Shown in pieces: positions 1 through 64,000 of a stretch of DNA of 64,000 bases. Where the stretch lies: the sequence record NZ_CP014126.2; one strand, given 5' to 3'. The first letter of the stretch is position 1. Each line of letters begins with the position of its first letter. Both the position numbers and the translations under genes were made by a program. Origin of the DNA: a plasmid. Under the pieces are notes generated by a model. It was not told where the DNA came from and ran no database searches. It was given only the letters and a program-made list of their open reading frames with translations.

Positions 1-835
1 CTTGTTTATCGAATTCTGTCGCAGCAAATATAAAAAGTGTTCGTCCAACATTCTTGAGGGATATAACTGATTTACATTTAGCTATGAATGGTTGAACTTG
101 AGTTAATGATACTTTTACTCCAAGTAAAACATCACATGCAAAAAAACCAGGTTTTGCTGCATCAGCTACTTTAGTGATCAGTGGCGAAAGATAAGAAGGA
201 GCTGTAATATCAAACTGATAGGTAGAAATAGTAGGTGTATCATTTATTCTGGTTTTGACAGAGTCATGGCTTACTAAATTTAAGTTTTGGGCCCACTGAA
301 CAATCGCTGAGACAAAGACTGACTCACTAATCAATCGTGCATTTACCAGTCTTGCCACACGGCCAAAACGTTCGTTTTCCCGTTCTGTAAGCACAAGACA
401 CGTACCGATTTCAGGTAAAGATAGCTTCTTACACAAACCTAAACTGACTAGATTTTCCATGACGGTATTGAAAGAAAGTTTTTTCTTCATTGCCAAGGGA
501 GAGCCACTGGCAGCACCAAAATGGTGTATAGGTACTATCCCCCCCCTGGCCATCATCGCCGTCAATGCCAGACCATATGCAGATCCAGTTCTAACCAGCT
601 CTTCAGTGAATATCCGCCAAAACTTTTCACTCCCATAAGCTTCTTTTGTGTACAAAAAATGCTCACGCTTAGGGAACATGTTTTTTAGACTGTTTATCTC
701 CCCCGACTGCACCGATCTCGAAATTAACTTCCGAGCGTTTTCAGCAGTTATACCACGGTCACTTATGATGAGTTCTGCCAATTTTGAGCTTAGGCAGGGG
801 CCCTGTTTTTGGAGTAGATTAGAAATCGGTGTCAT
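1..835 (-). CDS. hypothetical protein; 3' end runs past the window edge
   Basis: Continuous minus-strand reading frame from ATG (rc of 833-835) to position 1, more than 278 codons (MTPISNLLQKQGPCLSSKLAELIISDRG...). An in-frame TAG lies immediately upstream of the ATG. It is absent from the ORF track because no stop occurs inside the window. AT-rich. Confidence 0.45.
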   Translation of the reverse strand, partial: MTPISNLLQKQGPCLSSKLAELIISDRGITAENARKLISRSVQSGEINSLKNMFPKREHFLYTKEAYGSEKFWRIFTEELVRTGSAYGLALTAMMARGGIVPIHHFGAASGSPLAMKKKLSFNTVMENLVSLGLCKKLSLPEIGTCLVLTERENERFGRVARLVNARLISESVFVSAIVQWAQNLNLVSHDSVKTRINDTPTISTYQFDITAPSYLSPLITKVADAAKPGFFACDVLLGVKVSLTQVQPFIAKCKSVISLKNVGRTLFIFAATEFDKQ

Positions 836-1058
836 AGATTTTGTCACACTGCGCTATTAATAATTACAAACAAACAGAGATTTCGTGCTTAAAAAAAGAG
901 ATGAGCTTACTATATGATTAATATGGGTTTTTAATGAGCTTAATGATGGCTAGATGATTATGTGCCGCGATGTTGCTTTTTTAGATATATTCACTGCCAA
1001 CGTTTATATATATAAATCCTTTATCTCGCGTTCAGACAACACGCTTTACAGTTAAAAT

Positions 1059-1155
1059 CTTGCAGCAATATAAAAGCATGCTGCAATGTTGCTGCAAACG
1101 TGTTGAGCGCAGCAATTTTTTACTATAGATTGTCTTGCAGCAAGATTGCTGCTTG
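1059..1155. promoter_or_regulatory. parA promoter/operator region with about 5 copies of TGCAGCAA / TTGCTGCA in both orientations
   Basis: cttgcagcaa...tgctgcaatgttgctgcaa...gcgcagcaat...cttgcagcaagattgctgc lies directly upstream of parA. The same octamer is iterated downstream of the partition genes. Confidence 0.5.
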
Positions 1156-1168
1156 ATAGAGAGGGTGT

Positions 1169-1807
1169 ATGGCTTGGATTGTTGGATTCATTTCCCAAAA
1201 AGGTGGTGTTGGTAAGAGCACAATGTCTCGTGCTTTTGGTCGTGAGGCGAACGCTGGCGGCATTACTACAAAAATAGCTGACCTTGATACTGAACAAGCT
1301 ACGACGACTGACTGGCATCGTAGACGCCTTTCGAATGGACTTCCCCCTGCATGTTCAGTAGAGGTGTTTAAAACAGCTTCTCAAGCTCTGTCCGTTGCAG
1401 ATAACGTTGATCTTCTTATTCTTGATGGCCCTGCTCGTGCAAGTAAGGGGACAGCAGAAATTGCTAAAGTAGCTGATCTCGTTGTGCAGCCGACCGGCGC
1501 CTCTCTTGATGATTTGATTCCCGCTATAAAAGTTTTTCACGCGCTTGTTAAAGAGGGTATTCCACGAAACAAGCTCATATTCTCGTTAAGTAGAGTTGGG
1601 ACAGATGCTGAAGAGGCTGATGCTCGTGCCTATATATTAGAAGCTGGCTACGAGGTGCTTGATGGCTGCCTTTTCGAAAAACCTGCATATCGCAAAGCTA
1701 TGAATGCTGGACTTGCGGTAACTGAAACTCGATACAAAGGGCTTAATGAAAGAGCTGATGAACTGATTCAGGCCCTCATCAACAAAGTGGGAGAACAAAA
1801 TGGCTGA
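1169..1807 (+). CDS. parA: ParA-family partition ATPase, small type Ib (212 aa)
   Basis: Deviant Walker A motif KGGVGKST at the N-terminus. Size and layout match small ParA proteins. Followed by an overlapping small RHH gene. Confidence 0.85.
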   Translation: MAWIVGFISQKGGVGKSTMSRAFGREANAGGITTKIADLDTEQATTTDWHRRRLSNGLPPACSVEVFKTASQALSVADNVDLLILDGPARASKGTAEIAKVADLVVQPTGASLDDLIPAIKVFHALVKEGIPRNKLIFSLSRVGTDAEEADARAYILEAGYEVLDGCLFEKPAYRKAMNAGLAVTETRYKGLNERADELIQALINKVGEQNG

Positions 1808-2168
1808 TGTTTCTGCATTGAAAAATAAATTCAAAGCCAAATCCAAAGGATTAGGAACGCCTCCTGGACCTGATGATTATGCAACTAGTTTGAATTCTCC
1901 AGAAGTTGCTCCAGCCCCTGACACTTCTGCAGAAATAAAAGAATCCCCTGCAGTCGTGGCACTGCCGGAGCAGCCAACTCACGAACTTTATTTCAAACGT
2001 GATGGCAGAAGTATGCGAAAAACCAATCGCACTATTCCTTTTGCTACTCGTGTTTCAGCCGAGTTTGACCAACGTTTCAGGGATATAGCCTATCAAGAAG
2101 ACCTTAAGATAGTTGAGCTGCTTGAAAAAGCTCTGGAAGCTTATGCGGAAAAGCAAGGTTACAAGTAG
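1800..2168 (+). CDS. parG: Centromere-binding partner of ParA (ParG / type Ib ParB-like, ribbon-helix-helix C-terminus)
   Basis: Start overlaps the parA stop (ATGGCTGATG). The C-terminal segment TIPFATRVSAEFDQRFRDIAYQEDLKIVELLEKALEAY has a beta-strand then helix-helix RHH pattern. The N-terminal half is Pro/Ala-rich and unstructured-looking. Confidence 0.6.
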   Translation: MADVSALKNKFKAKSKGLGTPPGPDDYATSLNSPEVAPAPDTSAEIKESPAVVALPEQPTHELYFKRDGRSMRKTNRTIPFATRVSAEFDQRFRDIAYQEDLKIVELLEKALEAYAEKQGYK

Positions 2169-2570
2169 CTGCAAGATTGCTGCAATCTTGCAGTAATCAT
2201 TTGAATCTTTCCTGATCTTCCTTCTGTACTATCATTCAGCATCTAAGTTTGCTGCTATCTATCTGCAAGATAGCAGCAAACTTGCTTAGGCTGGTTTGCC
2301 CAATTTTCGACTCATGATGTGTTGCATCTTTCTGCAATCTTGCAGCTATCTTAATTGTGAGCTTCATAATGTTCACACTAAAAGATTGCTGCAAGAATGC
2401 AGCAATCATGCTGATGGTTTTCATCCCTTGTTACCTACGATTTTATGCAAAATACTTGCAGCAAGCTTGCTGCTATCTTTCAGGCTTTCATCATCTACTA
2501 AACAGCTATCCACTCCAGTATTTACAGGATGACTGCAATCTTACAGCAATCTTGCAGCAATCTTGCTATA
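2166..2570. repeat. Centromere-like iteron array: at least 6 palindromic units TGCAGCAA-N3-4-TTGCTGCA between parG and parM
   Basis: Examples: ctgcaagattgctgcaatcttgcag, ttgctgctatctatctgcaagatagcagcaaacttgc, gattgctgcaagaatgcagcaatcatgctg, acttgcagcaagcttgctgctatc, gactgcaatcttacagcaatcttgcagcaatcttgct. The ORFs called inside this region (2236-2424 -, 2296-2532 +, 2357-2602 +) are low-complexity artefacts. Confidence 0.55.
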
Positions 2571-2699
2571 AGTTTGCCGTAGCTACTATGAGTTTTAAGT
2601 GAGATAAATATGAGATATTTTAGTTGCTGATATGTTTCTTTTACCAGTGATCGTGTATATTTGTCTCATATAGTTCTCAAATAAAGGGTGTTAAGAGAT

Positions 2700-3656
2700 A
2701 TGAAAATGTTCATCGATGATGGTTCTACAAACGTTAAACTCGCCTGGCATGACAAGGATTGTGTGAAGACACATTTGAGCCCTAATAGCTTCAAGCGTGA
2801 ATGGTCAGTAGCCTTTGGTGACAAACCTGTGTTCAATTACACCATGAACGGCGAGCAGTACTCTTATGATCCGATTGCACCTGAAGCAGTGAAAACAACG
2901 AATATTGCGTGGCAGTACAGTGACGTGAACGTAGTTGCTGTGCACCATGCGCTTCTGCAGACTGGCCTCAAACCCTGCGAAGTGGACATTACGGTCACAC
3001 TGCCACTGACTGAGTTTTATGATCACAATAACCAGCCAGCTGCAGCGAGCATCGAAAAGAAAAAAGCGAGTCTGCTGCGTCCGGTTTCACTGAACGGTGG
3101 TGAAAGCTTTAAAATCCGCAGTGTCTCGGTAATGCCCGAATCTATTCCTGCCGGATTTGAACTACTGAGCGAGCTGGACCTGCTCGATTCACTTCTCATT
3201 GTTGATTTGGGGGGGACGACGCTCGATATTTCACAGGTACGCGGTCGCATGAGTGGTATTACACGTATTCATGGCGATGCAACGATCGGGGTATCTCTGG
3301 TCACAACTGCAGTAGCTGACGCGCTTCGTGTTGCAGGAACGCGGGGTAGCAGCTATCTTGCCGATGATATTATTGTCCATCGCAATGATGATGCTTACCT
3401 TGAGCGCCGTATAAACGATCTCTCCCGCGTGAGTCTGGTCAAAAACACCATTACTGAATCACTCGAACGTCTGACTCAGCGTGTTCTAAGCGCCATGGCG
3501 GCGTTTGAAGGTTATACCCATGTAATGGTTATTGGCGGTGGTGCTGAAATTATTGCCGAAGCCGTTCGTACGCACTGTGGTGTGAGGGCAGAGCGCTTTT
3601 ATAAAACCGACTCATCCCAGTTTGATTTGGTCAGAGGGATGATTGCTATCGGATAA
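2700..3656 (+). CDS. parM: ParM/StbA actin-like plasmid segregation ATPase
   Basis: [18 protein letters not shown]...[32 protein letters not shown]...[19 protein letters not shown] is the R1 ParM/StbA N-terminal signature. The first ATG is at 2700; the track starts at an upstream GTG at 2688. Confidence 0.85.
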
Positions 3657-3660
3657 CGTC

Positions 3661-4026
3661 ATGGATACGCGCAGAAAAATCCAGTTTTACATTAATCCTA
3701 AGAGCAGCCTCGGTGAGGCTTATGCTGACAGTCACACCGATGAAACACCGCAGGGGGAACGCGGTCGACTCTGGAAGGCCGCGATGCTGAGCGGGTTTGC
3801 ACTTGAGCGTATCGATCCACGCCTCCCGTTTTTACTGTCTGAACTGCTGAGTGAAAACACGACAGCTGAAGAAGTGATTCAGGTTATCCGGGCGGTCTGT
3901 CCTAAAAAAATGACAGCCCAGTCTATGGCTGAGGCGGAAAATGAGATAGAACCCGTTGATGCTGCCAAAAATGACACTGTGGACGAAACACGCAGCAATG
4001 CGAAAGGTATGTTTGGTGTCAGTTAA
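3661..4026 (+). CDS. parR: ParR/StbB centromere-binding adaptor for ParM
   Basis: MDTRRKIQFYINPKS...PQGERGRLWKAAMLSGFALERIDPRLPFLLSELLSENTT resembles R1 ParR. ATG at 3661 lies 5 nt after the parM stop; the track starts at an upstream TTG at 3643. Confidence 0.75.
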   Translation: MDTRRKIQFYINPKSSLGEAYADSHTDETPQGERGRLWKAAMLSGFALERIDPRLPFLLSELLSENTTAEEVIQVIRAVCPKKMTAQSMAEAENEIEPVDAAKNDTVDETRSNAKGMFGVS

Positions 4027-4041
4027 CTTTATGAGGGTGCT

Positions 4042-4284
4042 ATGAACAGGGTGTTTATACTGGGAGCGGGATTCCTGGGATTCAGAAAGCTAACTGGTAA
4101 AGACAGGAAGAGTGCAGGGGAATGGGGCTTCCTAATCAGCATGCTATTTATCGTTCCACTGCTGTTCTGGGAAAGCCCCTCTGTCATAATATCTGTAGTT
4201 CTTCAGTTGATGTGGGGGGCAACAGCAACTCGATCAGCTTTTTTGGCTAATGAAACATGGAAAAAAAATAAACAGCAGCGATGA
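4042..4284 (+). CDS. small hydrophobic hypothetical protein
   Basis: 80-aa ORF with two predicted transmembrane segments downstream of parR; no recognisable family. Confidence 0.3.
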   Translation: MNRVFILGAGFLGFRKLTGKDRKSAGEWGFLISMLFIVPLLFWESPSVIISVVLQLMWGATATRSAFLANETWKKNKQQR

Positions 4285-4302
4285 ATTATTTTTAAAGAAT
4301 GT

Positions 4303-4336
4303 GGCCTGTCTGTTTAACTCAGGTGACAGACAGGCC
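4303..4336. terminator. Perfect 11-bp-stem hairpin (ggcctgtctgt...acagacaggcc) between convergent genes
   Basis: Inverted repeat read directly from the sequence. It lies 3' of the minus-strand umuC fragment and 3' of the plus-strand small ORF. Confidence 0.5.
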
Positions 4337-4374
4337 GAATGACGTATGTAGTAAAACTCGTTCAGCGCGCTGAC

Positions 4375-5412
4375 TCAGATTACCCTAGCGACCGGAATAT
4401 CGCTCCAGCGCGTTGTCCATGCCGGTGACAGCATATCTCGTTTCATCTTCCACTCCGTATTCACGCCCTGACCGGCAAACCACACACTGCCGAGCCCGGA
4501 TTGATTGATCCCGTCCAGAACCTTCATCAACTGTGCGCTATTTGCACGTGGCTTATCTTCATCGAACAGGTTGAGCTGACTGACGCCGTTCGGCGTAAAG
4601 TCATCGAGCATTATCCCGGCCTTCATGTAACGTCGCCCTTCAAGCCAGATGCGATCAAGAGATCGCATGGCCACTTCAATCACGTCCCGCGTGTCTTGGG
4701 TAGGAATTGTGAGACTCTCACCGGCGCTATTGCCATAAAATATCTCACCCTGCGCATGCGGTGAGGTGCGGATAAAGACGCTGATGCGCCGGCAGAACTG
4801 CCGTTCCTTTCTGAGCTTCTCCGCAGCCCGGGTTGCGTACTGACACAGCGCCTCCTGCATCAGCACCTTCGCCGTAATTCTCTCGCCAAAGGATCGGCTG
4901 CAGACAATCTGCTGTTTAGCAGGCACAAACTCTTCAAGGGGAATACAGGATTCTCCGTTAAGTTCCCGGACAGTACGCTCCAGCACGACGCTGAAGTTTT
5001 TACGGATAAGGGCAGGGTGGGCGCGCGACAGCTGCTGGGCGTTTTCAATCCCCATCAGATTAAGTCGCTTACCGATGCGCCGGCCAACGCCCCAGATTTC
5101 CTCCACGGGCTGGTTCGCCAGCAGGGCTGCGGTGCGCTTAGGATTACCCGGCGTCAGCGCCAATACACCGCGGAACTGTGGCCACTCTTTGCTGGCCCAC
5201 TGAGCTGATTTGGCCAGAGTTTTTGTCGGCCCCATTCCAACACCGACAGTAAGGCCAGTCGTAGCCAGCACGTGCACTCGCAGGCGCCGGCCGAAATGTT
5301 CAAAGTCTTCGCAGAAATCAATACCAGTCAGGTCCAGGAACATCTCATCAATGGAATACTGCTCAACGCGGGGTGTTATCTCTTCCAGCGCGGTCATGAC
5401 GCGCTGAGACAT
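4375..5412 (-). pseudogene. umuC: umuC 3' fragment (C-terminal ~345 codons of the polymerase V catalytic subunit), severed by an insertion
   Basis: The translation aligns with residues ~78-420 of the intact UmuC at 18707-19969 (SIDEMFLDLTG vs SIDESFLDVTG; GVGFGPTKTLAKLANH vs GVGMGPTKTLAKSAQW). Only a non-coding AT-rich stretch lies upstream. The missing N-terminus is found at 16365-16607. Confidence 0.85.
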
Positions 5413-5661
5413 GCTGTGGTTTATGTGGAATGCAATTTAAACAAAAAAATAAGTTACCATTCCTCTGAAGTTTATTTTCTGAACAGGAATTATTCAGCCT
5501 TGAACCACTTCGGTATGCTTACTGGCAGGGAGGAAAGTTGACGGGTGGTAAGACATAGCCGGAAAATCGATTTCCCCGCCGGGATTTAATCTGCCATGCT
5601 TATTCTGAAGCCCTCAATCGGGCAATGCGCTTTTATCTTTCACTTTATGCAGGAAGAAATA

Positions 5662-6660
5662 ATGATAAAAAATTACAGAATCCCGGGACTGACCGCGGTG
5701 GCATTTCTCCTCATAAGTACCATCGCAGGTGCTGCAGAAGCGCGCTGGACGTTTGACGGCGATATCCACAACAATTCCCTTGCTGTCAGTCCCGATGAAA
5801 AAACGGCGGTGGCGTCCTACAGTGAGCGCTCAGACGTGGTGGTCTATGATCTGGCTGCCGGGAAAGTCAGAAAGGTGATGAAGGGCTACGTCACCCCCCG
5901 TAATGCACTTTTCTCTCCGGACGGTAAGGCCATATTTCTTTCTGACAGCAGTCTCGGCGTAGTCAAAAAAATCAGCACCGGGACGCTTGACGTGGCGGCC
6001 ACGCTGCCGCTGGGGCCCGGGGCATTCGGCACGGCCATAAGTCGTGACGGTCAGCGACTGTATGTGAATAACGAGGCCGCCAGCACGCTCTCGGTGTATG
6101 ACCTTACACATGACCGGCCCATTGCAGTTGTGACGGGTTTTGCCCAGCCCCGTCAGGGCATTAAAATCAGCCCGGACGGCAAAACCGTCTACGTCACCAA
6201 CTTTAAGGGCGATAAAATTACCCTGGTTGATGCCGTGACGGGCGACATTCGCGGCGAGATAACCGGCTTCAGCAAGCTGCGCGCCATTTCTGTCAGCGCA
6301 GACGGCCGCACACTGTACGCGGCTAACAGCGGCAGCAACACAATCGCCGTGGTTGACACGCAAAAGCACGTCATTACGGCAACCATTCCCGTGGGTCAGG
6401 ACCCTTACGGTGCCGCGCTGACGCCGGATAACCGCTATGTTTACAGCGGCAACCTTGGCGACAACAGCCTCTCCGTTATTGATACCGCCGCCGGTAAGGT
6501 GGTGTCCACCGTCACCGGACTGGATGCGCCCCGTCAGGCGATTGTCTTCAACAAGGACGGTACCCGCGCGTGGGTGCTGAATAAAGACCTCAGCATTGCG
6601 GTGGTTGACCTGAAAAAGAACCGTGTCATGGCCACGATTAAAAGCCCGCCGCAGACCTGA
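5662..6660 (+). CDS. secreted YVTN-family beta-propeller repeat protein
   Basis: Signal peptide MIKNYRIPGLTAVAFLLISTIAGAAEA. Repeated S/TxDG(K/R)xxYV(T/A)N blades: SPDGKAIFLSD, SRDGQRLYVNN, SPDGKTVYVTN, SADGRTLYAAN, TPDNRYVYSGN, NKDGTRAWVLN. An RBS-spaced ATG is at 5662; the track ORF starts at 5596. Confidence 0.75.
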   Translation: MIKNYRIPGLTAVAFLLISTIAGAAEARWTFDGDIHNNSLAVSPDEKTAVASYSERSDVVVYDLAAGKVRKVMKGYVTPRNALFSPDGKAIFLSDSSLGVVKKISTGTLDVAATLPLGPGAFGTAISRDGQRLYVNNEAASTLSVYDLTHDRPIAVVTGFAQPRQGIKISPDGKTVYVTNFKGDKITLVDAVTGDIRGEITGFSKLRAISVSADGRTLYAANSGSNTIAVVDTQKHVITATIPVGQDPYGAALTPDNRYVYSGNLGDNSLSVIDTAAGKVVSTVTGLDAPRQAIVFNKDGTRAWVLNKDLSIAVVDLKKNRVMATIKSPPQT

Positions 6661-6810
6661 CGCGAAACCTCCCTTACTCCAGCGCAGTGACGATCCTTCG
6701 CAAAGTGGGGTGGTTAATCACTTTTATAGATTTATTTTAGCTAAATAACCTGTTTTAAAGATTTACTCTGACATGCCTATAATCTTTCTGTCTACTCAGG
6801 AGATTCCGGC

Positions 6811-7971
6811 ATGAACGATAAAATATTCACCCTGCATAACGGTGCGCGTCCGCTGAGCGCGCTGAGCAGCCCGAAAGAGGCCATACGACAGTTCACGCCT
6901 AACTGGTTCGCCGCGACCATGGGGACCGGCATCCTGTCGCTGTCTCTGGCGCAGTTCCCCTGGCAGGTTCCGGGATTGCGCCTTGTCGCCGAGGGGCTCT
7001 GGATGTTTAACATCCTCCTGTTCAGCGTCTTTGCCGTGATGTATCTGGCCCGCTGGGTGATGTACTTCGGAGAGGCAAAGCGCATTTTCGGCCATTCAAC
7101 CGTGTCCATGTTCTTCGGCACCATCCCGATGGGCATGGCGACCATCATCAATGGCCTGCTGGCGTTCGGTCTTCCGCGCTGGGGCGCAGACGTTATTCAG
7201 GTGGCACACGCCCTGTGGTGGCTGGACGTGGCGATGTCGCTGCTGTGCGGCGTGTGCATTCCCTACATGATGTTTACCCGGCAGCAGCACAGTATTGACC
7301 AGATGACTGCCGTCTGGTTACTGCCGGTCGTGGCAGCCGAGGTCGCGGCGGTCAGCGGCGGCCTGCTGGCGCCGCACATTGCTGCCCCACACGCGCAGCT
7401 CGGCATCATTATTACCAGCTACGTGCTGTGGGCGTACTCCGTGCCGGTGGCGCTGAGCATCCTCGCCATTCTGCTGCTGCGTATGGCGCTGCACAAGCTA
7501 CCGCACGAAAGCATGGCGGCCTCAAGCTGGCTGGCGCTGGGTCCGATTGGCACCGGCTCGCTCGGCATGCTGGTCATCGGCGGAGATGCGCCCGGGGTGT
7601 TTGCCGCGGCGGGCATGCCGGAAATCGGTCACATCGCGCAGGGCGTGGGGTTCGTTGCCGGCATTCTCTTCTGGGGCTGCGGCCTGTGGTGGATGCTGCT
7701 GGCCACGCTGATAACCGTGCGATACTTCCGTGAAGGCATCCCGTTCAACCTTGGATGGTGGGGCTTTACCTTCCCGCTGGGCGTGTACACCGTGGCCACG
7801 CTCAAGCTGTCTACCCTGATTGACCTCGCATTCTTTAAAGGCTTCGGTGCGCTTCTTGTCGTCATACTGGCGGCCATGTGGCTGCTTGTCGCGGTGAAAA
7901 CAGTGCGTGGGGCATGGAGCGGTAAACTGTTTGTTTCTCCCTGTCTGGCAGGCCTGGATCGGAAGCCGTGA
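6811..7971 (+). CDS. TDT-family (TehA / C4-dicarboxylate / malate / Ssu1-type) anion transporter
   Basis: 386-aa polytopic membrane protein. Hydrophobicity pattern of 10 transmembrane segments; the N-terminal region PNWFAATMGTGILSLSL is typical of TehA-like proteins. Confidence 0.6.
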   Translation: MNDKIFTLHNGARPLSALSSPKEAIRQFTPNWFAATMGTGILSLSLAQFPWQVPGLRLVAEGLWMFNILLFSVFAVMYLARWVMYFGEAKRIFGHSTVSMFFGTIPMGMATIINGLLAFGLPRWGADVIQVAHALWWLDVAMSLLCGVCIPYMMFTRQQHSIDQMTAVWLLPVVAAEVAAVSGGLLAPHIAAPHAQLGIIITSYVLWAYSVPVALSILAILLLRMALHKLPHESMAASSWLALGPIGTGSLGMLVIGGDAPGVFAAAGMPEIGHIAQGVGFVAGILFWGCGLWWMLLATLITVRYFREGIPFNLGWWGFTFPLGVYTVATLKLSTLIDLAFFKGFGALLVVILAAMWLLVAVKTVRGAWSGKLFVSPCLAGLDRKP

Positions 7972-8567
7972 GTGAAACCAGCACATCGATGCAGGACTCG
8001 TTTTTACGCGAGGAATGCCTCGCGGCAGTCACCGCGCCGCATGTGGCCGCGCTGAATCGCTGGGTCAGCGGCCAGCGTCAGGCCGGTGCAGAACTGCCGT
8101 GGTTTGATCCGGCTGACGGCGGGGTTAGGGCCGGACTGCTCGTCCTGCTGCAGTCGCCGGCGCGCAGCAGCCCGTCACCGCGGTTTGTGTCGCGTGATAA
8201 CCCGGGGCCGGCCCAGCAGAACCTTGGGCGGTTTCTGGCGGAAGCCGGTATTTCGCGTCAGGACAGCGTGCTGTGGAATACGGTGCCCTGGGTCAGTCAC
8301 GGGCTGCAGAAACGGCCGTCAGCGGCGGACATCCGCAGAGGCTGCGCCTTGCTTGAGGACGTGCTGGCGTATCTGCCCGCGCTGCGCGTGGTGGTGCTGG
8401 CCGGTGCCGTAGCGGCTCAGGCCCGCGGGACGGTCAATCATCTGTACCCCGGCGTCCCCGTGTTGACGATGCCGCACCCCAGTCCGCTTTCGCTCTGCAC
8501 GAGTCCGGCGGTGACGGAAAACATTCGCCGGGTACTCTGCGAGGCACGGGCTGCGCTGGCAGGCTGA
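7968..8567 (+). CDS. uracil-DNA-glycosylase-superfamily fold protein with divergent active-site motifs
   Basis: Architecture matches family-4 UDG: motif-B-like MPHPSPLS near the C-terminus and a G-x-FLxxAGI...V(L)WNTVPW block. The canonical GE(A/G)PG motif A is replaced by LQSPA. The start GTG overlaps the stop of the transporter gene. Confidence 0.45.
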   Translation: MSETSTSMQDSFLREECLAAVTAPHVAALNRWVSGQRQAGAELPWFDPADGGVRAGLLVLLQSPARSSPSPRFVSRDNPGPAQQNLGRFLAEAGISRQDSVLWNTVPWVSHGLQKRPSAADIRRGCALLEDVLAYLPALRVVVLAGAVAAQARGTVNHLYPGVPVLTMPHPSPLSLCTSPAVTENIRRVLCEARAALAG

Positions 8568-8586
8568 GGGCGCCAGCAGAATAATA

Positions 8587-8615
8587 CTGACAGGTTTTGC
8601 AACCGGCTCTATACT
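8587..8615 (+). promoter_or_regulatory. sigma70-like promoter (CTGACA-17 nt-TATACT) driving the riboswitch-led operon
   Basis: Hexamers with 17-nt spacing sit ~10 nt upstream of the riboswitch aptamer. Confidence 0.45.
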
Positions 8616-8625
8616 CATATGACAA

Positions 8626-8680
8626 GGTGATGGCGTTCCACCTTTCCCAACCGCTCCGTTCCGGAGCTGATGACGCCTGA
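8626..8680 (+). ncRNA. fluoride riboswitch (crcB RNA motif) aptamer
   Basis: GGUGAUGGCGUUCCACC-uuuCCCAACC-GCUCCguuccGGAGC-UGAUGACGCCU matches the conserved GGnGAUGGnGUUCnnCC...AAC...stem...UGAUGAC(U/G)CCU layout. The loop GGCGU can pseudoknot with ACGCC. It sits 85 nt upstream of ppaC. Confidence 0.8.
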
Positions 8681-8764
8681 TGCGACTCTTGATTTTCAGG
8701 AGGTGCGTCAGGCCGTCCTTACTTTCTTCCCGGCCTGCGTACTTCCCTCTTCGGGGAGAGACCT

Positions 8765-9673
8765 GTGATACACGTTTTTGGCCACATCAATCCTGACAGC
8801 GACGCCATCTGCACGGCCTTCGTCACCGCGCACTGGCTGACCGGGCGCGGCATGGACGCCCGCGCATGGCGTCTTGGCGAAGCTAACCGCGAAACCCATT
8901 TTATCTTTGACACCGCCGGACTCACGCTGCCGCCACGGCTTGATATTCCGCTACAGGATGAACGGGTCTGGCTGGTCGATTTCACCGAGCCGGCGCAGGG
9001 ACCTGACGACCTGCTCCGGAGCAACATCGTGGGGATCACTGACCACCACCGGCTGGGCGGACTGATAACGCAACTGCCGCCGGAGGTACACATACGCCCG
9101 CTTGGCAGCAGCGCCACGCTGCTGTGGCTGCTTATGAACGCTGAAGCGCGACGCACGCTGCCCCCGACGCTTGCCATTCTTCTGCTGGGTGCACTCCTGA
9201 GCGACACCGTGAATCTTCGCTCGCCCACCACGACCGAAGACGATATCCGTTCGGCTACCGAGCTGGGCGTACTGTCCGGCGTAAACCGCAGAGCCTTCGC
9301 CCGTGACCTCCTTACGGCAAAAACTGACGTCAGCGGCCTCAGCGCACAGCTGCTGCTGGACAGGGACCTCAAGGCCTTCGTCATTGCCGGCACTGACGTG
9401 CGCATCGCCCAGATTGAGGTCAGCTCCCCGTCACAGGTTGCCACCGTGATGGACGACCTGCTCGCTGCCCTGGCGTATCTGGCAGACCAGTCGGGTGCTG
9501 GTTTGGCGGTGCTGATGCTGACCGACATCCGGGCCGGGTTTTCAACGCTTTATTTCGCCGGGCGGGAGAGCGTTAACGCGGCCTCCTGCTCCGTACCGGG
9601 TATGCTCAGCCGCAAAAAACAGCTTCTGCCGTGGCTTGAGTCCCGCCTCAACCAGAACGGGAGTTCATTATGA
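8765..9673 (+). CDS. ppaC: DHH-family, family II (Mn-dependent) inorganic pyrophosphatase
   Basis: N-terminus (M)IHVFGHINPDSDAIC is DHH motif I. DHH motif: GITDHHRLG. The C-terminus SRKKQLLPWL matches the PpaC C-terminal signature. GTG start follows a GGGGAGAG RBS. Confidence 0.8.
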   Translation: MIHVFGHINPDSDAICTAFVTAHWLTGRGMDARAWRLGEANRETHFIFDTAGLTLPPRLDIPLQDERVWLVDFTEPAQGPDDLLRSNIVGITDHHRLGGLITQLPPEVHIRPLGSSATLLWLLMNAEARRTLPPTLAILLLGALLSDTVNLRSPTTTEDDIRSATELGVLSGVNRRAFARDLLTAKTDVSGLSAQLLLDRDLKAFVIAGTDVRIAQIEVSSPSQVATVMDDLLAALAYLADQSGAGLAVLMLTDIRAGFSTLYFAGRESVNAASCSVPGMLSRKKQLLPWLESRLNQNGSSL

Positions 9674-10095
9674 CCTGCTACACCCATGCATTGATACTTG
9701 TGAACGATAAAGACGACGGCACCCTCCTGCTGAAGCGGGCGGTCGCGCTGGCGCAGCCGCTCGGCATGAAAATCACCCTGGCCCACATCAGCGACGACTA
9801 CCGGGAAATGAACTACGTGTCCGACAGCCTGATGGACGACGTCGTGTCGGAAGAGGTGCTGAAATCCAAAGCGTTTATGAGCGAGCTGGCGGCCTCCGTG
9901 CCTGAGACGGTAGACATGCGGGAGCTGGTGACCATGCGCCGCTTTGAGGACGTGGAGAAGTGCATCGCTGAGCTGGGCGTGGACCTCGTGCTTGCCGGGC
10001 ACCGAAACCGCTTTATGGGAATGCTGACGTCCCGCTCGGCGGAATACATTAACCACCTCACGGTGGATGTGCTTATCACTCACCTGAATGACTGA
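9670..10095 (+). CDS. universal stress protein (UspA family)
   Basis: 141 aa. HAL(I)LVNDKDDG...LAHISDD...GVDLVLAGHRNRF...VDVLITH resembles the Usp ATP-binding fold pattern. Overlaps the ppaC stop. Confidence 0.7.
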   Translation: MTCYTHALILVNDKDDGTLLLKRAVALAQPLGMKITLAHISDDYREMNYVSDSLMDDVVSEEVLKSKAFMSELAASVPETVDMRELVTMRRFEDVEKCIAELGVDLVLAGHRNRFMGMLTSRSAEYINHLTVDVLITHLND

Positions 10096-10110
10096 ACCGG
10101 GAGAAACTCT

Positions 10111-11400
10111 ATGCGCTTTACACTGGATAACGTGACCGCCCGTGAAATTCTTGACTCTCGCGGCAACCCCACCGTTGAAGTCGAAGCCCGGACCGTGGAC
10201 GGAATGATGGCGCGGGCCTCGGTGCCTTCCGGGGCCAGCACCGGCTCGCGCGAGGCCGCTGAGCGCCGCGACGGCGACGTACACCGTTTTGGCGGTAAAG
10301 GCGTACTGGATGCTGTCAGGACGGTTAATACGGAAATCTGCGAAGCCTTGCGCGGCAGGGACGTGCGCGAGCAGCGTCAGCTGGATAACATCATGCTGGC
10401 GCTGGACGGTACGCAGAGCAAGAGTCGGCTGGGTGCCAATGCCATTCTGGGCGTGTCGCTGGCGGTTGCCCGGCTGGCGGCACAGGCCTCGCACGAGCCG
10501 CTCTGGCGCTACCTGGGGGGCCTGCAGGCGAACCTGCTGCCCGTACCGTGCATGAACATTATCAACGGCGGCGTGCACGCCCGCGGTCAGGGCGCGGACT
10601 TTCAGGAGTTCATGATAGCGCCACACGGGGCACCCACGCTGCGCGAGGCCGTGCGTCAGGGCAGCGAGGTCTACCAGGCGCTGCGCCAGATCCTGCTGGA
10701 CAAGAACCTGTCCGCGGCAGTCGGCGACGAAGGCGGTTTTGCGCCCGCCGTATCGTCGAACCGCGACCCGCTGGCGTTTATCGTGCAGGCCATTGAGAAG
10801 GCGGGGTACAGGCCCGGAGAAGACATCAGCATCTGCATGGACCCTGCCTCAAGTGAGTTTTTCGCAGACGGAAAATATCATCTGCGCACGGAGGGCAGTG
10901 CGCTGAGCGCGGCGGAAATGACGGCGTACTACGGCGAGCTGATGGACCAGTTTCCCGTCATTCTGCTGGAAGACGGCCTGGCAGAAGATGACTGGTCGGG
11001 CTGGAAGCATCTGCACCAGCAGCTTGCGGGCAGGGCCGAGCTGGTTGGTGACGACCTGTTTGTCACCAACGTGAAGTACATCCAGCGCGGCATTGACGAA
11101 AACCTCGCCAGCGCCGCATTGATTAAACTCAATCAGATAGGCTCGCTTAGCGAAACGCTGGACGCCGTGGCGCTCTGCCAGCGGCACGGGTGGGGCGCGT
11201 TCATGTCCCACCGCAGTGGGGAAACGACGGACACATTTCTTGCCGACCTCACGGTAGCCCTGCGCGCGGGACACCTGAAAACCGGTGCGCCGTGCCGCGG
11301 CGAACGCGTGGAAAAGTACAACCAGCTGATGCGCATTGAGCAGGCGCTGGGTGAGGACGCTCACTATGCGGGGCTTCATGCGTTTGTGCGCCGCACGTAA
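10111..11400 (+). CDS. eno: enolase (phosphopyruvate hydratase)
   Basis: 429 aa. N-terminus (V)TAREILDSRGNPTVEVEARTVDG; SHRSGETTDTFLADL catalytic region; IKLNQIGSLSETLDAV signature. Confidence 0.9.
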   Translation: MRFTLDNVTAREILDSRGNPTVEVEARTVDGMMARASVPSGASTGSREAAERRDGDVHRFGGKGVLDAVRTVNTEICEALRGRDVREQRQLDNIMLALDGTQSKSRLGANAILGVSLAVARLAAQASHEPLWRYLGGLQANLLPVPCMNIINGGVHARGQGADFQEFMIAPHGAPTLREAVRQGSEVYQALRQILLDKNLSAAVGDEGGFAPAVSSNRDPLAFIVQAIEKAGYRPGEDISICMDPASSEFFADGKYHLRTEGSALSAAEMTAYYGELMDQFPVILLEDGLAEDDWSGWKHLHQQLAGRAELVGDDLFVTNVKYIQRGIDENLASAALIKLNQIGSLSETLDAVALCQRHGWGAFMSHRSGETTDTFLADLTVALRAGHLKTGAPCRGERVEKYNQLMRIEQALGEDAHYAGLHAFVRRT

Positions 11401-11443
11401 CAGATCCACCGGACGGCCAGCGGCCGGCACAGGAGCACAGTCT

Positions 11444-12145
11444 TTGGCACCTTCAACGCTGATTCTCCTGCGCCATGGCGAAAGCCAGTGGAACCGGGAA
11501 AACCGTTTTACCGGATGGACAGACGTGCCGCTGACGGACCGGGGGCGGCAGGAGGCTGACCGGGCCGGTGACGTGCTGCGGGACGCGGGCCTGCTGCCCG
11601 ATCGGGTCTTCACCTCGGTGATGACGCGCTGTGTTCACACGGTCTGGCGGGTGCTGGACCGTCTTGGCCGCAGCTGGACGCCCGTGGACAAACACTGGCG
11701 GCTGAACGAGCGGCACTACGGTGCGCTGCAGGGGCTGAACAAGGAAGCGGCTGCCCGGATGATGGGTGCAGAGACCGTCCGGCTCTGGCGCAAAAGCTTC
11801 AGCGGCATTCCCCCCGCGGACGCAGGGGCTCCGGCGCAGCTGCGTCGGGACCCGCGCTACAGCCGCGTTGCGCTGGCCGACCTGCCTGCGACGGAAAGCC
11901 TGGAAATGACGCTGCGTCGCGTCATGCCCTACTGGCAGCACGCCGTGATGCCGCAGATACTCTGCGGAAGTACCGTTCTGGTCGTGGCGCACGGCAACAC
12001 GCTGCGCGCCCTGGCCGCCTTCCTGGACGGCATGCCACACGACAGCTTGGCACAGTTGCATATCCCGACCGGCGTGCCGGCCGTATACCAGATGGATGCG
12101 GCCGCACAGGTCGTTTCCCGTTATGTTCTGAATATAAAAAAATAA
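11444..12145 (+). CDS. gpmA: 2,3-bisphosphoglycerate-dependent phosphoglycerate mutase
   Basis: LILLRHGESQWNRENRFTGWTDVPLT is the histidine-phosphatase RHGE motif. The probable start is TTG at 11444, 8 nt after AGGAG. The track ORF (from 11336) overlaps the eno 3' end and is probably over-extended. Confidence 0.75.
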   Translation: MAPSTLILLRHGESQWNRENRFTGWTDVPLTDRGRQEADRAGDVLRDAGLLPDRVFTSVMTRCVHTVWRVLDRLGRSWTPVDKHWRLNERHYGALQGLNKEAAARMMGAETVRLWRKSFSGIPPADAGAPAQLRRDPRYSRVALADLPATESLEMTLRRVMPYWQHAVMPQILCGSTVLVVAHGNTLRALAAFLDGMPHDSLAQLHIPTGVPAVYQMDAAAQVVSRYVLNIKK

Positions 12146-12150
12146 AAGGA

Positions 12151-12531
12151 GTGAACGTGAATCAGCTTTTTGCTGTCATCACCGGCGGTGCTTTAGGGTG
12201 TGTTATCCGCTGGCAGCTGGGCGCGCGCCTGAACGCGCTTTTTCCGGACCTGCCGCCGGGGACGCTGCTGGTCAACCTGCTGGGAGGGTTTATCATCGGA
12301 GCGGCGCTGGCGTATTTTCTGCGCCATCCCGGCCTCGATCCGGCCTGGCGGCTGCTCATTACCACCGGGCTGTGTGGCGGAATGACGACCTTCTCCACGT
12401 TCTCGGCTGAGGTTTTTGCCCTGCTGCAGTCCGGCAGCTATGCCTGGGCAGCCGCCTCGGTGCTGATACACGTGCTGGGTTCGCTGGCCATGACGGCGGC
12501 CGGATTTTATATCATGACGCTGTGTGGTTAA
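12151..12531 (+). CDS. crcB: CrcB/Fluc fluoride ion channel
   Basis: 126 aa with four transmembrane segments and the GGxTTFSTF signature (CGGMTTFSTFSAE). GTG start follows AGGAG. Confidence 0.85.
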   Translation: MNVNQLFAVITGGALGCVIRWQLGARLNALFPDLPPGTLLVNLLGGFIIGAALAYFLRHPGLDPAWRLLITTGLCGGMTTFSTFSAEVFALLQSGSYAWAAASVLIHVLGSLAMTAAGFYIMTLCG

Positions 12532-12546
12532 CCCGAGGGAGACCTT

Positions 12547-12566
12547 AGTGCAGTGACCGCTGCACT
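12547..12566 (+). terminator. stem-loop (agtgcag-N6-ctgcact) immediately 3' of crcB
   Basis: 7-bp inverted repeat 16 nt after the crcB stop. Confidence 0.4.
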
Positions 12567-12664
12567 GAGGTATATTGTTCAGAAGCGCTCTCTGCAGGCC
12601 AGACCTGACAGGGTTTACGCTTGTAATGCTTCCCGTACACCTGAGGCGCTGCTGTGAAAGAATT

Positions 12665-13078
12665 TCAGGCCTGCCTGTTCTGGTAAAGGTCCCAGCGATT
12701 GCCGTAGATGTCCTCAAATACGACAACCATTCCGTATTCTTCCTCCCGTGGCTCCTGAAAGAAGTGGACGCCTTTTGCCTTCATAGCATTGTAGTCGCGC
12801 CAGAAGTCGTCGGTCTGCAGGAACAGAAAAACCCGTCCGCCGCACTGATTGCCGATAAAGCCTTCCTGCCGGTCGTTCGACGCGCGGGCAAGAAGAATAG
12901 CACAGTCGCTGTCAGGGGCCGGCGTCACCACGACCCAGCGCTTACCCGGCTGCGGCGTGTCTTCAATGAGGGTAAAGCCCAGCTTATCGGTGTAGTACTC
13001 AATTGCACGATCGTAGTCATCGACCACGACCGCCACGTATCCCATACATCGCTTCTGTTTTCTCATCTGCTGCTCCAT
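12665..13078 (-). CDS. VOC-family (glyoxalase / bleomycin-resistance fold) protein
   Basis: MGYVAVVVDDYDRAIEYYTDKLGFTLIED...ILLARA...GRVFLFLQTDDFWRDYNAMKAKGVHF is typical of a paired betaalphabetabetabeta module. Confidence 0.65.
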   Translation of the reverse strand: MEQQMRKQKRCMGYVAVVVDDYDRAIEYYTDKLGFTLIEDTPQPGKRWVVVTPAPDSDCAILLARASNDRQEGFIGNQCGGRVFLFLQTDDFWRDYNAMKAKGVHFFQEPREEEYGMVVVFEDIYGNRWDLYQNRQA

Positions 13079-13191
13079 CAGTTACGGCATTACGCCCGTT
13101 ATAATCAGCTTTATATCAAATACGGCGTTCAGTTATCTGTACTGATTCTGCACTGATACCCTCAGACCTGACATTGTAAGCATCTGAGCAG

Positions 13192-15363
13192 TCAGGATTG
13201 TGGGCCCAATCTTGTAAGAGCCTGCTCAACCTTTTCAGCATCCTGCTCCAGTATGGCTCTCTCATCGGGAGTGAGCGGGACCTCTTCGAGGTAACGCCGG
13301 ATGGATGCTTTACTCTCCAGTATCAGCCCGCGCGCGCTATCCTTCAGCAGGTTAAAATCGCAGCCGATGCAGGCCATCCGGTGCGGGCAACTGCTCCAGA
13401 AGGGGTTCGTACAGTATGAGTCGCCCAGATCGTAGTAGGTCGCGGGCCCGGACAGGCTGGCGGCTTCAGGATCGTGGTCAACCAGCACGCTTATCATATG
13501 AGCGACCCTGTCGGCTTTGACGAACGAGGCAGCCAGCTGAGTCGGGCGGATGCGAAGATAGTGCATTGTAGACTGGGGCGTTGAATGGCCCGTCCACTGC
13601 ATCAGTTCGTACAGCGACATGCCCTGCGGTACGCTCGCCAGCGCGGTCACGGCTGAGGCCCGCCCCCGGTGGCTGGTTATCATTCCGCCACTGTCTTCAC
13701 AAGGCACGCCCGCTCTTGCGCATAGCATCGGTATCACGGTGCGGTTGAGGATAGCGCTGCCGGCAGGCTTACCCCGGTACTGAAACAGAAGCCGGACTTT
13801 CTCACCGGTTCGCTCGTCAGCGAGCAAAGCCTGTTCTGCCGGACGCTCATCCAGCCATATGTCGACGTATTTTTTCACCACGGCCGCCACCGGTTTAACA
13901 AAGGCTTTTGAGGTTTTTCCGGCAGGGATATGCAGGTAACACAGGGTTCCTGCCGGGATGATACTTCCGTCGTCCTTCACGATATCGTCCGCCTGCGGCG
14001 CGATGCACCCGGTTGTCAGGCGGAGCAGTTCGTTCTTTCTTACCCCCGCATGGGTCCAGATGACGGCCATTGCCTGCAGCATGGCCAGTGGATAATGTAT
14101 TTCAGTGAGCAGATCTTCCTGACGCAGATTGAGGCTGGCCCAGATGAGCTTCAGCCAGACCGGATCGTCAATAACACGGGGATTGACGCCGCGACGGAAC
14201 AGCGGCGTATCCGGTGTGGAAAGATGGCGGGCAGGGCTGAAGTGCAGGCGCCCCCAGCCCCAGTTTTCGTAATCAATCATAAAACGGCGCAGAGAATAGA
14301 TAAAATGCGCCCTGGAATGCGGCATCATGGGCTCGCCGGAGCGCACCGATTTGCCGGTGCCCCTTTCCGTGCCCAGCTGAAGCTCATCCACGTTCATCCG
14401 GCCTACCGCCGCAATGAAGCTGGCGCAGGTTTCCATTGTCCAGTCTGCCGGTTCCCGAACCTCCGGATGCTCCTTTTTCAGCCAGAGGCCGCAGCGCAGA
14501 ATAAAGCTGTACTGGCTTTCACGGGTGCGCGGCCTGAGCACCGACGTTTCCCGCCAGCGCCGGCACCAGTGCACCCAGGCCGGATCGACGCCTTCGACCG
14601 GCTTTTCGTACCATTTTTTATAGTTTCGCATCCTCACCGGGGCGCTGATAATCCCCAGTGCGGCAAGTGCATGTGAAACGCGGCCGACGTAACGGGATAT
14701 TCCCTTGTCTGTCCCGCTCTGGGCGCGCCAGAGGAGTTCAGGCGTAAACGTTTCAAGCCGGGGATCCCTGTTCATGATCATCAGTGTTGCCAGTATACCC
14801 GAGACATGATTTTTCTGGCTGGTCGGGGCATAACCCAGCGACGTCAGCGTATCAGTCAGCCGGTCCAGCTCCTGGTGATAAAAAGCCTGGCCGAAGATGG
14901 CAGAAGCATAGAGCGCGGGTTTACGTATATCAGGCAGGCTGAGCGGGTCATGCAAATCAGCCAGATGCCAGGCAAAAGCGGCCATTAACGGACGGCCCTC
15001 CCTGACTTCCCGGCACAGCGTCAGCCAGCGTTCCTGCGGCCAGCACCAGCAGGGCATGCCGTCTGCATGCATTTCGCGCAGCAATCCGGCTATCACCAGC
15101 CCCGTGATTTTGCTGCCGCATCCGCTTCCGGCGGCAATGTCCATCAGCGGCCTGATGAGGTCCGGCACCGGCTTCGTTCGCAGCATACGGGACCGGCTGT
15201 GAGCGCTGCTCAGTGCCGTCCGTTCAGCGAGGGTCAGTGACGCCTCAAGCCGGTATTCAGTCATGTCGAACGGATGCCGGCTGTTTTCAATCGGTGTGTG
15301 TGGGCTCATGTTATTTCTCTGTTCTGAAAATGAGGTTCGCCATCCTGATATCTGCCGTTTCAA
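13192..15363 (-). CDS. large tyrosine recombinase (723 aa) with a long N-terminal extension
   Basis: The C-terminus carries ...ITSHRGRASAVTALA... (HxxR) and ...GHSTPQSTMHYLRI (H...Y nucleophile). It overlaps the upstream small recombinase gene by 53 nt, which suggests an operon. Confidence 0.7.
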   Translation of the reverse strand: MKRQISGWRTSFSEQRNNMSPHTPIENSRHPFDMTEYRLEASLTLAERTALSSAHSRSRMLRTKPVPDLIRPLMDIAAGSGCGSKITGLVIAGLLREMHADGMPCWCWPQERWLTLCREVREGRPLMAAFAWHLADLHDPLSLPDIRKPALYASAIFGQAFYHQELDRLTDTLTSLGYAPTSQKNHVSGILATLMIMNRDPRLETFTPELLWRAQSGTDKGISRYVGRVSHALAALGIISAPVRMRNYKKWYEKPVEGVDPAWVHWCRRWRETSVLRPRTRESQYSFILRCGLWLKKEHPEVREPADWTMETCASFIAAVGRMNVDELQLGTERGTGKSVRSGEPMMPHSRAHFIYSLRRFMIDYENWGWGRLHFSPARHLSTPDTPLFRRGVNPRVIDDPVWLKLIWASLNLRQEDLLTEIHYPLAMLQAMAVIWTHAGVRKNELLRLTTGCIAPQADDIVKDDGSIIPAGTLCYLHIPAGKTSKAFVKPVAAVVKKYVDIWLDERPAEQALLADERTGEKVRLLFQYRGKPAGSAILNRTVIPMLCARAGVPCEDSGGMITSHRGRASAVTALASVPQGMSLYELMQWTGHSTPQSTMHYLRIRPTQLAASFVKADRVAHMISVLVDHDPEAASLSGPATYYDLGDSYCTNPFWSSCPHRMACIGCDFNLLKDSARGLILESKASIRRYLEEVPLTPDERAILEQDAEKVEQALTRLGPQS

Positions 15364-16312
15364 TCGCGCCAGCCATCCGGGCAGCCAGGTCCCTGCCAGA
15401 AAGATGAATATAAATCTGTGTTGTGGTCAGGTCGCGGTGTCCTGCATAGGTGGCAAGTTCGTGCAACTTCCAGCCCGCGCGGGCAAGGTGTGTGAGTCGC
15501 AGGTGCCGGAAGGTATGGGTTGAGATGTCCGGCATCCCAGACTCAAGCGCCCATTTCCGTACCGTTTTGCTCCAGGTCCAGAATGAAAGCGGCCCGCCCT
15601 GATTACGATCGGACTCAGAACGGAACAGGGCACCTCTTACGATTCCGGTCCGCTTCATCTGCATAAGGTGCGCGGCCAGCACTGGCACTACTGCCGGGCT
15701 GTAACAGACAATTCGTTCACGCCGGCTCTTGGTGGTTTCTGCCCGGATGCGGATGAGCCGGTGAGCAAAGTCGAAGTCGTCAATACTTAGCGAGGTAATT
15801 TCAGACCGACGCAGCGCGCCGTAATAGGTTAATGCCAGCATCAGGCGGTCACGCAGTGGGGAAGCGGCGGCATGATAAAGAAAACACTGCCACTGCGCAT
15901 CGTCAGGAATGCGCGGCAGCTTTACAACGCGGGGAACCAGTCCCCGGCCGGAACTCAGCATGCCGGGCGTGCCGGATCGGGGCAGCGGATTGACCGTGCA
16001 AAGATCCAGGTACATGAGAAAGTCATACCAGAGGCGGATCGCCGACAGGCGAAGCTGGAGCGTGGCGCTGGCCGCGGAAAAAGGCATCCCGGGTAACTGA
16101 GGACTAATATAGGCAGCCAGGTCTTCAAACCGCGCCTTTTCAGGTTTAATTCCGTTCTGGCTGCAGAACGCAAAGTAATGACGGAGGGCATTGCGGTAGG
16201 CTGTTAGCGTGGCCTGCGCCCGCCCCAGATCGGATAACAGTTGCAGCCAGCGCTCTGCCAGCAACAGAACGTGTTCACTCGGTGGAATCAGCATTGCATT
16301 CTCCTCTGACAA
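15311..16312 (-). CDS. tyrosine recombinase, XerD-like (333 aa)
   Basis: C-terminus HTFRHLRLTHLARAG...LATYAGHRDLTTTQIYIHL gives the complete R..HxxR..H/Y catalytic set. It is the first gene inside the right end of the element. Confidence 0.8.
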   Translation of the reverse strand: MSEENAMLIPPSEHVLLLAERWLQLLSDLGRAQATLTAYRNALRHYFAFCSQNGIKPEKARFEDLAAYISPQLPGMPFSAASATLQLRLSAIRLWYDFLMYLDLCTVNPLPRSGTPGMLSSGRGLVPRVVKLPRIPDDAQWQCFLYHAAASPLRDRLMLALTYYGALRRSEITSLSIDDFDFAHRLIRIRAETTKSRRERIVCYSPAVVPVLAAHLMQMKRTGIVRGALFRSESDRNQGGPLSFWTWSKTVRKWALESGMPDISTHTFRHLRLTHLARAGWKLHELATYAGHRDLTTTQIYIHLSGRDLAARMAGAIETADIRMANLIFRTEK

Positions 16313-16364
16313 CAGCTTTGCTGTTCAAAGTTTACTCAATCAATGTTGCATTCCACGTAACTTA

Positions 16365-16607
16365 CTAGAGCGCGTAGTTTGAACTAAAGACGTGCACACG
16401 CTCGGCAAAATCCTGATTTTTTATCTGGAACCACGGCGCGCCCATTTTAATGCCCAGCTTTTTTGCGCCGGCGCTGCGCGCGATGATGCAGCCGTCATTG
16501 TTCGACAGGACGACAACGGGCTTACCGCGCAGATCAGGGCGAAACAGTGCTTCGCAGCTGGCATAAAACGAATTGACGTCGGCCAGGCCAAACATTGGCA
16601 TGATCAC
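16365..16607 (-). pseudogene. umuC: umuC 5' fragment (first ~78 codons), fused to element-derived codons
   Basis: MFGLADVNSFYASCEALFRPDLRGKPVVVLSNNDGCIIARSAGAKKLGIKMGAPWF...HVFSSNY aligns with the N-terminus of the intact UmuC (MFALADANNFYASCETVFRPDLRGKPIVVVSNNDGCVIARSAEAKRLGVKMAAPLF...HVFSSNYEL), then ends in AL-stop. It overlaps the umuD stop. Confidence 0.85.
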
Positions 16608-17053
16608 CTCCGGCGGGCTCGGGTACTGTTGAAGAACCAGGTAACCACACCGAGCAGCTGCAGCTCCTCCGGATAAATTACCGGATAGGCCGGGTTCATC
16701 GGCAGCAGTGCGAGCCTGGGCTGCAGCTGCAGACGCTTGACCGTAAATTCGCCGTTAACCTCAGCGATCACTATGTCGCCGTGAGCCGCCTCTTCTGCCC
16801 GGTCAACCACCATGACATCACCATCGCAGAGACCGAGATCCCGCATACTGTTTCCACTGGCGCGCACGAAAAAAGTTGAGGCGCGCCGGCGAATGCAGAG
16901 CTCATTCAGATCGAGTTCTTTCTCAACGTAATCCTGAGCGGGGGAAGGGAAGCCGGCGGCGCAAGGATCAGCATACAGCGGCACCCGGACACGGGGCGTA
17001 AATATGGGTGGCCAGAGCAACGTCAGCCCGGGAGTATAGTTACCCGGATTCAT
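16604..17053 (-). CDS. umuD: UmuD, SOS mutagenesis protein (canonical, self-cleaving type)
   Basis: Cleavage-site region PCAAGFPSPAQDYVE; catalytic Ser in ASGNSM and Lys in EFTVKRLQL, matching UmuD/LexA S24 peptidases. Confidence 0.85.
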   Translation of the reverse strand: MNPGNYTPGLTLLWPPIFTPRVRVPLYADPCAAGFPSPAQDYVEKELDLNELCIRRRASTFFVRASGNSMRDLGLCDGDVMVVDRAEEAAHGDIVIAEVNGEFTVKRLQLQPRLALLPMNPAYPVIYPEELQLLGVVTWFFNSTRARRR

Positions 17054-17131
17054 GACCTGATGCCCAGGCCATACTGCAGCAGTACTGCGGAAACTTTGTT
17101 GAAATTGCGCATAAAATTCCTCCTCTTATTT

Positions 17132-17151
17132 TACTGTTTATATGTACAGTA
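17132..17151. promoter_or_regulatory. LexA (SOS) box TACTGTTTATATGTACAGTA
   Basis: Perfect CTGT-N8-ACAG palindrome 80 nt upstream of minus-strand umuD. Confidence 0.85.
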
Positions 17152-17350
17152 TTATTGAGGTGAATTAATCTGGCAAGAGGGAGCGAAGCGGCCATGTATA
17201 AAAGCGAAGCCATCTGTCTGACAGAATAGGAAATTTTATGAAGGTCAGCCCGGCACTAAGTGGCCCGGCAGCTTTAACAGTAATGCAGAATGTATGTTTG
17301 GTGTGTAAGCAGTTCATGCCGGCATCGGTGAAATGACGCTTCCTCGCCAC

Positions 17351-17389
17351 GGCTGTTCGTTCCTCGCTGCGCTGCGGTACGCCTCAGCC
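17351..17389. repeat. dispersed 39-bp repeat GGCTGTTCGTTCCTCGC..CGCTGCGGTACGCCTCAGCC (copy 1)
   Basis: Near-identical (37/39) to 53807-53845, which lies inside the tra operon. Confidence 0.5.
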
Positions 17390-17508
17390 GGGCCTGCGGC
17401 GAGCGTTACAATTGCACGTTCAGGGAAAGAAATATGCAGCCCTGTTACTCTTCCGGCTTACCTATTCCGGCAACAATACCCAGCTGAGAGATGCGAACCA
17501 TAAAAGCG

Positions 17509-18189
17509 TTAATCCTTATCTGCCGGTGAGGCCTCGATAAGCTCACTACCCTGGTGATGAATATTGCCAACTTTTTTGCTGACAGGATGCCAGGTAAATG
17601 CTTTTTCCGGAACGGCTGCATCGCGGGCAATTTCTTCTGCACGCGCTGGAGACGTTTCGTCACTGAGCCATTCACGAACAGCATCAGGCGTAATCACCAG
17701 CGGCCGCCTGTCATGTATATCGACCATGCCCTGATTGCTGGCTGACGTGACAATCACGAAGCCCTCTTTGCCGTGATCCTGCCCGTACGGCTGCCTGCCG
17801 ATGGCGGCGAAGAAAAGTGGCTCCTTTTTTTTGTGAAAGATGAAGAATGGCTGCTTCTCACCACCTTCTTTCTGCCATTCGAACCAGCCGTCAGCAGGCA
17901 CGATAGCGCGGCCATGATTCCAGAGAGGCTTAAACATGCGGCCGCTCGCAGCCGTCTCACCGCGCGCGTTGATAAGTGGCTGCTTATCCCACCATTCCGG
18001 TCCGTAGCCCCAATATACCGGATCGAGGCGCAACGAATCTTCCTGTTCGTGTAGCAGTAACACTTTAGTGCCTGGTGCTACGTTAAAGCGCCCGAGAGGT
18101 TCCGGATCGAATGTGATTTCGTCCGGTGTCAGGCCGAGTGAGTCAAAATAATCGTCGCGGCTGCTGTACTGCGCAAATCTTCCACACAT
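17509..18189 (-). CDS. SOS-response-associated peptidase (SRAP / YedK-like, DUF159)
   Basis: N-terminal MCGRF with catalytic Cys2; 226 aa; conserved WNHGRAIVPADGWFEW. It lies between two umuDC operons. Confidence 0.8.
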   Translation of the reverse strand: MCGRFAQYSSRDDYFDSLGLTPDEITFDPEPLGRFNVAPGTKVLLLHEQEDSLRLDPVYWGYGPEWWDKQPLINARGETAASGRMFKPLWNHGRAIVPADGWFEWQKEGGEKQPFFIFHKKKEPLFFAAIGRQPYGQDHGKEGFVIVTSASNQGMVDIHDRRPLVITPDAVREWLSDETSPARAEEIARDAAVPEKAFTWHPVSKKVGNIHHQGSELIEASPADKD

Positions 18190-18314
18190 AGTTACCTCCT
18201 GCTGTTGATGTAAGGATAGCGACGTATACTGATATCAGGAGTATTAAATGCGCCTGTATGACGGACACCCGGTCGTTATCAGGTTCACCTCACAAGGCTG
18301 AAAAGCTGTAAATA

Positions 18315-18707
18315 ATGGAGATATTCATGGCCTTTCAGAGCCCGGCCCAGAACTACACCGAAACGCGCCTGAGTCTGGGCGATCTGGTGCATCTTTCCCC
18401 TTACTCTACCTATCTGATGCGCAGCGAAAGCGACTGTCCAGATGCTGGTATTATTAAAGGGTCCGTGCTGGCAATCGATCGCGCGCTGACACCGGCACAC
18501 GGTCAGTTAATCGTTGCCGAGCTCGAGGGAGAACTGACGCTGAGGCGGCTGCTGCTTAATCCGGTTCCTGCCCTGCAGGCGCTGGACGCGGACGAAACTG
18601 TTACGCTGCTTGATGTAAGCCATGTGCTGCCAGTGTGGGGTGTGGTTGCCTATGCCCTCACCGATGTAGCCGGAGTGGGATTTAACGGACTGGCAGGAGA
18701 TGAGTAA
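18315..18707 (+). CDS. UmuD'-like protein: begins at the post-cleavage position and has a degenerate Ser/Lys dyad
   Basis: It aligns with UmuD from GFPSPAADYV onward (AFQSPAQNYTE...). The ~24-residue arm and Cys-Gly cleavage site are absent; an in-frame TAA lies 2 codons upstream. Catalytic GDSM becomes SDCP (Ser->Cys) and VKKL becomes LRRL (Lys->Arg). Confidence 0.7.
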   Translation: MEIFMAFQSPAQNYTETRLSLGDLVHLSPYSTYLMRSESDCPDAGIIKGSVLAIDRALTPAHGQLIVAELEGELTLRRLLLNPVPALQALDADETVTLLDVSHVLPVWGVVAYALTDVAGVGFNGLAGDE

Positions 18708-19969
18708 TGTTTGCGCTGGCCGATGCCAACAATTTTTACGCCTCATGCGAAACCGTATTCAGGCCCGATCTGCGTGGTAAACCGATTGTCGTCGTGTCGA
18801 ACAACGACGGATGCGTTATCGCACGATCGGCCGAGGCAAAGCGTTTAGGGGTTAAAATGGCCGCCCCGCTGTTCCAGAATGAGCGTTATTTCAGGCAGAA
18901 CGGTGTGCACGTGTTCAGCTCAAACTACGAGCTATACGGCGACATATCTGCACGCATGATGGCCATACTGGGCGAGATGGCCGCGGGACAGGAAGTCTAT
19001 TCCATCGATGAGTCATTTCTGGACGTTACCGGGATTGATAACCTTATCCCGCTTGAGGCATTCGGGCAGCAGATGCGCGAGCGTATCCGGAAGGAAACCG
19101 GGCTGATAATCGGCGTGGGGTTCGGGCCGACCAAAACCCTGGCCAAACTTGCTAACCATGCATCTAAAAAGTGGACGCAGACGAATGGCGTCGTAGATCT
19201 GTCAGACAGAAGCCGACAACGAAAACTCCTTCATCTGACTGATGTCAGTGATATCTGGGGCATTGGCCGGCGGATCAGCCTGCGCATGAACCAGCTGGGA
19301 ATCACCACGGCACTGCAGCTCGCTGACAGCAATGTCAGCATGATACGTAAGAACTTCGACGTTATCGTCGAGCGCACCGCGCGTGAACTCAATGGTGAGT
19401 CTTGCCTGGCACTTGAAGACGCACCTCCGCCTAAGCAGCAGATAGTGAACTCACGTTCTTTTGGCCAGCGCGTTACACAGTTAGAAGATATGCAGCAGGC
19501 GCTCGTGCTTTATGCCACGCGTGCTGCGGAAAAGCTCAGGCAGCAGAATTCACGCTGCCGCCATATAAGCGTCTCGATCGCCACCGGTCGCCACGGTGAT
19601 GAACCGCAGTATTCAAATACGGCCTCACGCATATGCGATTATCCGACGAACGACACGCGGGACATTATTGAATCAGCACTTCGAGGCCTCAGCACTATCT
19701 GGCAGGAGGGTTACCGGTATGCGAAAGCCGGCGTAATGCTGGGTGATTTTTACCAGTCAGGCGTGGCACAGTTCGACATGTTCAGTGAGCAGCAGCCGCG
19801 TGCAAATGCAGATGCATTAATGGCAGCGCTGGACGGCATCAATCGCGCAGGCAAAGGAAAGGTCTGGTTCGCGGGTCAGGGAAATCGCGACAGTTCATGG
19901 CAGATGAAGCGTGAAATGCTGTCGCCGCGCTATACCACGCGCATAAAAGATATTCCGCGAATTAAATAA
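18707..19969 (+). CDS. umuC: UmuC, Y-family DNA polymerase V catalytic subunit (intact, 420 aa)
   Basis: MFALADANNFYASCETVFRPDLRGKPIVVVSNNDGCVIARS...SIDESFLDVTG...full length. Start overlaps the upstream stop (TAATG). Confidence 0.9.
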   Translation: MFALADANNFYASCETVFRPDLRGKPIVVVSNNDGCVIARSAEAKRLGVKMAAPLFQNERYFRQNGVHVFSSNYELYGDISARMMAILGEMAAGQEVYSIDESFLDVTGIDNLIPLEAFGQQMRERIRKETGLIIGVGFGPTKTLAKLANHASKKWTQTNGVVDLSDRSRQRKLLHLTDVSDIWGIGRRISLRMNQLGITTALQLADSNVSMIRKNFDVIVERTARELNGESCLALEDAPPPKQQIVNSRSFGQRVTQLEDMQQALVLYATRAAEKLRQQNSRCRHISVSIATGRHGDEPQYSNTASRICDYPTNDTRDIIESALRGLSTIWQEGYRYAKAGVMLGDFYQSGVAQFDMFSEQQPRANADALMAALDGINRAGKGKVWFAGQGNRDSSWQMKREMLSPRYTTRIKDIPRIK

Positions 19970-20043
19970 CTTTAAGTTATAAAGCTAGGTGAATCTGTTC
20001 ATGCAATTCACTTCACCCTAGCGCTATTTTATGAATAATGCTG

Positions 20044-20838
20044 TTAAGGTTGATTGTTTTTCATTTTTGTAGTTGTCATTAATATTTCTTCTATTTTATC
20101 TATGGAAGTAAAGTCTACAAGGCTCACTTGATTGATATGCGCATCAAGCTCTTTCGAATTAAAGAGGCCTCGAAGATGTTTTAACCAATCGTCAGCAAGA
20201 GATCTTTCTTGTTGGCTGAATAGATTAAATAGTTCTGTCGCTTTAATTGATCTCTCGTCGATGTCTCCATCATTATCATAAAACACACTATAATCGTTGA
20301 TGAATCTATTTGTTCTAAGTGCCAGCGCTAATATTTTAAGATTTTGAGCACTAATTGATGCTTTAAGATCATAGCTTTTACTTTGCAGATCAGTTATCTC
20401 AGTTGCAAGGGCCTTTTTTTCGGCTTCCAAGGTTTCAATTTTAGCATCAATTTCTTTTTTCTTGTTTTCTCTAATTTTTTTTGCGATCTCCTCTCTATCT
20501 ATAGCCTTTTCGTCAGCATAATGAATTTTCGCTTTGAAGTATGCAGTAAAATTGGAAATCAAAGCATTAAGTCCAGGCATAGTGATTGAAAGAGCGATGC
20601 CAGTCAAGACAGGAAGAACAAGGTAGTTATAATATAAGTTATCTTGACCATATATTGCAGTTATTCTTTTTTCAACAGGTGCTTTTGACATGAATAAAAA
20701 AATAATATTTGACCAGTTATAAGCGAGCCAGGATGTTGTTATATAAGCCGCACAAGGACCAGCAAACCGCCCAGCTAATCCTTTAAAGAACTCCGCGCTT
20801 CCTTCTTTTACGCCGTCAGTTTCTTCACTCATTATCAA
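20044..20838 (-). CDS. hypothetical membrane-anchored coiled-coil protein, AT-rich orphan
   Basis: 264 aa. Two to three N-terminal transmembrane segments, a central Lys/Glu-rich heptad region (EEIAKKIRENKKKEIDAKIETLEAEKKALATEITDLQSK) and an acidic C-terminus. The ~35% GC region is flanked by ~60% GC DNA. Confidence 0.4.
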   Translation of the reverse strand: MIMSEETDGVKEGSAEFFKGLAGRFAGPCAAYITTSWLAYNWSNIIFLFMSKAPVEKRITAIYGQDNLYYNYLVLPVLTGIALSITMPGLNALISNFTAYFKAKIHYADEKAIDREEIAKKIRENKKKEIDAKIETLEAEKKALATEITDLQSKSYDLKASISAQNLKILALALRTNRFINDYSVFYDNDGDIDERSIKATELFNLFSQQERSLADDWLKHLRGLFNSKELDAHINQVSLVDFTSIDKIEEILMTTTKMKNNQP

Positions 20839-21443
20839 TGCCTATTCTAAAATTCAGTAGGAAAACTCTTCCCGGTTTATAAAATCTTATCGCTTAATAA
20901 ATTAACTTTGTCCCCGCAACTAGGAACATCGTGATACCCACACTTCACGTAGTTGAATCAGTGGTCAGTGTCAGTAGGTTCGCATTACAAGGTATAGAAC
21001 CAACTACCATAACCGCTAAACAGCTGAATCAGACAGTACCTAAAATAATAACAACGGATGTCATTTTTTAACAGCTTCTTGCCATCTCATGAGTAACAGT
21101 GCTGCTGCTCTTTCGAGCATAGATTTACAAACTAGATATGCACATGTGTTCTGGGCAAGAAGACATAAGGAAGTCGCTTCGCTCTGCTTCTTTTGCCGCT
21201 CCCCGTCCTGCGGCCGGAAACCGGCAGAGGTAAAGTGCCGTGCCCTTACTGTAGCCGGGCGGCTTCCCAAACAAGCGAAGCTGTCGCCGGCCTTCTCACC
21301 CGTTCCCCGCCGTGCGCGGGACATTCAGTCCGCTCCGGCGGCGCGTGCGGCTTCGCGTCCGCCCTTGTTTGCTCAGCTGTTCGCCCGTCTGCGTGTTGGT
21401 CACGGCACCATAGGGGTGCCCCCTGACATTAAGGAGCATAACT

Positions 21444-22088
21444 ATGTCCCGATTCATGCGTGGCGACAGCGTACAGATCATGGCCGGCTTTCCGGATAAC
21501 AGCATCGACTTCATTCTGACCGATCCCCCGTACCTCGTCGGCTTTAAGGACCGGTCCGGCCGTTCGATCGCGGGCGACGTGAGCGACGAGTGGGTACTGC
21601 CGGCCAGCCGTGAAATGTTCCGCGTGCTCAAAAACAACAGCCTGGCGGTAAGCTTCTACGGCTGGAACCGCGTGGACGTCTTTATGCAGGCGTGGAAATC
21701 CGCGGGCTTCCGCGTCGTCGGGCACCTCGTCTTCACCAAAACCTACGCTTCGAAATCGGCGTTTGTCGGGTATCAGCATGAAAGCGCCTACCTGCTGGCC
21801 AAAGGGCGCCCGCCGCTGCCTGCAAAGCCCTTACCTGACGTGATGCCCTGGAAGTACACGGGCAACCGGCACCATCCGACCGAAAAGCCGGTGAGCGTAT
21901 TGCAGCCGCTTATCGAAACCTTCACGAAGCCCGGGGATTTAATTCTGGACCCGTTTGCCGGTTCAGGTTCGACCTGCGTCGCCGCGGACCAGTGCGGCCG
22001 CCGCTGGATAGGGATCGAACTACTTGAGGAGTACCACGCCGCCGGCCTGCGCCGCCTGGGTGAACTGCGCGCCGCCCGTGCCGCATAA
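21444..22088 (+). CDS. orphan DNA methyltransferase (beta-class N6A/N4C, DPPY motif)
   Basis: Motif IV ILTDPPYL precedes motif I DPFAGSGST (circularly permuted beta-class order). 214 aa; typical of leading-region methylases. Confidence 0.75.
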   Translation: MSRFMRGDSVQIMAGFPDNSIDFILTDPPYLVGFKDRSGRSIAGDVSDEWVLPASREMFRVLKNNSLAVSFYGWNRVDVFMQAWKSAGFRVVGHLVFTKTYASKSAFVGYQHESAYLLAKGRPPLPAKPLPDVMPWKYTGNRHHPTEKPVSVLQPLIETFTKPGDLILDPFAGSGSTCVAADQCGRRWIGIELLEEYHAAGLRRLGELRAARAA

Positions 22089-22123
22089 CGCATATTCTCT
22101 GACCACGCCATAAGGACAGCACC

Positions 22124-22354
22124 ATGACAGACCAGACACTGACGACCGAAATCACGCAGCTTACCGACGACATTAACGACCTGGAGGAATCGCTTTACGA
22201 GTTTCACCTTCGATTGCGGAACATGACAAAGCGGCATCTTTACCGCGGCGCGGCGCCGGCGCAGAAAATGGCCGGGATGCTGATCGAGCAGATAGATACA
22301 GAACTGGTGGCGCTGTACCGGCGGGCTGCCGAAATGCGCAATCACCTGAAGTAA
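22124..22354 (+). CDS. hypothetical small protein
   Basis: 76-aa ORF with its own RBS-like spacing after the methylase gene; acidic N-terminus, basic C-terminus. Confidence 0.35.
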   Translation: MTDQTLTTEITQLTDDINDLEESLYEFHLRLRNMTKRHLYRGAAPAQKMAGMLIEQIDTELVALYRRAAEMRNHLK

Positions 22355-22804
22355 CGGGCAGGCGGTCATTTTATGACCGCCTGCTGTCTGTGCGCTGATT
22401 CAGCCGCCGCTGCGCTTTTGTCCACAGGGTTATAGCCAGGCTATGCACCCGGATTGTGGACAAATGGACATAAGGAAGTTGCTGCGCGCCGCTTTATTCC
22501 GCCATTCGGCGGGACAGGGCAGAAAACCCGGTCCGTGCGTGCTGCGGCCGGTGCCGTGACTTCACTGTAGCCCGATCGCCTTGTGGTCAAGCGCGCCTCC
22601 TTCGCCCGTTCGCACTCCCTCCACCGCACTTACTTCCGTCGCGCTTCCGCTCAGTCTTCGCGTCAGCGCCGTGCGTAAGCACGTCTCCGCTCGCTTGCGC
22701 TGCGGCCTCCTCGTCACGCTTGACCACTGCGTCTCTCCGTCGGGCTGTCATTCAGTCACGGCACAGGCCGGAACTGAGACAACTTTGACTGCGGAGGATT
22801 TCTT

Positions 22805-23305
22805 ATGACATTTAGCGGACCAGCGGTATACGTCGGGACTTACCATAAATATAACTGCGGCAGTATTTTCGGGAAGTGGTTTGATCTTACTGACTTTGAG
22901 GAAAAAACCGAGTTTCACAACGCGTGTCGCGAGCTCCATGCCTCTGAAGAAGATCCTGAATTTATGTTTCAGGACTGGGAGGGCATTCCGTCTAAATTCG
23001 TGTCTGAATCCTTTATCGACTGGGATTTCATCGCGGCGTGGAAGCAGGCGAAAGAAGAGGGCAGGGAAGACGCCTTTGTTGCATGGGCGGATTATTCCGG
23101 CGGGTGCGATTTCGACGCATTTGATGATGCGTACAGGGGGAAGGCGGAAAGTGAGGAAGATTATGCGTATGAGCATATTGAAGACTGCGGCCTGCTGAAT
23201 GACGTTCCGGAGCCGCTGCGCTCTTATTTCGACTATGAAGCCTATGCCCGTGACCTGTTCAGCAGCGGATATGTGCTGCACGACGGCTTTGTATTCAGCA
23301 ACTGA
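22805..23305 (+). CDS. ardA: ArdA anti-restriction protein (DNA mimic)
   Basis: MTFSGPAVYVGTYHKYNCGSIFGKWFDLTDFEE...PEFMFQDWEGIP is the ArdA N-terminal signature; strongly acidic overall. Confidence 0.85.
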   Translation: MTFSGPAVYVGTYHKYNCGSIFGKWFDLTDFEEKTEFHNACRELHASEEDPEFMFQDWEGIPSKFVSESFIDWDFIAAWKQAKEEGREDAFVAWADYSGGCDFDAFDDAYRGKAESEEDYAYEHIEDCGLLNDVPEPLRSYFDYEAYARDLFSSGYVLHDGFVFSN

Positions 23306-23532
23306 TGATGCCGGCAGGGGAAGCCCTGCCGAAAAGGAAAAAAATGAAACTGTCACCGCAAACCCGCAACATCCTGCGTCAGTATAAAACCCTTGTGAAT
23401 GCGCAGCGTCGATCCAACGACCTGAGAGAGCTGAGGACGGAGGAGCTCATTGATGAAATCTGTTATTTCATGACCTGTCAGAGTGCCGTTTACATCGGCG
23501 GTCACTTTATTAAGCAAGGCGGGAAAGGGTAA
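23305..23532 (+). CDS. hypothetical protein downstream of ardA
   Basis: 75-aa ORF overlapping the ardA stop; basic. Confidence 0.3.
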   Translation: MMPAGEALPKRKKMKLSPQTRNILRQYKTLVNAQRRSNDLRELRTEELIDEICYFMTCQSAVYIGGHFIKQGGKG

Positions 23533-23661
23533 TCAGCACAGTGAGGCGGTTCCGGCCGCCTTTTAGCCCGCGAAAACCGCGCCTGCGGCGGCAGAAAGAA
23601 AAGAGGCGCGCCTGACGGCGCGACTCCCGTCTTTCGGCCTGTAAGGGCAGCGAGATTTATA

Positions 23662-24003
23662 TCATGGAAAGTAGAACCACGCAGTGGATATAAGGTCATT
23701 TGTAATTTCGAAAACGGCAATGCTTTCGAGGGGGGCGGGTGACAGGCCATGGATGAATTCGTGATCAAACACTTTGTTACCCAGCACAGTCCTGGAAATG
23801 AGTTCTGCCCTGAGTTCCGGATTATTAAAACGATTACTTATGTAAAACTCACGCAGCGCTGATTTGCCGATTGTTGAGGGCGTTTCAGCGGGCATACGAT
23901 AGCCTCTGAAATCCTCAGAAAAGCAATTAATAAAGGCATTAATATCGTGTTTATTGTAAGCCTCAAACTGAGCGGCGACGGGACGTGTTACTGACATGTT
24001 CAA
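23662..24003 (-). CDS. SnoaL/NTF2-like small protein
   Basis: 113 aa. FEAYNKHDINAFINCFSEDF...G..E.R.FY pattern typical of NTF2-like (DUF4440/SnoaL) folds. Confidence 0.4.
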   Translation of the reverse strand: MNMSVTRPVAAQFEAYNKHDINAFINCFSEDFRGYRMPAETPSTIGKSALREFYISNRFNNPELRAELISRTVLGNKVFDHEFIHGLSPAPLESIAVFEITNDLISTAWFYFP

Positions 24004-24668
24004 CCCTCTGATTTTGTTTATTTATGCTACTTATTAGCATAAATATTCATTCATTTGAAGGTTTCTGAAATCCTTTCTTCGATGTATCGCCGATTAATCA
24101 TAAAAAGCCCGTTATCCCGGGCGTCCTGTCGGCTGTCATGCTTCGCACAGAGCCGGCAGGCCGTCTCTGCCCGGCCCCGTTCCGGGGCAGCGGGTTTCCA
24201 TCCTGACGCAACACCTTCCGCTCACAGCAGCCGTTCCGGCTGCGCCGCTCAGTCACGCCGTAAACGGCGCTCCATGCATCCCGCCACCACACACGGCGGG
24301 ATGTAAGGGGCAACGCTGTTTCGCGCCCGCGCGTCACACCGTTGCGGCGGGTTCCTGCTTTCCTCATGGGTTGTTTCGCCCGTCTGAGTCCTTTCGCCGG
24401 GGCTGAGACAAGCACAAACCGCCTGGCTGTCCAGGGACGGCTGAAGCCTCTCGCCGGAAAATTTTTTATGTAGCCAAAAATTTTTCCGCTCGCTCCCGGA
24501 CACCTGCGCCGGCCCGTGCTCGTTGCGCCCTTTGCGGCGAACGGCTCTCAAACGGGTGAAGGTTACAACCAGGGGAGCAAGCAGCAGTTCCCCGCAAAAC
24601 GTCAAGACCGCGGCCCCGGCAACTCAACGGGTGATGGTTTTAAGGGCAAACACAATCAGGAGATTTCA

Positions 24669-24902
24669 GTGGAACAGTCAGCAGTGGTGCGCTTACCGGA
24701 GGATACCTTTACGCGTGAGGAAGCGAACGCGGTCGCAGCGCAGTACACCAACGTCGCCATTGAGGACGATCAGGGTACGCACTTTCGCCTGGTCGTACGC
24801 AAGGACGGCGATTTGGTCTGGAGAGCATGGAATTTTGAATCAAACGCGGGTTACTGGCTGAACCGTTATATCGGTGATTACGGTATTCGCAAAGCGCAGT
24901 AA
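24669..24902 (+). CDS. hypothetical small protein
   Basis: GTG at 24669 lies 6 nt after AGGAG. The longer track ORFs 24516-24902 and 24523-24861 overlap in two frames and are probably over-extensions. Confidence 0.35.
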
Positions 24903-24975
24903 GCAGTTAAAAGGTGCCCTGCGGAGCAGCAACTCTGCAGGGCGAGACAGTCATTAATCTAAAGAGGTATCAACG

Positions 24976-27012
24976 ATGTCAGTAGCCAATGTTAAAGCAA
25001 AAGCCCCTAAAAAAACCAGCGTTAAAAAAGTGACCGAAGCCGAGCAGGCGGAGGTCAAAGCGGCGCTTGAAGCCGCGCCGGTTGAACACGCGCCCCTGTC
25101 AGTGTTTGTCATGTCATTACTGAATGCCCGGACCATCCCATACTCCACTGAAAGCGTTGAGAGCATGGCGGCAACCATTAAGTCGGTCGGCCTGTTGCAG
25201 AATCTGGTTGCCCACGAACTGCCGGACGGTGAACTGGCGGTGGCTGCAGGTGGCAAACGCCTTACTGCCCTGAATTTGCTGCTCTCACAGCAGTTTCTGA
25301 CTCCTGATTATCAGGTACCTTTCAAGCGCGTCTCCCCGGAAATGGCCGCGCTGGTTTCCTACATCGAGAATGCGCAGCGCAGCGATATGCATGCGGCAGA
25401 ACAAATTGCCAGCTTCGGTACCCTGGCTTATCAGGGAAAAACCCCCGAGCAGATTGGTGCAGAGCTGGGCTACAGCACCCGTCACGTTCAGCGCATGCTG
25501 AAACTTGCAAACCTCGCGCCGTCACTGCTTAAGCTGCTGGCAGACGATCAGCTGACAGTTGAGCAGTGCCAGGCGCTCTGCCTCGAAGATGATCAGGCCC
25601 GTCAGGTGCGTGTTTATGAAGAGGTGAAAGCCTCCTGGCATAACCTGCCCGTCACCATGTTAAGAAAACTCATTACCGATAAAGAAATCTCGATCACTGA
25701 CAAGCGCTTTCTTTTCGTGGGACGTGAGACGTATGAGGCAGCAGGCGGTGTCGTGCGCGAAGACCTGTTCAGCCAGCAGGAAGGTGAGGGAACGGCTGAC
25801 GTGGTTCTGCTGGAAACCCTGACTGTGCAGAAGCTGACTGCTATGGCGCAGGACATTCAGGAAAGTGAAGGATGGGTGTGGAGCCTGGGCCAGCTGAGTT
25901 CGCTTTATCCGCACCGGGATGTGCTGACGTATCAGCTGACTGACGAGCCTGAACCGGTGTACATCGGTGACGAAGAAAGCCGCATCGATGACCTGTACCA
26001 GGTGGCTGACGAATGCGAGCAGAACTCTGACGACGAAGGCTACAGCGCCGCCAGCGATGAAATTGAAATCATCGAAAAAGCTGCACTGGTTCGCGCCTGG
26101 ACCCCGGAAATTCGCGCCAGGTCGGGCGTGGTGGTCGGGTTCGATCAATACGGTGATCTCTGTGTGCAGCGCGGCGTTGTGCGGATTGCCGATCTGAAGG
26201 CTGATGATAGCAGCGAAACAGAGCAGGGCGCACAGTCTGCCGCCCCTGAAGTCAGCCCGATTCGGATGGATAAAAGGCCGGATGCGGCTGAGGGTATCAG
26301 TCTGCCGCTTCTCACCAAAATGTCGTCTGAGCGCACCCTTGCCGTGCAGGCTGCGCTGATGCAGCAGCAGAAAAAGGCTGTTTCCCTGCTGGTCTGGCAG
26401 CTTTGCAATAACGTATTCGCCTCCGGCTCACAGTATGGCAACCCGTTCGGCATCCGCCTGACCGTACCACACTACAGCCTGACGCAGGATGCCCCGTCCG
26501 GCGACAAAGGCCCGGGCTTTACGGTCCTGATGCAGGAAAAAGCCCGTCTTGAATCCCTGCTGCCGCAGGGATGGGATAAAGACTTCACCACATTCTTCGA
26601 TCTGAGCGGTGAAACGCTTATGTCACTGATGGCGTTCTGCGTCGCCAGTTCAGTTGATGGGGTGCAGACGCGTGAATATCAGCGCACCACTGACAGCCGC
26701 CTGGACACACTGGAAAATGCGATAGGCTTCCACATGCGTGACTGGTGGCAACCTACAAAGGCGAACTTCTTCGCTGACCTCAAGCATACACAGATTATCG
26801 ATGCGCTGACTGAGGCCGGATTTACAGGCGCGGCCGCTGACGCGGCGAAAATGAAGAAAGGCGATGCTGCTGAACTGGCAGAGGGAAAAATGCGGGATAC
26901 GCGCTGGGTGCCAGCCTGGATGAAAGCGCCGGAGCCTGAAACGATTGACGCGGCCGGGTCTGCTGAGGCTGGCAGTGACACTGACAACAACGACTCCGCT
27001 CACGCGGCCTGA
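24976..27012 (+). CDS. ParB/Srx-fold nuclease-domain protein of the plasmid leading region (678 aa)
   Basis: The N-terminal ~150 aa carries a ParB-like block (PLSVFVMSLLNARTIPYSTESVESMAATIKSVGLLQNLVAHEL..GELAVAAGGKRLTAL) followed by an HTH-like segment (PEQIGAELGYSTRHVQRMLKL). Long acidic C-terminal tail. Confidence 0.65.
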   Translation: MSVANVKAKAPKKTSVKKVTEAEQAEVKAALEAAPVEHAPLSVFVMSLLNARTIPYSTESVESMAATIKSVGLLQNLVAHELPDGELAVAAGGKRLTALNLLLSQQFLTPDYQVPFKRVSPEMAALVSYIENAQRSDMHAAEQIASFGTLAYQGKTPEQIGAELGYSTRHVQRMLKLANLAPSLLKLLADDQLTVEQCQALCLEDDQARQVRVYEEVKASWHNLPVTMLRKLITDKEISITDKRFLFVGRETYEAAGGVVREDLFSQQEGEGTADVVLLETLTVQKLTAMAQDIQESEGWVWSLGQLSSLYPHRDVLTYQLTDEPEPVYIGDEESRIDDLYQVADECEQNSDDEGYSAASDEIEIIEKAALVRAWTPEIRARSGVVVGFDQYGDLCVQRGVVRIADLKADDSSETEQGAQSAAPEVSPIRMDKRPDAAEGISLPLLTKMSSERTLAVQAALMQQQKKAVSLLVWQLCNNVFASGSQYGNPFGIRLTVPHYSLTQDAPSGDKGPGFTVLMQEKARLESLLPQGWDKDFTTFFDLSGETLMSLMAFCVASSVDGVQTREYQRTTDSRLDTLENAIGFHMRDWWQPTKANFFADLKHTQIIDALTEAGFTGAAADAAKMKKGDAAELAEGKMRDTRWVPAWMKAPEPETIDAAGSAEAGSDTDNNDSAHAA

Positions 27013-27038
27013 TAAGGAGCGCCGCCCTTCGGGGCGGC

Positions 27039-27488
27039 ATGGAGACAAACATGAAAAATAACAATGCTCTGAATCTGACCGTGCTGACCGGAATGCACCC
27101 CTGCGAATTTGAGGAGTGGCGCGAAAGAGGCGAGAACGATCGCCATATTCTGACCAGCGCTGTCGCGCAGCTGCTGCACGTGCCAGCGGGCTGGAATGTC
27201 AACGGGGAATACCGTGGCGAATTTGGCGGATTCTTTCCGGTTCAGCTGCGCTACACGCCGCCCGGAGAGGCGTTCAGTCTCTGCGTATGCAGTCCGGGAG
27301 ACGTGTCCGGGGAGTGGCTGATTGTACTCGTGTCAGCTGACGGTAACTGCGTGCGCGAGGTACTTAGGCTGACGCCGTTCGACCCGCAGCGTATCAGCGA
27401 CCTGATCGCCGCAGCGGCGCAGGCATCACTGCTGGAACACTGCGCAGCCGGCATGGCGGAATATCTGGCAGAAGGAGAGTTCGCATGA
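27039..27488 (+). CDS. psiB: PsiB, plasmid SOS-inhibition protein B
   Basis: [44 protein letters not shown] matches F PsiB ([44 protein letters not shown]). Confidence 0.85.
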   Translation: [149 protein letters not shown]

Positions 27489-28216
27489 TCCCTGTCAGCC
27501 GTTCACTGGTTCCGCTTTCACCTGCACGCCGTGCAGCGATGCAGGCCATCGCGTTCGTTGAAAACAGGCATGAACGTAACGTGTACTGTGCAGACTATCC
27601 GTATGCACACGCCTTTTTTCGCCTGCTCAGGGGTAGCAGGCGAGTGACGCTGAAAGAAATCCGCTTTTTCCGTCCCTCGATGCTTGAGGCCGAATTCAGG
27701 GGTAACAGACAGTCATGGCTGGCAGCGATTGACCGGATGATTGCCAGTGCCGGTGAGGACTGTCCGCATCCGCTGAGCAGTTATGATGTTCACGATCTGT
27801 TTCCGGGATGGCGATTTCAGGGCACCGAGCGGCAGCGGCGAAAAACGGAGCTGCGCGATGAGAAGTATTCCCGCCAGTATCGCCGTGAGAGGGAGGAGAA
27901 AACGCGCACTCATCAGGCGATAAAAGGACAGGCTGAGATTGACCTGGCATTCCACACGCCAGCCAGTGTCAGCAGCTGGATATCACGCTGGTCTGACTCG
28001 CAGCTGCATCATACCGAGCTGGAGATCATGTTTTATCGGTGGAGTGAGAGATTCCCTTCACTGGAATCTCTGGATCGCTGGGAAATGGCAGGCCAGCCGT
28101 TATGGAGACTGGGGGCTGAGGCCGGGTTCCTGTCAGAGGAATCGACAGGGATGACGCAGGCGCTGGAACGCTGGATGGTACCCAACAAGTTGATGTTCAG
28201 GCCGGTGGCGGTATGA
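27485..28216 (+). CDS. psiA: PsiA
   Basis: Overlaps the psiB stop. LVPLS...EYPYAHAFFRLLRGS is a conserved PsiA block. 243 aa. Confidence 0.8.
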   Translation: MIPVSRSLVPLSPARRAAMQAIAFVENRHERNVYCADYPYAHAFFRLLRGSRRVTLKEIRFFRPSMLEAEFRGNRQSWLAAIDRMIASAGEDCPHPLSSYDVHDLFPGWRFQGTERQRRKTELRDEKYSRQYRREREEKTRTHQAIKGQAEIDLAFHTPASVSSWISRWSDSQLHHTELEIMFYRWSERFPSLESLDRWEMAGQPLWRLGAEAGFLSEESTGMTQALERWMVPNKLMFRPVAV

Positions 28217-28437
28217 GCCGGGGCGATTACAGCACTGAACTTAAAACGGCGCGGAGTCAGCGCCGCAGGCTGGTAACCATGAAGGAAAAACTCTGCGCAA
28301 TGTCGGGTGAGTGGGAGGGACTTTCAGGGGCGCAGGAGACTGAAACAGAGCGTCTGGCAGAGGCCGTTAGTGAGCAGATAAGGCGGCTGGACGATGACAT
28401 TGCCTGGTGGCGGGCCGGTGGAGGCAAAGAGAGCTGA
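28213..28437 (+). CDS. hypothetical small protein downstream of psiA
   Basis: 74-aa ORF overlapping the psiA stop (ATGA). Confidence 0.3.
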   Translation: MSRGDYSTELKTARSQRRRLVTMKEKLCAMSGEWEGLSGAQETETERLAEAVSEQIRRLDDDIAWWRAGGGKES

Positions 28438-28542
28438 TGCTGAATGGTGACGTAATACGCAGACAGCAGCGATATTAAAGCGCTCAGCATGATCCCGGCA
28501 CCGGCAGAGTTTGTGCGGCAGTTTTTCAGACAACCGACTGCC

Positions 28543-29010
28543 GGACATGGCCCCCTTCGGCTCCCCGGCGTTGCCGGGTCGTCAGTCCCACTCCGCTAAC
28601 CGGCAAAGCCGGTAAGCTCCGCCGAACCCCTTCGGGTTTCGGACATAGGGCCTGATGGCTCAGGTCAAAGGCTGCAACCGGCTTTCGCCGGTGCTTCAAC
28701 CGGGCGCGCTGCGCCCTTTAAAGGCGTCACGCCGTTCCGTCGTGACGACTGTGTTCATGCTCATCCCTGTGCTGTCACCCTTTTCCGGCTGGTACGGAGC
28801 GGAGGGCTTTTCGTAGCACAGTCATCCGTTCGCCCACTAGGGGTACGCTTCGCCGTTCCTCGCCCGTTCGCACTCGCCACAAAGACGGCTCGCTTGCGCT
28901 GCGGCCTGCGGTGACGCCCCGTGTTCGCCCGTCTGCCGGTGCTACTTATGCCCTTCGCCGCTCCATACCAACCGAAACAGGGTTTTAGTAACCATCAGAG
29001 GAAAACCAGC
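28543..29010 (+). repeat. leading-region ~0.5 kb repeat, copy A (candidate ssDNA promoter / Frpo-ssi-like element) with the fused 5' end of the downstream gene
   Basis: >95% identical to 31477-31942 and 33466-33937. The identity continues through the first 17 codons (MNTQNVKTAATKTTETW) of the downstream ORF. The sequence is GC-rich with many short inverted repeats. Confidence 0.6.
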
Positions 29011-29418
29011 ATGAACACACAGAACGTCAAAACCGCCGCAACCAAAACCACCGAAACCTGGGCTGAAGGTCAAAACACTAATTACTACCTGGGAGATCGT
29101 TTTACCAGCGCAGAGGGGTACGCCGAAGAAGTGCGGAATTACTGGCTGAATCGTGAGGCGGCGGCGGTAAAAGCGCCTGCGGAGATCGACGTACACCGCT
29201 TTCACGATGCGCTGGGGACACTCTATCCGCTGAACTGGGCATCCAGTGATAGCGGGAACTGTGAAACGTTCATGTTCGCAGAAATGTATTGCGGTGAGGT
29301 AACGGACATCTACGCCCGTATCGGGGTGCGTTACTTCCGGCTGCGTAATTATAACCACATGACCCACGCTCAAATCCTAACGAGCGTTAAGGAGGCATTT
29401 GAACTGAACCAGAAATGA
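29011..29418 (+). CDS. leading-region hypothetical protein, paralogue A (shared N-terminus MNTQNVKTAATKTTETW)
   Basis: ATG at 29011 is preceded by AGAGGA. The N-terminal 17 aa are identical to the ORFs at 31943 and 33938, then the sequences diverge. Confidence 0.55.
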   Translation: MNTQNVKTAATKTTETWAEGQNTNYYLGDRFTSAEGYAEEVRNYWLNREAAAVKAPAEIDVHRFHDALGTLYPLNWASSDSGNCETFMFAEMYCGEVTDIYARIGVRYFRLRNYNHMTHAQILTSVKEAFELNQK

Positions 29419-29507
29419 AAAAAGCAGGCATAAGCCTGCTCATTCACCGCCGGAACCACGCGACCAACGAACGTTCCGGCGCTGTCAAACTTAACGGAGA
29501 TAAACCC

Positions 29508-29654
29508 ATGCAATTCGACCCGCAAATCGTGTCACACGCACAGGCATTTGTAAATGCCCTTCGCAAAGGGAAGCGCGCGCGCGTCCCGGCTATTCGCCTG
29601 GAGCACTGGCAGCAGTTTATGACGCTGGTTTATGCCGGACTCGGCCTCGCGTGA
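29508..29654 (+). CDS. small protein, paralogue of 34431-34568 (MxFDxQIV...)
   Basis: GGAGA RBS then ATG; 48 aa. The paralogue sits in the equivalent position after copy C. Confidence 0.35.
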   Translation: MQFDPQIVSHAQAFVNALRKGKRARVPAIRLEHWQQFMTLVYAGLGLA

Positions 29655-29702
29655 TGTGAAAAAGCCGCCCCTGATCGGGGCGGCTGTAAAAGGAATCGAT
29701 TC

Positions 29703-30521
29703 ATGTCACAGATAAGTTTTGCGGAATTTTTTGACCAGGTACAGGACGCGGCACCGGTTGTTCAGCATCCTTTACCTGCGCTGCCGGTAAAACTGCCTGC
29801 GGTTTCCCCACCCGTGTTAAGCCTTGCAGCGGCGAGAAGACAGTTTATCAGCGTCTTCCATGAGACAGCGTATAACCTGCGCCGCTGGGAGGTGTTCAGC
29901 GATTTCATTATCCTGGCGGCCAGTGAACTGGATATCGCCCGGATCAGAACGCCGGAAAGCATTGAACGCTGCCGGAAAATCAGCGAACGCTACAGCGCCG
30001 CCGACATGCGCAATATGCACGAACTGTTCGCGCTGATGGTATGTGCGCTTCAGGCTCAGTTTCATGATTTTCTGGGCGCTGTTTTTATGGAGCTGGAGCT
30101 GGGCGACGATCGCCAGGGGCAATATTTTACGCCTTACAATGTCCAGTCAATGATGGCACGCCTGCTGATGCCCGGCGTGATTGATACCATCCGGCGGGAA
30201 GGGATGTTTACCTTGTCAGAGCCGACCTGCGGAGCCGGGGGAATGGTTATCGCTTACGCAGAGTGCCTGATTGAAGCTGGGCTTAACCCTTCCGTTCAGA
30301 TGTTCGTCAGTTGTATCGATATTGATCCTGTCGCGGCGGATATGGCGTTTATACAGCTTTCCCTGCTGGGCATTGCCGCTGAGGTTGTCACCGGTAATAC
30401 ACTGACGCTGGAGTTTAACCGGGTACGCTATACACCGGCTTACTATCTCAACGATTTCGAAGAACGCCTTGAAAGTCAGCGCCGGATCAAGGCTATGCTG
30501 GCTTTTATCAGGGCAATGTAG
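29703..30521 (+). CDS. N6-adenine-methylase-like protein with a degenerate catalytic motif (likely non-catalytic)
   Basis: GQYFTP (motif X) and EPTCGAGGM (motif I, AdoMet loop) are present. Where gamma-class enzymes carry (N/D)PP(F/Y), the sequence is VVTGNTLTLEF. No target-recognition domain. Confidence 0.5.
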   Translation: MSQISFAEFFDQVQDAAPVVQHPLPALPVKLPAVSPPVLSLAAARRQFISVFHETAYNLRRWEVFSDFIILAASELDIARIRTPESIERCRKISERYSAADMRNMHELFALMVCALQAQFHDFLGAVFMELELGDDRQGQYFTPYNVQSMMARLLMPGVIDTIRREGMFTLSEPTCGAGGMVIAYAECLIEAGLNPSVQMFVSCIDIDPVAADMAFIQLSLLGIAAEVVTGNTLTLEFNRVRYTPAYYLNDFEERLESQRRIKAMLAFIRAM

Positions 30522-30636
30522 GCCCGGACAAAACAGCAGGGAACAGAAAGGCAGGGAAGCCGCAATTACGGGTTTGTATGGGGTGCATGAGTCATGCAGA
30601 AATTGCACAATATACGGAATTTCGTATAATGAGGAG

Positions 30637-30972
30637 ATGATGCGTAAGAAAATCAGTTTTATTGACAGCAGTCTTGAGGATTTACGAGCTTTCCCGGAAG
30701 AGGCCCGCACCGCGTCAGGGTATCAGCTTGACCTGGTGCAGCAGGGACTGGAACCGGACGACTGGAAGCCATTTGCTTCAGTCGGTCAGGGAGCACGTGA
30801 AATACGCATCCGGGGTAATGACGGCATTTTCCGGGTCATGTATGTCGCCAAATTTGAAGAGGCCGTGTATGTGCTGCACTGCTTCCAGAAAAAGACACAG
30901 AAGACCAGCCAGAGTGACGTGGAACTTGCCCGGAATCGTTATCGCAGACTGGCAGAGGAGCGTAAAAAATGA
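30637..30972 (+). CDS. HigB/RelE-superfamily toxin-like protein (toxin-first operon)
   Basis: ~110 aa. FIDSSLEDLRAFPEEAR...IRIRGNDGIFRVMYV...VYVLHCFQKKTQKT is typical of HigB-2/Gp49-like toxins. It overlaps a downstream HTH gene. Confidence 0.55.
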   Translation: MMRKKISFIDSSLEDLRAFPEEARTASGYQLDLVQQGLEPDDWKPFASVGQGAREIRIRGNDGIFRVMYVAKFEEAVYVLHCFQKKTQKTSQSDVELARNRYRRLAEERKK

Positions 30973-31259
30973 ATATTCAGACTTTTGATAATGTGTGGGA
31001 CGCGATCAGCGAAACGCCAGAGCAGGCGGAAAATATGAAACTTCGCGCCGAGTTAGTGAGCCGCCTGAATAGCTGGATTAAACGTAATGGCCTGAATCAG
31101 GCCACTGCCGCCGCTGCGCTGGGCGTTTCACAGCCAAGAGTGTCAGAGCTGGCAGGAGGCAAAATTAACTGCTTCTCGATTGATAAGCTGGTCAGCATGA
31201 TGGCGCATGCCGGACTGCACATAACCAGTATTGAGATAAGCGAACCAGAGGCAGCTTGA
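30969..31259 (+). CDS. HTH XRE-family antitoxin-like protein (HigA-like)
   Basis: NGLNQATAAAALGVSQPRVSELAGGKINCFSIDKLVSMMAHAG is an HTH_XRE pattern. Start overlaps the upstream stop (AAATGA). Confidence 0.6.
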   Translation: MNIQTFDNVWDAISETPEQAENMKLRAELVSRLNSWIKRNGLNQATAAAALGVSQPRVSELAGGKINCFSIDKLVSMMAHAGLHITSIEISEPEAA

Positions 31260-31417
31260 GCTGCCTTTTTGCCCCGCGCAAACTGCCAGGGCGGTAGCCC
31301 CTGCGGGGCAGGATAAACCCGGTGCTGACGCACCGGCTATACCCTTTCACCTGACCGTCTTCATCCCTTCCCATCTGATGCTGATAGCTTGCCGTTTCTG
31401 ATAACCGGGCTGATTCT

Positions 31418-31474
31418 GCCACTGCCACTGCCACTGCCACTGCCACTGCCACTGCCACTGCCACTGCCACTGCC
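31418..31474. repeat. hexanucleotide microsatellite (GCCACT)x9.5
   Basis: Perfect tandem array read directly from the sequence. It replaces the spacer present upstream of repeat copies C and D. Confidence 0.9.
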
Positions 31475-31476
31475 GG

Positions 31477-31942
31477 GACATGGCCACCTTCGGCTCCCCG
31501 GCGTTGCCGGGTCGTCAGTCCCACTCCGCTAAGCGGCAAGCCGCTAAGCTCCGCCGAACCCCTCCGGGTTTCGGACATAGGGCCTGATGGCTGAGGTCAA
31601 AGGCTGCAACCGGCTATCGCCGGTGCTTCAACCGGGCGCGCTGCGCCCTTTAAAGGCGTCACGCCGTTCCGTCGTGACGACTGTGTTCATGCTCATCCCT
31701 GTGCTGTCACCCTTTTCCGGCTGGTACGGAGCGGAGGGCTTTTCGTAGCACAGTCATCCGTTCGCCCACTAGGGGTACGCTTCGCCGTTCCTCGCCCGTT
31801 CGCACTCGCCACAAAGACGGCTCGCTTGCGCTGCGGCCTGCGGTGACGCCCCGTGTTCGCCCGTCTGCCGGTGCTACTTCTGCCCTTCGCCGCTCCATAC
31901 CAACCGAAACAGGGTTTTAGTAACCATCAGAGGAGAACCAGC
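31477..31942 (+). repeat. leading-region ~0.5 kb repeat, copy B
   Basis: See copy A. Confidence 0.6.
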
Positions 31943-32875
31943 ATGAACACACAGAACGTCAAAACCGCCGCAACCAAAACCACCGAAACCTGGGTAAAAC
32001 AAAACTTCGACGTGCATCTGTCGATGCGCACAAATCGCCGGGTTAGTCTGGCGAAGCTGGAAGGCGATCTGATGAAGCACCGTGCCATGCAGAAACTGGG
32101 CGTTGATACTGAAGAGCTTTTCGATGACCTGCAGCTGGCAGTTGCGTGCATAACCACAATGATTGACAGGGGTGACATCGTCACACCGTCCGGATATGAG
32201 CTGGCGTCATCCGTGCGGTCTCTGGCTATCGAACTGTATCCTGAAGCGTGGGAGGCCGTGGATGGTCCTGATCTGCCGGAACTGGCATGGCTGCAGGCCG
32301 ATGCTCCCGGATGTCGTGAGGCTGAGCGTCAGTTATATATTGAGAATGCCCGTCCTTTTGGCGTCACCGTATACGGCTGCATGGAGTTCCATGAGGATGA
32401 TCGAAATCTTGGCACGTACTGGCAGGATGGGGCAGTTTGCCTGGGCCGTGCTGATTCCATCACGGAGGCAATGGAGTTGCTGGTTCAGGCTGATCTGAAC
32501 AATGACTGGCAACTGTGCGACTACGATGCACTAAGCTTTCAGCCGAAGGTCGTCACGATCACCGACCTTGCACATCGAGTTGTGCTGCGCGGCAATGCCA
32601 GTAAGCTGGAATGGACTGTACCTGAAACCGATCCGGCGGAACTTGAACGGATCGCTGAACAGAAAGCGGCACTGCTGAGCCAGGCTGCATTCGAGTCAGG
32701 CTGGGATAACTTTGAGACTGCCCGCATATTACGTAGCGAGGCTAACTTGTTGGAACTGGGCACCGTTCACGCCGTATGGCTGAACGATCCGAAAGTGGCA
32801 AAAGCCTTAAGAGAATACCGGCATCCGTCAAAACGCCTTGATGAAACAGAACTCATGGAAAATCTGGAGTTTTAG
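31943..32875 (+). CDS. leading-region hypothetical protein, paralogue B (310 aa; shared 17-aa N-terminus)
   Basis: ATG at 31943. Diverges after MNTQNVKTAATKTTETW. Acidic. Confidence 0.55.
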   Translation: MNTQNVKTAATKTTETWVKQNFDVHLSMRTNRRVSLAKLEGDLMKHRAMQKLGVDTEELFDDLQLAVACITTMIDRGDIVTPSGYELASSVRSLAIELYPEAWEAVDGPDLPELAWLQADAPGCREAERQLYIENARPFGVTVYGCMEFHEDDRNLGTYWQDGAVCLGRADSITEAMELLVQADLNNDWQLCDYDALSFQPKVVTITDLAHRVVLRGNASKLEWTVPETDPAELERIAEQKAALLSQAAFESGWDNFETARILRSEANLLELGTVHAVWLNDPKVAKALREYRHPSKRLDETELMENLEF

Positions 32876-32945
32876 ACCGTTGCATGACTCGTGCTGCCTG
32901 GAATGCACTGAGCACCAGGTGGCGCGAAGGTAACAGGAGCTACCC

Positions 32946-33266
32946 ATGGTAAATAACACTGCACCCGATGTAAGACTGCCTGCGGCATTTTCGCAGCCTG
33001 AATCATTGAAAATCGCTGACATCGGTTGTCTGGCCAGTCTCATCCAGCAGCAGGATAGCTACGATGGTGCAGCCATCGAATCTGCCGCAGCGGCCGTTAA
33101 CATGTTCGCCAGCTGCACGGGACTGGACAGTGAAAATGACCTGGCTGCAACAGCGATTACCGATTTGCTCACAAACCTCATGCACCTATGTGAAGTGATT
33201 GATCTGCCGTTCTGTGAGTTTCTGAGTCGCGCCGGTGAACATTTCGAAAATGAAACCGGCAGCTGA
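32946..33266 (+). CDS. hypothetical acidic small protein
   Basis: 106-aa ORF preceded by GGAG. Confidence 0.3.
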   Translation: MVNNTAPDVRLPAAFSQPESLKIADIGCLASLIQQQDSYDGAAIESAAAAVNMFASCTGLDSENDLAATAITDLLTNLMHLCEVIDLPFCEFLSRAGEHFENETGS

Positions 33267-33295
33267 ATCCGTGCCGTGCAGGGCACAAAGCCTGC

Positions 33296-33465
33296 AGGCC
33301 TTTCAGGCCAGGCAAAACCCGGTGCTGACGCACCGGCTCTCCCCCTCCGCGTTCTCTGTAGTCTGCCAGTGATGCCGGGTGTTTCACTGCTGTCCGGATG
33401 GTGTCGCCGGTTATGCAGGCTCAGATGCAATTGCTGCCTTTACTGACTAAACATCAACTTCAGGG
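33296..33465. repeat. second leading-region repeat family (~170 bp), copy 1; contains a perfect hairpin CCGGTGC-TGAC-GCACCGG
   Basis: Near-identical to 35205-35380. A partial copy at 31311-31345 shares aacccggtgctgacgcaccggct. Confidence 0.6.
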
Positions 33466-33937
33466 GCCGGGACATGGCCACCTTCGGCTCCCCGGCGTTG
33501 CCGGGTCGTCAGTCCCACTCCGCTAACCGGCAAAGCCGGTAAGCTCCGCCGAACCCCTCCGGGTTTCGGACATAGGGCCTGATGGCTGAGGTCAAAGGCT
33601 GCAACCGGCTATCGCCGGTGCTTCAACCGGGCGCGCTGCGCCCTTTAAGGGCGTCACGCCGTTCCGTCGTGACGACTGTGTTCATGCTCATCCCTGTGCT
33701 GTCACCCTTTTCCGGCTGGTACGGAGCGGAGGGCTTTTCGTAGCACAGTCATCCGTTCGCCCACTAGGGGTACGCTTCGCCGTTCCTCGCCCGTTCGCAC
33801 TCGCCACAAAGACGGCTCGCTTGCGCTGCGGCCTGCGGTGACGCCCCGTGTTCGCCCGTCTGCCGGTGCTACTTCTGCCCTTCGCCGCTCCATACCAACC
33901 GAAACAGGGTTTTAGTAACCATCAGAGGAGAACCAGC
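33466..33937 (+). repeat. leading-region ~0.5 kb repeat, copy C
   Basis: See copy A. Confidence 0.6.
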
Positions 33938-34327
33938 ATGAACACACAGAACGTCAAAACCGCCGCAACCAAAACCACCGAAACCTGGGCTGAAGGGCAA
34001 AACATCAACGGCTTGGATCCGGCACTGGCTCAGAGCCTGGATTATCTCAGGTTATTGAAGTCGGAGAGCATGACCGAGGAAGAACGTTTTGAACTTCTCA
34101 CAGGCACTCTGATGAATATGGCTGAAGAGGTTTGCAAGACGGTTACTGACTGGTCGCGCCCGCGCCCGATGATCCCGCTGGCATCATTTAAAGCGTGGAT
34201 TGCAGCGGCACACATTGCGCACGGCTATCCAGACGGAATAGGCGATGCAGCATGGGGATACGCAAGCAGTGAACTGGCTTTGATTCTCAAAGCCGGATAC
34301 GCCATGCATAAAGCGGATATTGCCTGA
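33938..34327 (+). CDS. leading-region hypothetical protein, paralogue C (shared 17-aa N-terminus)
   Basis: ATG at 33938; same fused N-terminus as the other two paralogues. Confidence 0.55.
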   Translation: MNTQNVKTAATKTTETWAEGQNINGLDPALAQSLDYLRLLKSESMTEEERFELLTGTLMNMAEEVCKTVTDWSRPRPMIPLASFKAWIAAAHIAHGYPDGIGDAAWGYASSELALILKAGYAMHKADIA

Positions 34328-34430
34328 TGAGAGAAGTGCAGATGTAAAAAAAGCAGAGTTTCCTCTGCTTTCTTCACCGCCGGTATTTACGAGATACCGG
34401 CAACATCAAAACCAGAATCTGGAGAGATAT

Positions 34431-34568
34431 ATGATTTTTGACATGCAAATCGTCGCACATGCCATCGCGGTTGTAAACGCAATGCGCAGCGGCCAGCTGG
34501 CACATTTAGCGGCAATGGTGTTTTCACAGTGGATGCAGGTAGCGCGTAAGGTGGAGAAGCAGCCATGA
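34431..34568 (+). CDS. small protein, paralogue of 29508-29654
   Basis: GGAGAG RBS. MIFDMQIVAHAIAVVNAMRSGQ vs MQFDPQIVSHAQAFVNALRKGK. Confidence 0.35.
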   Translation: MIFDMQIVAHAIAVVNAMRSGQLAHLAAMVFSQWMQVARKVEKQP

Positions 34569-35134
34569 GCCAGATTATTAAGCATCCACATTCCACAGCA
34601 TTCACCAGCCTGATTCAGCAGGACGATATCACCAGAGTGATGGGCAAATACTGCCTTATTCGCCTGGATAATGGTGCAGAGTCCTTCTGGCACAATGGCC
34701 ATTATGTCTGCGAGGCAAACGGTGCATACGGTGAAACGGGTGTGTCAGACATTGCCAGGCTGACCGCACGGGCGGGTGGTCATTCGTTACGGTGCATCGA
34801 GCTGCCGGTGCCTGATGGAGAGTGGTGCTGGGGTGATATAGCGGAAACACTGGCTCGCAGTGCCCTGAGTGAAACGGTACGGGCCTCCTGCATCGTGACG
34901 GGCTGCATAACAGCGCAGGGCAGGGGGGTTCACTTCTGCAATCATCCGCTGCTGAGCGGCGACAACTCGAATCTGTGGTTTCCAATTGGCAACAATGAAG
35001 ACTGGTTTGCGGCTGTGGAACGGATTCTGATCATGAACGGTTTAGCCGAAAATCTCACCAGTCTTTCACCGCTTCGTGACGGACCAGATTACATGGACTG
35101 GAAAGCGACCTATAACAGGAAGGTCATAATCTAG
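34565..35134 (+). CDS. hypothetical protein (Cys/His-containing, 189 aa)
   Basis: ORF overlapping the upstream stop; no recognisable family. Confidence 0.4.
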   Translation: MSQIIKHPHSTAFTSLIQQDDITRVMGKYCLIRLDNGAESFWHNGHYVCEANGAYGETGVSDIARLTARAGGHSLRCIELPVPDGEWCWGDIAETLARSALSETVRASCIVTGCITAQGRGVHFCNHPLLSGDNSNLWFPIGNNEDWFAAVERILIMNGLAENLTSLSPLRDGPDYMDWKATYNRKVII

Positions 35135-35204
35135 GGAGCTAAGGCCGGTTTACACCGGCCATTCTGTCCATGAGCGGGGTGCTGAACCGCGAAAAAAACC
35201 AGCA

Positions 35205-35380
35205 GGCCTTACAGGCCAGGCAAAACCCGGTGCTGACGCACCGGCTCTCCCCCTCCGCGTTCTCTGTAGTCTGCCAGTGATGCCGGGTGTTTCACTGCTG
35301 TCCGGATGGTGTCGCCGGTTATGCAGGCTCAGATGCAATTGCTGCCTTTACTGACTAAACATCAACTTCAGGGGCCGGGA
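35205..35380. repeat. second leading-region repeat family, copy 2
   Basis: See 33296-33465. Confidence 0.6.
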
Positions 35381-35520
35381 CATGGCCACCTTCGGCTCCC
35401 CGGCGTTGCCGGGTCGTCAGTCCCACTCCGCTAACCGGCAAAGCCGGTAAGCTCCGCCGAACCCCTTCGGGTTTCGGACATAGGGCCTGATGGCTGAGGT
35501 CAAGGGCTGCAACCGGCTGT
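35381..35520 (+). repeat. 5' ~140 bp of the 0.5 kb leading-region repeat (copy D, diverges afterwards)
   Basis: Identical to the first ~140 bp of copies A-C, then unrelated GC-rich sequence up to the next gene. Confidence 0.5.
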
Positions 35521-35825
35521 CGCCGGTGCGTTCACTGGCCCCGAAATCGGGGCCGCTGAGGACCGGACCGGCAAAGGGCCGCCGTCCGGTGCTGTGTCCT
35601 GTTCATCTCCCGCGTTCTGTTTCGTTTCCTGAATTCCTCGCCGTGCAGAAATTTGGCACACGGGCGCCTTCGCACAAGGGACGCAAGCTAAACGGCTGCA
35701 CCCGGTCCCTTCGGGCTGCGGCTTTGCCGTTTCCCTCTGCGCTCAGCCTGATCCCCGTGCGCCCGTTCTGCCCTCACGGCGAGGAACTCAGAGAAACATC
35801 GAATAAACCACACGGGAGACACAAC

Positions 35826-36404
35826 ATGTCAAAGCTGAACGTCAACACCCCGGCTTCAGAATCTAAAGAATCATCTTTTTTAACGGCAAAACCATCAGAA
35901 GAAATCAGCTACGAAGCTATCCGTCGTGCATTACGTCGCAGTCTATTTTTCAAGGATCATCCGCAGTTCAATGTGAACACCGCGGCGCTGCGTAGCGATT
36001 TTGCTATGAATCTGGAGTATCTGACGGCGGCAACCTTTACGCGCGAAGAGGCAGATTTTAATACGGGAAAATTCCGCTCAGGAATCGAGATGCTGCTGAT
36101 TAACGCGCATGAAAAACTGCAGATCACGGTTTTTGTTTATGCTCCAGCGGCAGGCTCTGCACCGGAAATCTATGAAACCCGGATCGTGCATTCAGCTAAT
36201 CCGATTGGTGAAGAAGAATATGCGGAAAATACCGAATACCAGACTACTAACGTTTACAAAGCCACAGGTGAGCTGAATGTTGCGGCGCTTGATCTGTTCT
36301 GGTCTGAGCATGAAGGGCTGATTAAATATGCGAAGCAAAACCTGCCCCGGACTAACGAATACAGCCCATTCTGCCACTGGCAATTTTCGCACCTGAGAGG
36401 ATGA
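35826..36404 (+). CDS. hypothetical leading-region protein (192 aa)
   Basis: ATG at 35826 after GGGAGA. The upstream part of track ORF 35490-36404 lies in the repeat and is unlikely to be coding. Confidence 0.45.
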   Translation: MSKLNVNTPASESKESSFLTAKPSEEISYEAIRRALRRSLFFKDHPQFNVNTAALRSDFAMNLEYLTAATFTREEADFNTGKFRSGIEMLLINAHEKLQITVFVYAPAAGSAPEIYETRIVHSANPIGEEEYAENTEYQTTNVYKATGELNVAALDLFWSEHEGLIKYAKQNLPRTNEYSPFCHWQFSHLRG

Positions 36405-36525
36405 AAAAACACTCCCCTGCAGCGTTCTGCAGGGAAATGAGATATCTGATATTCAGCAAATCGCTGGCCACTAGATAAGTTTTTTATTTGACAGCTGACA
36501 CTATTTCTTTATGAGGTTATTAATT

Positions 36526-37347
36526 ATGGTCCGTTTTTCTTCCCGCTATGCAGCCCCGACTGCTATCCGTAAAAACAGCCCGCTCAATAATGATGAGCTG
36601 ATGCGCATTGTTCCGAGCGCATTTTCCGCCGAAAAGCATGATTCACGCTCTGAGCGTTATACCTATATTCCTACCATTACCCTGCTGGATAAACTGCGTG
36701 AAGAAGGGTTCGAACCTTTTTATGCCAGCCAGTCGCGCGTCCGCGATCCGGAAAGACGTGAGTTTACCAAACACATGATCCGCCTGCGCCGGGGAAATAA
36801 TAACAGCGGCGAAGAGGTGCCGGAAATCGTATTACTGAACAGCCATGACGGCTCCAGCAGTTATAAAATGATCCCCGGTATTTTCCGGCAGGTCTGCACG
36901 AATGGCCTGGTGTGCTGGAAATCGTTTGGTGAAATCAGCGTGCCACACAAGGGGGATATTGTATCGCAGGTTATTGAAGGCGCTTATGAGGTGCTGGGCG
37001 TATTCGATAAGGTGGAAAATAATATCAGCATGATGAAATCCATTCAGGTTAACAGTGAAGAACGCCGCCTGCTGGGCCAGCTGGCGCTGGAATATAAATA
37101 TGACGGCAAAGAGCCGCCGGTGTCAGCTGAGCGTATTATTAAGCCGCGTGCCTGGTATGACAAAGGCACCGACCTGTGGACCGCGTTTAATATCGTGCAG
37201 GAGAACCTGATTAAGGGGGGGATGCCCGGCAGAACGGCAAAGGGAAAAAGAACTACGACACGACCGGTAACGGGCATCGACGGCGATATAAAGCTGAATC
37301 AGGCGCTGTGGAAGATGGCGGAGGAGTTCGCAAAACTCAAATCATGA
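36526..37347 (+). CDS. DUF932-like plasmid/phage protein (YfjQ-type)
   Basis: ~270 aa; the conserved central block NSHDGSSSYKMIPGIFRQVCTNGLV is characteristic of this leading-region family (recollection, not searched). Confidence 0.45.
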   Translation: MVRFSSRYAAPTAIRKNSPLNNDELMRIVPSAFSAEKHDSRSERYTYIPTITLLDKLREEGFEPFYASQSRVRDPERREFTKHMIRLRRGNNNSGEEVPEIVLLNSHDGSSSYKMIPGIFRQVCTNGLVCWKSFGEISVPHKGDIVSQVIEGAYEVLGVFDKVENNISMMKSIQVNSEERRLLGQLALEYKYDGKEPPVSAERIIKPRAWYDKGTDLWTAFNIVQENLIKGGMPGRTAKGKRTTTRPVTGIDGDIKLNQALWKMAEEFAKLKS

Positions 37348-37380
37348 AAATAACCCCGGCATGCCGGGGTTATTTTTTGT
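37347..37380. terminator. bidirectional rho-independent terminator (aaccccggc-atg-ccggggtt followed by a T-run)
   Basis: GC hairpin flanked by A-run and T-run between convergent genes. Confidence 0.75.
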
Positions 37381-37903
37381 CAGGCATTACGTCCGCAGCT
37401 AAGAAATTTTCAGGCGCGGGCGTTTTTTTATTCTGCTTCGCCATTGCGGTGTAAACCTCATCCCGTGCAATGAGCACGCGGTAAATACTCTTGATGATTG
37501 CAGCATATTCACGACGCTGTTTGATCAGCTTCGGACTCGGGCCGGTGTTGTACATCCCGACGCTGTCCCAGTTTCTGCCATACTGTCTGAAATTTCGCGC
37601 CTCGATCCACGCACCGGTATAAATGCAGATGCACGGATCTTTCAGCAGCCTTTCCCGCGTAATATCAAACTTTTTCAGCTGATTAAAGTGAGAGCTGTTT
37701 ATCTGCATATTGCAGACATCATGCGTGCCGCCGCTGCTTTTCGTATTCAGCGCATTATTACGCATGCGTGATTCCTGAATGGAATGCGCCATCAGGAGAC
37801 GCGGATCAATACCGAAATCCTGCCCGGCTTTTGTGAAACACATTTCCGGCGCAGCCTGCGCGCTGAATACAGCGGCAAGCGCGAGAGCAGCAAATATTTT
37901 CAT
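37370..37903 (-). CDS. lytic transglycosylase, SLT domain (F orf169 / R1 P19-like)
   Basis: Signal peptide MKIFAALALAAVFSAQA. Catalytic-Glu region LLMAHSIQESRMRNNA. 177 aa. Confidence 0.75.
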   Translation of the reverse strand: MKIFAALALAAVFSAQAAPEMCFTKAGQDFGIDPRLLMAHSIQESRMRNNALNTKSSGGTHDVCNMQINSSHFNQLKKFDITRERLLKDPCICIYTGAWIEARNFRQYGRNWDSVGMYNTGPSPKLIKQRREYAAIIKSIYRVLIARDEVYTAMAKQNKKTPAPENFLAADVMPDKK

Positions 37904-37989
37904 TCTGATAATCTCACGTACGTGCGCGTAAAGCGCCAGGCGGGTTCGTGTGGAAAATACCCGCTCAGATCATTGCTTGCAAGATAATT

Positions 37990-38740
37990 CGTTACAGACG
38001 CGCACGTTGCGCTGACCGGCTGGTGACGAACCTTGTCAGGGATATAAAGAATTCAGCAGGATAGCTTTATTTATCAAGCCGCTCTCCGGGTGTAAGATTT
38101 CATCACACCCCACGCAAGATTTCATCTTGCAGTTTTTTTATTTTAAAACATAGAGTTATCCTGTTTTTAATGGAGTTTTTTGTTTATATAAAATTAAAAG
38201 TGTGCTAATTAACACACTTTACAGTGCCGTATTGTGTGTCATGATGGTGCCTTATTGTGTGTTGTTATGGTGCTGGATTGTGTGTTGTGACAGTGCCGCC
38301 TTGTGTGGTAATTAGGCACTGCAAAAGGCACTGTAGGGTGTGCTAATTATCGCTAGTCATTAAAATCAATAACCTAGATATATGCTACGCCATGCTAGTG
38401 CCTGATTAACACACATCAAAACAGCCCACAGTGCCGGATTGGCACACCTAAAATAGAGTAGTAATGCCTGCTCACCACATCTTAGTTACTCAGGTTTTAT
38501 CATTTCTTATGGCCTGGAAAGCTATATAGTGCTGAATTAACACACATTTTTGATGCGTCGCCTGCTATATCAGATCTCATGAAAAAATAATTACCTAGTG
38601 CTGGATTGACACACACTCATTCAAAGAGAAATAATTAAAACAGCTGAGCTACACCTTCTACATATTTCTCCAGAAAAGATGCTCTGGTTTCTTATTCGCT
38701 TAAATTTTTCAGAATGCGATCTTATTTTCGCCGCTACGGA
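37990..38740. promoter_or_regulatory. oriT: oriT region: F-type nic sequence plus arrays of putative relaxosome-protein binding sites
   Basis: The minus strand reads TTGCGTGGGGTGTGATGA at 38101-38118 (compare F nic GCGTGGGGTGT|GGTG). A-tract bend at 38133-38150. Palindrome GTGTGCTAATTAACACAC at 38200-38217. Four tandem 23-bp repeats (gtgccNNattgtgtgt...) at 38223-38312. Further AGTGCYNGATTRACACAC copies at ~38388, 38425, 38529 and 38597. traM lies immediately downstream. Confidence 0.7.
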
Positions 38741-38751
38741 GTGACAGCAAA

Positions 38752-39138
38752 ATGGCCCGAAGGAATATTTATTTTAAAGAGAAAACTGAAAGGGAAGTCC
38801 TTGAGCTTGTACAGATTGAGCTTCAGAACGGAGCCACACACGGCGAGATAAACTTTTCCTCTGTTGTGAATGAGCTCGTCGGTATTGGTTTGATGGTAAA
38901 AAAACATCAGGGTGAAGGTAGCAAGTTTGATGCTGAGGGATTCAATCGAGATCTGATACGCAAAGTTTCGGGAACCCGTGAAGGAACCAGCATTATGATT
39001 GCAATGCTTACAGAAATGTACCTGCATGTCAGAGGAGAGAACAATGCACACGCTCTGGAGGAGCTGATTGACCGTAACCTGACGGGGATAAGTGCGGCAG
39101 AGGATAGGGCTGAAAATAAGCATTTTATCCAGGAATAA
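38752..39138 (+). CDS. traM: TraM relaxosome accessory protein
   Basis: 127-aa protein. N-terminal RHH-like segment (RRNIYFKEKTEREVLELVQIE) and C-terminal tetramerisation-like helix. It is positioned right after oriT, as in F. Confidence 0.7.
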   Translation: MARRNIYFKEKTEREVLELVQIELQNGATHGEINFSSVVNELVGIGLMVKKHQGEGSKFDAEGFNRDLIRKVSGTREGTSIMIAMLTEMYLHVRGENNAHALEELIDRNLTGISAAEDRAENKHFIQE

Positions 39139-39142
39139 CGAA

Positions 39143-39172
39143 GCCGGGCGTTTGCCCGGCAATTTTTAATTT
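39143..39172. terminator. bidirectional terminator gccgggcg-tt-tgcccggc plus T-run
   Basis: Hairpin between convergent traM and the histidine kinase gene. Confidence 0.65.
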
Positions 39173-40431
39173 ACGCGCGAAACAGGGATTCTCAGCGTGA
39201 ACGTAGTACCCTTTCCGATTTCAGAGTGTGCCTTTATTGAACCGCTCATGGTTTTTATATAACTGTTCACAATAGTAAGTCCGAGTCCAAGACCTTGCCT
39301 GGTTTCTGATTCAGCACCTTGATTAAAAGGCTTGTAGAGGAACTTTAACTTACGCATGTCAAAGCCACATCCATTATCACTTACTCTTATCATTAAAATT
39401 CTATCGGTCAGTCTGAGTCTTACATCTATTAATCCATTACTGGTGTTTTTATTGGAATTATCTATCAGGTTGTGAATAATCGATATGAGCTTTTGCTTAT
39501 CAGTTCGAATCAGTGTTTCAGGCAGGTTTACATGAAACTCTAATGTGTTTGTTGTTTCATTGAAGAGTGACATGCTTGATTCGATTATTTCATTGAGCCT
39601 GAAAGTTGTCACATTTAAACCAACGTTTCCGATTTCAATCTTCGAGAACTCAAGGATCTCTTTTGTTTGCTGGAAGAGTTTATTTGAGTGTAATGAGATT
39701 TTTGCAAGATATTTCTGAGTTGCGAGCATGCCCTCTTGGGGATCTATCATATCGCATGCGAGTTGAATTTTTTGGATTGAACCAGACATTTCGTGATAAA
39801 TTGCCGAGATAAAGATATTCTTACCTTTTATGGCTGCTTTAAGTTTGGAGATGTGCATCCATAATACGATCATTAGAAGAAAAAGAAGGAATATACTTGC
39901 GAGCGCAGTTGTTTCTGCACTCATTGAGTTATCGCTTATTATCTTTTTAACTCTCTCAAAGTTTTTAATCTGAATACGATAGATGATTTGTTGGAGGTCA
40001 ATCAAAGCCGGTTGCATTTCATCCATTTTACTTAGCAGCATTGCTTTTGTTGATGAAGGGTTTTCCGGATTATAGAGTGCGCCTAAATCAGCGCTTTGTT
40101 TTTCAATATTACTTAGAGCTGATATGAAATCTGGCTCGTAATAAAACGTGCCGCTATAATTATATTTATTGCGAAGGATTAGTAGTTTTGAGTCAAAGAC
40201 GGATTTACTGATCAGGAAAGCATTCGGATTTTCAGTTTTATAAACTGCAGTTCTGGTACGTTCGAAAGCAAGAAATAATATTTCTGCAGTAGAATAGTTA
40301 TCAAGAGTAGGAGCTATACTTCTGTACTGATTTTTTACTTCATTGAACTTCATAACAGTTAGATAGACGGAACCTCCAAAAAGCAGAGTCAGTACCAGGC
40401 CAAAAAATACCGCTGTTTTTTTACCTTTCAT
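39166..40431 (-). CDS. sensor histidine kinase with a ~160-aa periplasmic domain
   Basis: TM1 VFFGLVLTLLFGGSVYLTV; TM2 ALASIFLLFLLMIVLWM. H-box ISAIYHEMSGSIQKI; N-box IHNLIDNSNKNT; G1 DNGCGFD; G2 GLGLGLTI. AT-rich. Confidence 0.8.
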   Translation of the reverse strand: MKGKKTAVFFGLVLTLLFGGSVYLTVMKFNEVKNQYRSIAPTLDNYSTAEILFLAFERTRTAVYKTENPNAFLISKSVFDSKLLILRNKYNYSGTFYYEPDFISALSNIEKQSADLGALYNPENPSSTKAMLLSKMDEMQPALIDLQQIIYRIQIKNFERVKKIISDNSMSAETTALASIFLLFLLMIVLWMHISKLKAAIKGKNIFISAIYHEMSGSIQKIQLACDMIDPQEGMLATQKYLAKISLHSNKLFQQTKEILEFSKIEIGNVGLNVTTFRLNEIIESSMSLFNETTNTLEFHVNLPETLIRTDKQKLISIIHNLIDNSNKNTSNGLIDVRLRLTDRILMIRVSDNGCGFDMRKLKFLYKPFNQGAESETRQGLGLGLTIVNSYIKTMSGSIKAHSEIGKGTTFTLRIPVSRVN

Positions 40432-40882
40432 CTACCGCCTCAATTCTGTTTATCTGCCAGACAGTGCGAGCATTTACTTCAAGATTATTCAACTCTGGAT
40501 GCTGGTCCCTGGGATAAATGACAGCAAAAGGACCGAGATCTGAGACGGGTATCTGTTTTCCGTTTTTCTTGTAGGCAAGGATGACTCCATACTTGTCCAG
40601 TTCGGCTACGGGGAGGGTATAGCTGTAGTCATCAAGAGCAAAGATTCGCAACTGAGAGGCCTGAACACCGTACGATTTCAGGAGCGTAGTAAAAGTTACA
40701 CCTTCGAATGTTGCTTCAGGGGTGAAATTAGTAGAGGTTTTAATAGTTGATAAAGCCAGATGTGACAGGTCTTCTGTAGTGATCGTTCTAGTCGTTTTAC
40801 CAAAAACTAACTGAAGCGTGTCTGCCAGCACCACAGGTGCTGACGTCATGGAGAGACACAATATACATGCCCTTATTATCAT
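40421..40882 (-). CDS. secreted small protein, possibly with a sulfite-oxidase/YedY-like fold lacking Mo ligands; putative co-sensor
   Basis: Signal peptide; GVTFTTLLKSYG...ALDDYSYTL...GPFAVIYPRDQHPELNNLEVNARTVWQINRIEAV loosely follows the Moco-oxidoreductase domain consensus. Overlaps the kinase gene start. Confidence 0.35.
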   Translation of the reverse strand: MIIRACILCLSMTSAPVVLADTLQLVFGKTTRTITTEDLSHLALSTIKTSTNFTPEATFEGVTFTTLLKSYGVQASQLRIFALDDYSYTLPVAELDKYGVILAYKKNGKQIPVSDLGPFAVIYPRDQHPELNNLEVNARTVWQINRIEAVDER

Positions 40883-41322
40883 TTTTGTTTCCTTTTTCGC
40901 ATGATCAGTTGGCCAAATTCATCGTCACCTTGCGGCACCCAACCTCGGGCTGCATAAAATCCTGCCGCAGAAGACCCTTTATCGGTGGTCAGTTCAATCT
41001 GGTCATCACTTCCGCTAAAGAACCAGTCTGTGATCCTTTCGAGTATCTCACTCCCAATACCTCGCCCGTGATACTCCGGTCTGACAAACAGGCCGCCAAT
41101 GAGGGCATGGGGAATGTGTATACCCAGTCCGTAACCCACAAACTCGTCATTAATACTGCAGATCCATCCACCCCCCTGGCTGATGTCTTCAATTACCTGT
41201 TCTCTCTGCAGATATTGTATCTGGTGAGCATGAACCATGTTTTCCTTTACAGAAAAACGGATGTCGTAAACTTCCTTGATGTGTCTTGGTTCAAGTTTCA
41301 GGAATTCCATTTTTAGTACCAT
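40879..41322 (-). CDS. GNAT-family N-acetyltransferase
   Basis: Acetyl-CoA motif A: FVRPEYHGRGIGSEILERI. 147 aa. Confidence 0.75.
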   Translation of the reverse strand: MVLKMEFLKLEPRHIKEVYDIRFSVKENMVHAHQIQYLQREQVIEDISQGGGWICSINDEFVGYGLGIHIPHALIGGLFVRPEYHGRGIGSEILERITDWFFSGSDDQIELTTDKGSSAAGFYAARGWVPQGDDEFGQLIMRKRKQK

Positions 41323-41325
41323 TAT

Positions 41326-42096
41326 TTAATAGAAAATGTTTGCCAGAAGAATTGAGGATAAAATAAACACCCGCGTCGGTTTCTCGACAAGTTCAACACC
41401 ATACTTGACGATGGTTTCACCGATTTCCTGTTCATGCTGATTTAACTGTCCTGTTAACAAGATAATCGGAACTTTCTCATCTGTACTGCGAATTTTCTTA
41501 ATGACTTCCTCTGAGTTTTGATCATAGTCAAGTAGCCAGTCAATAACATACCCATCATAAGATTCGCTATCAATAGCTTCACTGAGAGAGGCCGCAGTCT
41601 GAAAGGCCTGCCCGTCTATGCCGTACCTATTGGATACAGACTGCATTAACTCCAGGATTTCATTGTCATTATCAAGTATCGCTATTTTTGGGGCAGGCAA
41701 AAGGTCCATTTTCTTTACTTTCTTCATATCTTTGTGAATTTTTGAAGAAGTCGGGTTTATAATATAGAAGTTCTTACTTTTATATGCATAGTTAATACCA
41801 GGTTCTTTAACCTCTACATCTTCATTACTTACTTCAACATTACATCGGATATGAATGTCGTTTACTATAAATAAGCCATTATAGTTACGCCTATCATCTA
41901 ATGATTCATTGAAGAAAGAAAAAATACGTTTTACTTCCTGATAAGTTATGCCACGTTTTTCGTCTAGTTTTTGTTTGGCGCTCTTATATTGAATGTCTAG
42001 TATTTCAGCAATAGTAGATGCCTGCTTTCTTTTTCCTATTCCCTTCCGTTCCAACAGGTTCAGGACTTTTTCAAGATTTAGCTTTGGTCTTTCCAA
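41326..42096 (-). CDS. atypical response regulator: N-terminal HTH, C-terminal receiver domain
   Basis: C-terminal REC pattern (KIAILDNDNE...DGYVIDWLLD...VPIILLTGQ...VEKP). N-terminus has an HTH-like stretch (KRKQASTIAEILDIQYKSAKQKL). It occupies the traJ position, on the opposite strand. Confidence 0.6.
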   Translation of the reverse strand: MERPKLNLEKVLNLLERKGIGKRKQASTIAEILDIQYKSAKQKLDEKRGITYQEVKRIFSFFNESLDDRRNYNGLFIVNDIHIRCNVEVSNEDVEVKEPGINYAYKSKNFYIINPTSSKIHKDMKKVKKMDLLPAPKIAILDNDNEILELMQSVSNRYGIDGQAFQTAASLSEAIDSESYDGYVIDWLLDYDQNSEEVIKKIRSTDEKVPIILLTGQLNQHEQEIGETIVKYGVELVEKPTRVFILSSILLANIFY

Positions 42097-42798
42097 TTGA
42101 ACACCCGGCTGTATTGAATAGATTTAATAGTTTGCGTTTTTGCATTTCAATTTGGGTTAACTCAAAGATGATACACGACTGACGAACTTTTGAAGATAAT
42201 TTTATGCTGTCAACTTATTGATATATATAGAGTTATTGTAAGTCCTCGCAATGGAATCAGAAAAATCCTCAAAAAATACTCAGCAAGGGGTTCACTTAGG
42301 GAGCGGTTATCTAGTAAAGTAGTGTAAGTGCCTTACATACATGTGCTCGCAGCGTAACGCCAAAGCTGTCGTGCTGTGTAAGGTGAGGCTCAATGTCAGT
42401 TTAAAAAAATATGAACTCATGCTACGCCATAGCCTCACTGAATTTATTCTTGAATGGGGTCTAACTGCTACTGATGAGCTCATATATAAAATAATACATA
42501 CATAAACCTATGCCGAAGTGTTCTCCACAAACATCTTTGCATAGCTGCGTTCAATCAGCCCCTCTCCTGTTCAGCATGTCTGGTGAGGGGCAGTTGATCG
42601 TTTTACAGATACTTTCCAGATAGGTTTCCAACACCAGGGTTTTTTCTTCTTCTTTTCATTAACTAAGAGTTTTCTTTTCTCAGGAGGTGTGAGGTATCTA
42701 AAAGCCAAATTTCATTATCAATACTAGTCCCCGTTAATTAATGCATACGCTTTATGCGCGTATGAACTCAGTGTTTTTTTTAAACTGGATATTCACAA

Positions 42799-43221
42799 AT
42801 GAAAATTACCCACTCCGTTACCGGTTTACCGGTGAACGTGGCGGTAGCATTGCCTGATGAGGTTAAGACTCACACAGGCAATGTATTCAGCCGCACCGCC
42901 AACCGTTTCCATTCTGCTTCTTCTCTGTTCTTAACCTCCCTGAAATCCTCCCCCTCATTTCGCCACAGCCTAATGCTGTGCGCGTTGATGCTGGTTGTTG
43001 TGGCTTTTCCACATATTGCTAATGCCACTGACCTGCTGAAGACGCAGCAGCAGGATGCCAGTGACACGTTTGGCCTGCAAAGCTCCGTTATGCGCTGGAT
43101 TTATTTCGCAGAGATCATCATTTCAGTTGTGGGGTTCATTAAGACCCGAAATCCTCTGGTTTTTGTCGGCCTTATTGTGGTCCTGCTCGTAACCCGTGCT
43201 TTCTACGGTATGGTCGGGTGA
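42799..43221 (+). CDS. traA: TraA propilin (F-type pilin)
   Basis: The C-terminal 65 aa (TDLLKTQQQDASDTFGLQSSVMRWIYFAEIIISVVGFIKTRNPLVFVGLIVVLLVTRAFYGMVG) match the F pilin architecture. Long leader peptide. Confidence 0.75.
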   Translation: MKITHSVTGLPVNVAVALPDEVKTHTGNVFSRTANRFHSASSLFLTSLKSSPSFRHSLMLCALMLVVVAFPHIANATDLLKTQQQDASDTFGLQSSVMRWIYFAEIIISVVGFIKTRNPLVFVGLIVVLLVTRAFYGMVG

Positions 43222-43224
43222 TAT

Positions 43225-43530
43225 ATGGAAGACAGGGAATCGCGAAGGTATTACTTCCCGGAAACCCTAAACAACCAAAAGCGTTGGTTTGGTCTGCCAC
43301 CTGAAGAGGCGGTTATTCTCATTGGTTGTGGCGGACTGGGGTTCTGGATTGACATGTTTGTCATCATGCTCATTACCGGCGGTGCGCTCTGGCTTCTTAT
43401 ACGTCACCTTAAGAAGGGGCAGGGGTCCTGGTGGCTTCTGAACCTTCTTTATTGGTATCTGCCCACCACGCTTTTCCGGACGCAGCTGCGGCGTGTTCCG
43501 GATTCCGGCAACCGTCACTGGATGCAGTAG
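43225..43530 (+). CDS. traL: TraL
   Basis: RRYYFPETLNNQKRWFGLPPEE...SWWLLNLLYWYLP...DSGNRHW matches F TraL (YRFPDTLNQPWR...SANREW). Confidence 0.8.
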   Translation: MEDRESRRYYFPETLNNQKRWFGLPPEEAVILIGCGGLGFWIDMFVIMLITGGALWLLIRHLKKGQGSWWLLNLLYWYLPTTLFRTQLRRVPDSGNRHWMQ

Positions 43531-43581
43531 CCCTTCTGCCGCCTTTCGGGGCGGCACATTTCCCTGAAAATGGGAGGACTC

Positions 43582-44190
43582 ATGAAACTTCAGATAAAAG
43601 AAACGCGCCACCGCGTGGTGGTATACACGCTCACGGGACTCGTCGCCCTCGTCTTTCTTCTTGCTGTTGCCTGTGGCATTACCGGTGCAATGGCTTGGTA
43701 TTTTGCTCACACGCAGAAAACCATCACCACTCCGATGACATTCGACAGACCATTTGTCTCCGATGTAACAGCCGGAGACGCAGCGCTGAATAGCATGCTT
43801 GTACGATCACTCGTTAACCTGCGTCTCAACGTCACGCCAGAAACGGTCGATCGCCAGCACGAGCTTCTTCTGAGTTTTGTAACTCCTGAAGCACGCTCTG
43901 AAATGAAAAAGGTGTTGGCTACCGAATCCGCATATGTGAAAAAAAATGGTATTGCCAGTGTGTATAGCATTGAGCAGGAGGCCACTGACCCTAAGACCGG
44001 CGATATCACGGTCGGAGGGACACTTCGAGCCAGTACTACAAACGGCAGCGTCAGCGTTGATCTGCCTGTTGCCAGGCAGGCCTGGCGGCTTCGTCTCCAC
44101 TACGTAAATGGCCTAATCCGACTTGAAGCCTTTCCCGAAGTGTCCTGGTCCGCCTCTTTCAACGCAGATAGCTCTGGAAAATCATTATGA
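43582..44190 (+). CDS. traE: TraE
   Basis: N-terminal transmembrane segment; TPMTFDRPF..LRLNVTPETVD matches F TraE (TPMAFNAPF...LRLNVSSETVD). ATG at 43582 after GGAGGA. Confidence 0.8.
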   Translation: MKLQIKETRHRVVVYTLTGLVALVFLLAVACGITGAMAWYFAHTQKTITTPMTFDRPFVSDVTAGDAALNSMLVRSLVNLRLNVTPETVDRQHELLLSFVTPEARSEMKKVLATESAYVKKNGIASVYSIEQEATDPKTGDITVGGTLRASTTNGSVSVDLPVARQAWRLRLHYVNGLIRLEAFPEVSWSASFNADSSGKSL

Positions 44191-44918
44191 AAGCACAACT
44201 GATTGCCGCGTTCATCGCCGGTGTCATCCTGACTGGTCCGGTCAGCGCTACCGTACCCGGACCGGCTGGTACTGTATTTGAAAATAATGCGCATCTTAAA
44301 GCGATGATGAGTAATACCAGTCCAAATAAAATTGTTATCGATGGTGAATTGATCACTGGTATTACCGGCCCTGATAACGCCTATAAAAAAGCAAATACTG
44401 CCGATGGCGCACTGCTGATAACGCCTCTTACGGGGCAGGATTTCACAATCTTCCTTGAAACTGCCAGCGGCGTAGGCGTCTCAATTGATGTATCACCGAA
44501 ACCGGGAAACGGGCGCACTCTGCACCTTATTCCGGCAGATGCACCGGTGAAACCTAACCCTGACGCTAAATCATGGGAAGAAAGTCAGCCGTTCCAGAAA
44601 ATACTGGTGAGCATTGCTCGCACCGTAGCGAATGGCGAGGTACCTGAAAACTATACCGAGATTAAGGCTTCGCGCGGTCCTGCTTATACCCCCCCCGCTG
44701 GCGTGCAGCTGACACCTGAACGTCAGTTGGCAGGTTCGCATCTGCGGGTGATGCGTTATCGCATAAAAAATACAGGCTATGTGACCCGGATGCTTAGCGA
44801 GAAACAGTTCTGGCAGAAGGACGTGCGTGCAGTAATGCTCTCAACACAAACGCTTTATGCGAACGGTGAAGGCTTTGTATGGGTGATCTTCTCAACTGAT
44901 CCGGAGGGCGGAGCATGA
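44187..44918 (+). CDS. traK: TraK (secretin-like)
   Basis: Signal peptide; position and size (243 aa) fit TraK. Confidence 0.75.
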   Translation: MKAQLIAAFIAGVILTGPVSATVPGPAGTVFENNAHLKAMMSNTSPNKIVIDGELITGITGPDNAYKKANTADGALLITPLTGQDFTIFLETASGVGVSIDVSPKPGNGRTLHLIPADAPVKPNPDAKSWEESQPFQKILVSIARTVANGEVPENYTEIKASRGPAYTPPAGVQLTPERQLAGSHLRVMRYRIKNTGYVTRMLSEKQFWQKDVRAVMLSTQTLYANGEGFVWVIFSTDPEGGA

Positions 44919-46303
44919 GCAATATCAATACCGCAACGCGTCGCCGGCAGTGGGTAATCACCGGTGTGGCCGTCGCGGTTATGCTGGCTGTGGGCGCGGG
45001 TATATGGGGGTATTCAGAGCATCTTGCGGCACTGAAAAATCCTCCTCCGGCTCCAACCGCAGATCTGACAGGAGCAGGACTCGTCAGCAGTAGTTTTACC
45101 GCTGCAGTGTCAGAGTCCGTACTGACGCAGCAGCAGAACAAGACTGCCTCCCTTGAAAAGGACCTATCTACGCTGTCCAATAATGTCAGTTCACAGAACG
45201 AAGCGCTGACGCGCAAACTCGAACAGATAAGCTCGGCACTGGATAAGCTGCAGAGTCAGACGGACAAACCGCCATCGCAGAACGGGCCTGTCACTTCACA
45301 AACCGGACCAGGGACAACCGCTACTGGTCCAGCCTCGCTGGGACAGTCTGGTCCGGCACAATGGCGCGTAACTAACCCCGGTAACGGTCCGGGAGCAGGG
45401 CAGGGGAGTCAATTCTATCCTGCACAGAGTCATAGTTTTTATCCCGGTAACGGTACTGTGCGCCCGGGTGGTCTGAGTCGAGATACTTTTACCTACGCTG
45501 CGCTCGCAGAGAAAAAGACAAAGCTTCCCTGGATTCCATCAGGATCGTTTTCAGAAGCGGTAATGATTGAAGGCGCAGATGCCAATGCCAGTGTTACTGG
45601 CCAGCAAAATACCTCTCCAGTAGTCATTACTTTGTTGGGTGACGTTTCTATGCCCAACGGTAAAACATACAACATGGATCAGTGTCGCGTAACTGGAGAA
45701 ATTTTCGGTGATATTTCCAGCGAACGTGGCGAGGTCCGAACCAAAAACATCAGCTGCATACTGAAAAATGGCAAGCACATCGATATGGCTTTCGACGGTC
45801 ATGTGTCTTATCAGGGCAAGCAGGGTATTCGCGGCAAGCCTGTCATGCGTAATGGTGCAGTACTCGCTAACGCCGGATTTGCAGGGTTGCTATCGGGACT
45901 GGGTGAAGGTGTTCAGGCTGGCTCCACTACTACCGTCGGCATCGGTGCCACAGCTTCGCCAGCTGCAGGTGACATCTTAAGACAGGGACTAGGCGGCGGT
46001 GCCAGCAAAGCAGCAGATACGCTGAGTCAGTACTACATCAAACGCGCCGAGCAGTATCACCCTGTTATTGATATTGGTGCTGGCAACTCCGTGACAGTCG
46101 TATTCCAGCAGGGATTCAGGCTCGAAACCATTGAGGATGCTGAGGCGGAGAAAGCGCTAAAAGACGCGCCACAGGCCACTGTTCAGCAGGCTGCAGCAGT
46201 GGTGCCTGCCAGCGTCAATACAGGTAGTGCACCGGTTCTAAATCCTGATGAAGTACTGCGTCAGGCCAGTCAGTTACGTCTCGGTGATACGATCCCTCAA
46301 TGA
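44915..46303 (+). CDS. traB: TraB (VirB10-like)
   Basis: N-terminal transmembrane segment, Pro/Gln-rich linker and C-terminal beta-domain. 462 aa. Confidence 0.8.
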   Translation: MSNINTATRRRQWVITGVAVAVMLAVGAGIWGYSEHLAALKNPPPAPTADLTGAGLVSSSFTAAVSESVLTQQQNKTASLEKDLSTLSNNVSSQNEALTRKLEQISSALDKLQSQTDKPPSQNGPVTSQTGPGTTATGPASLGQSGPAQWRVTNPGNGPGAGQGSQFYPAQSHSFYPGNGTVRPGGLSRDTFTYAALAEKKTKLPWIPSGSFSEAVMIEGADANASVTGQQNTSPVVITLLGDVSMPNGKTYNMDQCRVTGEIFGDISSERGEVRTKNISCILKNGKHIDMAFDGHVSYQGKQGIRGKPVMRNGAVLANAGFAGLLSGLGEGVQAGSTTTVGIGATASPAAGDILRQGLGGGASKAADTLSQYYIKRAEQYHPVIDIGAGNSVTVVFQQGFRLETIEDAEAEKALKDAPQATVQQAAAVVPASVNTGSAPVLNPDEVLRQASQLRLGDTIPQ

Positions 46304-46314
46304 AGGAGTTTTCA

Positions 46315-46848
46315 ATGAAACAGTGGTATGTGCTGCAAACGCTTTTTGCACAGGAGAAAAGGGCTGAGGCACATCTTATTAATCAGGGAGTTGAATGTTA
46401 CCTACCATTTTTCACCTGTCAGTTACTGGCTGACGGGAAAGTGAAGCCGGTTAAAGCACAACCCCTTTTTCCTGGATATTTGTTTGCAAGGTTTGATCCG
46501 GAAGACATTCACACAACCACTATAAAATCTACACGAGGCGTATCCACGATTGTTCGGTTCGGAAACCGCATTGCTGTTATGTCTGATGAAGAAATGAATC
46601 GCTTAAGGCATGGTGCGGACTCGGCAGCGAAGGCTGACATGCAGTCTCCTGCGCATGGTGACAAAGTGTTGATTGCAGGCGGCGTTTTCGGAAACCTCGA
46701 AGCTATCTGGCATGAGCCTAATGGTGCAAAACGGGCAATATTATTGCTGAATTTTATGGGCCGCCTTATTGAGTTGGATTTGAAAAAGGCCCGATCTGAG
46801 GGAATGCAGATTAAAAGACTGACAGGCAGTAACCAGGCTGCGGCCTGA
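46315..46848 (+). CDS. RfaH/NusG-family paralogue (NGN domain plus KOW-like C-terminus)
   Basis: KQWYVLQTLFAQEKRAEAHLINQGVECYLPF...PLFPGYLFARFDPEDIHTTTIKSTRGVSTIVRFG...GDKVLIAGGVFGNLEAIWHEPNGAKRAILLLNFMG is colinear with E. coli RfaH. ATG at 46315 follows AAGGAG. Confidence 0.75.
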   Translation: MKQWYVLQTLFAQEKRAEAHLINQGVECYLPFFTCQLLADGKVKPVKAQPLFPGYLFARFDPEDIHTTTIKSTRGVSTIVRFGNRIAVMSDEEMNRLRHGADSAAKADMQSPAHGDKVLIAGGVFGNLEAIWHEPNGAKRAILLLNFMGRLIELDLKKARSEGMQIKRLTGSNQAAA

Positions 46849-46875
46849 GTGGTTTGACTCTTGAATATTTGAAAT

Positions 46876-47319
46876 TTGCAGAATATGGAGCATCGTATGA
46901 GACACTCATTCGTTAAAAGAATCATTAAAAATAATAAGTTACTAGTTAGCCTGACTATTACTGTCCTGACTTTCAATATGGTCACGTTGTTTTGGCTCAG
47001 GCACAGCGGATATCTGACATGGGAATCATTAAACTGGTCAGTTTTGAGGGTGATTGCTCTGGTCTCAGCATTAATGGCCGCTTTAAATCTTTACCTGCTC
47101 TTGAAACGCGACGAACTGAGCTCCGTCTACCTTTTACCTGCTTCGGTTCCCTGGCTAATGGCGATGCTTTGGTACGTTTGCAAGAGTGTTTGGTATTGGT
47201 CGCTTCCTTCCTCTCCGGTTCAATATTTAATTTTTGGTGCGCTGGGAAGTTTCTTCTTCACTCTGGCTGTTGTAGCTGCAATGGCTAACCAACATGAAAG
47301 TATGGATAAACGGATTTAG
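46876..47319 (+). CDS. inner-membrane protein (TraP-like position)
   Basis: 147 aa, four hydrophobic segments; located between traB and traV where traP sits in F. Confidence 0.4.
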   Translation: MQNMEHRMRHSFVKRIIKNNKLLVSLTITVLTFNMVTLFWLRHSGYLTWESLNWSVLRVIALVSALMAALNLYLLLKRDELSSVYLLPASVPWLMAMLWYVCKSVWYWSLPSSPVQYLIFGALGSFFFTLAVVAAMANQHESMDKRI

Positions 47320-47363
47320 TGCAACGCAACAAGCGATTATGAACGGTCAGATACCGCGTTACT

Positions 47364-47393
47364 CCGGGTTTTACTCAGCTGAGTAAAACCCGG
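47364..47393. repeat. 30-bp perfect palindrome CCGGGTTTTACTCAG|CTGAGTAAAACCCGG
   Basis: Read directly from the sequence; lies in the gap upstream of traV. Confidence 0.9.
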
Positions 47394-47511
47394 AAGTTAT
47401 AGAAAAACGTCATATTGCAACCTTCACCTGCTCTTTTACTGCTCGTTCAGTTTAATCCCAACGCACCACTCCCTTATCAACTGCGGCCCTTCCGTATCTG
47501 AGGAAACTACT

Positions 47512-48060
47512 ATGCAAAAATTATTTGCGTGCGCACTGTTGTGCGCTGCGCTGACCGGCTGCGCCGGTATGAACTCTGATTTTGACTGCAACAAAACTGC
47601 GACCGATCAGTGTCTGTCGATGTCCGATGCCAGCAAACTGGCATCGAAGCATAAAAGCCTGGACGATCTGAGCGCAGAGAAGGAGGCCGGCCCAAAGCCT
47701 GCCGCTGAGGCGCTGGCGACGCCCGGCAATGCGAAATCCGCCATCAACCCTTACCGCTCTGTTAGCGTGGCCTCTCTGTCACCGCGCCCCATATCCGGAC
47801 AGATTGCTAATTCCGGGGACATCCGGGCATCAACACTGCCGGTCCACTCCGCATCACTGTCCGGAACCTCAGTCGCTGCAGCCGATGCCAACGGGCCCGG
47901 ACATGCAGACGCACGTCGTATTCCTGACGCCACTCAGAGATTGTGGATTGCGCCTTGGGTGGATGAGCAGGACAGCTTCCATCAACCCGCTGTGGTTGAA
48001 TTTGTTAAGCAGAAATCCCGCTGGGATGAAGACTTTCGCGTGATTAGCGAGGGAGAGTAA
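47512..48060 (+). CDS. traV: TraV outer-membrane lipoprotein
   Basis: Lipobox LTGCAG; ...RLWIAPWVDEQDSFHQPAVVEFV matches F TraV (ALWIAPYIDNQDVYHQPSSVFFV). Confidence 0.85.
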   Translation: MQKLFACALLCAALTGCAGMNSDFDCNKTATDQCLSMSDASKLASKHKSLDDLSAEKEAGPKPAAEALATPGNAKSAINPYRSVSVASLSPRPISGQIANSGDIRASTLPVHSASLSGTSVAAADANGPGHADARRIPDATQRLWIAPWVDEQDSFHQPAVVEFVKQKSRWDEDFRVISEGE

Positions 48061-48153
48061 TGAATAAACATTTTCCCTTCAAATCACGACATGAAACGTT
48101 CTCGCCCGACGCAGCCGGTGCTGCTCGGGGAGCGATAAAATCTGGAGAATGGC

Positions 48154-50799
48154 ATGCTCAATAACGTTATCGATCATCTTGCCGGCATTCTCAGCAGCGG
48201 GCGAGGTGAGGGCGGGGCAAAAGAAGCTGCCGCCATGCTACGTCAGAACTTCAATTATCCGTCTCTGAGTGGTCTGTTCCCCTGGCGCGCTTATGACGAT
48301 ACAACCGAACTCTACGTCAATAGCCGTTCCATTGGATTCGTTATGGAAGTGGCACCGCTGGCAGGTGCAAATCAGCAGGTGGTGCAGGCACTGGATGATC
48401 TGCTGCGCAAAACATTACCCCGCAAAACTCCCGTCACAGTGTTGATGGTCGCCAGTAAGTGTGTTGGAGATCTGCTGGATGAGGGGCTTAGTCGAGATAT
48501 GTGGAAAGGCAATATGGCTCCACAACTCAATGCGATTACTAAGGCTTTTTGGGAGCGCTCAGCACTCAAGGGGTTGGCGAATAATCGCGATTATCCGCTG
48601 TACCTTCGTAACTACCGCGTTTTTCTGGTGTACGCACAGGCCGGACGTGGTGGTATTCGGGCTATGGAAGAGGCAGTTCAGATGGGTAAAACGCTGCGCG
48701 TTTCGTTGCAGGCAGCCCATATGGATACCCGCCGCGTCGGGCCAGAAGAGTTTCTTTCTGTGGTTCGTGAGCAGCTCAACTACCGGCCGGGGCAGGTCAC
48801 TACGAGTAATAAACAGTGGAACAGTGATCAAGAGCTGCACCGCCAGTGTGTTGACCCCAGCACAGAGCTTGAAGTGCATCCCGGTTTTCTTCGGCTAACC
48901 ACGGCTCTTCAGCCGGAAGATCGAACCCTCGATAAAAGCGAAACTGATGGTGTCGCTCGTACACGCATTGTCAGTCTGCAGCTGACCCGAACACCCGCGA
49001 AGTTTGCGCTGTGGCAGGCTTCAGACAACCTGCAGAATATGCGTTTCCCGGATCTTGGTATTCCCTGCCCGTTTATTCTGAGCTGGACGGTATGCGTTGA
49101 AGATCAGGTAAAAAGTCAGAACTCTGCATTCAGCAAAGAGCAGGACCTGGGTAAGAAAGCAGGAACCTCTTATGCGAAGCTGTTTCCTGGTACCGAACGT
49201 GCTTATCAGGAGTGGCGCGGACTGCGTCAGGAACTGGCCAACAATGAAATCGCCATGTGCGATATGTCACTGAATCTCACACTCTTTACACCGGATGATG
49301 CGAGCGAGCAGAAAAAATGTGAGCTGGCAGCCATCAATGTGTTCCGTAAAAACGAGCTTGAAATAGCAGCACCGCGCTTTCAGCAGTTACGCAACTGGCT
49401 TACCACTTTGCCGTTTATGATGCAGGAGGGTTTATGGGACGATATGCGTCAAATGGGAGCGACACTCCGCTGTAAAACGTTTAATGCAGTCAATCTTATG
49501 CCCGTAGTTGCCGAACGGCAGATGTCGCCGCGCGGTATTCCGCTGGCCACTTATCGCAACCAGTTGGCCTTTTTCGACATGTTCAGCAAGCACAACGGAG
49601 CCAGTAACTTTAACTGTGCCGTGACGGGCACGTCAGGTGCGGGCAAGAGTTTCCTTATCCAGGGAATCCTGCGAGAGGTACTGAATACCGGGGGCTTTGG
49701 CTGGGTAATAGACATGGGGGGTAGCTACAGGAACTTCTGCCGTCAGGCGGGTGGGGCATATCTTGATGGGGAAACGTTGCGCTTTAATCCGTTTGCCAAT
49801 GTCACAGACATCAGCGAGTCATCCGAGGGCATAACTGGTCTGATGGCCGTTCTGGCAAGTCCGCAGGGAAATCTGGATGAGATCAGTGAGGCTATTCTGC
49901 AGAAAGGAGTGGTCGCGGCCTATGAAGCGAAGCAGAACAAGGCGCGTATTGACGACGTAGTCCATTATCTTGAATCGTCAGATGTGACTGAAAAATATGC
50001 CAGCCAGCCAACCATAATGAGTCGAATCAACGAACTGGTACTGCTGCTGGATCAATGGTGTACCTGGGGAGCCAACGGCGAATATTTTAACTCAGATGAA
50101 CCTACTCTTGACGGTGAAACACGGTTTACTGTGCTGGAGCTGCAGGGACTGGAGAAACGACCGAATCTTTTGTCCGCGGTGCTGTATTCGCTCATTTTGG
50201 CGATCCAGGAAAAGATGTACCACTCACCTCGTAGTCTGAAAAAAGTGGCCATTATCGATGAGGCCTGGCGTCTGTTCAGTGGACAGAACCCACATGCAGC
50301 ACGCTTTATCGAAAAAGGCTATCGCACGGTTCGCCGCCATCGAGGCGCATTTATCACCATCACCCAGGGCATGAAAGACTTTACCGGATTACCGGGAGAG
50401 CCTGCTCCTTCCGCCGCCGCCGCCGCGTGGGACAACAGCGGAACAAAAATCACGCTACTGCAGGAGGCGAAAGCGCTGAAAACCTACCTCAATGCTAACC
50501 CCGATCAGTTCAGTGAGATGGAAACGGAAATTATTCGTGGATTCCAGAAGGCAATTCTTACGGGATACAGCTCCGCAATGATTTCAATGGGAGAGCAGAG
50601 TTCATTTTACCGCGTGTTTGTTGACCCGCTTACGCGAGCCCTCTTCAGCACCACGGGAGAGGACTATGAATACATGACGGAGGCACAGAATGCAGGAGCG
50701 ACCAGCGAGGAAGCTGCGTGGCTTCTGGCCTGTGAACCACACATGTATCAGGCCGAAATGCAGGAACTGCAGTTATGGGCTGGCCTGACTGTAACCTGA
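48154..50799 (+). CDS. traC: TraC, VirB4-family ATPase
   Basis: 881 aa. Walker A GTSGAGKS; Walker B region VAIIDEAW. Confidence 0.9.
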   Translation: MLNNVIDHLAGILSSGRGEGGAKEAAAMLRQNFNYPSLSGLFPWRAYDDTTELYVNSRSIGFVMEVAPLAGANQQVVQALDDLLRKTLPRKTPVTVLMVASKCVGDLLDEGLSRDMWKGNMAPQLNAITKAFWERSALKGLANNRDYPLYLRNYRVFLVYAQAGRGGIRAMEEAVQMGKTLRVSLQAAHMDTRRVGPEEFLSVVREQLNYRPGQVTTSNKQWNSDQELHRQCVDPSTELEVHPGFLRLTTALQPEDRTLDKSETDGVARTRIVSLQLTRTPAKFALWQASDNLQNMRFPDLGIPCPFILSWTVCVEDQVKSQNSAFSKEQDLGKKAGTSYAKLFPGTERAYQEWRGLRQELANNEIAMCDMSLNLTLFTPDDASEQKKCELAAINVFRKNELEIAAPRFQQLRNWLTTLPFMMQEGLWDDMRQMGATLRCKTFNAVNLMPVVAERQMSPRGIPLATYRNQLAFFDMFSKHNGASNFNCAVTGTSGAGKSFLIQGILREVLNTGGFGWVIDMGGSYRNFCRQAGGAYLDGETLRFNPFANVTDISESSEGITGLMAVLASPQGNLDEISEAILQKGVVAAYEAKQNKARIDDVVHYLESSDVTEKYASQPTIMSRINELVLLLDQWCTWGANGEYFNSDEPTLDGETRFTVLELQGLEKRPNLLSAVLYSLILAIQEKMYHSPRSLKKVAIIDEAWRLFSGQNPHAARFIEKGYRTVRRHRGAFITITQGMKDFTGLPGEPAPSAAAAAWDNSGTKITLLQEAKALKTYLNANPDQFSEMETEIIRGFQKAILTGYSSAMISMGEQSSFYRVFVDPLTRALFSTTGEDYEYMTEAQNAGATSEEAAWLLACEPHMYQAEMQELQLWAGLTVT

Positions 50800-50814
50800 T
50801 CCGGAGAAATAATT

Positions 50815-51261
50815 ATGCATGAAGAAAAAATGTCATCTGCCCGTGCAGATGAGGAAGGCGGTAACGGCCACGTCGCGACGGGTAGCGTCAGAGCAAAAAC
50901 GTGGTCTCGGCTGCTTTACAGCCGGAGGTGCAGAACTGCTGTGGCAGGCGCACTGTTAGTAGTGATGAGCGGTGGTGTCAGCGCACTAGTTTCGCAAGCG
51001 CTACAGCCAGCATACGTTGTGTTTGACATGAAAGGCACTATCGACACTTTTCGCCAGCAAACCGCGCAGCGGCCGATGGAAAAAGATGTGCTTGAGACCC
51101 TGACGAAGCGCTTTGGTGCAGCGCTGGATTCAAGCCTGACGGCCTGGCAGGAAAAACATAATGGCATCGTTCTGGTAAAGGGTGCGGTTGTTGGTGGTGC
51201 TCGCGACATCACGCCTGACATTCAGGCGGACATTGCGCGTCAGATGCAGGGGACGCAATGA
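50815..51261 (+). CDS. trbI: TrbI
   Basis: Single transmembrane segment, ~130-150 aa, in the F gene-order position after traC. Confidence 0.55.
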   Translation: MHEEKMSSARADEEGGNGHVATGSVRAKTWSRLLYSRRCRTAVAGALLVVMSGGVSALVSQALQPAYVVFDMKGTIDTFRQQTAQRPMEKDVLETLTKRFGAALDSSLTAWQEKHNGIVLVKGAVVGGARDITPDIQADIARQMQGTQ

Positions 51262-51899
51262 ATAGACGCCCGATAGCCAGGCTTCTTGCCACAGTGGTTT
51301 TTTTACTCGCTACAGCGGTTTCACTGACCGCAGGGGCGAAAGATCTTGGAACCATCGGGCATCTGTTTCCGATCGCCGAGCCGGACCTGCTGACCTTTAT
51401 CGGCCAGCGACTGCAGGGCATGAAAGACAGCGGCGAGATGGACAGGCTGCAGCGCGAGGCCGAAGCGCGTGTAAAGGAGCACGCAGTACGCCCGGCACCA
51501 GTGGCTGGGCTGACGTCGGCGAAGAAAAATAAAACTTTCATGTACGACCCGACATTTACAGTGCGTGAAACTATCCGGGATATGCGTGGAAATATCATTG
51601 CCCGGGCCGGCGATAAGGTTAATCCGCTGGATAAAGTGCCTTATAGCGAAACACTTTACTTCGTTGACGGAGACAACCCTGCGCAAATGGACTGGGTTAA
51701 ACCACAGCTTAAGGAAAAGCAAAACTTCAAGGTCATTCTGGTTAAAGGCAATGTGCACGACAGCAGCATCGCTCTGGACGAGCCTGTCTACTTTGATCAG
51801 TACGGCACGCTAACAACAAAATTTGGCTTTGAGCACACGCCTGTACGTATCACACGTGACGGGCGCATGCTCAAAGTAGAGGAGGTGGCGCTGAAATGA
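51258..51899 (+). CDS. traW: TraW
   Basis: Signal peptide; AKDLGTIGHLFPIAEPDLLTFI matches F TraW (AEDLGTWGDLWPVKEPDMLTVI). Confidence 0.8.
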   Translation: MNRRPIARLLATVVFLLATAVSLTAGAKDLGTIGHLFPIAEPDLLTFIGQRLQGMKDSGEMDRLQREAEARVKEHAVRPAPVAGLTSAKKNKTFMYDPTFTVRETIRDMRGNIIARAGDKVNPLDKVPYSETLYFVDGDNPAQMDWVKPQLKEKQNFKVILVKGNVHDSSIALDEPVYFDQYGTLTTKFGFEHTPVRITRDGRMLKVEEVALK

Positions 51900-52186
51900 G
51901 TCACAAAATGCGAGGACGTAAAGCTCCGGAAACTGTAAAAATTCACGCGGCTACTGTGCGTATGGATGATGCTGATAAAGCAAGACTGAGGCAGATGACC
52001 AGTGAGCACCCACTGTACACAGAATCGGTAATAATCCGAGCTGCATTACAGGCTTTTCTTGCGTATGGCGTCCCGATGCGAACTGAAATTGTACTGGCCT
52101 CACTGAATGAAGGTGATGTAAGCGAACTCATGCGCCGCCACGGCATGCTGCCCACATCCGAGAGTGAGGGAACGCATGCAGTATAA
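51896..52186 (+). CDS. ribbon-helix-helix small DNA-binding protein inside the tra operon
   Basis: VKIHAATVRMDDADKARLRQMTSEH...SVIIRAALQAFL follows the beta-alpha-alpha RHH pattern. Confidence 0.5.
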   Translation: MSHKMRGRKAPETVKIHAATVRMDDADKARLRQMTSEHPLYTESVIIRAALQAFLAYGVPMRTEIVLASLNEGDVSELMRRHGMLPTSESEGTHAV

Positions 52187-52856
52187 CCTTGTCCAGAAGG
52201 TGATAGATGACTGGCAGAAAACTGAGTCATCATCGGCATCCGTGGCTGCACCGGTTCAGCTGCACCCTGAGCCGGTAATGCAACCGGTATGGACGGCTCC
52301 TATCCCGCCTGCCTGCCGAGCTGAAATTTCACTGGCACCGGAGAGCATCAGTGCATTTACGTCAGGCTTACCGGCTGTGGGTAGTTTCATTGTTCTGATA
52401 GCGATGGCCATTGTCATCGTCCGTGTAGGAAGGAGAATGACTCCCGAGAGGCCGGACACCATGCGCGTTGTATATGGATCGTCACCTCCGGCCCCCCTTG
52501 GCAGTCGTAAGATGGCTGACCTGGCAGCCGCTGAGGCAAACAGCCATTACTGGCAATGCATGCTGGCGGCATTTGGCGGCGCGCTGGAGGCCGAAGGCTT
52601 TGCGCTTCGTGCTGAGCCTCGGGCAAAGATCCTGCTGCCTTATGCTGTCCGGGCCCGCGTGGGTATCGCCATCGTAAAAGCGCGTTACCGCTACCTGAAC
52701 CCGCGCCAGAGCGACGAAGCTGCAGAGGCGATGCTGCGTGATGCCGAAGAGGATGACTACACCGGCAGCTGGACCGATTGCTGTCAGCGGGGAGCCGAGG
52801 CGGCCGGCTGGTATGTAGTAAGCCGGGGTGATGTCGGTCCACTAAATATGCAATGA
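52164..52856 (+). CDS. hypothetical protein with one transmembrane segment
   Basis: ORF with hydrophobic segment GSFIVLIAMAIVIVRV; overlaps the upstream stop. Confidence 0.4.
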   Translation: MRERMQYNLVQKVIDDWQKTESSSASVAAPVQLHPEPVMQPVWTAPIPPACRAEISLAPESISAFTSGLPAVGSFIVLIAMAIVIVRVGRRMTPERPDTMRVVYGSSPPAPLGSRKMADLAAAEANSHYWQCMLAAFGGALEAEGFALRAEPRAKILLPYAVRARVGIAIVKARYRYLNPRQSDEAAEAMLRDAEEDDYTGSWTDCCQRGAEAAGWYVVSRGDVGPLNMQ

Positions 52857-52878
52857 CCTTCCTACAGGTATAAAAATT

Positions 52879-53271
52879 ATGAGAAATAAAAATCGCGAAC
52901 CGGGCCTTATTCGGGTGATGACGTCACTGGATAACGTTGGTCTGGGTGAGCGACAGAAAACTATTTCGGACCTGCTACACAGCGCGCGGTTCGCCATACA
53001 GGAAGGGGATTACTTTACCGCACAGCAGCACATTACTGAGACTCTCGGCCAGTTGCGTAAAGCGCGACACAGCCTGCAGGTCTCTGGCGCAGATGAGCTG
53101 GAAATTAGTCTGCTTAATAATGCGATTGCCAGGCTGCTTGCTGTGCAGAAAGAAGGTGGTGCGGACTGGCGTGCTTATTTTTTTGTGTATTTACGTGAGA
53201 GCCGATATCCGCTGTTATTCCTGTTTTTTGTTGCAATATTAGCAATCGTATTCGTAAGGATTACTAGCTGA
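52879..53271 (+). CDS. hypothetical C-terminally membrane-anchored protein
   Basis: 130 aa; hydrophobic tail LLFLFFVAILAIVFV. Confidence 0.4.
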   Translation: MRNKNREPGLIRVMTSLDNVGLGERQKTISDLLHSARFAIQEGDYFTAQQHITETLGQLRKARHSLQVSGADELEISLLNNAIARLLAVQKEGGADWRAYFFVYLRESRYPLLFLFFVAILAIVFVRITS

Positions 53272-53371
53272 CAGGTCATCTGCCAGAATTTTGTAACAGG
53301 AGGAGGGCCCGCAGTGGATATCAGCTGGTCTAAAATCTGCGCATGAGTTATCACTTAAAGGAAAACCGGCA

Positions 53372-53752
53372 ATGAAAAAAACGACGCTCAGCCTTCTGTT
53401 GTTTGCTGCTGGCCATGCCTCAGCTGCGCCGTCGCTCATGCAGGCCTGGCCGTCATGCGACATAAAAGCTCAGCATGACGCGAAGGGCGTAACCGGCGGA
53501 AGCATCAGAGACCCGCTTCAGGCGCATATTTCAGTGCGCGTTAACGTACTGCAGGCCGATATCAGCAACGCCCGCAAGGCGCGTCATTTAACAGAATCTC
53601 AATCCGAACAGCTATGGCGTCATGCAGACCGCATCAGAAAAGATACTGATGGTTATGTGAAGCAGCAGGGATTTCTGAGCGCGGCAGAGCGCGCAAGCTA
53701 CGACCGTGAACTTGACGACATCACCGGCAAACTGTGCCGCGCAGTGAAGTAA
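53372..53752 (+). CDS. hypothetical secreted protein
   Basis: Signal peptide MKKTTLSLLLFAAGHASA; 126 aa. Confidence 0.45.
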   Translation: MKKTTLSLLLFAAGHASAAPSLMQAWPSCDIKAQHDAKGVTGGSIRDPLQAHISVRVNVLQADISNARKARHLTESQSEQLWRHADRIRKDTDGYVKQQGFLSAAERASYDRELDDITGKLCRAVK

Positions 53753-53806
53753 CATCTACCCGGGTGGCTCTGGCCACCTGAATGCCTTTTCTGCCCACGA
53801 TGCGCA

Positions 53807-53845
53807 GGCTGTTCGTTCCTCGCGCCGCTGCGGTACGCCTCAGCC
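53807..53845. repeat. dispersed 39-bp repeat, copy 2
   Basis: See 17351-17389. It follows a hairpin ggtggctctggccacc at 53765-53780. Confidence 0.5.
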
Positions 53846-53918
53846 TGCACCCCGCAGGCAGGCCCGATTAACGTCTGACTCCGGCAGTTCCGCTGCCGTC
53901 ATTACGGAACCTCACCCT

Positions 53919-54260
53919 ATGACATACCCCGCTGAAATATCGGCTCAGCCGGTCGTGCGCGATCGCTGGGGCGGCTGGACGCATCCTGACTTCTTTGTGC
54001 CCGCTGATGGTAATGAATATCCGCAGCCCGGCGAGTTTGAGGCCTGGCTTACCGCGCATAGTCTGGCGGCCGCCTTCACCTGGATGGAAAACGATGCGCC
54101 GGACTGGATCCGTGATCGCTTCCAGAAAACAGGTGACTGTAGCAGCTGGCAGCCCTCCGGGCCTGGCGGAGAGGGCTGGTTTATAGGCAGCATCCACGAC
54201 ACTGATGACGGCCCAGTGTGCGTCTGGCTTCGTCAAAAGCAGGAGGTGCGGAACGCATGA
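53919..54260 (+). CDS. hypothetical protein
   Basis: 113-aa ORF immediately upstream of traU. Confidence 0.4.
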   Translation: MTYPAEISAQPVVRDRWGGWTHPDFFVPADGNEYPQPGEFEAWLTAHSLAAAFTWMENDAPDWIRDRFQKTGDCSSWQPSGPGGEGWFIGSIHDTDDGPVCVWLRQKQEVRNA

Positions 54261-55249
54261 AACGCGCACTCTTCATTTTATGCCTTCTTGTGACGGCAAT
54301 TATTGCCAGGCCGGTGATGGCGGCAACCAGTAATGCCGGCGACGGTCGGTGGGTGAACCCCATCAGTGACGTCTGCTGGAAGTGTCTTTTTCCGATGTCA
54401 CTTGGCAGTATCCAGCTGGCATCAGGCGCACACCCGGATACGCCTAACCCTGCCTCACCCATTCAGCTCTGCTCTTACGGTATTTTCTATCGTCTCGGGC
54501 TGGCGATCGGCTTTTGGGAACCGCTGGCGCTGACCGATGTGACCCGTGAGCCTGGCGTGATGGTGAATATGGGGGGATTTAAGATTAACCTCGGCCGCAC
54601 CGGCACCGGACGCGGTGGGCAAAGTGACTCACCCTCGCCTGGAAGCTTTTACCATGTGCACTGGTATAAGTATCCGCTGATTTTCTGGCTAAATATTATC
54701 ACCAGCGAAGGCTGTATGCAGACCGGTGATATGGATATTGCCTACCTGTCTGAAGTAGACCCACTCTGGAACGACAGCACGCTGGCCATGATCCTGAACC
54801 CCGAAGTGGCGCTGTTTAATAACCTGCTGGCGCAGGGCGCCTGTGCGGCGGACTCGATTGCCTCCACGGCCGGCGTGCCACTGGATCCACTTTTCTGGTG
54901 CGCCGGTGCACAGGGCTCGATGTATCCGTTTACAGGCTTTACCAGTAATGAGTTTTCGCCACTTGAAGCCTCCCTGCTCGTCAGTGAACGCATGGCCTTC
55001 AAGCTGCATCGGGAGGGGCTGGTCATGGAGACTATCGGGGCGGATGTTGCTGTCTGCTATGAATATCCGTCCCCGATCATCCCCAAATCACGCTGGCGTT
55101 ATCAGATGGTGAATATGTACCCCGAACCAAACGACTGCCATCCATTCGGCACAACAACCCAGCTCTGGGGCTCTGTACACAACTCACCGGCTACGAAAAA
55201 GAACTTCGGCTACCTCATGTGGCGAAAGCGTAACTGCGTTTATCTGTAA
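54257..55249 (+). CDS. traU: TraU
   Basis: ATG at 54257 after AGGAGG. Signal peptide. DVCWKCLFPMSLG matches the conserved TraU CWxCLFP motif. Confidence 0.85.
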   Translation: MKRALFILCLLVTAIIARPVMAATSNAGDGRWVNPISDVCWKCLFPMSLGSIQLASGAHPDTPNPASPIQLCSYGIFYRLGLAIGFWEPLALTDVTREPGVMVNMGGFKINLGRTGTGRGGQSDSPSPGSFYHVHWYKYPLIFWLNIITSEGCMQTGDMDIAYLSEVDPLWNDSTLAMILNPEVALFNNLLAQGACAADSIASTAGVPLDPLFWCAGAQGSMYPFTGFTSNEFSPLEASLLVSERMAFKLHREGLVMETIGADVAVCYEYPSPIIPKSRWRYQMVNMYPEPNDCHPFGTTTQLWGSVHNSPATKKNFGYLMWRKRNCVYL

Positions 55250-55258
55250 GGACTCACC

Positions 55259-55888
55259 ATGAAACAACCTCTGATTACGGCGCTGCTCGCGGGCGCCGCG
55301 CTGCTGTGCGCAGGAATTGGGAATGCCGCTGAGCAGCCGTCCGTATCAGGTAACGATATGGCGTATATGAAACAGCAGCAGCGCGACCTGGAATTGTTCA
55401 AAAGCCAGCTGAAGGGCATGAATATCACGCTGCCGGATGCGCAGCAGGGACGAGTCTCGCAGCTGCAGAACGAAATTGCCGCCGCACAGGCGGATCAGAA
55501 CAGCGCCGCGCGCCCTACGCCGCGGGCCGTTTACTTCGTCAGTCTGGGCATCCCGGAGGAAGGGCTGCTGCCGATGCTTGCGGACGCACGCCGCTTCGGC
55601 ATACCTGCCACGCTGCGCGGCCTGCTGAACAACGACTTCCGTCAGACGGCTGAGATGATGTTTGAACTGTCCAAAAAAGATAAGCAGGCAGGGGTGCAGA
55701 TCGACCCGACCCTGTACGAGAAGTACAACATAAAGGCCGTGCCAGCGCTGGTCGTCACCTGTGGCAGTCAGTCTGATGTGATCTACGGCAGCCTGCCAGT
55801 GAAGCAGGCGCTCGAAGAAATTAAGCAGCGCGGCGACTGTGGCAGTACGGCTGCGCAGCTACTGCAGGACGCGGAGGGTGCGAAATGA
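55259..55888 (+). CDS. trbC: TrbC
   Basis: Signal peptide; size and position as in F after traU. Confidence 0.65.
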   Translation: MKQPLITALLAGAALLCAGIGNAAEQPSVSGNDMAYMKQQQRDLELFKSQLKGMNITLPDAQQGRVSQLQNEIAAAQADQNSAARPTPRAVYFVSLGIPEEGLLPMLADARRFGIPATLRGLLNNDFRQTAEMMFELSKKDKQAGVQIDPTLYEKYNIKAVPALVVTCGSQSDVIYGSLPVKQALEEIKQRGDCGSTAAQLLQDAEGAK

Positions 55889-57735
55889 AGCGTGCCCTGC
55901 TGCTTTCTTTATGTCTGATGGCGTCCGGCGCATTCGCAGATGCGGTAAGCGACGCTTACAACGCGGGTGCAGGTTATGCCGGATCGAATAAGGGACAGGG
56001 AACCTCTGCTGCGAAGGGGACTGACCCGGCGTCAGTCATTCCGGGCTACACAGCCAATCCCCCGCAGGGCGGCTATTACGGCGGCGTACAGGGTGGCGAC
56101 GGTGGCATAGCGGATAAAGGGCAGACCCAGATCGGAAGTAACGAAGCGGGACAGGCAGTCACGGATTCTTCAACGAAGAACCCGCCTGTAACCATCGATC
56201 CCAACGCTGACTTTATCCAGAACGGCAAGAACGCAGAAGCCAACAGCGGCTCTATCGTGGACGGTACCAACAGCCAGTGCACCACGAAAGTTGTTTCAAA
56301 GTCGGTATTCGAAAACTTCACGTGCGACAGGGACGTAGCGCAGGTCCAGACCTGTGCCCGAACCGGCAGCGTTATCGTCACGGGCTCAAGCCATACGGAA
56401 ACCCGGACGATGAATATGCTGCTCAAAAACGCACGCCGCTCGGGCAAACAGGTAATAGTGGATTTCACGTTCCCTGAAACGGCTACGCTCGTCAGCGGCA
56501 CCACGCAGCTTGTTTACACGCCGGCCCCGTCCTATAACTCCGGGGTTAATTACGTCACGTCGATTCTAAACAATAACGTTACGCTCCGTTACGGTAAGAA
56601 GGCAGCGGACAACCTGGGTATCGCAGGGCTGCAGGTTAATGCAGGTCAGGTTTACTCTGCCGTGATTACCCCTGATGGCTCACGTATTGATGCCACCATC
56701 AATACGCTTATTAAGTACATTAATGACGGCACTACCCTGTTCCACCTCGACGTGACGTTTAACGTGACGGTTTCCGATAAAAAGGCCGACACAACCTGGT
56801 CTGAAAGCTGCAGCTTTGACAAATCCCAGGCTACCGCCAGCACCGGCAGTGTTTGCACCGATCCGGGCGGCTCCCGCTCGGTTACCTCTGACGGCCAGAC
56901 CTTTACCCAGACGCAGGGCTGCTGGCAGTACCAGGACAGCTACATCGTGCCTGTTAATTCCACCGGTAACTGCGCCCAGCTGATGTCTGACAGAAACTGC
57001 ACTATCGCTGCACGCGGCTGTACCGAGGCTGAAGGCGGAACGTGCATGCATGAGCAGGATACATACCAGTGTCAGACCACTTTCACCTCTCAGGGACTGC
57101 TGTGCGGCGGACAATATCTTTGTCAGAGCGGCGATTGTGACGGCACTGACGGTGCCGGCGATAGCGGCTTTGATACCGCCGTGGCCAAACTTGCCGGTCT
57201 TGCCTCCGCTGGTGATGACGTTAAAAACGGCGATCAGATAGACATCAAGGCCTTTACCGGACAGGCGCTCTACTGCCGCAAGGCGATGGCGGGCTTCTCA
57301 AACTGCTGCGTTGATACCGGCTGGGGAAACAGCTCGGGGCTGGCCAACTGCAACAGTGACGAAATGGCTATCGGCAAAGCGAAAGCTAAAAAGGTCACGG
57401 TTCTGGTCGGTGAAGCCTGCAATAAGGCTGTGCTTGGGGTGTGCGTACAGAAGAAGCAGGCTTACTGCGTGTTCGGCGGCAAACTTGCCCGCATCATTCA
57501 GGAGCAGGGCCGCCGCGATCAGCTGCACGTCAGCTTTGGCAGCGGAGACTCCCCGAACTGTCGTGGCATCACGGTTCCTGAACTGCAGGCCATTAACTTT
57601 GATCTGATTAACTTCCAGGACTTCTACAGCGACCTGATGGCCAACCAGAAAATCCCTGACTCAGCGACGATGGTTCAGCAGGCTAAGGACCGCATTGCCG
57701 CGCAGGTTAATGCGCAGACAGGAGGTAAAAAATGA
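55885..57735 (+). CDS. traN: TraN, Cys-rich outer-membrane mating-pair stabilisation protein
   Basis: 616 aa; signal peptide; C-terminal third has ~20 Cys in the conserved TraN spacing (CxxC...CQSGDCDG...CC). Confidence 0.85.
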   Translation: MKRALLLSLCLMASGAFADAVSDAYNAGAGYAGSNKGQGTSAAKGTDPASVIPGYTANPPQGGYYGGVQGGDGGIADKGQTQIGSNEAGQAVTDSSTKNPPVTIDPNADFIQNGKNAEANSGSIVDGTNSQCTTKVVSKSVFENFTCDRDVAQVQTCARTGSVIVTGSSHTETRTMNMLLKNARRSGKQVIVDFTFPETATLVSGTTQLVYTPAPSYNSGVNYVTSILNNNVTLRYGKKAADNLGIAGLQVNAGQVYSAVITPDGSRIDATINTLIKYINDGTTLFHLDVTFNVTVSDKKADTTWSESCSFDKSQATASTGSVCTDPGGSRSVTSDGQTFTQTQGCWQYQDSYIVPVNSTGNCAQLMSDRNCTIAARGCTEAEGGTCMHEQDTYQCQTTFTSQGLLCGGQYLCQSGDCDGTDGAGDSGFDTAVAKLAGLASAGDDVKNGDQIDIKAFTGQALYCRKAMAGFSNCCVDTGWGNSSGLANCNSDEMAIGKAKAKKVTVLVGEACNKAVLGVCVQKKQAYCVFGGKLARIIQEQGRRDQLHVSFGSGDSPNCRGITVPELQAINFDLINFQDFYSDLMANQKIPDSATMVQQAKDRIAAQVNAQTGGKK

Positions 57736-58529
57736 AACCACTGCTGATAGCCCTGCTGCTGATGGCATGTACGGGGCAGGCCGTGGCGGACGATGCGCCG
57801 CCCGCTGACGGGGTGGTGACGCCGGCCGACCCGTTTACCGGTTGGCACTGGTACAACGAGCCGAAGAAAAAGCCGGAACCGCCTGCACCAAAAGCGCAGC
57901 CCGCGCCGCAGGTGCCGGACTTCAGCAGGCTGTCACCGTCAGAGCAGGCGGACGTTCTGAAAGCGTACACAAAGGAGGCGCTGAACAACGCCATACTCCA
58001 TCCGTCCGCAGAGCATACCGCCACGTTCCTGCGCTGGCAGAAGTTCTGGACCGACCGGGCCTCGATGTTCAGCCAGTCATTCGCGGTGGCGCAGCTTGAC
58101 CATCCTGATCTCGACTACAACCTTGACCATCCGCACTACAACAGCACCGCGCCGCTGCAGCAGGCACGGGACCAGCAGGAACAGACGCAGGCCATCAGCC
58201 AGCTTTCCGGGCAGTACGGGCTGTTCTACTTCTACCGCGGCAGTGACCCGATTGATGCGCAGATGGCGGGCGTGGTGGCGGACTTCGCCCGCCTGCGTCA
58301 CATTTCGCTGATACCGGTGAGTGTGGACGGCACGGTGTCCCCGCAGGTGCCCGACAGCCGGCCGGACGCCGGTCAGAGCGCGCGCATGGGCATCAGCCAC
58401 TATCCGGCGCTGTTCCTGGTTGACCCGAAGTCAAAAAGCTTCCGTCCGCTCGCCTACGGTTTTATGACGCAGGACGACCTGGCGAAGCGCTTTCTTAACG
58501 TGGCCACCGGCTTTAAGCCTAACTTCTGA
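57732..58529 (+). CDS. traF: TraF (thioredoxin-fold, no CxxC)
   Basis: GWHWYNEPK...; C-terminus SFRPLAYGFMTQDDLAKRFLNVATGFKPNF almost matches F TraF (SVRPLSYGFISQDDLAKQFLNVSEDFKPNF). Confidence 0.9.
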   Translation: MKPLLIALLLMACTGQAVADDAPPADGVVTPADPFTGWHWYNEPKKKPEPPAPKAQPAPQVPDFSRLSPSEQADVLKAYTKEALNNAILHPSAEHTATFLRWQKFWTDRASMFSQSFAVAQLDHPDLDYNLDHPHYNSTAPLQQARDQQEQTQAISQLSGQYGLFYFYRGSDPIDAQMAGVVADFARLRHISLIPVSVDGTVSPQVPDSRPDAGQSARMGISHYPALFLVDPKSKSFRPLAYGFMTQDDLAKRFLNVATGFKPNF

Positions 58530-58539
58530 GGACCTGATT

Positions 58540-59010
58540 ATGCTGACACTCTCACCTGTCTGGCACGGGCGGCTGCGCGCTGCGCGGCTGGTACAAAACC
58601 TCCTGCTGCAGACGCTCGTTATCCATCCGGCGCTTCTGTTCTTTCTGCTGTTCCTGCTCAGTGCACACGGCGCCGGTGGTGCCGGGCAGATGCTTGTGAA
58701 CGAGGCCGAAAGGATGGTGCGCGACGCGCCGGCGGGAGAAGTGTGGGGCTGCGTATCGCAGGCCATGCCCGTGGAGAGCTGGCCGTTAGTTCCTGATACT
58801 TCACGGGATAAGGCCGCACCGGTCAGCAGTGATATCAAGCCTGCACCACCGGCAGCAATGTGCGTAAAGGCGGCGGTGAGCCGCGATGCGTGGGCGGCGC
58901 AGACTAATGACACGCTGCTGTTCCTCTATAAGGCTGGCGTGGTGCTTTCCGTCATATCAAGCCTGGCGGTGAGACATTTCCGCCGCCGGGCAATTGGAGA
59001 AAACGTATGA
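58540..59010 (+). CDS. membrane protein in the TrbA position
   Basis: 156 aa with 2-3 hydrophobic segments; between traF and traQ, as trbA is in F. Confidence 0.35.
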   Translation: MLTLSPVWHGRLRAARLVQNLLLQTLVIHPALLFFLLFLLSAHGAGGAGQMLVNEAERMVRDAPAGEVWGCVSQAMPVESWPLVPDTSRDKAAPVSSDIKPAPPAAMCVKAAVSRDAWAAQTNDTLLFLYKAGVVLSVISSLAVRHFRRRAIGENV

Positions 59011-59219
59011 ACAGACTTCCCCTCATCATTACGCTGTTTATGGCGGGCATCATTTTTAACTGCCTGCGACAGTTGCTGGCATGGTCTGCCAGCTTCACGT
59101 ATGACGTACTTGCCGGCGCTTCATTAGCCTGTCTGGTGCTGGTTGCGATGGGCCTCATTGCGGAACTGATTGCCTGGCGAAGGTCGCGCGGCGGCCGGGG
59201 AGGCCATCATGAAGCTTAA
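59007..59219 (+). CDS. traQ: TraQ-like pilin chaperone (small inner-membrane protein)
   Basis: 70 aa, two transmembrane segments; in the F gene-order position. Confidence 0.45.
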   Translation: MNRLPLIITLFMAGIIFNCLRQLLAWSASFTYDVLAGASLACLVLVAMGLIAELIAWRRSRGGRGGHHEA

Positions 59220-59832
59220 TGTGCTGATGACGGTATTGCTGATACTGCCTGTATTCGTACAGGCGTCGGTGGCTTCGGATATTGCAGCGCTGGAGCAGAC
59301 GAAGTTACAGCGCGGTGCGCAGCTGCCGGATTTCGGATTACCCGGGGCCAGCCTGGTGCGGGCGGCGCCCGTAAAACCACCCCGGATGATGGCCCTTTCA
59401 GACGGGCGGCAGGTGAACCTGAATGACTATGCGGTGGTGGTTTTTATGCAGCGCGGCTGTCAGTACAGCGCGAAGTTCGATCCGCTGCTGAAGTCCTGGG
59501 CTGATGAGGAAGGAATAAAGGTGTACCCCTACACACTTGACGGCTACGGGGACGCGGCCTTTCCGGTGGCGCTTATCCCGCGTAAAGCGGGACCGAACGA
59601 GCCGATTGCCGGTGAAATTCTGACGTTCTTCGGTAATGGCCTGCCCATCGCCACGCCGACCACGTTTATGGTCAACGTTAACACCAACGTGGCCTACCCG
59701 CTTTTTCAGGGAGAGACGGATATGGGAACGATGAGCCAGCGCCTGGCACAGATGATCGAAGCCGATATCGATAACCTTCCACCGGACACGCTGGGTCCGG
59801 TACCAAGCAGCGCCTCACTGACTCCGCAGTAA
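59209..59832 (+). CDS. trbB: TrbB (periplasmic thioredoxin-like disulfide isomerase)
   Basis: Signal peptide MKLNVLMTVLLILPVFVQASV; FMQRGCQYSAKF CxxS/C-type motif. In the F position. Confidence 0.6.
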   Translation: MKLNVLMTVLLILPVFVQASVASDIAALEQTKLQRGAQLPDFGLPGASLVRAAPVKPPRMMALSDGRQVNLNDYAVVVFMQRGCQYSAKFDPLLKSWADEEGIKVYPYTLDGYGDAAFPVALIPRKAGPNEPIAGEILTFFGNGLPIATPTTFMVNVNTNVAYPLFQGETDMGTMSQRLAQMIEADIDNLPPDTLGPVPSSASLTPQ

Positions 59833-59863
59833 TGAAGGCAGCTTTACCGCTCACGGAACACCT

Positions 59864-60142
59864 ATGACTGAAAAAACTTTAACGCTCTCGCGACTTGAGA
59901 CTGCGCTGTTGATTGTCTGCGCCTCGCTGCTGGCTGCAGCCTGCCTTTACGCCTGGCTCGTCTGCGACCTTGCTGGCCCGATAAACGGCATGTCTTACGG
60001 TTCGGATGCGCTGGTCCTCAGCGGCCTGCAACTCTACCCGTTACTTTTCCTTTTTTCCCTTGCCGGAGGCTTAGGCTTCGGCGCACTGACCAGCATCACA
60101 CTGCGCCGGCACGGATTTATGGCTGACCGGAGTTTTCAATGA
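59864..60142 (+). CDS. TrbJ-like small membrane protein
   Basis: 92 aa, two transmembrane segments; in the F position before traH. Confidence 0.4.
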   Translation: MTEKTLTLSRLETALLIVCASLLAAACLYAWLVCDLAGPINGMSYGSDALVLSGLQLYPLLFLFSLAGGLGFGALTSITLRRHGFMADRSFQ

Positions 60143-60176
60143 CAGAACGTATACATTTACAGACGGGGAAAACACC

Positions 60177-61544
60177 ATGAATCTGCGTCAGTTCCTCACA
60201 GGCGCTCTGGCTGCCCTTACCCTGAGTATGCCGGCCTTTGCCGATGTGCAGGGTGACCTGAACGGCTACTTTGGCAGCCTCGGCTTTGACGGCAACGTGT
60301 CAAAGGCGCAGGCATGGCAGGGTCAGGCCGCAGGCTATGTCACCGGCGGCTCAATTTATCTGCGTAACCCGGTCAAACAGGTGCAGCTCATCTCGATGCA
60401 GGTGCCGTCACTCAACGCCGGCTGCGGCGGCATTGACTCCTATCTGGGTGCCTTTTCCTATATCAACGGGGCAGAGCTGCAGCGCTTCGTTAAGCAAATC
60501 ATGAGCAATGCCGCCGGATATGCTTTTGATCTCGCACTGCAAACGATGGTGCCGGAGCTCAAACAGGCTAAGGATTTCCTGCAGAAGCTGGCCTCTGATG
60601 TGAACTCAGCCAACATGAGTTCGTGCCAGGCAGCGCAGGGCATTATTGGAGGTCTGTGGCCGGTATCTCAGGTGTCAAACCAGAAAATCTGCCAGGACAT
60701 TGCTGGCGAGAGCAATATTTTCTCCGACTGGGCGGCGTCGCGTCAGGGCTGCACAGTAGGTGGTCAGGGTGACAGCGTCACCGGAAGGGCTGCTGACAAC
60801 ATGAAGGACCAGGTGCTGAAGAACAAGAATCTCATCTGGGATGCGCTGGGTCGCAATCACCTGTTTGACGGTAACCGCCAACTGAAGGAGCTGGTAATGA
60901 GCGTGGTGGGCTCCATCATTTTCAATAAAGCCGGCCAGGTCACCGTCCTTACGCCACTGGTTGATAACCGCGACATCATCACCGTGCTGATGCGCGGCGG
61001 CACCGCGAAAATGTACGGCTGCGACGAACAGGATCTTTGTCTCGGCCCCACGGTAACAAACGTCACAGTCAGTAGTGACGTCGCCCTGGTTACGCAGGTA
61101 CGTAATCTGATGATCTCTATCGACAGTAAGCTTACTGCTGATACCGGTCTGTCAGACAGGGAGAAGGGCTTTATTAATACCACTTCAGTTCCGGTGCTTA
61201 AGTATCTGACCAACTCACGCAGCATGGGCATGAGTCCGACCTACCTGATACAGGTAGCCGATTTTATCGCTCAGGACATGATGATCCAGTATCTGCAGGA
61301 ACTGGTAAAGCAAGCCAGTCAGTCGCTGGCAGGTAAAAACTTCCCCGAGCAGGCGGCAGGCGAGCTTCGTAACAACGTTCTGGCTGCAACCTCGCTACTG
61401 GCACAGATGAAACTGCAGTCTACAGCCGATCAAAATGCGCTGGACGGCATTGATCGCAATATGCAGTACCTGCAGCAGCAGGTGTCGACCATTATCTCAA
61501 CGTCTTATCAGGGCAACTATAAATGGGGAACTGGCCATGACTGA
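60177..61544 (+). CDS. traH: TraH
   Basis: 455 aa, signal peptide; conserved NAGCGGIDSYLGAFSYING block and C-terminal coiled-coil region. Confidence 0.85.
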   Translation: MNLRQFLTGALAALTLSMPAFADVQGDLNGYFGSLGFDGNVSKAQAWQGQAAGYVTGGSIYLRNPVKQVQLISMQVPSLNAGCGGIDSYLGAFSYINGAELQRFVKQIMSNAAGYAFDLALQTMVPELKQAKDFLQKLASDVNSANMSSCQAAQGIIGGLWPVSQVSNQKICQDIAGESNIFSDWAASRQGCTVGGQGDSVTGRAADNMKDQVLKNKNLIWDALGRNHLFDGNRQLKELVMSVVGSIIFNKAGQVTVLTPLVDNRDIITVLMRGGTAKMYGCDEQDLCLGPTVTNVTVSSDVALVTQVRNLMISIDSKLTADTGLSDREKGFINTTSVPVLKYLTNSRSMGMSPTYLIQVADFIAQDMMIQYLQELVKQASQSLAGKNFPEQAAGELRNNVLAATSLLAQMKLQSTADQNALDGIDRNMQYLQQQVSTIISTSYQGNYKWGTGHD

Positions 61545-64000
61545 AATCTGGACCATATACGGCGGGGACATGTGGCGACAGGTGTTCAACGGCGTTGTTA
61601 CCGTTCTTGGCGCTGATACCTTTACCACTCTGTTACGCATCGTCAGCATGTTCGGAGTGCTGGGTGTAGCCGTAACATTCGTTAAAACCAGAAACCCCTT
61701 GGTTTTCCTTCATTATCTGGCGGTATTCATGCTTATCACCTCTGCGCTACTGGTTCCCAAGCGCAGCGTGCAGATACATGACATTACCGATCCGGCGGCA
61801 GTTTATCAGGTTGATAACGTGCCGGTGGGACTGGCCATGATTGCCGGGCTTTCCACAGGTGCAGGTTATGGCGTGGCACAGCTGTATGACTACGTTTTTG
61901 CGCGGCCTGACTCGCTGACTTACACGAAGACGGGCATGCTGTTCGGATCTCAGGTCATTGCGCAGACGACAGACTTTCGTACGCAGAACCCGGAGCTTTC
62001 GCAGATGCTTACGGATTACGTAGAGAACTGTGTGGTAGGTGACATCCTGCTTAATAACAAATACACCATAGCGCAACTGCTTAATAGTACTGACCCACTG
62101 ACTCTTATCACGAACAACCCGAGCCCATTACGCGGACTTTATCAGGATGCCGGAGGAGGAAGACAATTTATCACCTGTCAGCAGGCGGCTGCAGTGATAA
62201 AGAACCTTATCGGGGCGGATGTACGGATCGGCGGAACCACCTGGCATCAGCTTGCTACGCGAGTATTTGGTAATCGGGTCAATGCCGATGCGCTTCTGGG
62301 TAATGCGATGGATGAAAGTTATAACTTTTTCTATGCAGGCGGCCTGAGTGCTGCACAGATTATGCGAAATAATATTACCAATGCGGCCGTACGTGACGGC
62401 TGGAAAGGATTCGCGGCACGCTCTTCAGACACGGCCAACCTGGTTAACCTGGCGACGGAGTCCAGTATGACCAAGCAGCGCCTGAGCTGGGCCTCATTCG
62501 GAAGCATCATGGGTCGAATGCTTCCGATGTTTCAGTCGTTGCTAATGCTCATCCTGATCGCACTGTTCCCGTTAATGATTGCGCTGGCGCTGACCAACCA
62601 CACCATATTTGGACTTAATACGCTGAAAATATATGCTGGCGGCTTTCTGTACTTCCAGATGTGGCCTGTGATGTATGCGATCCTTAACTCACTGGCAAAC
62701 TTTTATTTACAGTCGAAAACCGGTACCACGGCGCTGGTATTATCTAATCAGGATCAGGTGGCATTGCAGCACTCAGATGCAGCCAATATCGCAGGATATC
62801 TGAGTGCATCTATTCCGGCGCTGTCGTTCTATCTGACAAAGGGGGCTGGGGCTATTGCTTCACAGGTGGCGGGCAGCGTCATCAGTTCGGCAGCATTCTC
62901 GACGGGTGGACAGGCATCGACTACGGCGGACGGCAACTGGTCGTTTAACAACATGTCGATGGATAACGTTAATGCAAACAAGTTCGACACAAATATGATG
63001 CATCGCTCCGGTTCGCAGTCACTCCAGACCGGTAATGGCGCAATGCATACGCAGACTGCAGACGGACATAATGTCTACGATACCAGCGGAGCGGTATCAA
63101 CCCTGCCAGTGAATATGCGTCTCAGTGCGCTGGCCAGCAGCGGATACTCCGAACAGGCGCGACAGGCCCAGCAACAGGCACAAAGCTCGCTGGATGGCTA
63201 TAACCATAGCGTCACCAGCGGGTTCCAGCAGTTGCATCAGCTGACAACTCAGACTGGCAACAGCGATAGCGTGACGCAGGGTAGCGATAGCAGTGTGGCA
63301 ACCAACGTCAGCCGTGGCGCCAGCAAAATGCAGTCGGCTGTTGAGAGCTATGCGAAGTCTCATAATGTCTCTGAGCAGCAGGCATATAACAAGCTCATGG
63401 ATATAAGCAATCAGGGCAGTGCAGGCACCGGTATCAGGGGACAGGTTAAATTTGACTCTGGTGACCAGCTGGCAGGTAAACTTGGTAAGTGGGCTACTGG
63501 TGTCAGCGCCGGTGGTGAGGCCAGTGTAAACGCTGACTGGCGTCACTCTTCTGGCAGTTCGCACGGCACACAGGATACAAATGCTGAGGGACGAGATCAT
63601 CGCCAGGACCAAAGCAGTCAGGAGGCACGCGACTTCCGTGAGGGTATGGACATGATCACTTCCACCCGCCTCAGCGAGTCGGGGAATCACACCGACAACC
63701 AGTCAAACTCTCAGGTTCAGCAGTTTGCAGCTACGCTTAACGACGCTAAGAGCCAGTACCATCAGTACACCGAAAGCAGCACACGCAGCCAGGAACTCAG
63801 CCGTATGGCCACTCTGTCACAGACACAGAGTGCAAGCCTGGACGCAAACTACAATCAGGAGTTTGTGGACTGGACTACCGCAAAATATGGCAGCGACGCG
63901 CAGAACATTCTGACCAATGTGAAAGGTGCAGAGGGTGCAGCGATGGAGTTCATGCACGAGCGGCTTGAACCGCAGATTATGAAAAACTATGTTGACCGTA
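61537..64000 (+). CDS. traG: TraG (VirB6-like N-terminal membrane domain plus mating-pair stabilisation domain); 3' end beyond the window
   Basis: ATG at 61537 overlaps the traH stop. Open frame to the window end (>820 codons). MTEIWTIYGGDMWRQVFNGV...polytopic N-terminus typical of TraG. Not in the ORF track because no stop occurs inside the window. Confidence 0.8.
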   Translation, partial: MTEIWTIYGGDMWRQVFNGVVTVLGADTFTTLLRIVSMFGVLGVAVTFVKTRNPLVFLHYLAVFMLITSALLVPKRSVQIHDITDPAAVYQVDNVPVGLAMIAGLSTGAGYGVAQLYDYVFARPDSLTYTKTGMLFGSQVIAQTTDFRTQNPELSQMLTDYVENCVVGDILLNNKYTIAQLLNSTDPLTLITNNPSPLRGLYQDAGGGRQFITCQQAAAVIKNLIGADVRIGGTTWHQLATRVFGNRVNADALLGNAMDESYNFFYAGGLSAAQIMRNNITNAAVRDGWKGFAARSSDTANLVNLATESSMTKQRLSWASFGSIMGRMLPMFQSLLMLILIALFPLMIALALTNHTIFGLNTLKIYAGGFLYFQMWPVMYAILNSLANFYLQSKTGTTALVLSNQDQVALQHSDAANIAGYLSASIPALSFYLTKGAGAIASQVAGSVISSAAFSTGGQASTTADGNWSFNNMSMDNVNANKFDTNMMHRSGSQSLQTGNGAMHTQTADGHNVYDTSGAVSTLPVNMRLSALASSGYSEQARQAQQQAQSSLDGYNHSVTSGFQQLHQLTTQTGNSDSVTQGSDSSVATNVSRGASKMQSAVESYAKSHNVSEQQAYNKLMDISNQGSAGTGIRGQVKFDSGDQLAGKLGKWATGVSAGGEASVNADWRHSSGSSHGTQDTNAEGRDHRQDQSSQEARDFREGMDMITSTRLSESGNHTDNQSNSQVQQFAATLNDAKSQYHQYTESSTRSQELSRMATLSQTQSASLDANYNQEFVDWTTAKYGSDAQNILTNVKGAEGAAMEFMHERLEPQIMKNYVDR

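Follow-up and report, generated by a model that had tools for sequence, protein, structure and literature searches.

The 64-kb stretch of plasmid DNA analyzed here (sequence record NZ_CP014126.2; hereafter, the window) carries an ordinary double plasmid-partition locus, in which a ParA-type system is followed by a ParM/ParR system. We consider it probable (roughly 80%) that these are two independent partition modules that follow one another in the same orientation and have a separate centromere each. The tandem of a type I locus (a small ParA with a small DNA-binding protein) and a type II locus (ParM/ParR) had been recognized in an earlier note on this DNA, and both the tandem and the gene coordinates given there are confirmed (Table 1). 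The same-direction layout is not the oddity that the note took it to be, as the co-directional order parA, small gene, parM, parR was seen in every enterobacterial context examined. No further parA or parM was found within the window by tblastn.

Table 1. Features of the double partition locus (positions are those of the 64-kb window).
Feature	Position	Strand	Description
Upstream TTGCWGCAA array	1060-1154	none	units at 1060, 1078/1089, 1107 (degenerate) and 1135/1146
parA	1169-1807	+	212 aa; Pfam CbiA, MipZ
Small gene ('parG' in the earlier note; candidate centromere-binding type Ib 'ParB')	1800-2168	+	122 aa
Downstream TTGCWGCAA array	2166-2571	none	six clusters of 2-4 units each, ~16 units, 11-bp phase
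Three direct 11-bp iterons, ATGAGTTTTAA, GTGAGATAAAT, ATGAGATATTT	2588-2620	+	candidate distal parC half
Two inverted 11-bp iterons, TTTGAGAACTA, TATGAGACAAA (minus-strand reading)	2659-2680	-	candidate proximal parC half
parM	2700-3656	+	actin-like segregation ATPase, R1 type; Pfam StbA_N and ParM C-terminal domain
parR	3661-4026	+	type II centromere-binding adaptor; Pfam Plasmid_stab_B
80-aa ORF	4042-4284	+	conserved, 3' of parR; no assigned function

The product of the first gene fits the type Ib class of small deviant Walker-A ParA proteins (~200 aa, without an N-terminal DNA-binding domain): KGGVGKST, a deviant Walker-A motif, occupies residues 11-18, and the N-terminal DNA-binding extension is absent. 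This ParA matches Pfam CbiA (E 9e-8), and its residues 4-205 match positions 1-202/203 of NF041546 ParA_partition at E 3e-26, below the curated cut-off. The ORF of the small gene overlaps the parA stop by 8 bp at its start. At the other end of the locus, the 80-aa ORF (no family match in Pfam or NCBIfam) follows parR in all Pantoea-type loci, as a syntenic neighbor and not necessarily a part of either system. ORFs of 62-81 aa within 2236-2602 were rejected as genes, as they overlie poorly conserved spacers.

The small protein begins with a conserved tail (MADxSxLK...LGxPP...APEVAP); a linker that varies connects it to a strand-helix-helix segment at the C-terminus, in which RTxxFATRV precedes two helices. 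AlphaFold predicts these helices at residues 87-99 and 104-119 (pLDDT about 89-94), and Foldseek matches, each weak individually, are nearly all ribbon-helix-helix proteins (CopG, ORF56, ParG 1p94, Arc, AmrZ), so that a ribbon-helix-helix fold is likely from the predicted structure. The designation of this gene as a parG with a ribbon-helix-helix domain finds support in the predicted fold and fails for ParG sequence identity: hhalign of a 59-sequence profile against annotated ParG returned a probability of 1.2%, there is no Pfam ParG match, and indeed the protein matches no Pfam family at E <= 0.01 and no NCBIfam family. Residues R73, R77, A82, T83, R84 and V85 are invariant in the 59-sequence alignment, and we propose that RTxxFATRV, conserved in 59/59 homologs, serves as the recognition strand; its invariance accords with a GCWGC core that is unchanged in the DNA repeats from Pantoea to Acidovorax. 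Literature searches for RefSeq protein accessions and for IncK/parA/parM/stbA returned no study of this ParA/small-protein family, nor did we find any binding, repression or stability experiment on it.

Repeat clusters upstream of parA and between the two loci, as described in the earlier note, are real. Their unit is a 9-bp palindrome, TTGCWGCAA, recurring every 11 bp. The exact motif occurs seven times in the window, against 1.67 +/- 1.35 expected (0/100 shuffles reach seven), and all seven copies lie inside 1060-1143 and 2177-2560. When one mismatch is allowed, 17 of 31 copies fall inside the two array stretches; the one-mismatch total over 64 kb is not enriched, and it is the clustering that stands out. 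The phased core GCWGC-N6-GCWGC likewise occurs seven times in 64 kb (1.14 expected), with five of these inside the arrays. Upstream of parA, the units form three to four clusters, the final pair (1135/1146) lying 34 and 23 bp 5' of the parA start. The downstream clusters start at 2166 (three units), 2249 (three), 2329 (two), 2386 (two), 2456 (two) and 2530 (four), with start-to-start spacings of 83, 80, 57, 70 and 74 bp that show no consistent helical phasing. These repeats had been described as inverted octamer pairs separated by three or four nucleotides; the clustering stands, and the spacing does not, since a 9-bp palindrome in 11-bp phase places the octamers 2 bp apart, and whether a unit is read as 'direct' or 'inverted' is set by its central base alone. 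Terminator-like matches between the small gene and parM were rejected, being the palindromic units themselves. Searching the literature with the motif strings retrieved primer sequences only.

Both arrays are conserved. Upstream of parA, TCTTGCAGCAAGATTGCTGCTT is invariant across four Pantoea-lineage loci, with varying flanking sequence, and a unit pair at -34/-23 of parA (within 1 bp) is present in 8/9 loci scored, the Citrobacter locus being the exception. Across four lineages, 57% of the unit columns of the downstream array and 60% of the ParR iteron region next to parM are invariant, versus 18% elsewhere in the spacer (Fisher p about 1e-16 for the array units), a contrast that the alignment of repeats may inflate. 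A centromere-like array on each side of the first locus is supported: the repeats are there, clustered, conserved and distributed along with the module, which fits the short-repeat arrays that adjoin type Ib operons, here as candidate centromere and operator.

The distribution of the motif indicates which module it belongs to. In nine enterobacterial loci, whose ParA and small protein are 79-96% and 58-80% identical to those of the window, TTGCWGCAA is found upstream of parA and directly 3' of the small gene; such flanked homologs occur in IncI-gamma, IncK/Z, Klebsiella IncFIA, Hafnia, Citrobacter and Erwinia plasmids. ParA of the IncI-gamma, Hafnia and Erwinia persicina lineages is 79-82% identical to that of the window, with ParM 40-41% and ParR 21-29% identical, and a different repeat, ATACTCAAnnTGAGTAT, adjoins parM in these three lineages. 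Three non-enteric plasmids (Xanthomonas phaseoli, X. citri and Acidovorax) encode ParA and a small-protein homolog and lack parMR; their loci carry 11-bp-phased GCWGC units just 5' of parA and right after the small-gene stop. By these sequence comparisons, the motif travels with ParA and the small protein irrespective of the lineage, or even the presence, of ParMR, and the supposed relation of the motif to ParMR is not borne out. Every enterobacterial member examined also carries parMR downstream, so the case for module independence rests on the lineage swaps and the three non-enteric loci.

The second module is readily classified. ParM matches StbA_N (E 1e-72) and the ParM C-terminal domain (E 4e-62) in Pfam, and R1 ParM (1mwk) over its full length (E 2.4e-143); ParR, encoded directly after this actin-like protein as in type II systems, matches Plasmid_stab_B (E 3e-19) and the pB171 ParR structure 2jd3 (E 9e-12), and is 45% identical to R100 ParR over 84 residues. 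Between the downstream array and parM lie two further sets of 11-bp iterons (Table 1). TGAG-N7-TGAG-N7-TGAG, the pattern of the direct set, has its single occurrence in 64 kb there (0.01 expected), and 11-bp-phased TGAG units (two to four in phase) recur at a similar position in the majority of seven loci sharing this ParR type, among them three without the TTGCWGCAA array; in the Logan locus, exact TGAG occurs only once. On the proximal side, CTCA/CTCT is found at -35 and -24 of parM in 6/7 loci and at -41/-30 in the seventh. The inverted iterons overlap a conserved -10-like TATATT at 2657-2662. A consensus promoter scan performed at background level (five found, 5.9 expected) and flagged none upstream of parM; we infer the position of the parM promoter from conservation and from analogy with R100. 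So placed, the promoter would be surrounded by parC-like phased iterons in a layout that matches R100 parC, and we propose that the inverted pair is both the proximal parC half and the site of parM autorepression.

These iterons bear directly on the suggestion that the TTGCWGCAA array could serve ParR, which is not sustained, as a separate parC-like set is present upstream of parM. It is true that parM comes directly after the array, that only about 17 bp lie between the last unit and the first TGAG iteron, that ParR proteins bind 11-bp-phased iterons in this position, as in R100, and that each enteric relative examined has the two modules side by side. A centromere common to both motors, with the TTGCWGCAA array bound by ParR in addition to or instead of the small protein, is nevertheless very improbable: ParR of three Pantoea plasmids (L001, L006 and L007) without TTGCWGCAA upstream of parM has the same residues 1-72, and what these loci have in common with the window is the TGAG iteron set; the motif is unchanged beside ParR proteins of only 21-29% identity and in loci that lack ParR; and the iteron set adjoining parM is separate, conserved and statistically unique. 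Since the motif follows the first system and ParM/ParR has a repeat set of its own, the centromere is most likely not common to both.

Short repeats that cluster in a plasmid often turn out to be Rep iterons, and in the Klebsiella plasmid L004 repE lies about 900 bp upstream of parA. That the repeats are replication iterons, or sites of an unrelated regulator, rather than partition sites is nonetheless hardly tenable, as no rep gene adjoins them in the window, and their position relative to parA and the small gene is the same in IncI-gamma/K1, IncK2/Z, IncFIA/IncU, IncP and Xanthomonas replicons. Such constancy across replicon types argues that the motif follows the par module and not the type of replicon.

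The genes, the repeats and their statistics, and the conservation and co-distribution of both point to a scheme of protein-DNA binding, promoter control and partition activity in which the first module would be a type Ib system, made up of two arrays, a small ParA of the Walker type, and a small protein whose conserved N-terminal tail is disordered and whose C-terminal domain has the ribbon-helix-helix fold. Each TTGCWGCAA palindrome would hold one small-protein dimer, with adjacent dimers one helical turn apart. A candidate target DNA for the small-protein dimer is TTGCAGCAAGATTGCTGCTT. By analogy with parC1, we propose that the upstream array, which would lie over the parA promoter region, acts as an operator and probably also as the upstream centromere; the downstream array, the proposed counterpart of parC2, would be a second type Ib centromere, on which a ParA-stimulating complex could assemble. 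Such a module would follow the parC1-parA-parB-parC2 logic of pB171 par2. The second module would be an R1-type ParMRC system, in which the 11-bp TGAG iterons, three of them direct and two inverted, make up a compact parC that ParR binds. Because these iterons bracket the putative parM promoter, ParR binding would repress it, and ParR on parC would provide the attachment point for ParM filaments. Counting against this assignment, the candidate parC has five iterons, versus ten in R1.

Instead of, or besides, acting as a second centromere, the downstream array with bound small protein might mainly control parMR expression. It would either roadblock transcription running on from parA or act on the parM promoter as a repressor or insulator. 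The array directly borders the ParR iterons and the putative promoter of parM, both in the window and in its relatives, and between the small gene and parM there is no convincing intrinsic terminator. Spacers in the window and its Pantoea relatives, moreover, measure 454-531 bp and carry 7-13 downstream units (one-mismatch count), versus 165-291 bp and 2-4 units in the other enterobacterial lineages. Regulatory cross-talk between the paired par systems of pB171 was reportedly described by Ringgaard and colleagues in 2007, with ParB said to influence the par1 promoter. A mainly regulatory role is still distinctly unlikely, as the non-enteric relatives keep downstream units without any parMR to regulate, which ties the ancestral role of these units to the first module. 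Somewhat less remote, and still doubtful, is the idea that the downstream array and the ParR iterons together make up a single composite region for segregation and regulation, in which the small-protein complex controls parMR expression or ParR loading. Were this the case, the plasmid would coordinate, or switch between, ParA-type and ParM-type motors from a single DNA stretch, and the head-to-tail coupling, kept across enterobacterial plasmids despite the ParMR lineage swaps, would be selected and not a historical accident.

On the preferred reading of two independent modules, the main gain is one of annotation: a pair listed as 'ParA family protein' plus 'hypothetical protein', which has matches in 457 PLSDB plasmids (IncI-gamma, IncK/Z and Klebsiella IncFIA types among them), may be read from its sequence features as a complete type Ib module, with TTGCWGCAA in 11-bp phase as a defined candidate centromere motif. 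A candidate compact parC is likewise defined for the R1-like ParMR lineage of Pantoea and Erwinia plasmids. The locus opens no new question, since the combination of type I ribbon-helix-helix and type II systems is already known to be common (971 PLSDB accessions, PMC13245405); the natural module swaps do provide a clean set for the study of centromere specificity, incompatibility and possible cross-talk between two motor types.

Among known systems, arrays that flank a type Ib operon on both sides are documented for pB171, pSM19035 and pESBL (PMC7602700). The pB171-type double par locus, examined through its pMAR7 copy, resembles the window in combining a small ParA and a small DNA-binding protein with arrays on both sides (PMC7602700, PMC13245405), and in an adjoining ParMR whose own ParR repeats lie next to the type Ib array. 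The two differ in that the pB171 par loci are divergent, with a common upstream region, whereas those of the window are co-directional, with parMR adjoining the downstream array. A first module of the pB171 par2 type is not supported by homology: ParA is 27% identical, the small protein has no detectable similarity to ParB (BLASTP, hhalign), and the pMAR7 repeats are unrelated in sequence. The par2-style placement of one array before parA and another after the small gene is a functional likeness and not a sign of membership.

In R1 and R100, as in the window, the promoter just 5' of parM has 11-bp iterons on either side. The iterons of R1 and R100 number 5+5, are of the C-rich AAACCC type and include a direct proximal set, whereas those of the window number 3+2, have a TGAG core and include an inverted proximal pair. 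The ParF/ParG/parH system of TP228 is similar in the flexible N-terminal tail and C-terminal strand-helix-helix of its small protein (ParG, 1p94, is among the Foldseek matches, with an rmsd of 0.9 A over 34 columns) and in the arraying of short boxes at the operon. The tetramer boxes of TP228 form one upstream array, parH, whereas the 9-bp palindromes of the window flank the operon on both sides.

In design, the ParAB system of pESBL (IncI1) is also close: octamer parS arrays lie upstream and downstream of the genes for a small ParA and a small protein that lacks annotation, a design validated there by EMSA and stability assay (PMC7602700). Its small protein is described as about 100 aa (PMC7602700), and its octamer, GATAACAA, differs from TTGCWGCAA, for which reason pESBL was set aside as a candidate relative. 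The closest counterpart is the unnamed module of ParA plus 'hypothetical protein' in IncI-gamma, IncK/Z, Klebsiella IncFIA, Hafnia, Citrobacter and Erwinia plasmids, which belongs to the same family as that of the window: ParA is 79-82% and the small protein 58-59% identical, and the TTGCWGCAA motif, operator position and gene order are all alike. What differs, besides the spacer length and the number of downstream units, is the partner, as these plasmids carry a pB171-type ParMR with ATACTCAAnnTGAGTAT repeats, whereas an R1-type ParMR is found in the window and in the Pantoea plasmids related to it.

The par region (window 1059-4284) contains four co-directional genes, supporting the proposal, made in an earlier note from sequence alone, of a tandem arrangement of type Ib and type II partition loci: parA and a small gene, followed by parM and parR (see table). 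ParA matches the NCBIfam ParA_partition model end to end, with a score under the model cut-off. The small protein has no family match in Pfam or NCBIfam, and by sequence it is not a member of the ParG family, to which the earlier note had assigned it; it is also unrelated to pB171-type ParB. Its homologs share a three-part organization (an invariant N-terminal MAD...LGxPP...APEVAP tail, a variable linker, and a C-terminal strand-helix-helix segment).

Features of the par region, and of the operon found in the parA/small-gene slot of other Pantoea plasmids
Feature	Coordinates	Strand	Description
Upstream array	1060-1154		TTGCWGCAA units
parA	1169-1807	+	212 aa; deviant Walker A box KGGVGKST; Pfam CbiA match
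Small gene	1800-2168	+	122 aa; 8-bp overlap with parA stop
Downstream array	2166-2571		TTGCWGCAA units
Three direct 11-bp units	2588-2620		ATGAGTTTTAA, GTGAGATAAAT, ATGAGATATTT; candidate ParR site
Two inverted 11-bp units	2659-2680		overlap conserved TATATT; candidate ParR site
parM	2700-3656	+	close relative of R1 ParM (E 2.4e-143, full length)
parR	3661-4026	+	Pfam Plasmid_stab_B; pB171 ParR structure 2jd3 (E 9e-12); 45% identity to R100 ParR
80-aa ORF	4042-4284	+	conserved; after parR in all Pantoea-type loci
Slot operon, Pantoea agglomerans CP126685 (L001)	2600-3840		repeats upstream (~2600-2650) and downstream (3712-3840); also in Pantoea plasmids L006 and L007

The source of the window is assigned by sequence to a Pantoea/Erwinia-type plasmid; the island spanning 5400-17000 is 98-100% identical to sequence in Pantoea agglomerans and Erwinia plasmids, and no plasmid in PLSDB matches the whole par region. 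The par genes are followed on their 3' side by the 80-aa ORF (hydrophobic, with two membrane spans by eye, and without a match in Pfam or NCBIfam) and then by a convergent, interrupted umuC. This gene is split by a ~10.9 kb insertion (5431-16367) into minus-strand segments at 4378-5430 (UmuC residues 74-424) and 16368-16595 (residues 1-76); the inserted block, 98-100% identical in several P. agglomerans and Erwinia plasmids, carries lactonase-like, TDT transporter, enolase, phosphoglycerate mutase and crcB genes, along with two tyrosine recombinases. Another umuC-like gene, this one intact, is present at 18707-19969 (+).

The repeat flanking parA and the small gene, previously described as an octamer, is real, but is better represented as a 9-bp palindrome, TTGCWGCAA (W = A/T), recurring at 11-bp intervals. 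There are 7 exact copies in 64 kb versus 1.67 expected, 7 being reached in 0 of 100 shuffles, and all of them fall within 1060-1143 or 2177-2560; at one mismatch, 17 of 31 copies lie in the two arrays, an enrichment of clustering and not of total count. Phased GCWGC-N6-GCWGC pairs occur 7 times versus 1.14 expected, and the arrays contain 5 of these pairs. The downstream array comprises ~16 units in six clusters of 2-4, and the units of the upstream array fall into three to four groups, ending in a pair at -34 and -23 bp from the parA start; this candidate operator pair (TCTTGCAGCAAGATTGCTGCTT) is invariant in all four Pantoea lineages compared, within surrounding sequence that varies. When the four Pantoea-lineage spacers are aligned, 57% of TTGCWGCAA-unit columns are invariant versus 18% of the remaining spacer (Fisher p ~1e-16), a contrast that may be inflated by the tendency of aligners to lock repeats together. 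Lone, unphased one-mismatch copies at 19-27 (TCGCAGCAA) and 154-162 (TTGCTGCAT), inside an upstream minus-strand ORF, are probably due to chance.

Four lines of comparative evidence assign this repeat to the ParA/small-protein module. First, the motif stays constant where ParMR has been swapped: it occupies the same positions around ParA/small-protein homologs in Salmonella IncI-gamma, Escherichia coli IncK2/Z and Klebsiella IncFIA plasmids, and in Erwinia persicina, Hafnia, Citrobacter and Pantoea contigs (ParA 79-96% and small protein 58-80% identical to the window across these enterobacterial loci), including IncI-gamma, Hafnia and E. persicina lineages in which ParM is only 40-41% and ParR 21-29% identical. 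In those three lineages parM is separated from the final TTGCWGCAA unit by a different palindrome, ATACTCAAnnTGAGTAT, also found upstream of the pB171-type parM in pMAR7. Second, the motif is kept without ParMR: three plasmids from beyond the Enterobacterales, in Xanthomonas phaseoli, X. citri and Acidovorax, encode ParA and a small-protein homolog (42-47% identical) but no parMR, and carry 11-bp-phased GCWGC units just before parA and directly after the small-gene stop (ATGCAGCAAtcTTGCTGCAA in X. citri). Third, it is absent beside the same type of ParR; three Pantoea plasmids, all without a TTGCWGCAA array before parM, encode a ParR whose residues 1-72, a stretch that takes in the part aligned to the pB171 ParR structure, are identical to those of the window. 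Fourth, the predicted recognition strand of the small protein, RTxxFATRV, is invariant among 59 homologs, in keeping with a GCWGC core that stays unchanged throughout the family. Where Pantoea plasmids carry this parMR without parA, the parA/small-gene slot is occupied by another two-gene operon with its own 11-bp-phased GTATTACA/TGTAATAC repeats on both sides, again indicating that whichever module sits upstream of parC owns the array there. The products of this operon, one of 186 aa that resembles GNAT proteins by eye and one of 128 aa, have no Pfam match.

A centromere shared by both loci, as the earlier note had envisaged, is contradicted by a separate parC-like iteron set upstream of parM, a finding which that note had itself listed as refuting the idea. 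The last ~110 bp before parM are common to the window and the three Pantoea plasmids lacking the array, and the candidate ParR-site region is 60% invariant versus 18% for the remaining spacer (four Pantoea-lineage spacers; Fisher p ~1e-10), a contrast that alignment of repeats may likewise inflate. TGAG-N7-TGAG-N7-TGAG occurs once in 64 kb, at the direct units, versus 0.01 expected. In most of seven loci with window-type ParR, 2-4 TGAG units phased by 11 bp lie at ~-122 to -79, a Logan locus having a single exact TGAG only; CTCA/CTCT lies at -35 and -24 in six of the seven, and at -41 and -30 in the other.

By tblastn, 457 PLSDB plasmids match the small protein, and the order parA-small gene-parM-parR holds in every enterobacterial context examined. 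In the region 3115-4187 of Klebsiella pneumoniae p11305-1 (L004; IncFIA/IncU), an IS5-family insertion leaves 26 codons of parM and spares both the type Ib module and the associated arrays. In Acidovorax p3-T1, a 'ParC family partition-associated protein' (L026, 2914-3228; NF041544, E 6e-36) follows the ParA/small-protein pair, and a 94-aa ORF occupies the matching slot in X. phaseoli (L005, 2900-3184). Because these stand in place of parMR, the third component that accompanies the ParA/small-protein module may differ from host to host. No experimental study of this ParA/small-protein family turned up in the literature covered, which was incomplete, so that one may exist.

Going beyond the genes and repeats observed, and the way these are distributed together with each module, we infer a mechanism in which one small-protein dimer would occupy each palindrome, with neighbors one helical turn apart, by likeness to the ribbon-helix-helix (RHH) repressors Arc and CopG, whose dimers sit one helical turn apart on their operators, one dimer per site. 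The upstream array would repress parA and probably double as a centromere. A second centromere of this module would be provided by the downstream array, and ParA would be stimulated by the conserved N-terminal tail of the small protein. The second module should work like R1 ParMRC, ParR on five iterons repressing the promoter and capturing ParM filament ends. Since the candidate centromeres of the two modules are only ~17 bp apart, cross-talk is possible, as Ringgaard et al. reportedly described for pB171 in 2007.

The double par locus of the window is a known kind of system. Type Ib operons with arrays on both sides occur in pB171, pSM19035 and pESBL (PMC7602700), and a 2026 survey found type I RHH and type II loci together in 971 PLSDB plasmids, a combination termed previously reported (PMC13245405). 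On present sequence comparisons, what sets the window and the related Pantoea loci apart is the pairing with R1-type ParMR and the expanded downstream array: 7-13 units (one mismatch) in a spacer of 454-531 bp (531 bp in the window), versus 2-4 units in 165-291 bp elsewhere. The 3+2 iteron set of the window resembles in design, on a smaller scale, R100 parC, in which 5+5 11-bp iterons surround the parM promoter.

Follow-up and report, generated by a model that had tools for sequence, protein, structure and literature searches.

The island studied here has been described before, and so has the type of fluoride operon that it carries. De Maayer et al. (2015, PMC4458695) reported it as the 'umuDC island', present in ICEPan, pEB102, pEI70 and P. 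vagans C9-1, and Xu et al. (2018, PMC5971314) as fragment R4' of pPV989-94, whose copy has a recombinase module only ~70% identical to ours (H93). Size (about 11 kb), G+C content (about 60%) and gene complement agree: 11 genes, with XerC/XerD-like recombinases adjoining a short 5' umuC piece and with genes such as a mae1-like transporter, gpmA, eno, ppaC, uspA and crcB. SOS-driven expression or excision was already proposed by De Maayer et al., whose text contains neither 'fluoride' nor 'crcB' (0 occurrences). Xu et al. mentioned the fluoride sensitivity of enolase and pyrophosphatase and the riboswitch only in passing, and assigned the island genes to glycometabolism and resistance. The exact ends, the arms, the spacer, the absence of a target duplication and a family assignment are not given in the accessible parts of either paper. 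Closely related in gene order is the FRM operon of E. cloacae (Liu et al. 2017, PMC5533749), for which fluoride resistance was proven by knockout and complementation. Type III effectors are the cargo of the rulB 'integron-like elements' known from Pseudomonas syringae (pDC3000A; avrPpiA1 locus), in which an integrase gene lies ~60 bp from the truncated rulB' (PMC4542609, citing Arnold 2000 and Jackson 2011).

In the 64-kb stretch of plasmid DNA analysed (the window), umuC is interrupted by an insert of 10,946 bp (5421-16366), as defined by the end points of shared copies, an empty site and an in-silico deletion. An earlier, sequence-only reading had put the boundaries at 5413-16372, correctly inside umuC and too wide by 8 bp and 6 bp. 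It had also described two minus-strand umuC pieces colinear with the intact paralogue at 18707-19969, and alignment bears this out (70% amino acid identity for the 5' part, 54% for the 3' part). Matches of island copies on other plasmids end at exactly 5421 and 16366 (H6/H7, query 122-11067). The empty-site search that the same reading had suggested indeed yielded contiguous umuC genes matching both flanks; the nearest, 92.4% identical over both flanks (i.e. not an identical allele), reads GAGACATAC-TGTGGT/AAAGCGCG (slash, junction) with no extra bases. A syntenic intact umuC is present on a related conjugative backbone. Comparison of the junctions with the empty site showed that no target bases were duplicated and none lost. 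In-silico removal of the insert gave an in-frame umuC reading SSNYALYHSMSQRVM, and removal of the element likewise restored umuC at 31 other loci, whose elements measure 3.4-12.5 kb. The insertion splits the Tyr codon of SSNYxLY, a conserved UmuC motif, after its first base (T/AC). Of the claim that one of two polymerase V loci is inactivated, the split stands, whereas the loss of function is presumed; the second umuDC locus (18315-19969) is intact. Insertion into rulB elsewhere by a different, three-recombinase element did not lower UV tolerance (PMC4542609).

Table 1. Features of the insert and of the interrupted umuDC locus (positions in the window)
Feature	Position	Strand	Basis or remark
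umuC 3' fragment, AC of split Tyr codon to stop	4375..5420	-	paralogue alignment, empty site, in-silico deletion
residual 345-aa ORF, ATG start, within umuC 3' fragment	4375-5412		
target-derived 6-mer TGTGGT (umuC sense ACCACA), abutting cargo-end arm	5415..5420		occurs in empty site L004
cargo-end terminal arm TTATGTGGAATGCAA	5421..5435		read from sequence
beta-propeller (YVTN/YncE/lactonase-like) protein, cargo	5662..6660	+	Pfam + NCBIfam; start as in RefSeq annotation of identical copy
TDT/SLAC1-family anion transporter, cargo	6811..7971	+	PF03595, E 3e-94
uracil-DNA glycosylase (UDG) superfamily protein, cargo	7968..8567	+	PF03167, E 1e-12
promoter-like site CTGACA-17-TATACT	8587..8615	+	consensus scan, 10/12 positions; pattern match only
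fluoride riboswitch aptamer (crcB motif, RF01734)	8617..8686	+	cmscan, full-length model match
ppaC, family II (DHH/DHHA2) Mn-dependent inorganic pyrophosphatase	8765..9673	+	Pfam DHH + DHHA2; NF003877, E 6e-80
usp, universal stress protein	9670..10095	+	PF00582
eno, enolase	10111..11400	+	TIGR01060, 581 bits (cut-off 300)
gpmA, 2,3-bisphosphoglycerate-dependent phosphoglycerate mutase	11444..12145	+	TIGR01258, 285 bits (cut-off 82); start as in RefSeq annotation
crcB, fluoride channel (Fluc)	12157..12531	+	NF010792, 178 bits (cut-off 125)
VOC/glyoxalase-family protein, cargo	12665..13066	-	PF00903, E 6e-20
large tyrosine recombinase, 705 aa	13192..15309	-	PF00589
small XerC/D-like tyrosine recombinase, 327 aa	15311..16294	-	NCBIfam Xer-type, alignment
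recombinase-end terminal arm TTGCATTCCACGTAA	16346..16360		
element-borne 6-bp spacer CTTACT (umuC sense AGTAAG)	16361..16366		
umuC 5' fragment, codons 1 to ~80, last base T of split Tyr codon	16367..16607	-	
umuD of disrupted operon	16604..17053	-	ORF list; tblastn + annotation of equivalent loci
LexA box TACTGTACATATAAACAGTA	17132..17151		upstream of umuD

The gene content proposed earlier (a recombinase pair, a fluoride riboswitch, ppaC, usp, eno, gpmA and crcB) was recovered with Rfam, Pfam and NCBIfam, along with four cargo genes that the earlier reading had not named. The riboswitch scored 51.3 bits against a gathering score of 34 (E 7e-12; cmscan, Rfam) and is directly preceded by the promoter-like site; in a fold of 8600-8770 a hairpin further downstream, a putative expression platform, has a left arm that shares bases with the 3' part of the aptamer. 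By analogy with the validated E. cloacae FRM operon, the island plausibly confers fluoride resistance, since it shows the same layout of promoter-like site, riboswitch and ppaC-usp-eno-gpmA-crcB (in FRM RF01734, then ppaC-uspA-eno-gpmA-crcB; compared by description). As in that homologous operon, fluoride binding to the riboswitch would let transcription run on into the five genes, CrcB would export fluoride, and extra pyrophosphatase and enolase, both inhibited by fluoride, would be produced together with phosphoglycerate mutase and the stress protein. The FRM operon differs in having a sixth gene, orf5249, with no evident counterpart in the island, and in residing in a chromosomal island between transposases, not in a umuC element (PMC5533749); a related ppaC-usp-eno-crcB version (~74% nucleotide identity), flanked by IS elements, occurs on Citrobacter and Klebsiella plasmids. 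Instead of a fluoride determinant, a general carbon/energy-metabolism or stress module was proposed in the 2015 and 2018 papers: eno, gpmA and ppaC encode central metabolic enzymes and were taken there as glycometabolism genes, and four of the nine cargo genes (beta-propeller, TDT/SLAC1, UDG-superfamily and VOC/glyoxalase) have no known link to fluoride. We consider this highly improbable, given a high-scoring, full-length fluoride riboswitch just 5' of the operon, crcB as its last gene, and the same genes in the same order being induced 10-100-fold by fluoride and required for resistance in E. cloacae (PMC5533749). The link to fluoride tolerance drawn in the sequence-only reading is supported as plausible, while the word 'dedicated' in its 'dedicated fluoride-tolerance cassette' was too strong for a cargo with those four genes.

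At least 80% of the island is present in 18 plasmids, in which it always adjoins umuD/umuC. Copies on E. billingiae, E. persicina and P. agglomerans plasmids of differing replicon types are 99.4-100% identical, with pEB102 (99.4%) as the best hit in the database when the flanks of the window copy are included, and near-identical copies (99-100%) lie within umuC of unrelated Pantoea and Erwinia plasmids. Identical islands occupy strongly divergent umuC alleles (flank identities 52-92%), one copy (L001) occupies the same 6-bp site in reverse orientation, and sister elements combine recombinases of 84-91% identity with quite different cargo. The occurrence of near-identical copies across replicons and species, in both orientations and with catalytic residues kept, supports the earlier proposal of a mobile island. 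An immobile relic, passed on by vertical descent or shifted solely through homologous recombination of the umuDC region around it, seems distinctly unlikely. Some relatives have indeed decayed (a stop codon interrupts the small recombinase in the E. cloacae copy; L090, L061 and H21/H24 are truncated) and the umuC flanks could serve homologous exchange, but both recombinase genes of the window copy are intact and its junctions exact, and neither identical islands in such divergent alleles nor the opposite-orientation copy at the same site fit that explanation, the latter being unexplained by homologous exchange.

We regard the insert as very probably a non-conjugative, site-specific integrative element of a two-tyrosine-recombinase family, moving as proposed below and carrying the fluoride cargo. 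The family was surveyed at 80 genomic loci in Gamma- and Alphaproteobacteria and Acidobacteriota MAGs. The large recombinase has a helical N-terminal extension of ~230 aa, the catalytic residues R424, K465, H547, R550, H575 and Y584, and a C-terminal Cys/His cluster (C633, C641, H643, C647, C650), and the catalytic residues as well as the cluster are invariant over 59 homologues with identities down to 48%; a structure model searched against PDB folds matched generic tyrosine recombinases only. The small recombinase, whose NCBIfam Xer-type scores are far under the curated cut-offs, has invariant catalytic residues in the alignment (R162/R163, K189, H260, R263, H286, Y295) and an ATG 72 nt inward of the element end. 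A third element gene is not needed, because a 3.4-kb member (L067) consists of the two recombinase genes and nothing else.

The element is delimited by inverted arms of 15 bp (TTGCATTCCACRTAA) that agree at 14/15 positions, the cargo-end arm being kept as ...ATTCCACATAA throughout the family. This arm lies directly against target DNA, whereas the recombinase-end arm is parted from it by AGTAAG; spacer and target T together give in-frame TAG TAA stops, which close the umuC 5' fragment. Among 75 recombinase-side ends, 65 follow ...AAYTAYNNNCTNT in umuC in one orientation, at the same Tyr codon, and two are inverted. The spacer is AGTAAG in 54 of these ends and ATTAAG in 14, and target sequence was never seen in its place. 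The 6-mer equivalent to TGTGGT, a putative overlap region of attB, occurs in 19 variants among 32 family members.

A circular form would carry an attP core arm-AGTAAG-arm, i.e. a classical tyrosine-recombinase core with a 6-bp spacer, and would recombine with an attB in umuC whose central 6 bp have no sequence requirement. Such a junction was found in one metagenome contig (L092), where it lies within 121 kb and reflects a tandem array rather than a free circle. Cleavage of one strand, on the spacer's cargo-arm side, would alone set the product, with the Holliday junction probably resolved by replication or the exchange one-sided in another way. We infer this one-sidedness only from the absence of target 6-mers beside the recombinase arm, the spacer staying at that arm while the target 6-mer varies, in a set of copies that do not all stem from independent events. 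DNA damage could drive recombinase expression by read-through, since the recombinase genes usually lie directly downstream of LexA-controlled umuD-umuC' (65 of the 75 ends). In the window, umuD is upstream of them in the same orientation, and no terminator-like site was found between umuC' and the recombinase genes. The LexA box is the sole CTGT-N8-ACAG match in the 64-kb window, where one match equals chance expectation, and its suggested role comes from its position upstream of umuD. Having no transfer genes, the element would spread by residing in a gene common on conjugative plasmids and ICEs.

Compared by description, Tn554 of Staphylococcus and Enterococcus also has an ordinary (TnpA) followed by a large (TnpB) tyrosine recombinase and inserts site-specifically without target duplication; our element differs in having no TnpC counterpart, a constant instead of a donor-derived 6-7-bp junction, and proteobacterial hosts. 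Other elements use the same host gene, rulB/umuC, as a hotspot, namely ILE-FH1/4/5 (Rhodes 2014), GInts and SEs, including tmexCD-toprJ carriers. Like the island they have tyrosine recombinases, variable cargo and no transfer genes; unlike it they have three recombinase-fold genes and a small accessory gene, show no BLASTP similarity to its module, and insert near residues 34-41 of RulB/UmuC, ILE-FH with a 3-bp GAT repeat. A Tn554- or SE-like 'copy-out/copy-in' transposon, carrying a 6-bp donor-flank footprint to each new site, would share with our element the traits listed for SEs/Tn554 (PMC10214605): one ordinary and one large RHRY recombinase, strict target specificity, no mobilisation genes, no target duplication and a 6-bp unit at one junction. 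This is an unlikely account, because the 6-mer is constant whatever the flank (AGTAAG or ATTAAG, 68/75 ends) and therefore not renewed from the donor. Moreover, no Tfp/GinC-like or Srap/GinD/TnpC-like gene is present, down to the 3.4-kb member, and the three-gene modules that share a P. aeruginosa plasmid with a family member show no BLASTP similarity.

Whereas the sequence-only reading could not place the island in any described family, its recombinase module and ends match those of the P. syringae rulB element of pDC3000A, which belongs to the same family. That element has the same two-gene module, its large recombinase being 57% identical to ours and 98% identical to that of L052, the same target codon, and the same junctions (...AATTTTGGGCTTT/AGTAAG/TTAAGTGGAATGC and ...ATTCCACATAA/ATGGCG). 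It differs in its single-effector cargo, size (4.2 kb), Pseudomonas host and lack of a fluoride operon. Since IntI, attI and attC are all lacking, 'integron-like' is a misleading name. Elements of the three-recombinase kind and of the present kind can share a target gene: on a P. aeruginosa plasmid (L010) both interrupt a single umuC, at residues ~34 and ~77.

That one umuC of the plasmid is interrupted was borne out by the ORF map and by protein alignment: both pieces lie on the same strand and are colinear with the intact paralogue (70% identity for the 5' piece and 54% for the 3' piece), and the G+C content rises from ~50% in the flanks to 59-68% within the insert. The limits of the island were set at 5421 and 16366, because the megablast matches to copies on other plasmids end there (match rows H6/H7), because an uninterrupted umuC joins both flanks with zero bases gained or lost and because removal of 5421-16366 gives the in-frame sequence SSNYALYHSMSQRVM. 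The sequence-only reading had located the insert at 5413-16372; an insert is indeed there, but those limits are 8 and 6 bp too wide, since shared ends, empty site and in-silico deletion agree. It had also proposed a search for an uninterrupted umuC matching the flanks, and such a gene was found on P. agglomerans pPagL15_3 and pAR1aD, with 92.4% identity across both flanks and the sequence GAGACATAC-TGTGGT/AAAGCGCG (slashes mark cut points). As the allele of a syntenic backbone with an intact umuC (locus L091) has diverged (74-78% identity), the best empty site is provided by L004/L005 (92.4%). No target-site duplication is present at the island junctions; a duplication of 1 bp was ruled out, as an inverted copy (L001) and the family alignment put the arm start at TTATGTGG.

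The paralogous umuC on the same plasmid carries a perfect but unoccupied family target (AACTACGAGCTAT/ACGGCG/ACAT, cut point 18935/18936). The two umuDC loci point away from each other, with a gene for an SOS-response-associated peptidase (SRAP/YedK-like) between them; the same arrangement occurs on the related plasmid L091, making up a small DNA-damage-tolerance cluster.

Features of the island and its surroundings (window coordinates)
Feature	Coordinates	Strand or remark
umuC 3' piece, 345 codons	4375-5412	minus
Cargo-side arm	5421-5435	TTATGTGGAATGCAA
Beta-propeller protein	5662-6660	
TDT/SLAC1 transporter	6811-7971	
UDG-superfamily protein	7968-8567	
Promoter-like site	8587-8615	
Fluoride riboswitch RF01734	8617-8686	
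ppaC	8765-9673	
usp	9670-10095	
eno	10111-11400	
gpmA	11444-12145	
crcB	12157-12531	
VOC protein	12665-13066	convergent
Tyrosine recombinase, 705 aa	13192-15309	minus
Tyrosine recombinase, 327 aa	15311-16294	minus
Recombinase-side arm	16346-16360	TTGCATTCCACGTAA
umuC 5' piece, 80 codons	16365-16607	minus
CTGT-N8-ACAG site	17132-17151	TACTGTACATATAAACAGTA
SRAP/YedK-like gene	17509-18189	
Family target in paralogue	18923-18950	unoccupied
umuC paralogue	18707-19969	intact

Gene calls come from Pfam, NCBIfam and the annotation that RefSeq gives for an identical copy. The catalytic residues Arg-Lys-His-Arg-His-Tyr are retained in both recombinases and are invariant in homologues down to 47-48% identity. 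The large recombinase has a helical N-terminal extension of ~230 aa and, beyond the catalytic Tyr, an invariant C-terminal Cys/His cluster (C633, C641, H643, C647 and C650; residues 633-650, window 13192-13400), possibly a zinc-binding DNA-recognition module in a part where the model is of low confidence. Its predicted structure is of moderate confidence overall (pLDDT 70, pTM 0.41; catalytic region 549-626 below 50), and a PDB fold search with this model retrieved generic recombinases alone (XerA, VchIntI and Cre).

A scan of 3000-21000 against Rfam returned a single family, the fluoride riboswitch (51.3 bits against a cut-off of 34; model positions 1-64 of 64), which is preceded by a promoter-like site and followed by the ppaC start codon at 78 nt; a hairpin lies 3' of the aptamer and its left arm overlaps the aptamer 3' end. 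In Enterobacter cloacae FRM the same riboswitch precedes the operon ppaC-uspA-eno-gpmA-crcB-orf5249; fluoride induces this operon 10-100-fold, and knockout and complementation established that the strain requires it to grow at high fluoride (PMC5533749). The island shares with it the riboswitch ahead of ppaC and the single-strand order ppaC-uspA-eno-gpmA-crcB; 3' of crcB there is a hairpin and then the convergent VOC gene, where FRM has orf5249. By analogy with this validated homologue, the operon would confer fluoride resistance. The element had been taken for a dedicated fluoride-tolerance cassette: the fluoride operon stands, in line with its FRM-like order, but "dedicated" is too strong, because for the other four cargo genes no connection with fluoride is known.

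At a threshold of at least 80% of its length, the island was found in 18 PLSDB plasmids. Copies that are 99.4-100% identical occur on E. billingiae pEB102, E. persicina pEP1 and several P. agglomerans plasmids; near-identical copies sit on plasmids of differing replicon and mobility types, always beside umuD/umuC, and on pCFSAN047154_4 the island is reversed relative to umuC at the same 6-bp site. Judged from this distribution, the island is probably mobile between replicons. Sister elements with recombinases 84-91% identical have the same ends and quite different cargo (e.g. LysR/SDR/amidohydrolase genes, aldo-keto reductases with an MFS pump, or a chemotaxis receptor), and a recombinase module 66-71% identical carries a restriction-modification system on an Enterobacter cloacae IncF plasmid. 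Fluoride cargo, in turn, was found with at least two recombinase modules: between the island and locus L031 (likewise L030 and L035) the cargo shows 91-96% nucleotide identity versus 49-80% for the recombinase region, which indicates that cargo and recombination modules have separate histories.

Two further observations concern individual relatives. The small recombinase gene of the IncF element (L009, 13013-13957) contains an internal stop codon, and this element is probably immobilised. Two other loci (L003, 989-3113, and L006, 2094-4218) hold a tandem pair of umuC 3' fragments ~45 bp apart, and the separator opens with another cargo-type arm that differs slightly, TTATGTGGAATACAA. The arrangement resembles what nested or accreted insertions would leave after a deletion from one recombinase-side end to another.

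The termini of the island are formed by 15-bp inverted arms. The cargo-side arm directly abuts target DNA, and between the recombinase-side arm and the target lie six bases of the element, CTTACT (AGTAAG in umuC sense). Head-to-tail joining of the ends would produce arm-AGTAAG-arm, which is how a tyrosine-recombinase core site with a 6-bp spacer is laid out; the predicted circle junction is ...TTGCATTCCACATAA-AGTAAG-TTACGTGGAATGCAA... and umuC after excision would read GCGCTCT/ACCACAGC. A search of a metagenome collection for a free attP circle gave one match, a tandem array and no circle: in L092 (Ga0265780_10000131, 8094-8123, within a 121-kb contig) the arm-AGTAAG-arm junction adjoins a recombinase pair of 70% identity, and two elements lie there in tandem, joined cargo end to recombinase end.

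Relatives of the large recombinase were detected in 601 of 72,556 plasmids (tblastn, E <= 1e-5) and in many genomes. Throughout a sample of 80 genomic loci from Gamma- and Alphaproteobacteria and Acidobacteriota MAGs, the small recombinase gene precedes the large one. The recombinase-side end could be read together with its flank in 75 cases: 65 ends follow ...AAY-TAY-NNN-CTN-T of umuC (the Tyr codon of SSNYxLY), with the recombinase genes 3' of umuD-umuC', two occupy the same site in inverted orientation, five interrupt a UvrD-like helicase gene at the Tyr codon of its motif III (VGDDxQSIY; Acetobacteraceae and one Terracidiphilus), one is the tandem junction of L092 and two lie elsewhere. 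The spacer at these ends was AGTAAG (54), ATTAAG (14) or a one-base variant (7), and never target sequence. Where both ends were available (32 loci), the reading frame is whole again once the element is taken out, sizes range from 3,400 to 12,540 bp and the target 6-mer beside the cargo arm takes 19 forms.

The smallest of these, in a Methylobacter MAG (L067, 1706-5105), is a natural minimal element of 3,400 bp that consists of the ends and the two recombinase genes. In the branch outside umuC (L079, L085-L087 and L089 from Acetobacter and Komagataeibacter, and L077 from a Terracidiphilus MAG) the large recombinase is 39-44% identical; the UvrD/Rep-like helicase gene is split in the motif III Tyr codon (VGDDSQSI/Y, e.g. 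L087 at ~8854), either TATAAG or AGTAAG forms the spacer, and the arms are of the same type as elsewhere. Four elements of Methylomonas and Methylococcales (L068, L069, L072 and L074) have, as their first cargo gene past the large recombinase, a full-length umuC-like one (residues 4-427, 44-49% identical); these elements seem to bring a replacement for the gene they split.

The junctions bear on how such elements may integrate. Lambda-type recombination, with an identical overlap in both partners, was rejected: the spacer AGTAAG and the target 6-mers (ACCACA, ATGGCG etc.; 19 variants) have no required identity, which argues for an exchange independent of overlap homology. Full two-strand exchange over a heterologous overlap, followed by replication, would leave the target 6-mer beside the recombinase arm in about half of the insertions, and no such case occurs among the 75 readable recombinase-side ends. 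Instead, B-spacer-arm and arm-target 6-mer-B' are invariably the products, in either orientation, suggesting that the outcome is set by one strand alone, namely that cut where the spacer meets the cargo arm. The simplest reading is that a single strand exchange, resolved by replication, would account for the junctions. Replication-resolved single strand exchange has also been proposed for integron cassettes and for CTX phage integration. For SEs, single strand exchange with replication was proposed in a different form (PMC10214605). By eye, the attB half-sites show no similarity to the element arms (3/11 and 4/13 positions); this suggests, speculatively, a division of labour in which one recombinase may read the arms and the other umuC.

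Expression may be coupled to the host gene as well. The sole CTGT-N8-ACAG site of the window lies just upstream of the disrupted umuD, and umuD, umuC' and the small and large recombinase genes are co-oriented, with a gap of 72 nt before the recombinase genes and no terminator-like site found between these and umuC'. The orientation bias of 65:2 fits read-through expression of the recombinases from SOS-controlled umuDC, an idea already proposed by De Maayer et al. in 2015 (PMC4458695).

Tentatively, as a scheme that is somewhat less likely than not, the two-recombinase umuC/rulB elements may represent a distinct, formally unrecognised class of tyrosine-recombinase transposons. In this scheme an attP core with a fixed 6-bp spacer and no homology to the target would enter one Tyr codon of a conserved polymerase motif by one-sided strand exchange, probably resolved by replication; the two recombinases would share the work, one binding the inverted arms of the element and its partner the unrelated half-sites of the target, the SOS-controlled umuDC promoter of the host would drive their expression, and a distant branch would have been retargeted to motif III of a UvrD-like helicase, again at a Tyr codon. 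A survey of 2023 distinguished five tyrosine-recombinase classes (ICE/IME, SE, GInt, RIT and Tn554), and the two-recombinase umuC/rulB family is absent from it.

The observation of a fluoride-operon island within umuC is confirmed and its interpretation supported overall, but both the island and its type of operon have been published before. The "umuDC island" of ICEPan, pEB102, pEI70 and P. vagans C9-1 is the same island (~11 kb, 60% G+C, with XerC/XerD-like genes beside the 5' umuC piece), and that paper makes no mention of fluoride (PMC4458695). It also corresponds to R4' of pPV989-94, where fluoride is mentioned only in passing (PMC5971314). The finding as stated adds little. It does join two bodies of work: the best reading of the Pantoea/Erwinia "umuDC island" is that of a transmissible fluoride-tolerance determinant, which may matter to plant-associated bacteria meeting fluoride-rich soils, phosphate fertilisers or fluorinated agrochemicals. 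Comparison of the loci adds points that are absent from the literature consulted here, namely this explicit fluoride reading, the probable exact anatomy of the ends, the apparent one-sided junction rule and the likely breadth and retargeting of the two-recombinase family. With its exact ends mapped and a natural minimal member of 3.4 kb, the family is a tractable system for studying how tyrosine recombinases integrate where the overlaps lack homology, and for asking if movement is triggered by the SOS response.

Among known systems, integrons combine IntI, attI and attC, whereas the recombinases of the island score 59 and 29 bits with the integrase models (cut-offs 265 and 435), and no cassette structure of the integron type was found in the island, whose genes have their own promoter and riboswitch. 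Tn554 is alike in architecture only, with an ordinary tnpA, a large tnpB and no target duplication; however, it needs the accessory gene tnpC for transposition, whereas the two-recombinase family has no conserved third gene, and it carries at one junction 6-7 bp from its previous site, whereas the spacer of the family is invariant whatever the flank. Staphylococcal and enterococcal genera are absent from the ten commonest genera among the large-recombinase tblastn matches (72,556 plasmids, E <= 1e-5; 28 rarer genera unnamed), which is weak evidence against sequence homology to TnpA/TnpB of Tn554.

Membership of the SE/GInt/ILE-FH group was ruled out by gene set, absent BLASTP similarity and insertion site. 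These elements have three successive recombinase-fold genes and a small accessory gene (tetR-like, GinD or Srap), whereas the island has two recombinase genes, and the gene next to the pair varies among family members, with none in the 3.4-kb member. BLASTP against the two three-gene modules of L010 gave nothing better than E 0.004, with a few short matches in the catalytic region. The three-recombinase elements insert near residue 34-41, and ILE-FH lies ~123 bp into rulB with a 3-bp GAT direct repeat, unlike the island, which lies at codon ~78-80 without a repeat; SEs have a donor-derived 6-bp footprint, in contrast to the constant spacer found here. In L010 (P. aeruginosa megaplasmid p2014S09-209-1, 2881-23408) one umuC is occupied by both kinds of element, a three-recombinase element with mer genes at residue ~34 and a two-recombinase element with chlorite dismutase and cupin genes at residue ~77, directly followed by another three-gene recombinase module beside tmexCD. 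A survey of 2025 described rulAB/umuDC as a common integration site. On conjugative plasmids and ICEs, umuC/rulB is a landing pad common to at least two unrelated recombinase systems, which together move type III effectors, restriction-modification systems, mercury resistance, tmexCD-toprJ and fluoride resistance.

In recombinase module and junctions the island matches the effector-carrying rulB "integron-like element" of P. syringae pDC3000A, in which rulA, an 82-aa rulB', recombinases of 336 and 713 aa, one effector and a 346-aa rulB'' follow each other. Both elements divide the gene into a short 5' part and a 3' part of ~345 aa (~80 and 345 aa in the window, 82 and 346 aa in pDC3000A). In this type ~60 bp separate the truncated 5' fragment from a co-oriented Xer-like integrase gene, after which comes that of a ~710-aa recombinase, and the island agrees, with a leader of 72 nt (arm-to-start distance 54-92 nt across the family, mostly 62-68). 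The large recombinase is 57% identical to that of L052 (residues 13-701), which in turn has 98.3% identity to the pDC3000A protein, and the small recombinase is 56% identical. Arms, spacer and target codon are the same at the junctions of the pDC3000A type (L093), and by these sequence features the island matches the two-recombinase rulB/umuC elements of the pDC3000A type.

Follow-up and report, generated by a model that had tools for sequence, protein, structure and literature searches.

Three adjacent genes on a plasmid of a plant-associated bacterium (sequence record NZ_CP014126.2), predicted to encode a secreted beta-propeller, a TDT-family anion transporter and a protein of UDG fold, raise the question of whether they act together and whether they belong to the fluoride response encoded immediately downstream. 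The analysis was based on a stretch of 64,000 nucleotides, referred to hereafter as the window. The three genes (the trio) all lie on the plus strand (5662–8567), as an earlier note on this DNA had described, and its claim that they had been mobilised together was confirmed by the limits and the recurrence of the element carrying them. The insertion site was fixed by empty-site alignment with the intact umuC of pPagL15_3, which defined an integrative island of 10,946 bp (5420–16365) located between ...CTGTGG and TA(A/G)AGCGCG and containing the trio, a fluoride operon, a VOC gene and two tyrosine recombinase genes. The plasmid gene umuC is cut by the island into a 3' part on the left flank (4375–5419, minus strand; Pfam IMS, IMS_C and DUF4113) and a 5' part on the right flank (16366–16607, minus strand), the latter followed by umuD (16604–17053); in pPagL15_3 the two parts form one contiguous umuC. 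The GC content of the island was 0.596, compared with 0.462 for the left backbone. Imperfect inverted repeats read from the sequence mark the left (ATGTGGAATGCAA, 5423–5435, plus strand) and right (TTGCATTCCACGT, 16347–16359, plus strand) termini, and these are complementary at 12 of 13 positions. The trio fills the leftmost 3.1 kb of the island. Beyond the fluoride operon are a VOC/glyoxalase-family gene (12665–13078, minus strand; PF00903, E 6.3e-20) and, at the right end, two tandem ORFs of 723 and 333 amino acids (13192–16312, minus strand), both of which RefSeq annotates as tyrosine-type recombinases; every XerC/XerD-like match of the 333-aa recombinase was below cutoff. The entire island was found again, at 92–100% identity, in at least 20 plasmids of Pantoea, Erwinia and Kosakonia.

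The island has already been published with generic annotations, as fragment R4' of pPV989-94 from Pantoea vagans PV989 (Int J Genomics 2018, PMC5971314). That fragment measures about 10.7 kb, likewise interrupts umuC and encodes two recombinases together with nine cargo genes, among them the trio and a crcB-gpmA-eno-uspA-ppaC operon. In that paper the propeller, TDT and UDG-like genes were named HET-E-1, mae1 and ung, respectively, the genes were handled singly under 'glycometabolism, resistance, DNA repair' and the UDG was assigned to family 4; it gives no joint function, no link to sulfite and no comparison beyond Pantoea and Erwinia. The trio alone is present in two copies adjoining IS110 on the chromosome of P. 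ananatis AJ13355 (PMC5971314). Tyrosine-recombinase islands targeting plasmid umuC-family genes are also represented by the rulB/umuC-targeting integron-like elements of Pseudomonas (Environ Microbiol 2014, PMC4542609), which, like the present island, are site-specific insertions with adaptive cargo. They encode three recombinases (385, 525 and 535 aa) and leave a GAT duplication, whereas the present island encodes two (333 and 723 aa), and no duplication is evident.

Profile searches bore out the family assignments proposed for the three proteins (YVTN propeller, TDT and UDG superfamily; TIGR02276, PF03595 and PF03167, respectively). The first gene (5662–6660, plus strand) encodes a YVTN/YncE-type beta-propeller of 332 amino acids, which scored 115.6 bits against the YVTN repeat model TIGR02276 (cutoff 27.85), passed the Pfam cutoffs for Lactonase (PF10282) and YNCE (PF21783) and had as its closest solved relative the Methanosarcina YVTN S-layer propeller 1L0Q (E 7.7e-49). 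Its N-terminus, MIKNYRIPGLTAVAFLLISTIAGAAEA, reads as a basic n-region, a hydrophobic core of 12 residues and an AxA-type end, a predicted Sec signal peptide that would place the protein outside the cytoplasm, as a secreted or periplasmic propeller. A promoter-like site upstream of the gene (5538–5567, plus strand) matched at 9 of 12 positions in a consensus scan and is a consensus match only. The second gene (6811–7971, plus strand) encodes a TDT/SLAC1-family anion transporter of 386 amino acids that matched the full SLAC1 profile PF03595 (1–331 of 331, E 3.4e-94); its AlphaFold model contained ten long helices and aligned with the structures of SLAC1 and Haemophilus influenzae TehA at target-normalised TM-scores of 0.75–0.80.

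The third gene (7968–8567, plus strand) starts with a GTG that overlaps the TDT stop codon by 4 nt (GTGA) and encodes a polypeptide of 199 amino acids scoring 48.8 bits against PF03167 (cutoff 24.3). Its structure model (mean pLDDT 92.5) adopted the UDG fold, with UdgX and family-4 UDGs as best structural matches (Foldseek E about 1e-7). As the earlier note had observed, GE(A/G)PG is altered and HPSP is intact: profile alignment to GEAPG of UdgX and family 4 placed LQSPA (residues 61–65; 8148–8162, plus strand) at motif A, and HPSP (residues 170–173; 8475–8486, plus strand), which is motif B and invariant among 28 family members, aligned with HPSPLS of family-1 UNG. Across the family alignment motif A reads L(Q/E)(S/A/T)P(A/G), and LE(A/T)PG is retained by more distant members with the same gene neighbourhood. 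The conserved residues F73, N104 and H170 align with uracil-pocket positions of UdgX. Active UDGs of families 2, 3, 5 and 6 likewise have no acidic residue at the motif A position. Compared with family-4 UDGs and UdgX, the protein shares 22–24% identity (profile E about 0.005) and the alignment of the motif-B histidine and the pocket Phe and Asn, but TM-scores were only 0.53–0.62, motif A differs, conserved Fe-S cysteines and the KRRIH loop histidine of UdgX are absent, and an additional invariant PxFDPxDGG segment is present. By profile, structure and family alignment it represents a distinct, uncharacterised family, separate from family 4 and UdgX, with 532 cluster representatives at E ≤ 1e-30. 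The earlier suggestion of a non-canonical substrate fits this evidence; the alternative of a non-catalytic role is not required, as the pocket residues are kept and LE(A/T)PG relatives exist.

A survey set of 53 species-representative loci, for which a near-full UDG-like gene was required, contained 32 distinct UDG-like DNA sequences, and many loci were identical copies from recent transfer, so that independent observations are fewer than the counts below suggest. A TDT orthologue with 45–98% identity to that of the window was located within 300 nt of the UDG-like gene in 45 of the 53 loci. A propeller orthologue (at least 60% identity) was present within 5 kb in 30 loci and a second propeller type in seven more, giving 37; in Xanthomonas and Pseudomonas loci, propeller orthologues of 67–74% identity lay about 1.2 kb past the TDT gene. 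The TDT and UDG-like genes are co-directional and overlapping in Pantoea, co-directional in Burkholderia and convergent in Pseudomonas, Xanthomonas and Oxalobacteraceae. This synteny spans Gamma-, Beta- and Alphaproteobacteria despite the changing gene order, with UDG-like proteins of only 42–54% identity across the differing arrangements. Eight of the 53 loci had no TDT, nor did UDG-like relatives in an E. coli island and in Sphingomonas, which were looked up separately; three TDT orthologues were found without a UDG-like gene, so the pairing is not obligatory. The propeller, TDT and UDG-like genes are one conserved functional module and not three unrelated passengers. That they are hitch-hiking cargo comprising a generic uracil repair enzyme, a tellurite/TehA-type transporter and a lactonase-like propeller would accord with the generic names ung, mae1 and HET-E-1 in RefSeq and in the pPV989-94 paper (PMC5971314) and with the UDG-like homologues that stand alone, but we regard it as improbable in view of the synteny, the 4-nt overlap, the missing family-4 features and a score of only 20.8 bits against the TehA equivalog (cutoff 342). 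Another reading, under which mobile elements carry the UDG-like protein as a Brig1-like DNA glycosylase against phages or as a factor protecting plasmids, draws on its occurrence on islands and plasmids and on the E. coli homologue, which is carried by an integrative element beside a relaxase and a helicase. UDG-superfamily glycosylases can serve as defences. PADLOC, however, matched none of the trio, and the conserved neighbours are transporters and sulfite enzymes rather than defence genes, which makes such a role highly improbable.

Downstream of the trio, a fluoride riboswitch aptamer was identified at 8617–8686 (plus strand; RF01734, 51.3 bits vs a gathering score of 34), and the promoter scan returned a site of its own, CTGACA-17-TATACT (8587–8615, plus strand), directly after the UDG-like stop codon; the stretch separating the UDG-like gene from the riboswitch showed no terminator-like site. 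The operon that follows (8765–12531, plus strand) lies outside the trio and encodes, according to Pfam, a family-II pyrophosphatase-like DHH/DHHA2 protein, Usp, enolase, phosphoglycerate mutase and CrcB. The riboswitch being downstream and having its own promoter-like site, the trio is not behind it in this window, as the earlier note had stated. A homologous operon (riboswitch, ppaC, uspA, eno, gpmA and crcB) on island GI3 of Enterobacter cloacae FRM was demonstrated by experiment to be fluoride-induced and required for resistance (Sci Rep 2017, PMC5533749), and the propeller, TDT and UDG-like protein are absent among the annotated genes in Table 1 of that paper, which indicates that the trio is a separable module.

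The linkage of the trio to fluoride genes is nevertheless far above chance: 35 of the 53 loci had a fluoride riboswitch no more than 8 kb from the UDG-like gene, and 36 had crcB or CLC-F. A Pseudomonas operon made up of a riboswitch, CLC-F, DUF190, eno and ppa ends with the UDG-like gene, whose start is overlapped by the ppa stop codon and has its Shine-Dalgarno sequence; the gene also closes a shorter version (riboswitch, crcB, DUF190 and ppa). Its apparent translational coupling suggests fluoride-dependent expression there. Different fluoride genes were brought into this juxtaposition (crcB or CLC-F, family I or II pyrophosphatase), a pattern suggestive of repeated selection, and in Rosenbergiella the trio adjoins a different, inverted fluoride operon. 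These observations favour an accessory role in the fluoride response, in which the TDT would be an extra release route for anions or fluoride, or would restore anion balance, and the UDG-like protein would belong to the fluoride regulon, as mutS has been reported to do for some riboswitches. Against this, the window trio lies upstream of the riboswitch with its own promoter-like sites, the modules of Xanthomonas, Acetobacter and other loci have no fluoride gene within 8 kb, and fluoride operons without the trio occur in E. cloacae FRM, Klebsiella, Citrobacter and P. dispersa plasmids. The TDT regulator found in related loci is of the YeiE/FinR type and not a riboswitch. We know of no fluoride-specific DNA lesion. 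Neither glycosylases nor DNA-repair genes are mentioned in a 2024 review of genes associated with riboswitches, and the literature searched gave no link between TDT/TehA and the fluoride response beyond generic annotation. A fluoride-accessory role is, in our judgement, rather unlikely.

Gene neighbourhoods elsewhere point to sulfite. A YeiE/FinR-type LysR gene is divergent from the TDT gene in 30 of the 53 loci. Its product scored best against the YeiE equivalog, at 388 bits and below the cutoff of 480, so its ligand could differ, and it passed the PRK10837 subfamily cutoff. Its closest solved relative was an unnamed LysR-family regulator (8sbf, E 3e-61), followed by 7erp and 7fdf ('LysR family transcriptional regulator', E 2e-54 and 1e-53); for 8sbh, which bears the name YeiE, E was 1e-53, and for CbbR, the next family, 2e-37. 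In Salmonella, YeiE binds sulfite and activates yeiH, which is needed for sulfite resistance, and homologues have been reported in C. sakazakii (YeiE) and P. aeruginosa (FinR) (J Bacteriol 2026, PMC12880088). In P. chlororaphis the gene immediately after that of a 74%-identical TDT, and in Pseudoduganella/Massilia a gene close to the module, encode molybdenum enzymes that pass the cutoff of 600 for the SorA sulfite-dehydrogenase equivalog (656 and 644 bits); SorA-like genes near the module were also found in Janthinobacterium, P. graminis, Burkholderia, Fulvimarina and Carideicomes, and a cytochrome c gene adjoins the SorA-like gene in several of these loci. On a metagenome contig, LysR-TDT-SorA-like genes are convergent on DUF305-propeller-UDG-like genes. 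In Fulvimarina a YeiH-family transporter replaces the TDT beside the UDG-like gene, and one Oxalobacteraceae arrangement has the order YeiH, binding protein, UDG-like. In addition, an 83%-identical TDT of P. graminis comes after an NtaA/DmoA-family monooxygenase and an ABC importer, and TauE is encoded near the module in P. cremoricolorata.

Like the YeiE–YeiH system (PMC12880088), relatives of the module combine a YeiE/FinR-type LysR gene with a divergent gene for an inner-membrane transporter, which in some lineages is YeiH itself, with the UDG-like gene adjoining or just downstream. The window module differs in having a TDT instead of YeiH, in the added periplasmic propeller and UDG-fold protein, and in the lack of a regulator gene from the Pantoea island; indeed neither a YeiE-like regulator nor SorA nor YeiH was found in the island or anywhere within the 64-kb window. 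The region preceding the window TDT gene (6721–6783, plus strand) contains a remnant of a LysR-type box (ATAG-N11-CTAA), a conserved CCTGTTTTAA block and the promoter-like site TTTAAA-18-TATAAT (10 of 12 matches), and can be aligned with the region that separates the regulator and TDT genes in Pseudomonas, Xanthomonas and Burkholderia. The 'second halide/oxyanion efflux route' proposed in the earlier note accordingly gains context for an oxyanion, sulfite, the anion handled by the yeast TDT member Ssu1 which that note had named, and nothing specific for a halide.

The database names of the TDT, C4-dicarboxylate or malic acid transporter, would instead imply a Mae1-like malate transporter feeding the TCA cycle and PEP synthesis under fluoride-blocked enolase, with the propeller and UDG-like genes merely linked. 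The TDT scored far higher against the general TDT model TIGR00816 (197 bits, below the cutoff of 237) than against the TehA model, eight of the 53 loci (Oxalobacteraceae, Paraburkholderia and Fulvimarina) have a bona fide malate dehydrogenase gene beside the TDT or riboswitch, and PEP and TCA intermediates were reported to be depleted in fluoride-stressed P. putida (PMC11139923). Those names are, however, only inherited annotation, mdh is missing from most loci and from the window island, and malate transport leaves the YeiE-type regulator, SorA, YeiH, the periplasmic propeller and the tight coupling to a UDG-fold protein unexplained; we consider it distinctly unlikely.

Our preferred, if tentative, explanation is that the trio is a module for sulfite/bisulfite export and DNA repair, co-selected with fluoride defence in plant-surface bacteria. 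Counting against it, fluoride genes are at least as frequent near the module as sulfite genes (SorA-like and YeiH in 12 loci each). From gene neighbourhoods we infer what the TDT transports, whether and on which lesions the UDG-like protein acts, and why, in ecological terms, the module is linked to fluoride, and the functions of all three proteins are assigned by guilt by association. The TDT would export bisulfite trapped in the cytoplasm, the same act as that of the yeast sulfite efflux pump Ssu1 and as YeiH is thought to perform in Salmonella; Ssu1 (e.g. PMC7336578) belongs to the same TDT family, PF03595, and this common job is proposed with the bacterial substrate read from neighbours only. 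The secreted propeller would partner the TDT on the periplasmic side, perhaps binding the exported anion or passing it along. The cytoplasmic UDG-fold protein, presumably coupled to the TDT in translation, would remove bisulfite-made pyrimidine lesions from DNA, candidates being uracil from cytosine deamination and the long-lived 5,6-dihydrouracil-6-sulfonate adduct. Bisulfite deaminates cytosine in vivo and leaves a persistent dihydrouracil-sulfonate lesion that is a poor substrate for excision by Ung1 of yeast and Ung of E. coli (PMC3521656).

The ancestral layout would have been a sulfite-sensing YeiE/FinR-type LysR gene divergent from the TDT gene, of which the Pantoea/Erwinia island would have lost the regulator and kept the homologous promoter region. 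The module may lie beside fluoride operons because the same hosts face two acid-trapped anions, those of HF and SO2. Its hosts, which include cider Acetobacter species and many leaf isolates, appear to be mostly leaf-surface and plant-associated, and mobile islands would repeatedly have put both defences side by side. What is new here is the recognition of the trio as a conserved module, one whose most likely role is protection from sulfite, not fluoride, and that may include a repair enzyme for sulfite-damaged DNA.

As the earlier note had claimed, three genes lie on the + strand in 5662-8567, and HMM searches confirmed the families to which it had assigned them: YVTN-repeat proteins (TIGR02276), TDT transporters (PF03595) and the uracil-DNA glycosylase (UDG) superfamily (PF03167). 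The first gene (5662-6660) encodes a beta-propeller of 332 amino acids that also matched the Pfam Lactonase and YNCE models above cutoff, its YVTN repeats (TIGR02276, 115.6 bits, cutoff 27.85) being spread over three stretches. The closest solved structure was the Methanosarcina YVTN propeller 1L0Q (E 7.7e-49), and from its sequence the N-terminus looks like a Sec signal peptide. Identity with YncE was rejected, NF052280 giving only 63.5 bits against an equivalog cutoff of 400. The second gene (6811-7971, + strand) encodes a full-length TDT/SLAC1 transporter (TC 2.A.16) that matched PF03595 with an E value of 3.4e-94 over profile positions 1-331 of 331. Ten long helices were present in its AF2 model (mean pLDDT 77), from which the count was taken because a Kyte-Doolittle scan under-counts them; Foldseek comparison of the model with SLAC1 (7EN0) and TehA (3M7x) gave target-normalised TM scores of 0.75-0.80 at 18-19% identity. 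The yeast sulfite pump Ssu1 is a member of the TDT family. The protein was rejected as an orthologue of the tellurite resistance protein TehA, with 20.8 bits for NF008032 against an equivalog cutoff of 342, and it did not retrieve Haemophilus influenzae TehA in a PDB sequence search (E 0.01).

The third gene (7968-8567, + strand) encodes a UDG-like protein of 199 amino acids and begins with a GTG that overlaps the stop codon of the TDT gene (GTGA). RefSeq records place its start differently, at 7968 (a gene of 600 nt, in some plasmids) or at 8043 (525 nt, in pEP1); family conservation and confidently modelled N-terminal helices support the longer form, which overlaps the TDT gene. The PF03167 match (48.8 bits, cutoff 24.3) was confined to residues 80-179, and NCBIfam yielded no model for the protein. 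Structure prediction gave a confident UDG fold (AlphaFold, pLDDT 92.5) that Foldseek matched with a probability of 1.00 to UdgX, family-4, family-5 and family-1 structures, UdgX and family-4 being nearest (E about 1e-7, TM 0.53-0.62, 22-24% identity). As a single sequence the protein found only chance matches among PDB sequences (for example galectin-4, E about 0.08); a 28-sequence profile reached UdgX and family-4 enzymes (E about 0.005), and family-1 UNG aligned with it only at the C-terminal HPSPLS region (E about 0.007). Searching 1.84 billion cluster representatives with a profile gave 532 full-length matches at E<=1e-30 and about 1,450 representatives at E<=1e-10. The UDG-like protein is a separate branch of the UDG superfamily.

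Conservation within the family was read from the 28-sequence alignment. Invariant across the family were P44, D47, P48, D50 and G52 (a PxFDPxDGG segment), P64, S75, W103, N104, P107, W108 and H170-P173. The invariant motif B (H170-P171-S172-P173) and N104, together with the nearly invariant F73, all align with UdgX and UNG. The same alignment, with the profile alignment to UdgX, bore out the earlier observation that LQSPA replaces GE(A/G)PG while HPSP is kept: LQSPA (residues 61-65) stands opposite GEAPG of UdgX. Since more distant members have LE(A/T)PG, the glutamine is a feature of the clade. Several assignments to known families were rejected. For family 4 (UDGa), motif A GE(A/G)PG is absent, with LQSPA at the aligned position, and the four conserved cysteines that bind its 4Fe-4S cluster are absent too, since of the cysteines present (17, 126, 177 and 191) none is invariant in the 28 sequences; C177 is the only cysteine conserved in the close subset of the family. 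For UdgX, the KRRIH loop with its DNA-crosslinking histidine is replaced by GLQKRPSAAD, in which there is no histidine, and for family-1 UNG the catalytic GQDPYH is absent. The residues opposite the uracil-pocket positions of UdgX are kept, and the active UDG families 2, 3, 5 and 6 have no acidic residue in motif A; for these two reasons catalysis by the UDG-like protein is plausible. Two distant relatives (loci L072 and L073) adjoin methionine synthase genes, metH with MTHFR in one and a MetE-type gene in the other, and no TDT gene was found alongside either.

A scan with a 15-sequence subset of the alignment, taking one genome per species, identified 57 loci in Pantoea, Erwinia, Rosenbergiella, Xanthomonas, many Pseudomonas, Massilia, Duganella, Janthinobacterium, Herbaspirillum, Burkholderia, Paraburkholderia, Acetobacter, Fulvimarina and others, many of the hosts being leaf isolates. 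For the neighbour counts, the 53 loci whose UDG-like gene is near-full were used. A TDT orthologue lay within 300 nt of this gene in 45/53, an orthologue of the propeller (67-94% identical) within 5 kb in 30/53 and a second, longer type of propeller within 5 kb in a further count of 7/53, and one particular LysR gene was found within 3 kb in 30/53. Gene order varied, and identity of the UDG-like proteins between classes of arrangement was only 42-54%. In Pantoea, propeller, TDT and UDG-like genes follow one another co-directionally, and in Pseudomonas, Xanthomonas and Oxalobacteraceae the UDG-like and TDT genes are convergent; beyond the TDT gene in Pseudomonas and Xanthomonas come the LysR gene and then the propeller, with a small secreted protein also encoded in Pseudomonas. 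In Burkholderia, LysR is divergent from TDT, UDG-like, DUF305 and propeller genes, and in Massilia overlapping DUF305, propeller and UDG-like genes converge on TDT. The 53 loci held 32 distinct UDG-like DNA sequences, many loci being identical copies in different species, so that the independent evidence amounts to roughly a dozen arrangements rather than 53. The synteny of the trio is not due to chance. In P. ovata (L037, 11205-14343, - strand) a second TDT gene (68% identity), a Lipoprotein_15 gene and a type-2 propeller gene stand in a row without a UDG-like gene; TDT and periplasmic propeller are therefore a recurring pair by themselves.

The earlier statement that the trio is not behind the riboswitch of the neighbouring fluoride operon also held: the fluoride riboswitch (8617-8686; RF01734, 51.3 bits), preceded by a promoter-like site at 8587-8615, follows the UDG-like stop codon, and the trio is therefore upstream of its transcription unit. 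No terminator-like site was detected after the UDG-like gene in the window. At the Rfam gathering threshold this riboswitch was the only match in the 64 kb, so the trio is without a known cis-regulatory RNA of its own. The association with fluoride genes extends well beyond this plasmid. A covariance model built from eight riboswitch matches placed a fluoride riboswitch no more than 8 kb from the UDG-like gene in 35/53 loci; crcB or CLC-F was present in 36/53 and a second enolase in 22/53. In a widespread Pseudomonas island the + strand carries a promoter-like site, riboswitch, CLC-F, four small ORFs (two of them DUF190), enolase, pyrophosphatase and UDG-like gene, the GTG of the last overlapping the ppa stop codon (TAG) with AAGGAGG 11 nt upstream of the GTG; no terminator-like site was found in between. 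A shorter version consists of riboswitch, crcB, DUF190, ppa and UDG-like gene. Judging by this layout, at least the UDG-like gene is probably induced by fluoride in Pseudomonas. The fluoride link is real and recurrent, and it was assembled with different fluoride genes in different lineages.

One explanation of this link, which we consider less likely, is that the trio acts directly in the fluoride response. Bearing on it is the position of the genes relative to the riboswitch: in Pseudomonas loci such as L038 and L045 the UDG-like gene lies downstream of it, alone of the trio. Our own reading is that trio and fluoride genes were selected jointly, each as a defence against an acid-trapped anion. 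A 2024 review used for riboswitch-associated genes contained no occurrence of 'glycosylase' or 'DNA repair'. Several further features of these loci were observed. Conserved ORFs of 121, 88 and 117 amino acids (L045, 4442-4807, 5254-5520 and 5603-5956), also present in L029 and L042-L054, lie inside the Pseudomonas fluoride-riboswitch operon; they have no Pfam match, and the 117-residue product looks membrane-embedded. In Rosenbergiella (L013) an orphan copy of the island riboswitch (8650-8719) comes after the trio, and beyond it lies a different, inverted fluoride operon (8845-12376; ppaC, usp, eno and crcB, 49-75% identity) with a riboswitch of its own. A bona fide malate dehydrogenase gene recurs beside TDT or the fluoride riboswitch in Oxalobacteraceae, Paraburkholderia and Fulvimarina (L017-L020, 9921-10901; L026, 9931-10911; L033, 2582-3565; L057, about 11447-12418) and could, like eno and ppa, back up an anion-inhibited enzyme.

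The related loci pointed to sulfite as the second anion. The LysR regulator of the module scored highest with the YeiE equivalog model (388 bits). Its best solved relative was 8sbf, an unnamed LysR-family regulator (E 3e-61), followed by two chains that carry only the name 'LysR family transcriptional regulator' in their deposits, 7erp (E 2e-54) and 7fdf (E 1e-53), and by 8sbh, whose chain is named YeiE (E 1e-53); the next family was CbbR (E 2e-37). YeiE is a sulfite-binding activator of yeiH, a gene required by Salmonella for survival under sulfite (PMC12880088). In P. chlororaphis, the gene next downstream of a 74%-identical TDT encodes a molybdoenzyme passing the equivalog cutoff of the sulfite dehydrogenase SorA, others passing it lie near the module in Pseudoduganella and Massilia, and SorA-like genes also occur in Janthinobacterium, P. 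graminis, Burkholderia, Fulvimarina and Carideicomes loci, adjoined in several by a cytochrome c gene. On a metagenome contig, LysR, TDT and SorA-like genes converge on DUF305, propeller and UDG-like genes, the UDG-like motif there being E-type. A YeiH-family transporter takes the TDT position beside the UDG-like gene in Fulvimarina, and YeiH and binding-protein genes precede the UDG-like gene in one Oxalobacteraceae arrangement. No YeiE-like regulator, SorA or YeiH was found in the island or in the whole 64-kb window. The 150 nt upstream of the TDT gene in the window align with the regulator-controlled intergenic region of its relatives, and at 6721-6783 a degenerate ATAG-N11-CTAA box, a CCTGTTTTAA block and a good -10 element are kept; a chromosomal YeiE might act on this region in trans.

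From this context (YeiE-type regulator, SorA and YeiH in related loci), Ssu1-like sulfite export by the TDT protein is predicted. Bisulfite deaminates cytosine in vivo, leaving long-lived dihydrouracil-6-sulfonate, which Ung1 and Escherichia coli Ung remove poorly (PMC3521656). In the mechanism that we propose, the TDT protein would export trapped bisulfite and the UDG-like protein would repair bisulfite lesions in DNA; regulator, SorA, YeiH, kinship to Ssu1 and bisulfite chemistry together make a coherent picture of export combined with lesion repair. We put this mechanism forward tentatively, at somewhat less than even chances, because its basis is gene neighbourhoods and one recent experimental system. 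The earlier note had suggested a second halide or oxyanion efflux route, and for the altered UDG motif a non-canonical substrate or a non-catalytic role; this interpretation is partly supported, in that an oxyanion, sulfite, is the predicted substrate of the transporter and a catalytic role for the UDG-like protein is plausible. A part in anti-phage defence was also considered, and this reading was dropped because PADLOC gave no match for any protein of the trio or for the recombinases described below.

A conjugative Pantoea/Erwinia plasmid is the source of the window. Over the 7.8 kb that surround the trio, identity was 99.9-100% with plasmids of E. persicina, E. billingiae and P. agglomerans, against about 92% with those of P. 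ananatis, P. vagans, P. stewartii and Kosakonia. Trio and fluoride operon are carried by an island of 10,946 bp (5420-16365) flanked by the halves of a umuC gene (4375-5419 and 16366-16607), its limits being defined by the intact umuC of pPagL15_3 as the empty site. The insertion point lies between CTGTGG and TA(A/G)AGCGCG, and imperfect inverted repeats of 13 nt are present near both ends (within 5420-5435 and 16347-16365). The empty-site alignment, from which the ends were taken, revealed no evident target duplication, and a direct-repeat search revealed no att sites. Two tandem tyrosine recombinase genes (333 and 723 amino acids) occupy the right end, the larger product having neither an NCBIfam model nor a PADLOC match. 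A second, intact umuDC-like pair (18315-18707 and 18707-19969) lies right beside the interrupted umuDC (within 16604-19969), and loss of the interrupted umuC copy may therefore be compensated; an ORF resembling an SOS-response-associated peptidase (17509-18189) is close by. The longest ORF for the phosphoglycerate mutase of the fluoride operon (11336-12145, TTG start) overlaps the enolase gene, and the RefSeq gene of 702 nt is equivalent to a start at 11444. The operon is accompanied by a VOC/glyoxalase-family gene (12665-13078, - strand), of which an 85%-identical copy occurs on an E. coli plasmid. When enolase is blocked, intermediates of upper glycolysis accumulate; it is only an idea, but a role of the VOC gene product in detoxifying methylglyoxal would fit this.

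The island was published earlier as fragment R4' of pPV989-94, whose authors took up the genes of the trio singly, under the names HET-E-1, mae1 and ung; on the P. ananatis AJ13355 chromosome they found the trio by itself two further times, beside IS110 (PMC5971314). Its fluoride operon is a homologue of the experimentally validated operon of Enterobacter cloacae FRM, whereas no propeller, TDT or UDG-like gene is among the annotated genes of GI3 of that strain in Table 1 (PMC5533749). Genes of the umuC/rulB family are known as preferred insertion sites of islands that carry recombinases (PMC4542609). In other hosts, UDG-like DNA was identical across named species and even genera, both in Pseudomonas (L042, L044-L047, L049 and L051) and in Oxalobacteraceae (L017-L020; L022-L025); hence the clusters in these hosts that combine fluoride and TDT genes, too, reside on mobile DNA that has moved recently.

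Neither the sequence nor the island is new. The literature searched appears to contain no description of the trio as a conserved module, of its sulfite context, of the UDG-like proteins as a distinct family or of the repeated pairing with fluoride operons; queries joining fluoride riboswitch and UDG, crcB and TehA, or sulfite, UDG and exporter yielded only the pPV989-94 paper as relevant. A more specific proposal, which we regard as unlikely, is that the UDG-like family is a dedicated glycosylase for bisulfite damage (5,6-dihydrouracil-6-sulfonate and/or bisulfite-derived uracil in single-stranded DNA), co-inherited with an often co-transcribed TDT sulfite exporter and a periplasmic partner and combined with fluoride export, on mobile islands of leaf-surface bacteria, against HF and SO2. 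If true, sulfite-induced DNA lesions, on which canonical Ung acts poorly, would for the first time have a repair enzyme assigned to them. Bacterial sulfite resistance was called poorly understood as recently as 2026, YeiE-YeiH being the first defined system. The module suggests a second, widespread version of such resistance built on a TDT transporter, and that cells couple sulfite export with a specialised DNA glycosylase. If so, an uncharacterised UDG family would gain a function, and a lesion that ordinary uracil glycosylases excise poorly a repair route. The 'fluoride islands' of plant-associated bacteria would then be composite anion-stress islands, which bears on how riboswitch regulons are read and on what conjugative plasmids contribute to their hosts on leaves, in onion rot and in fermented products.
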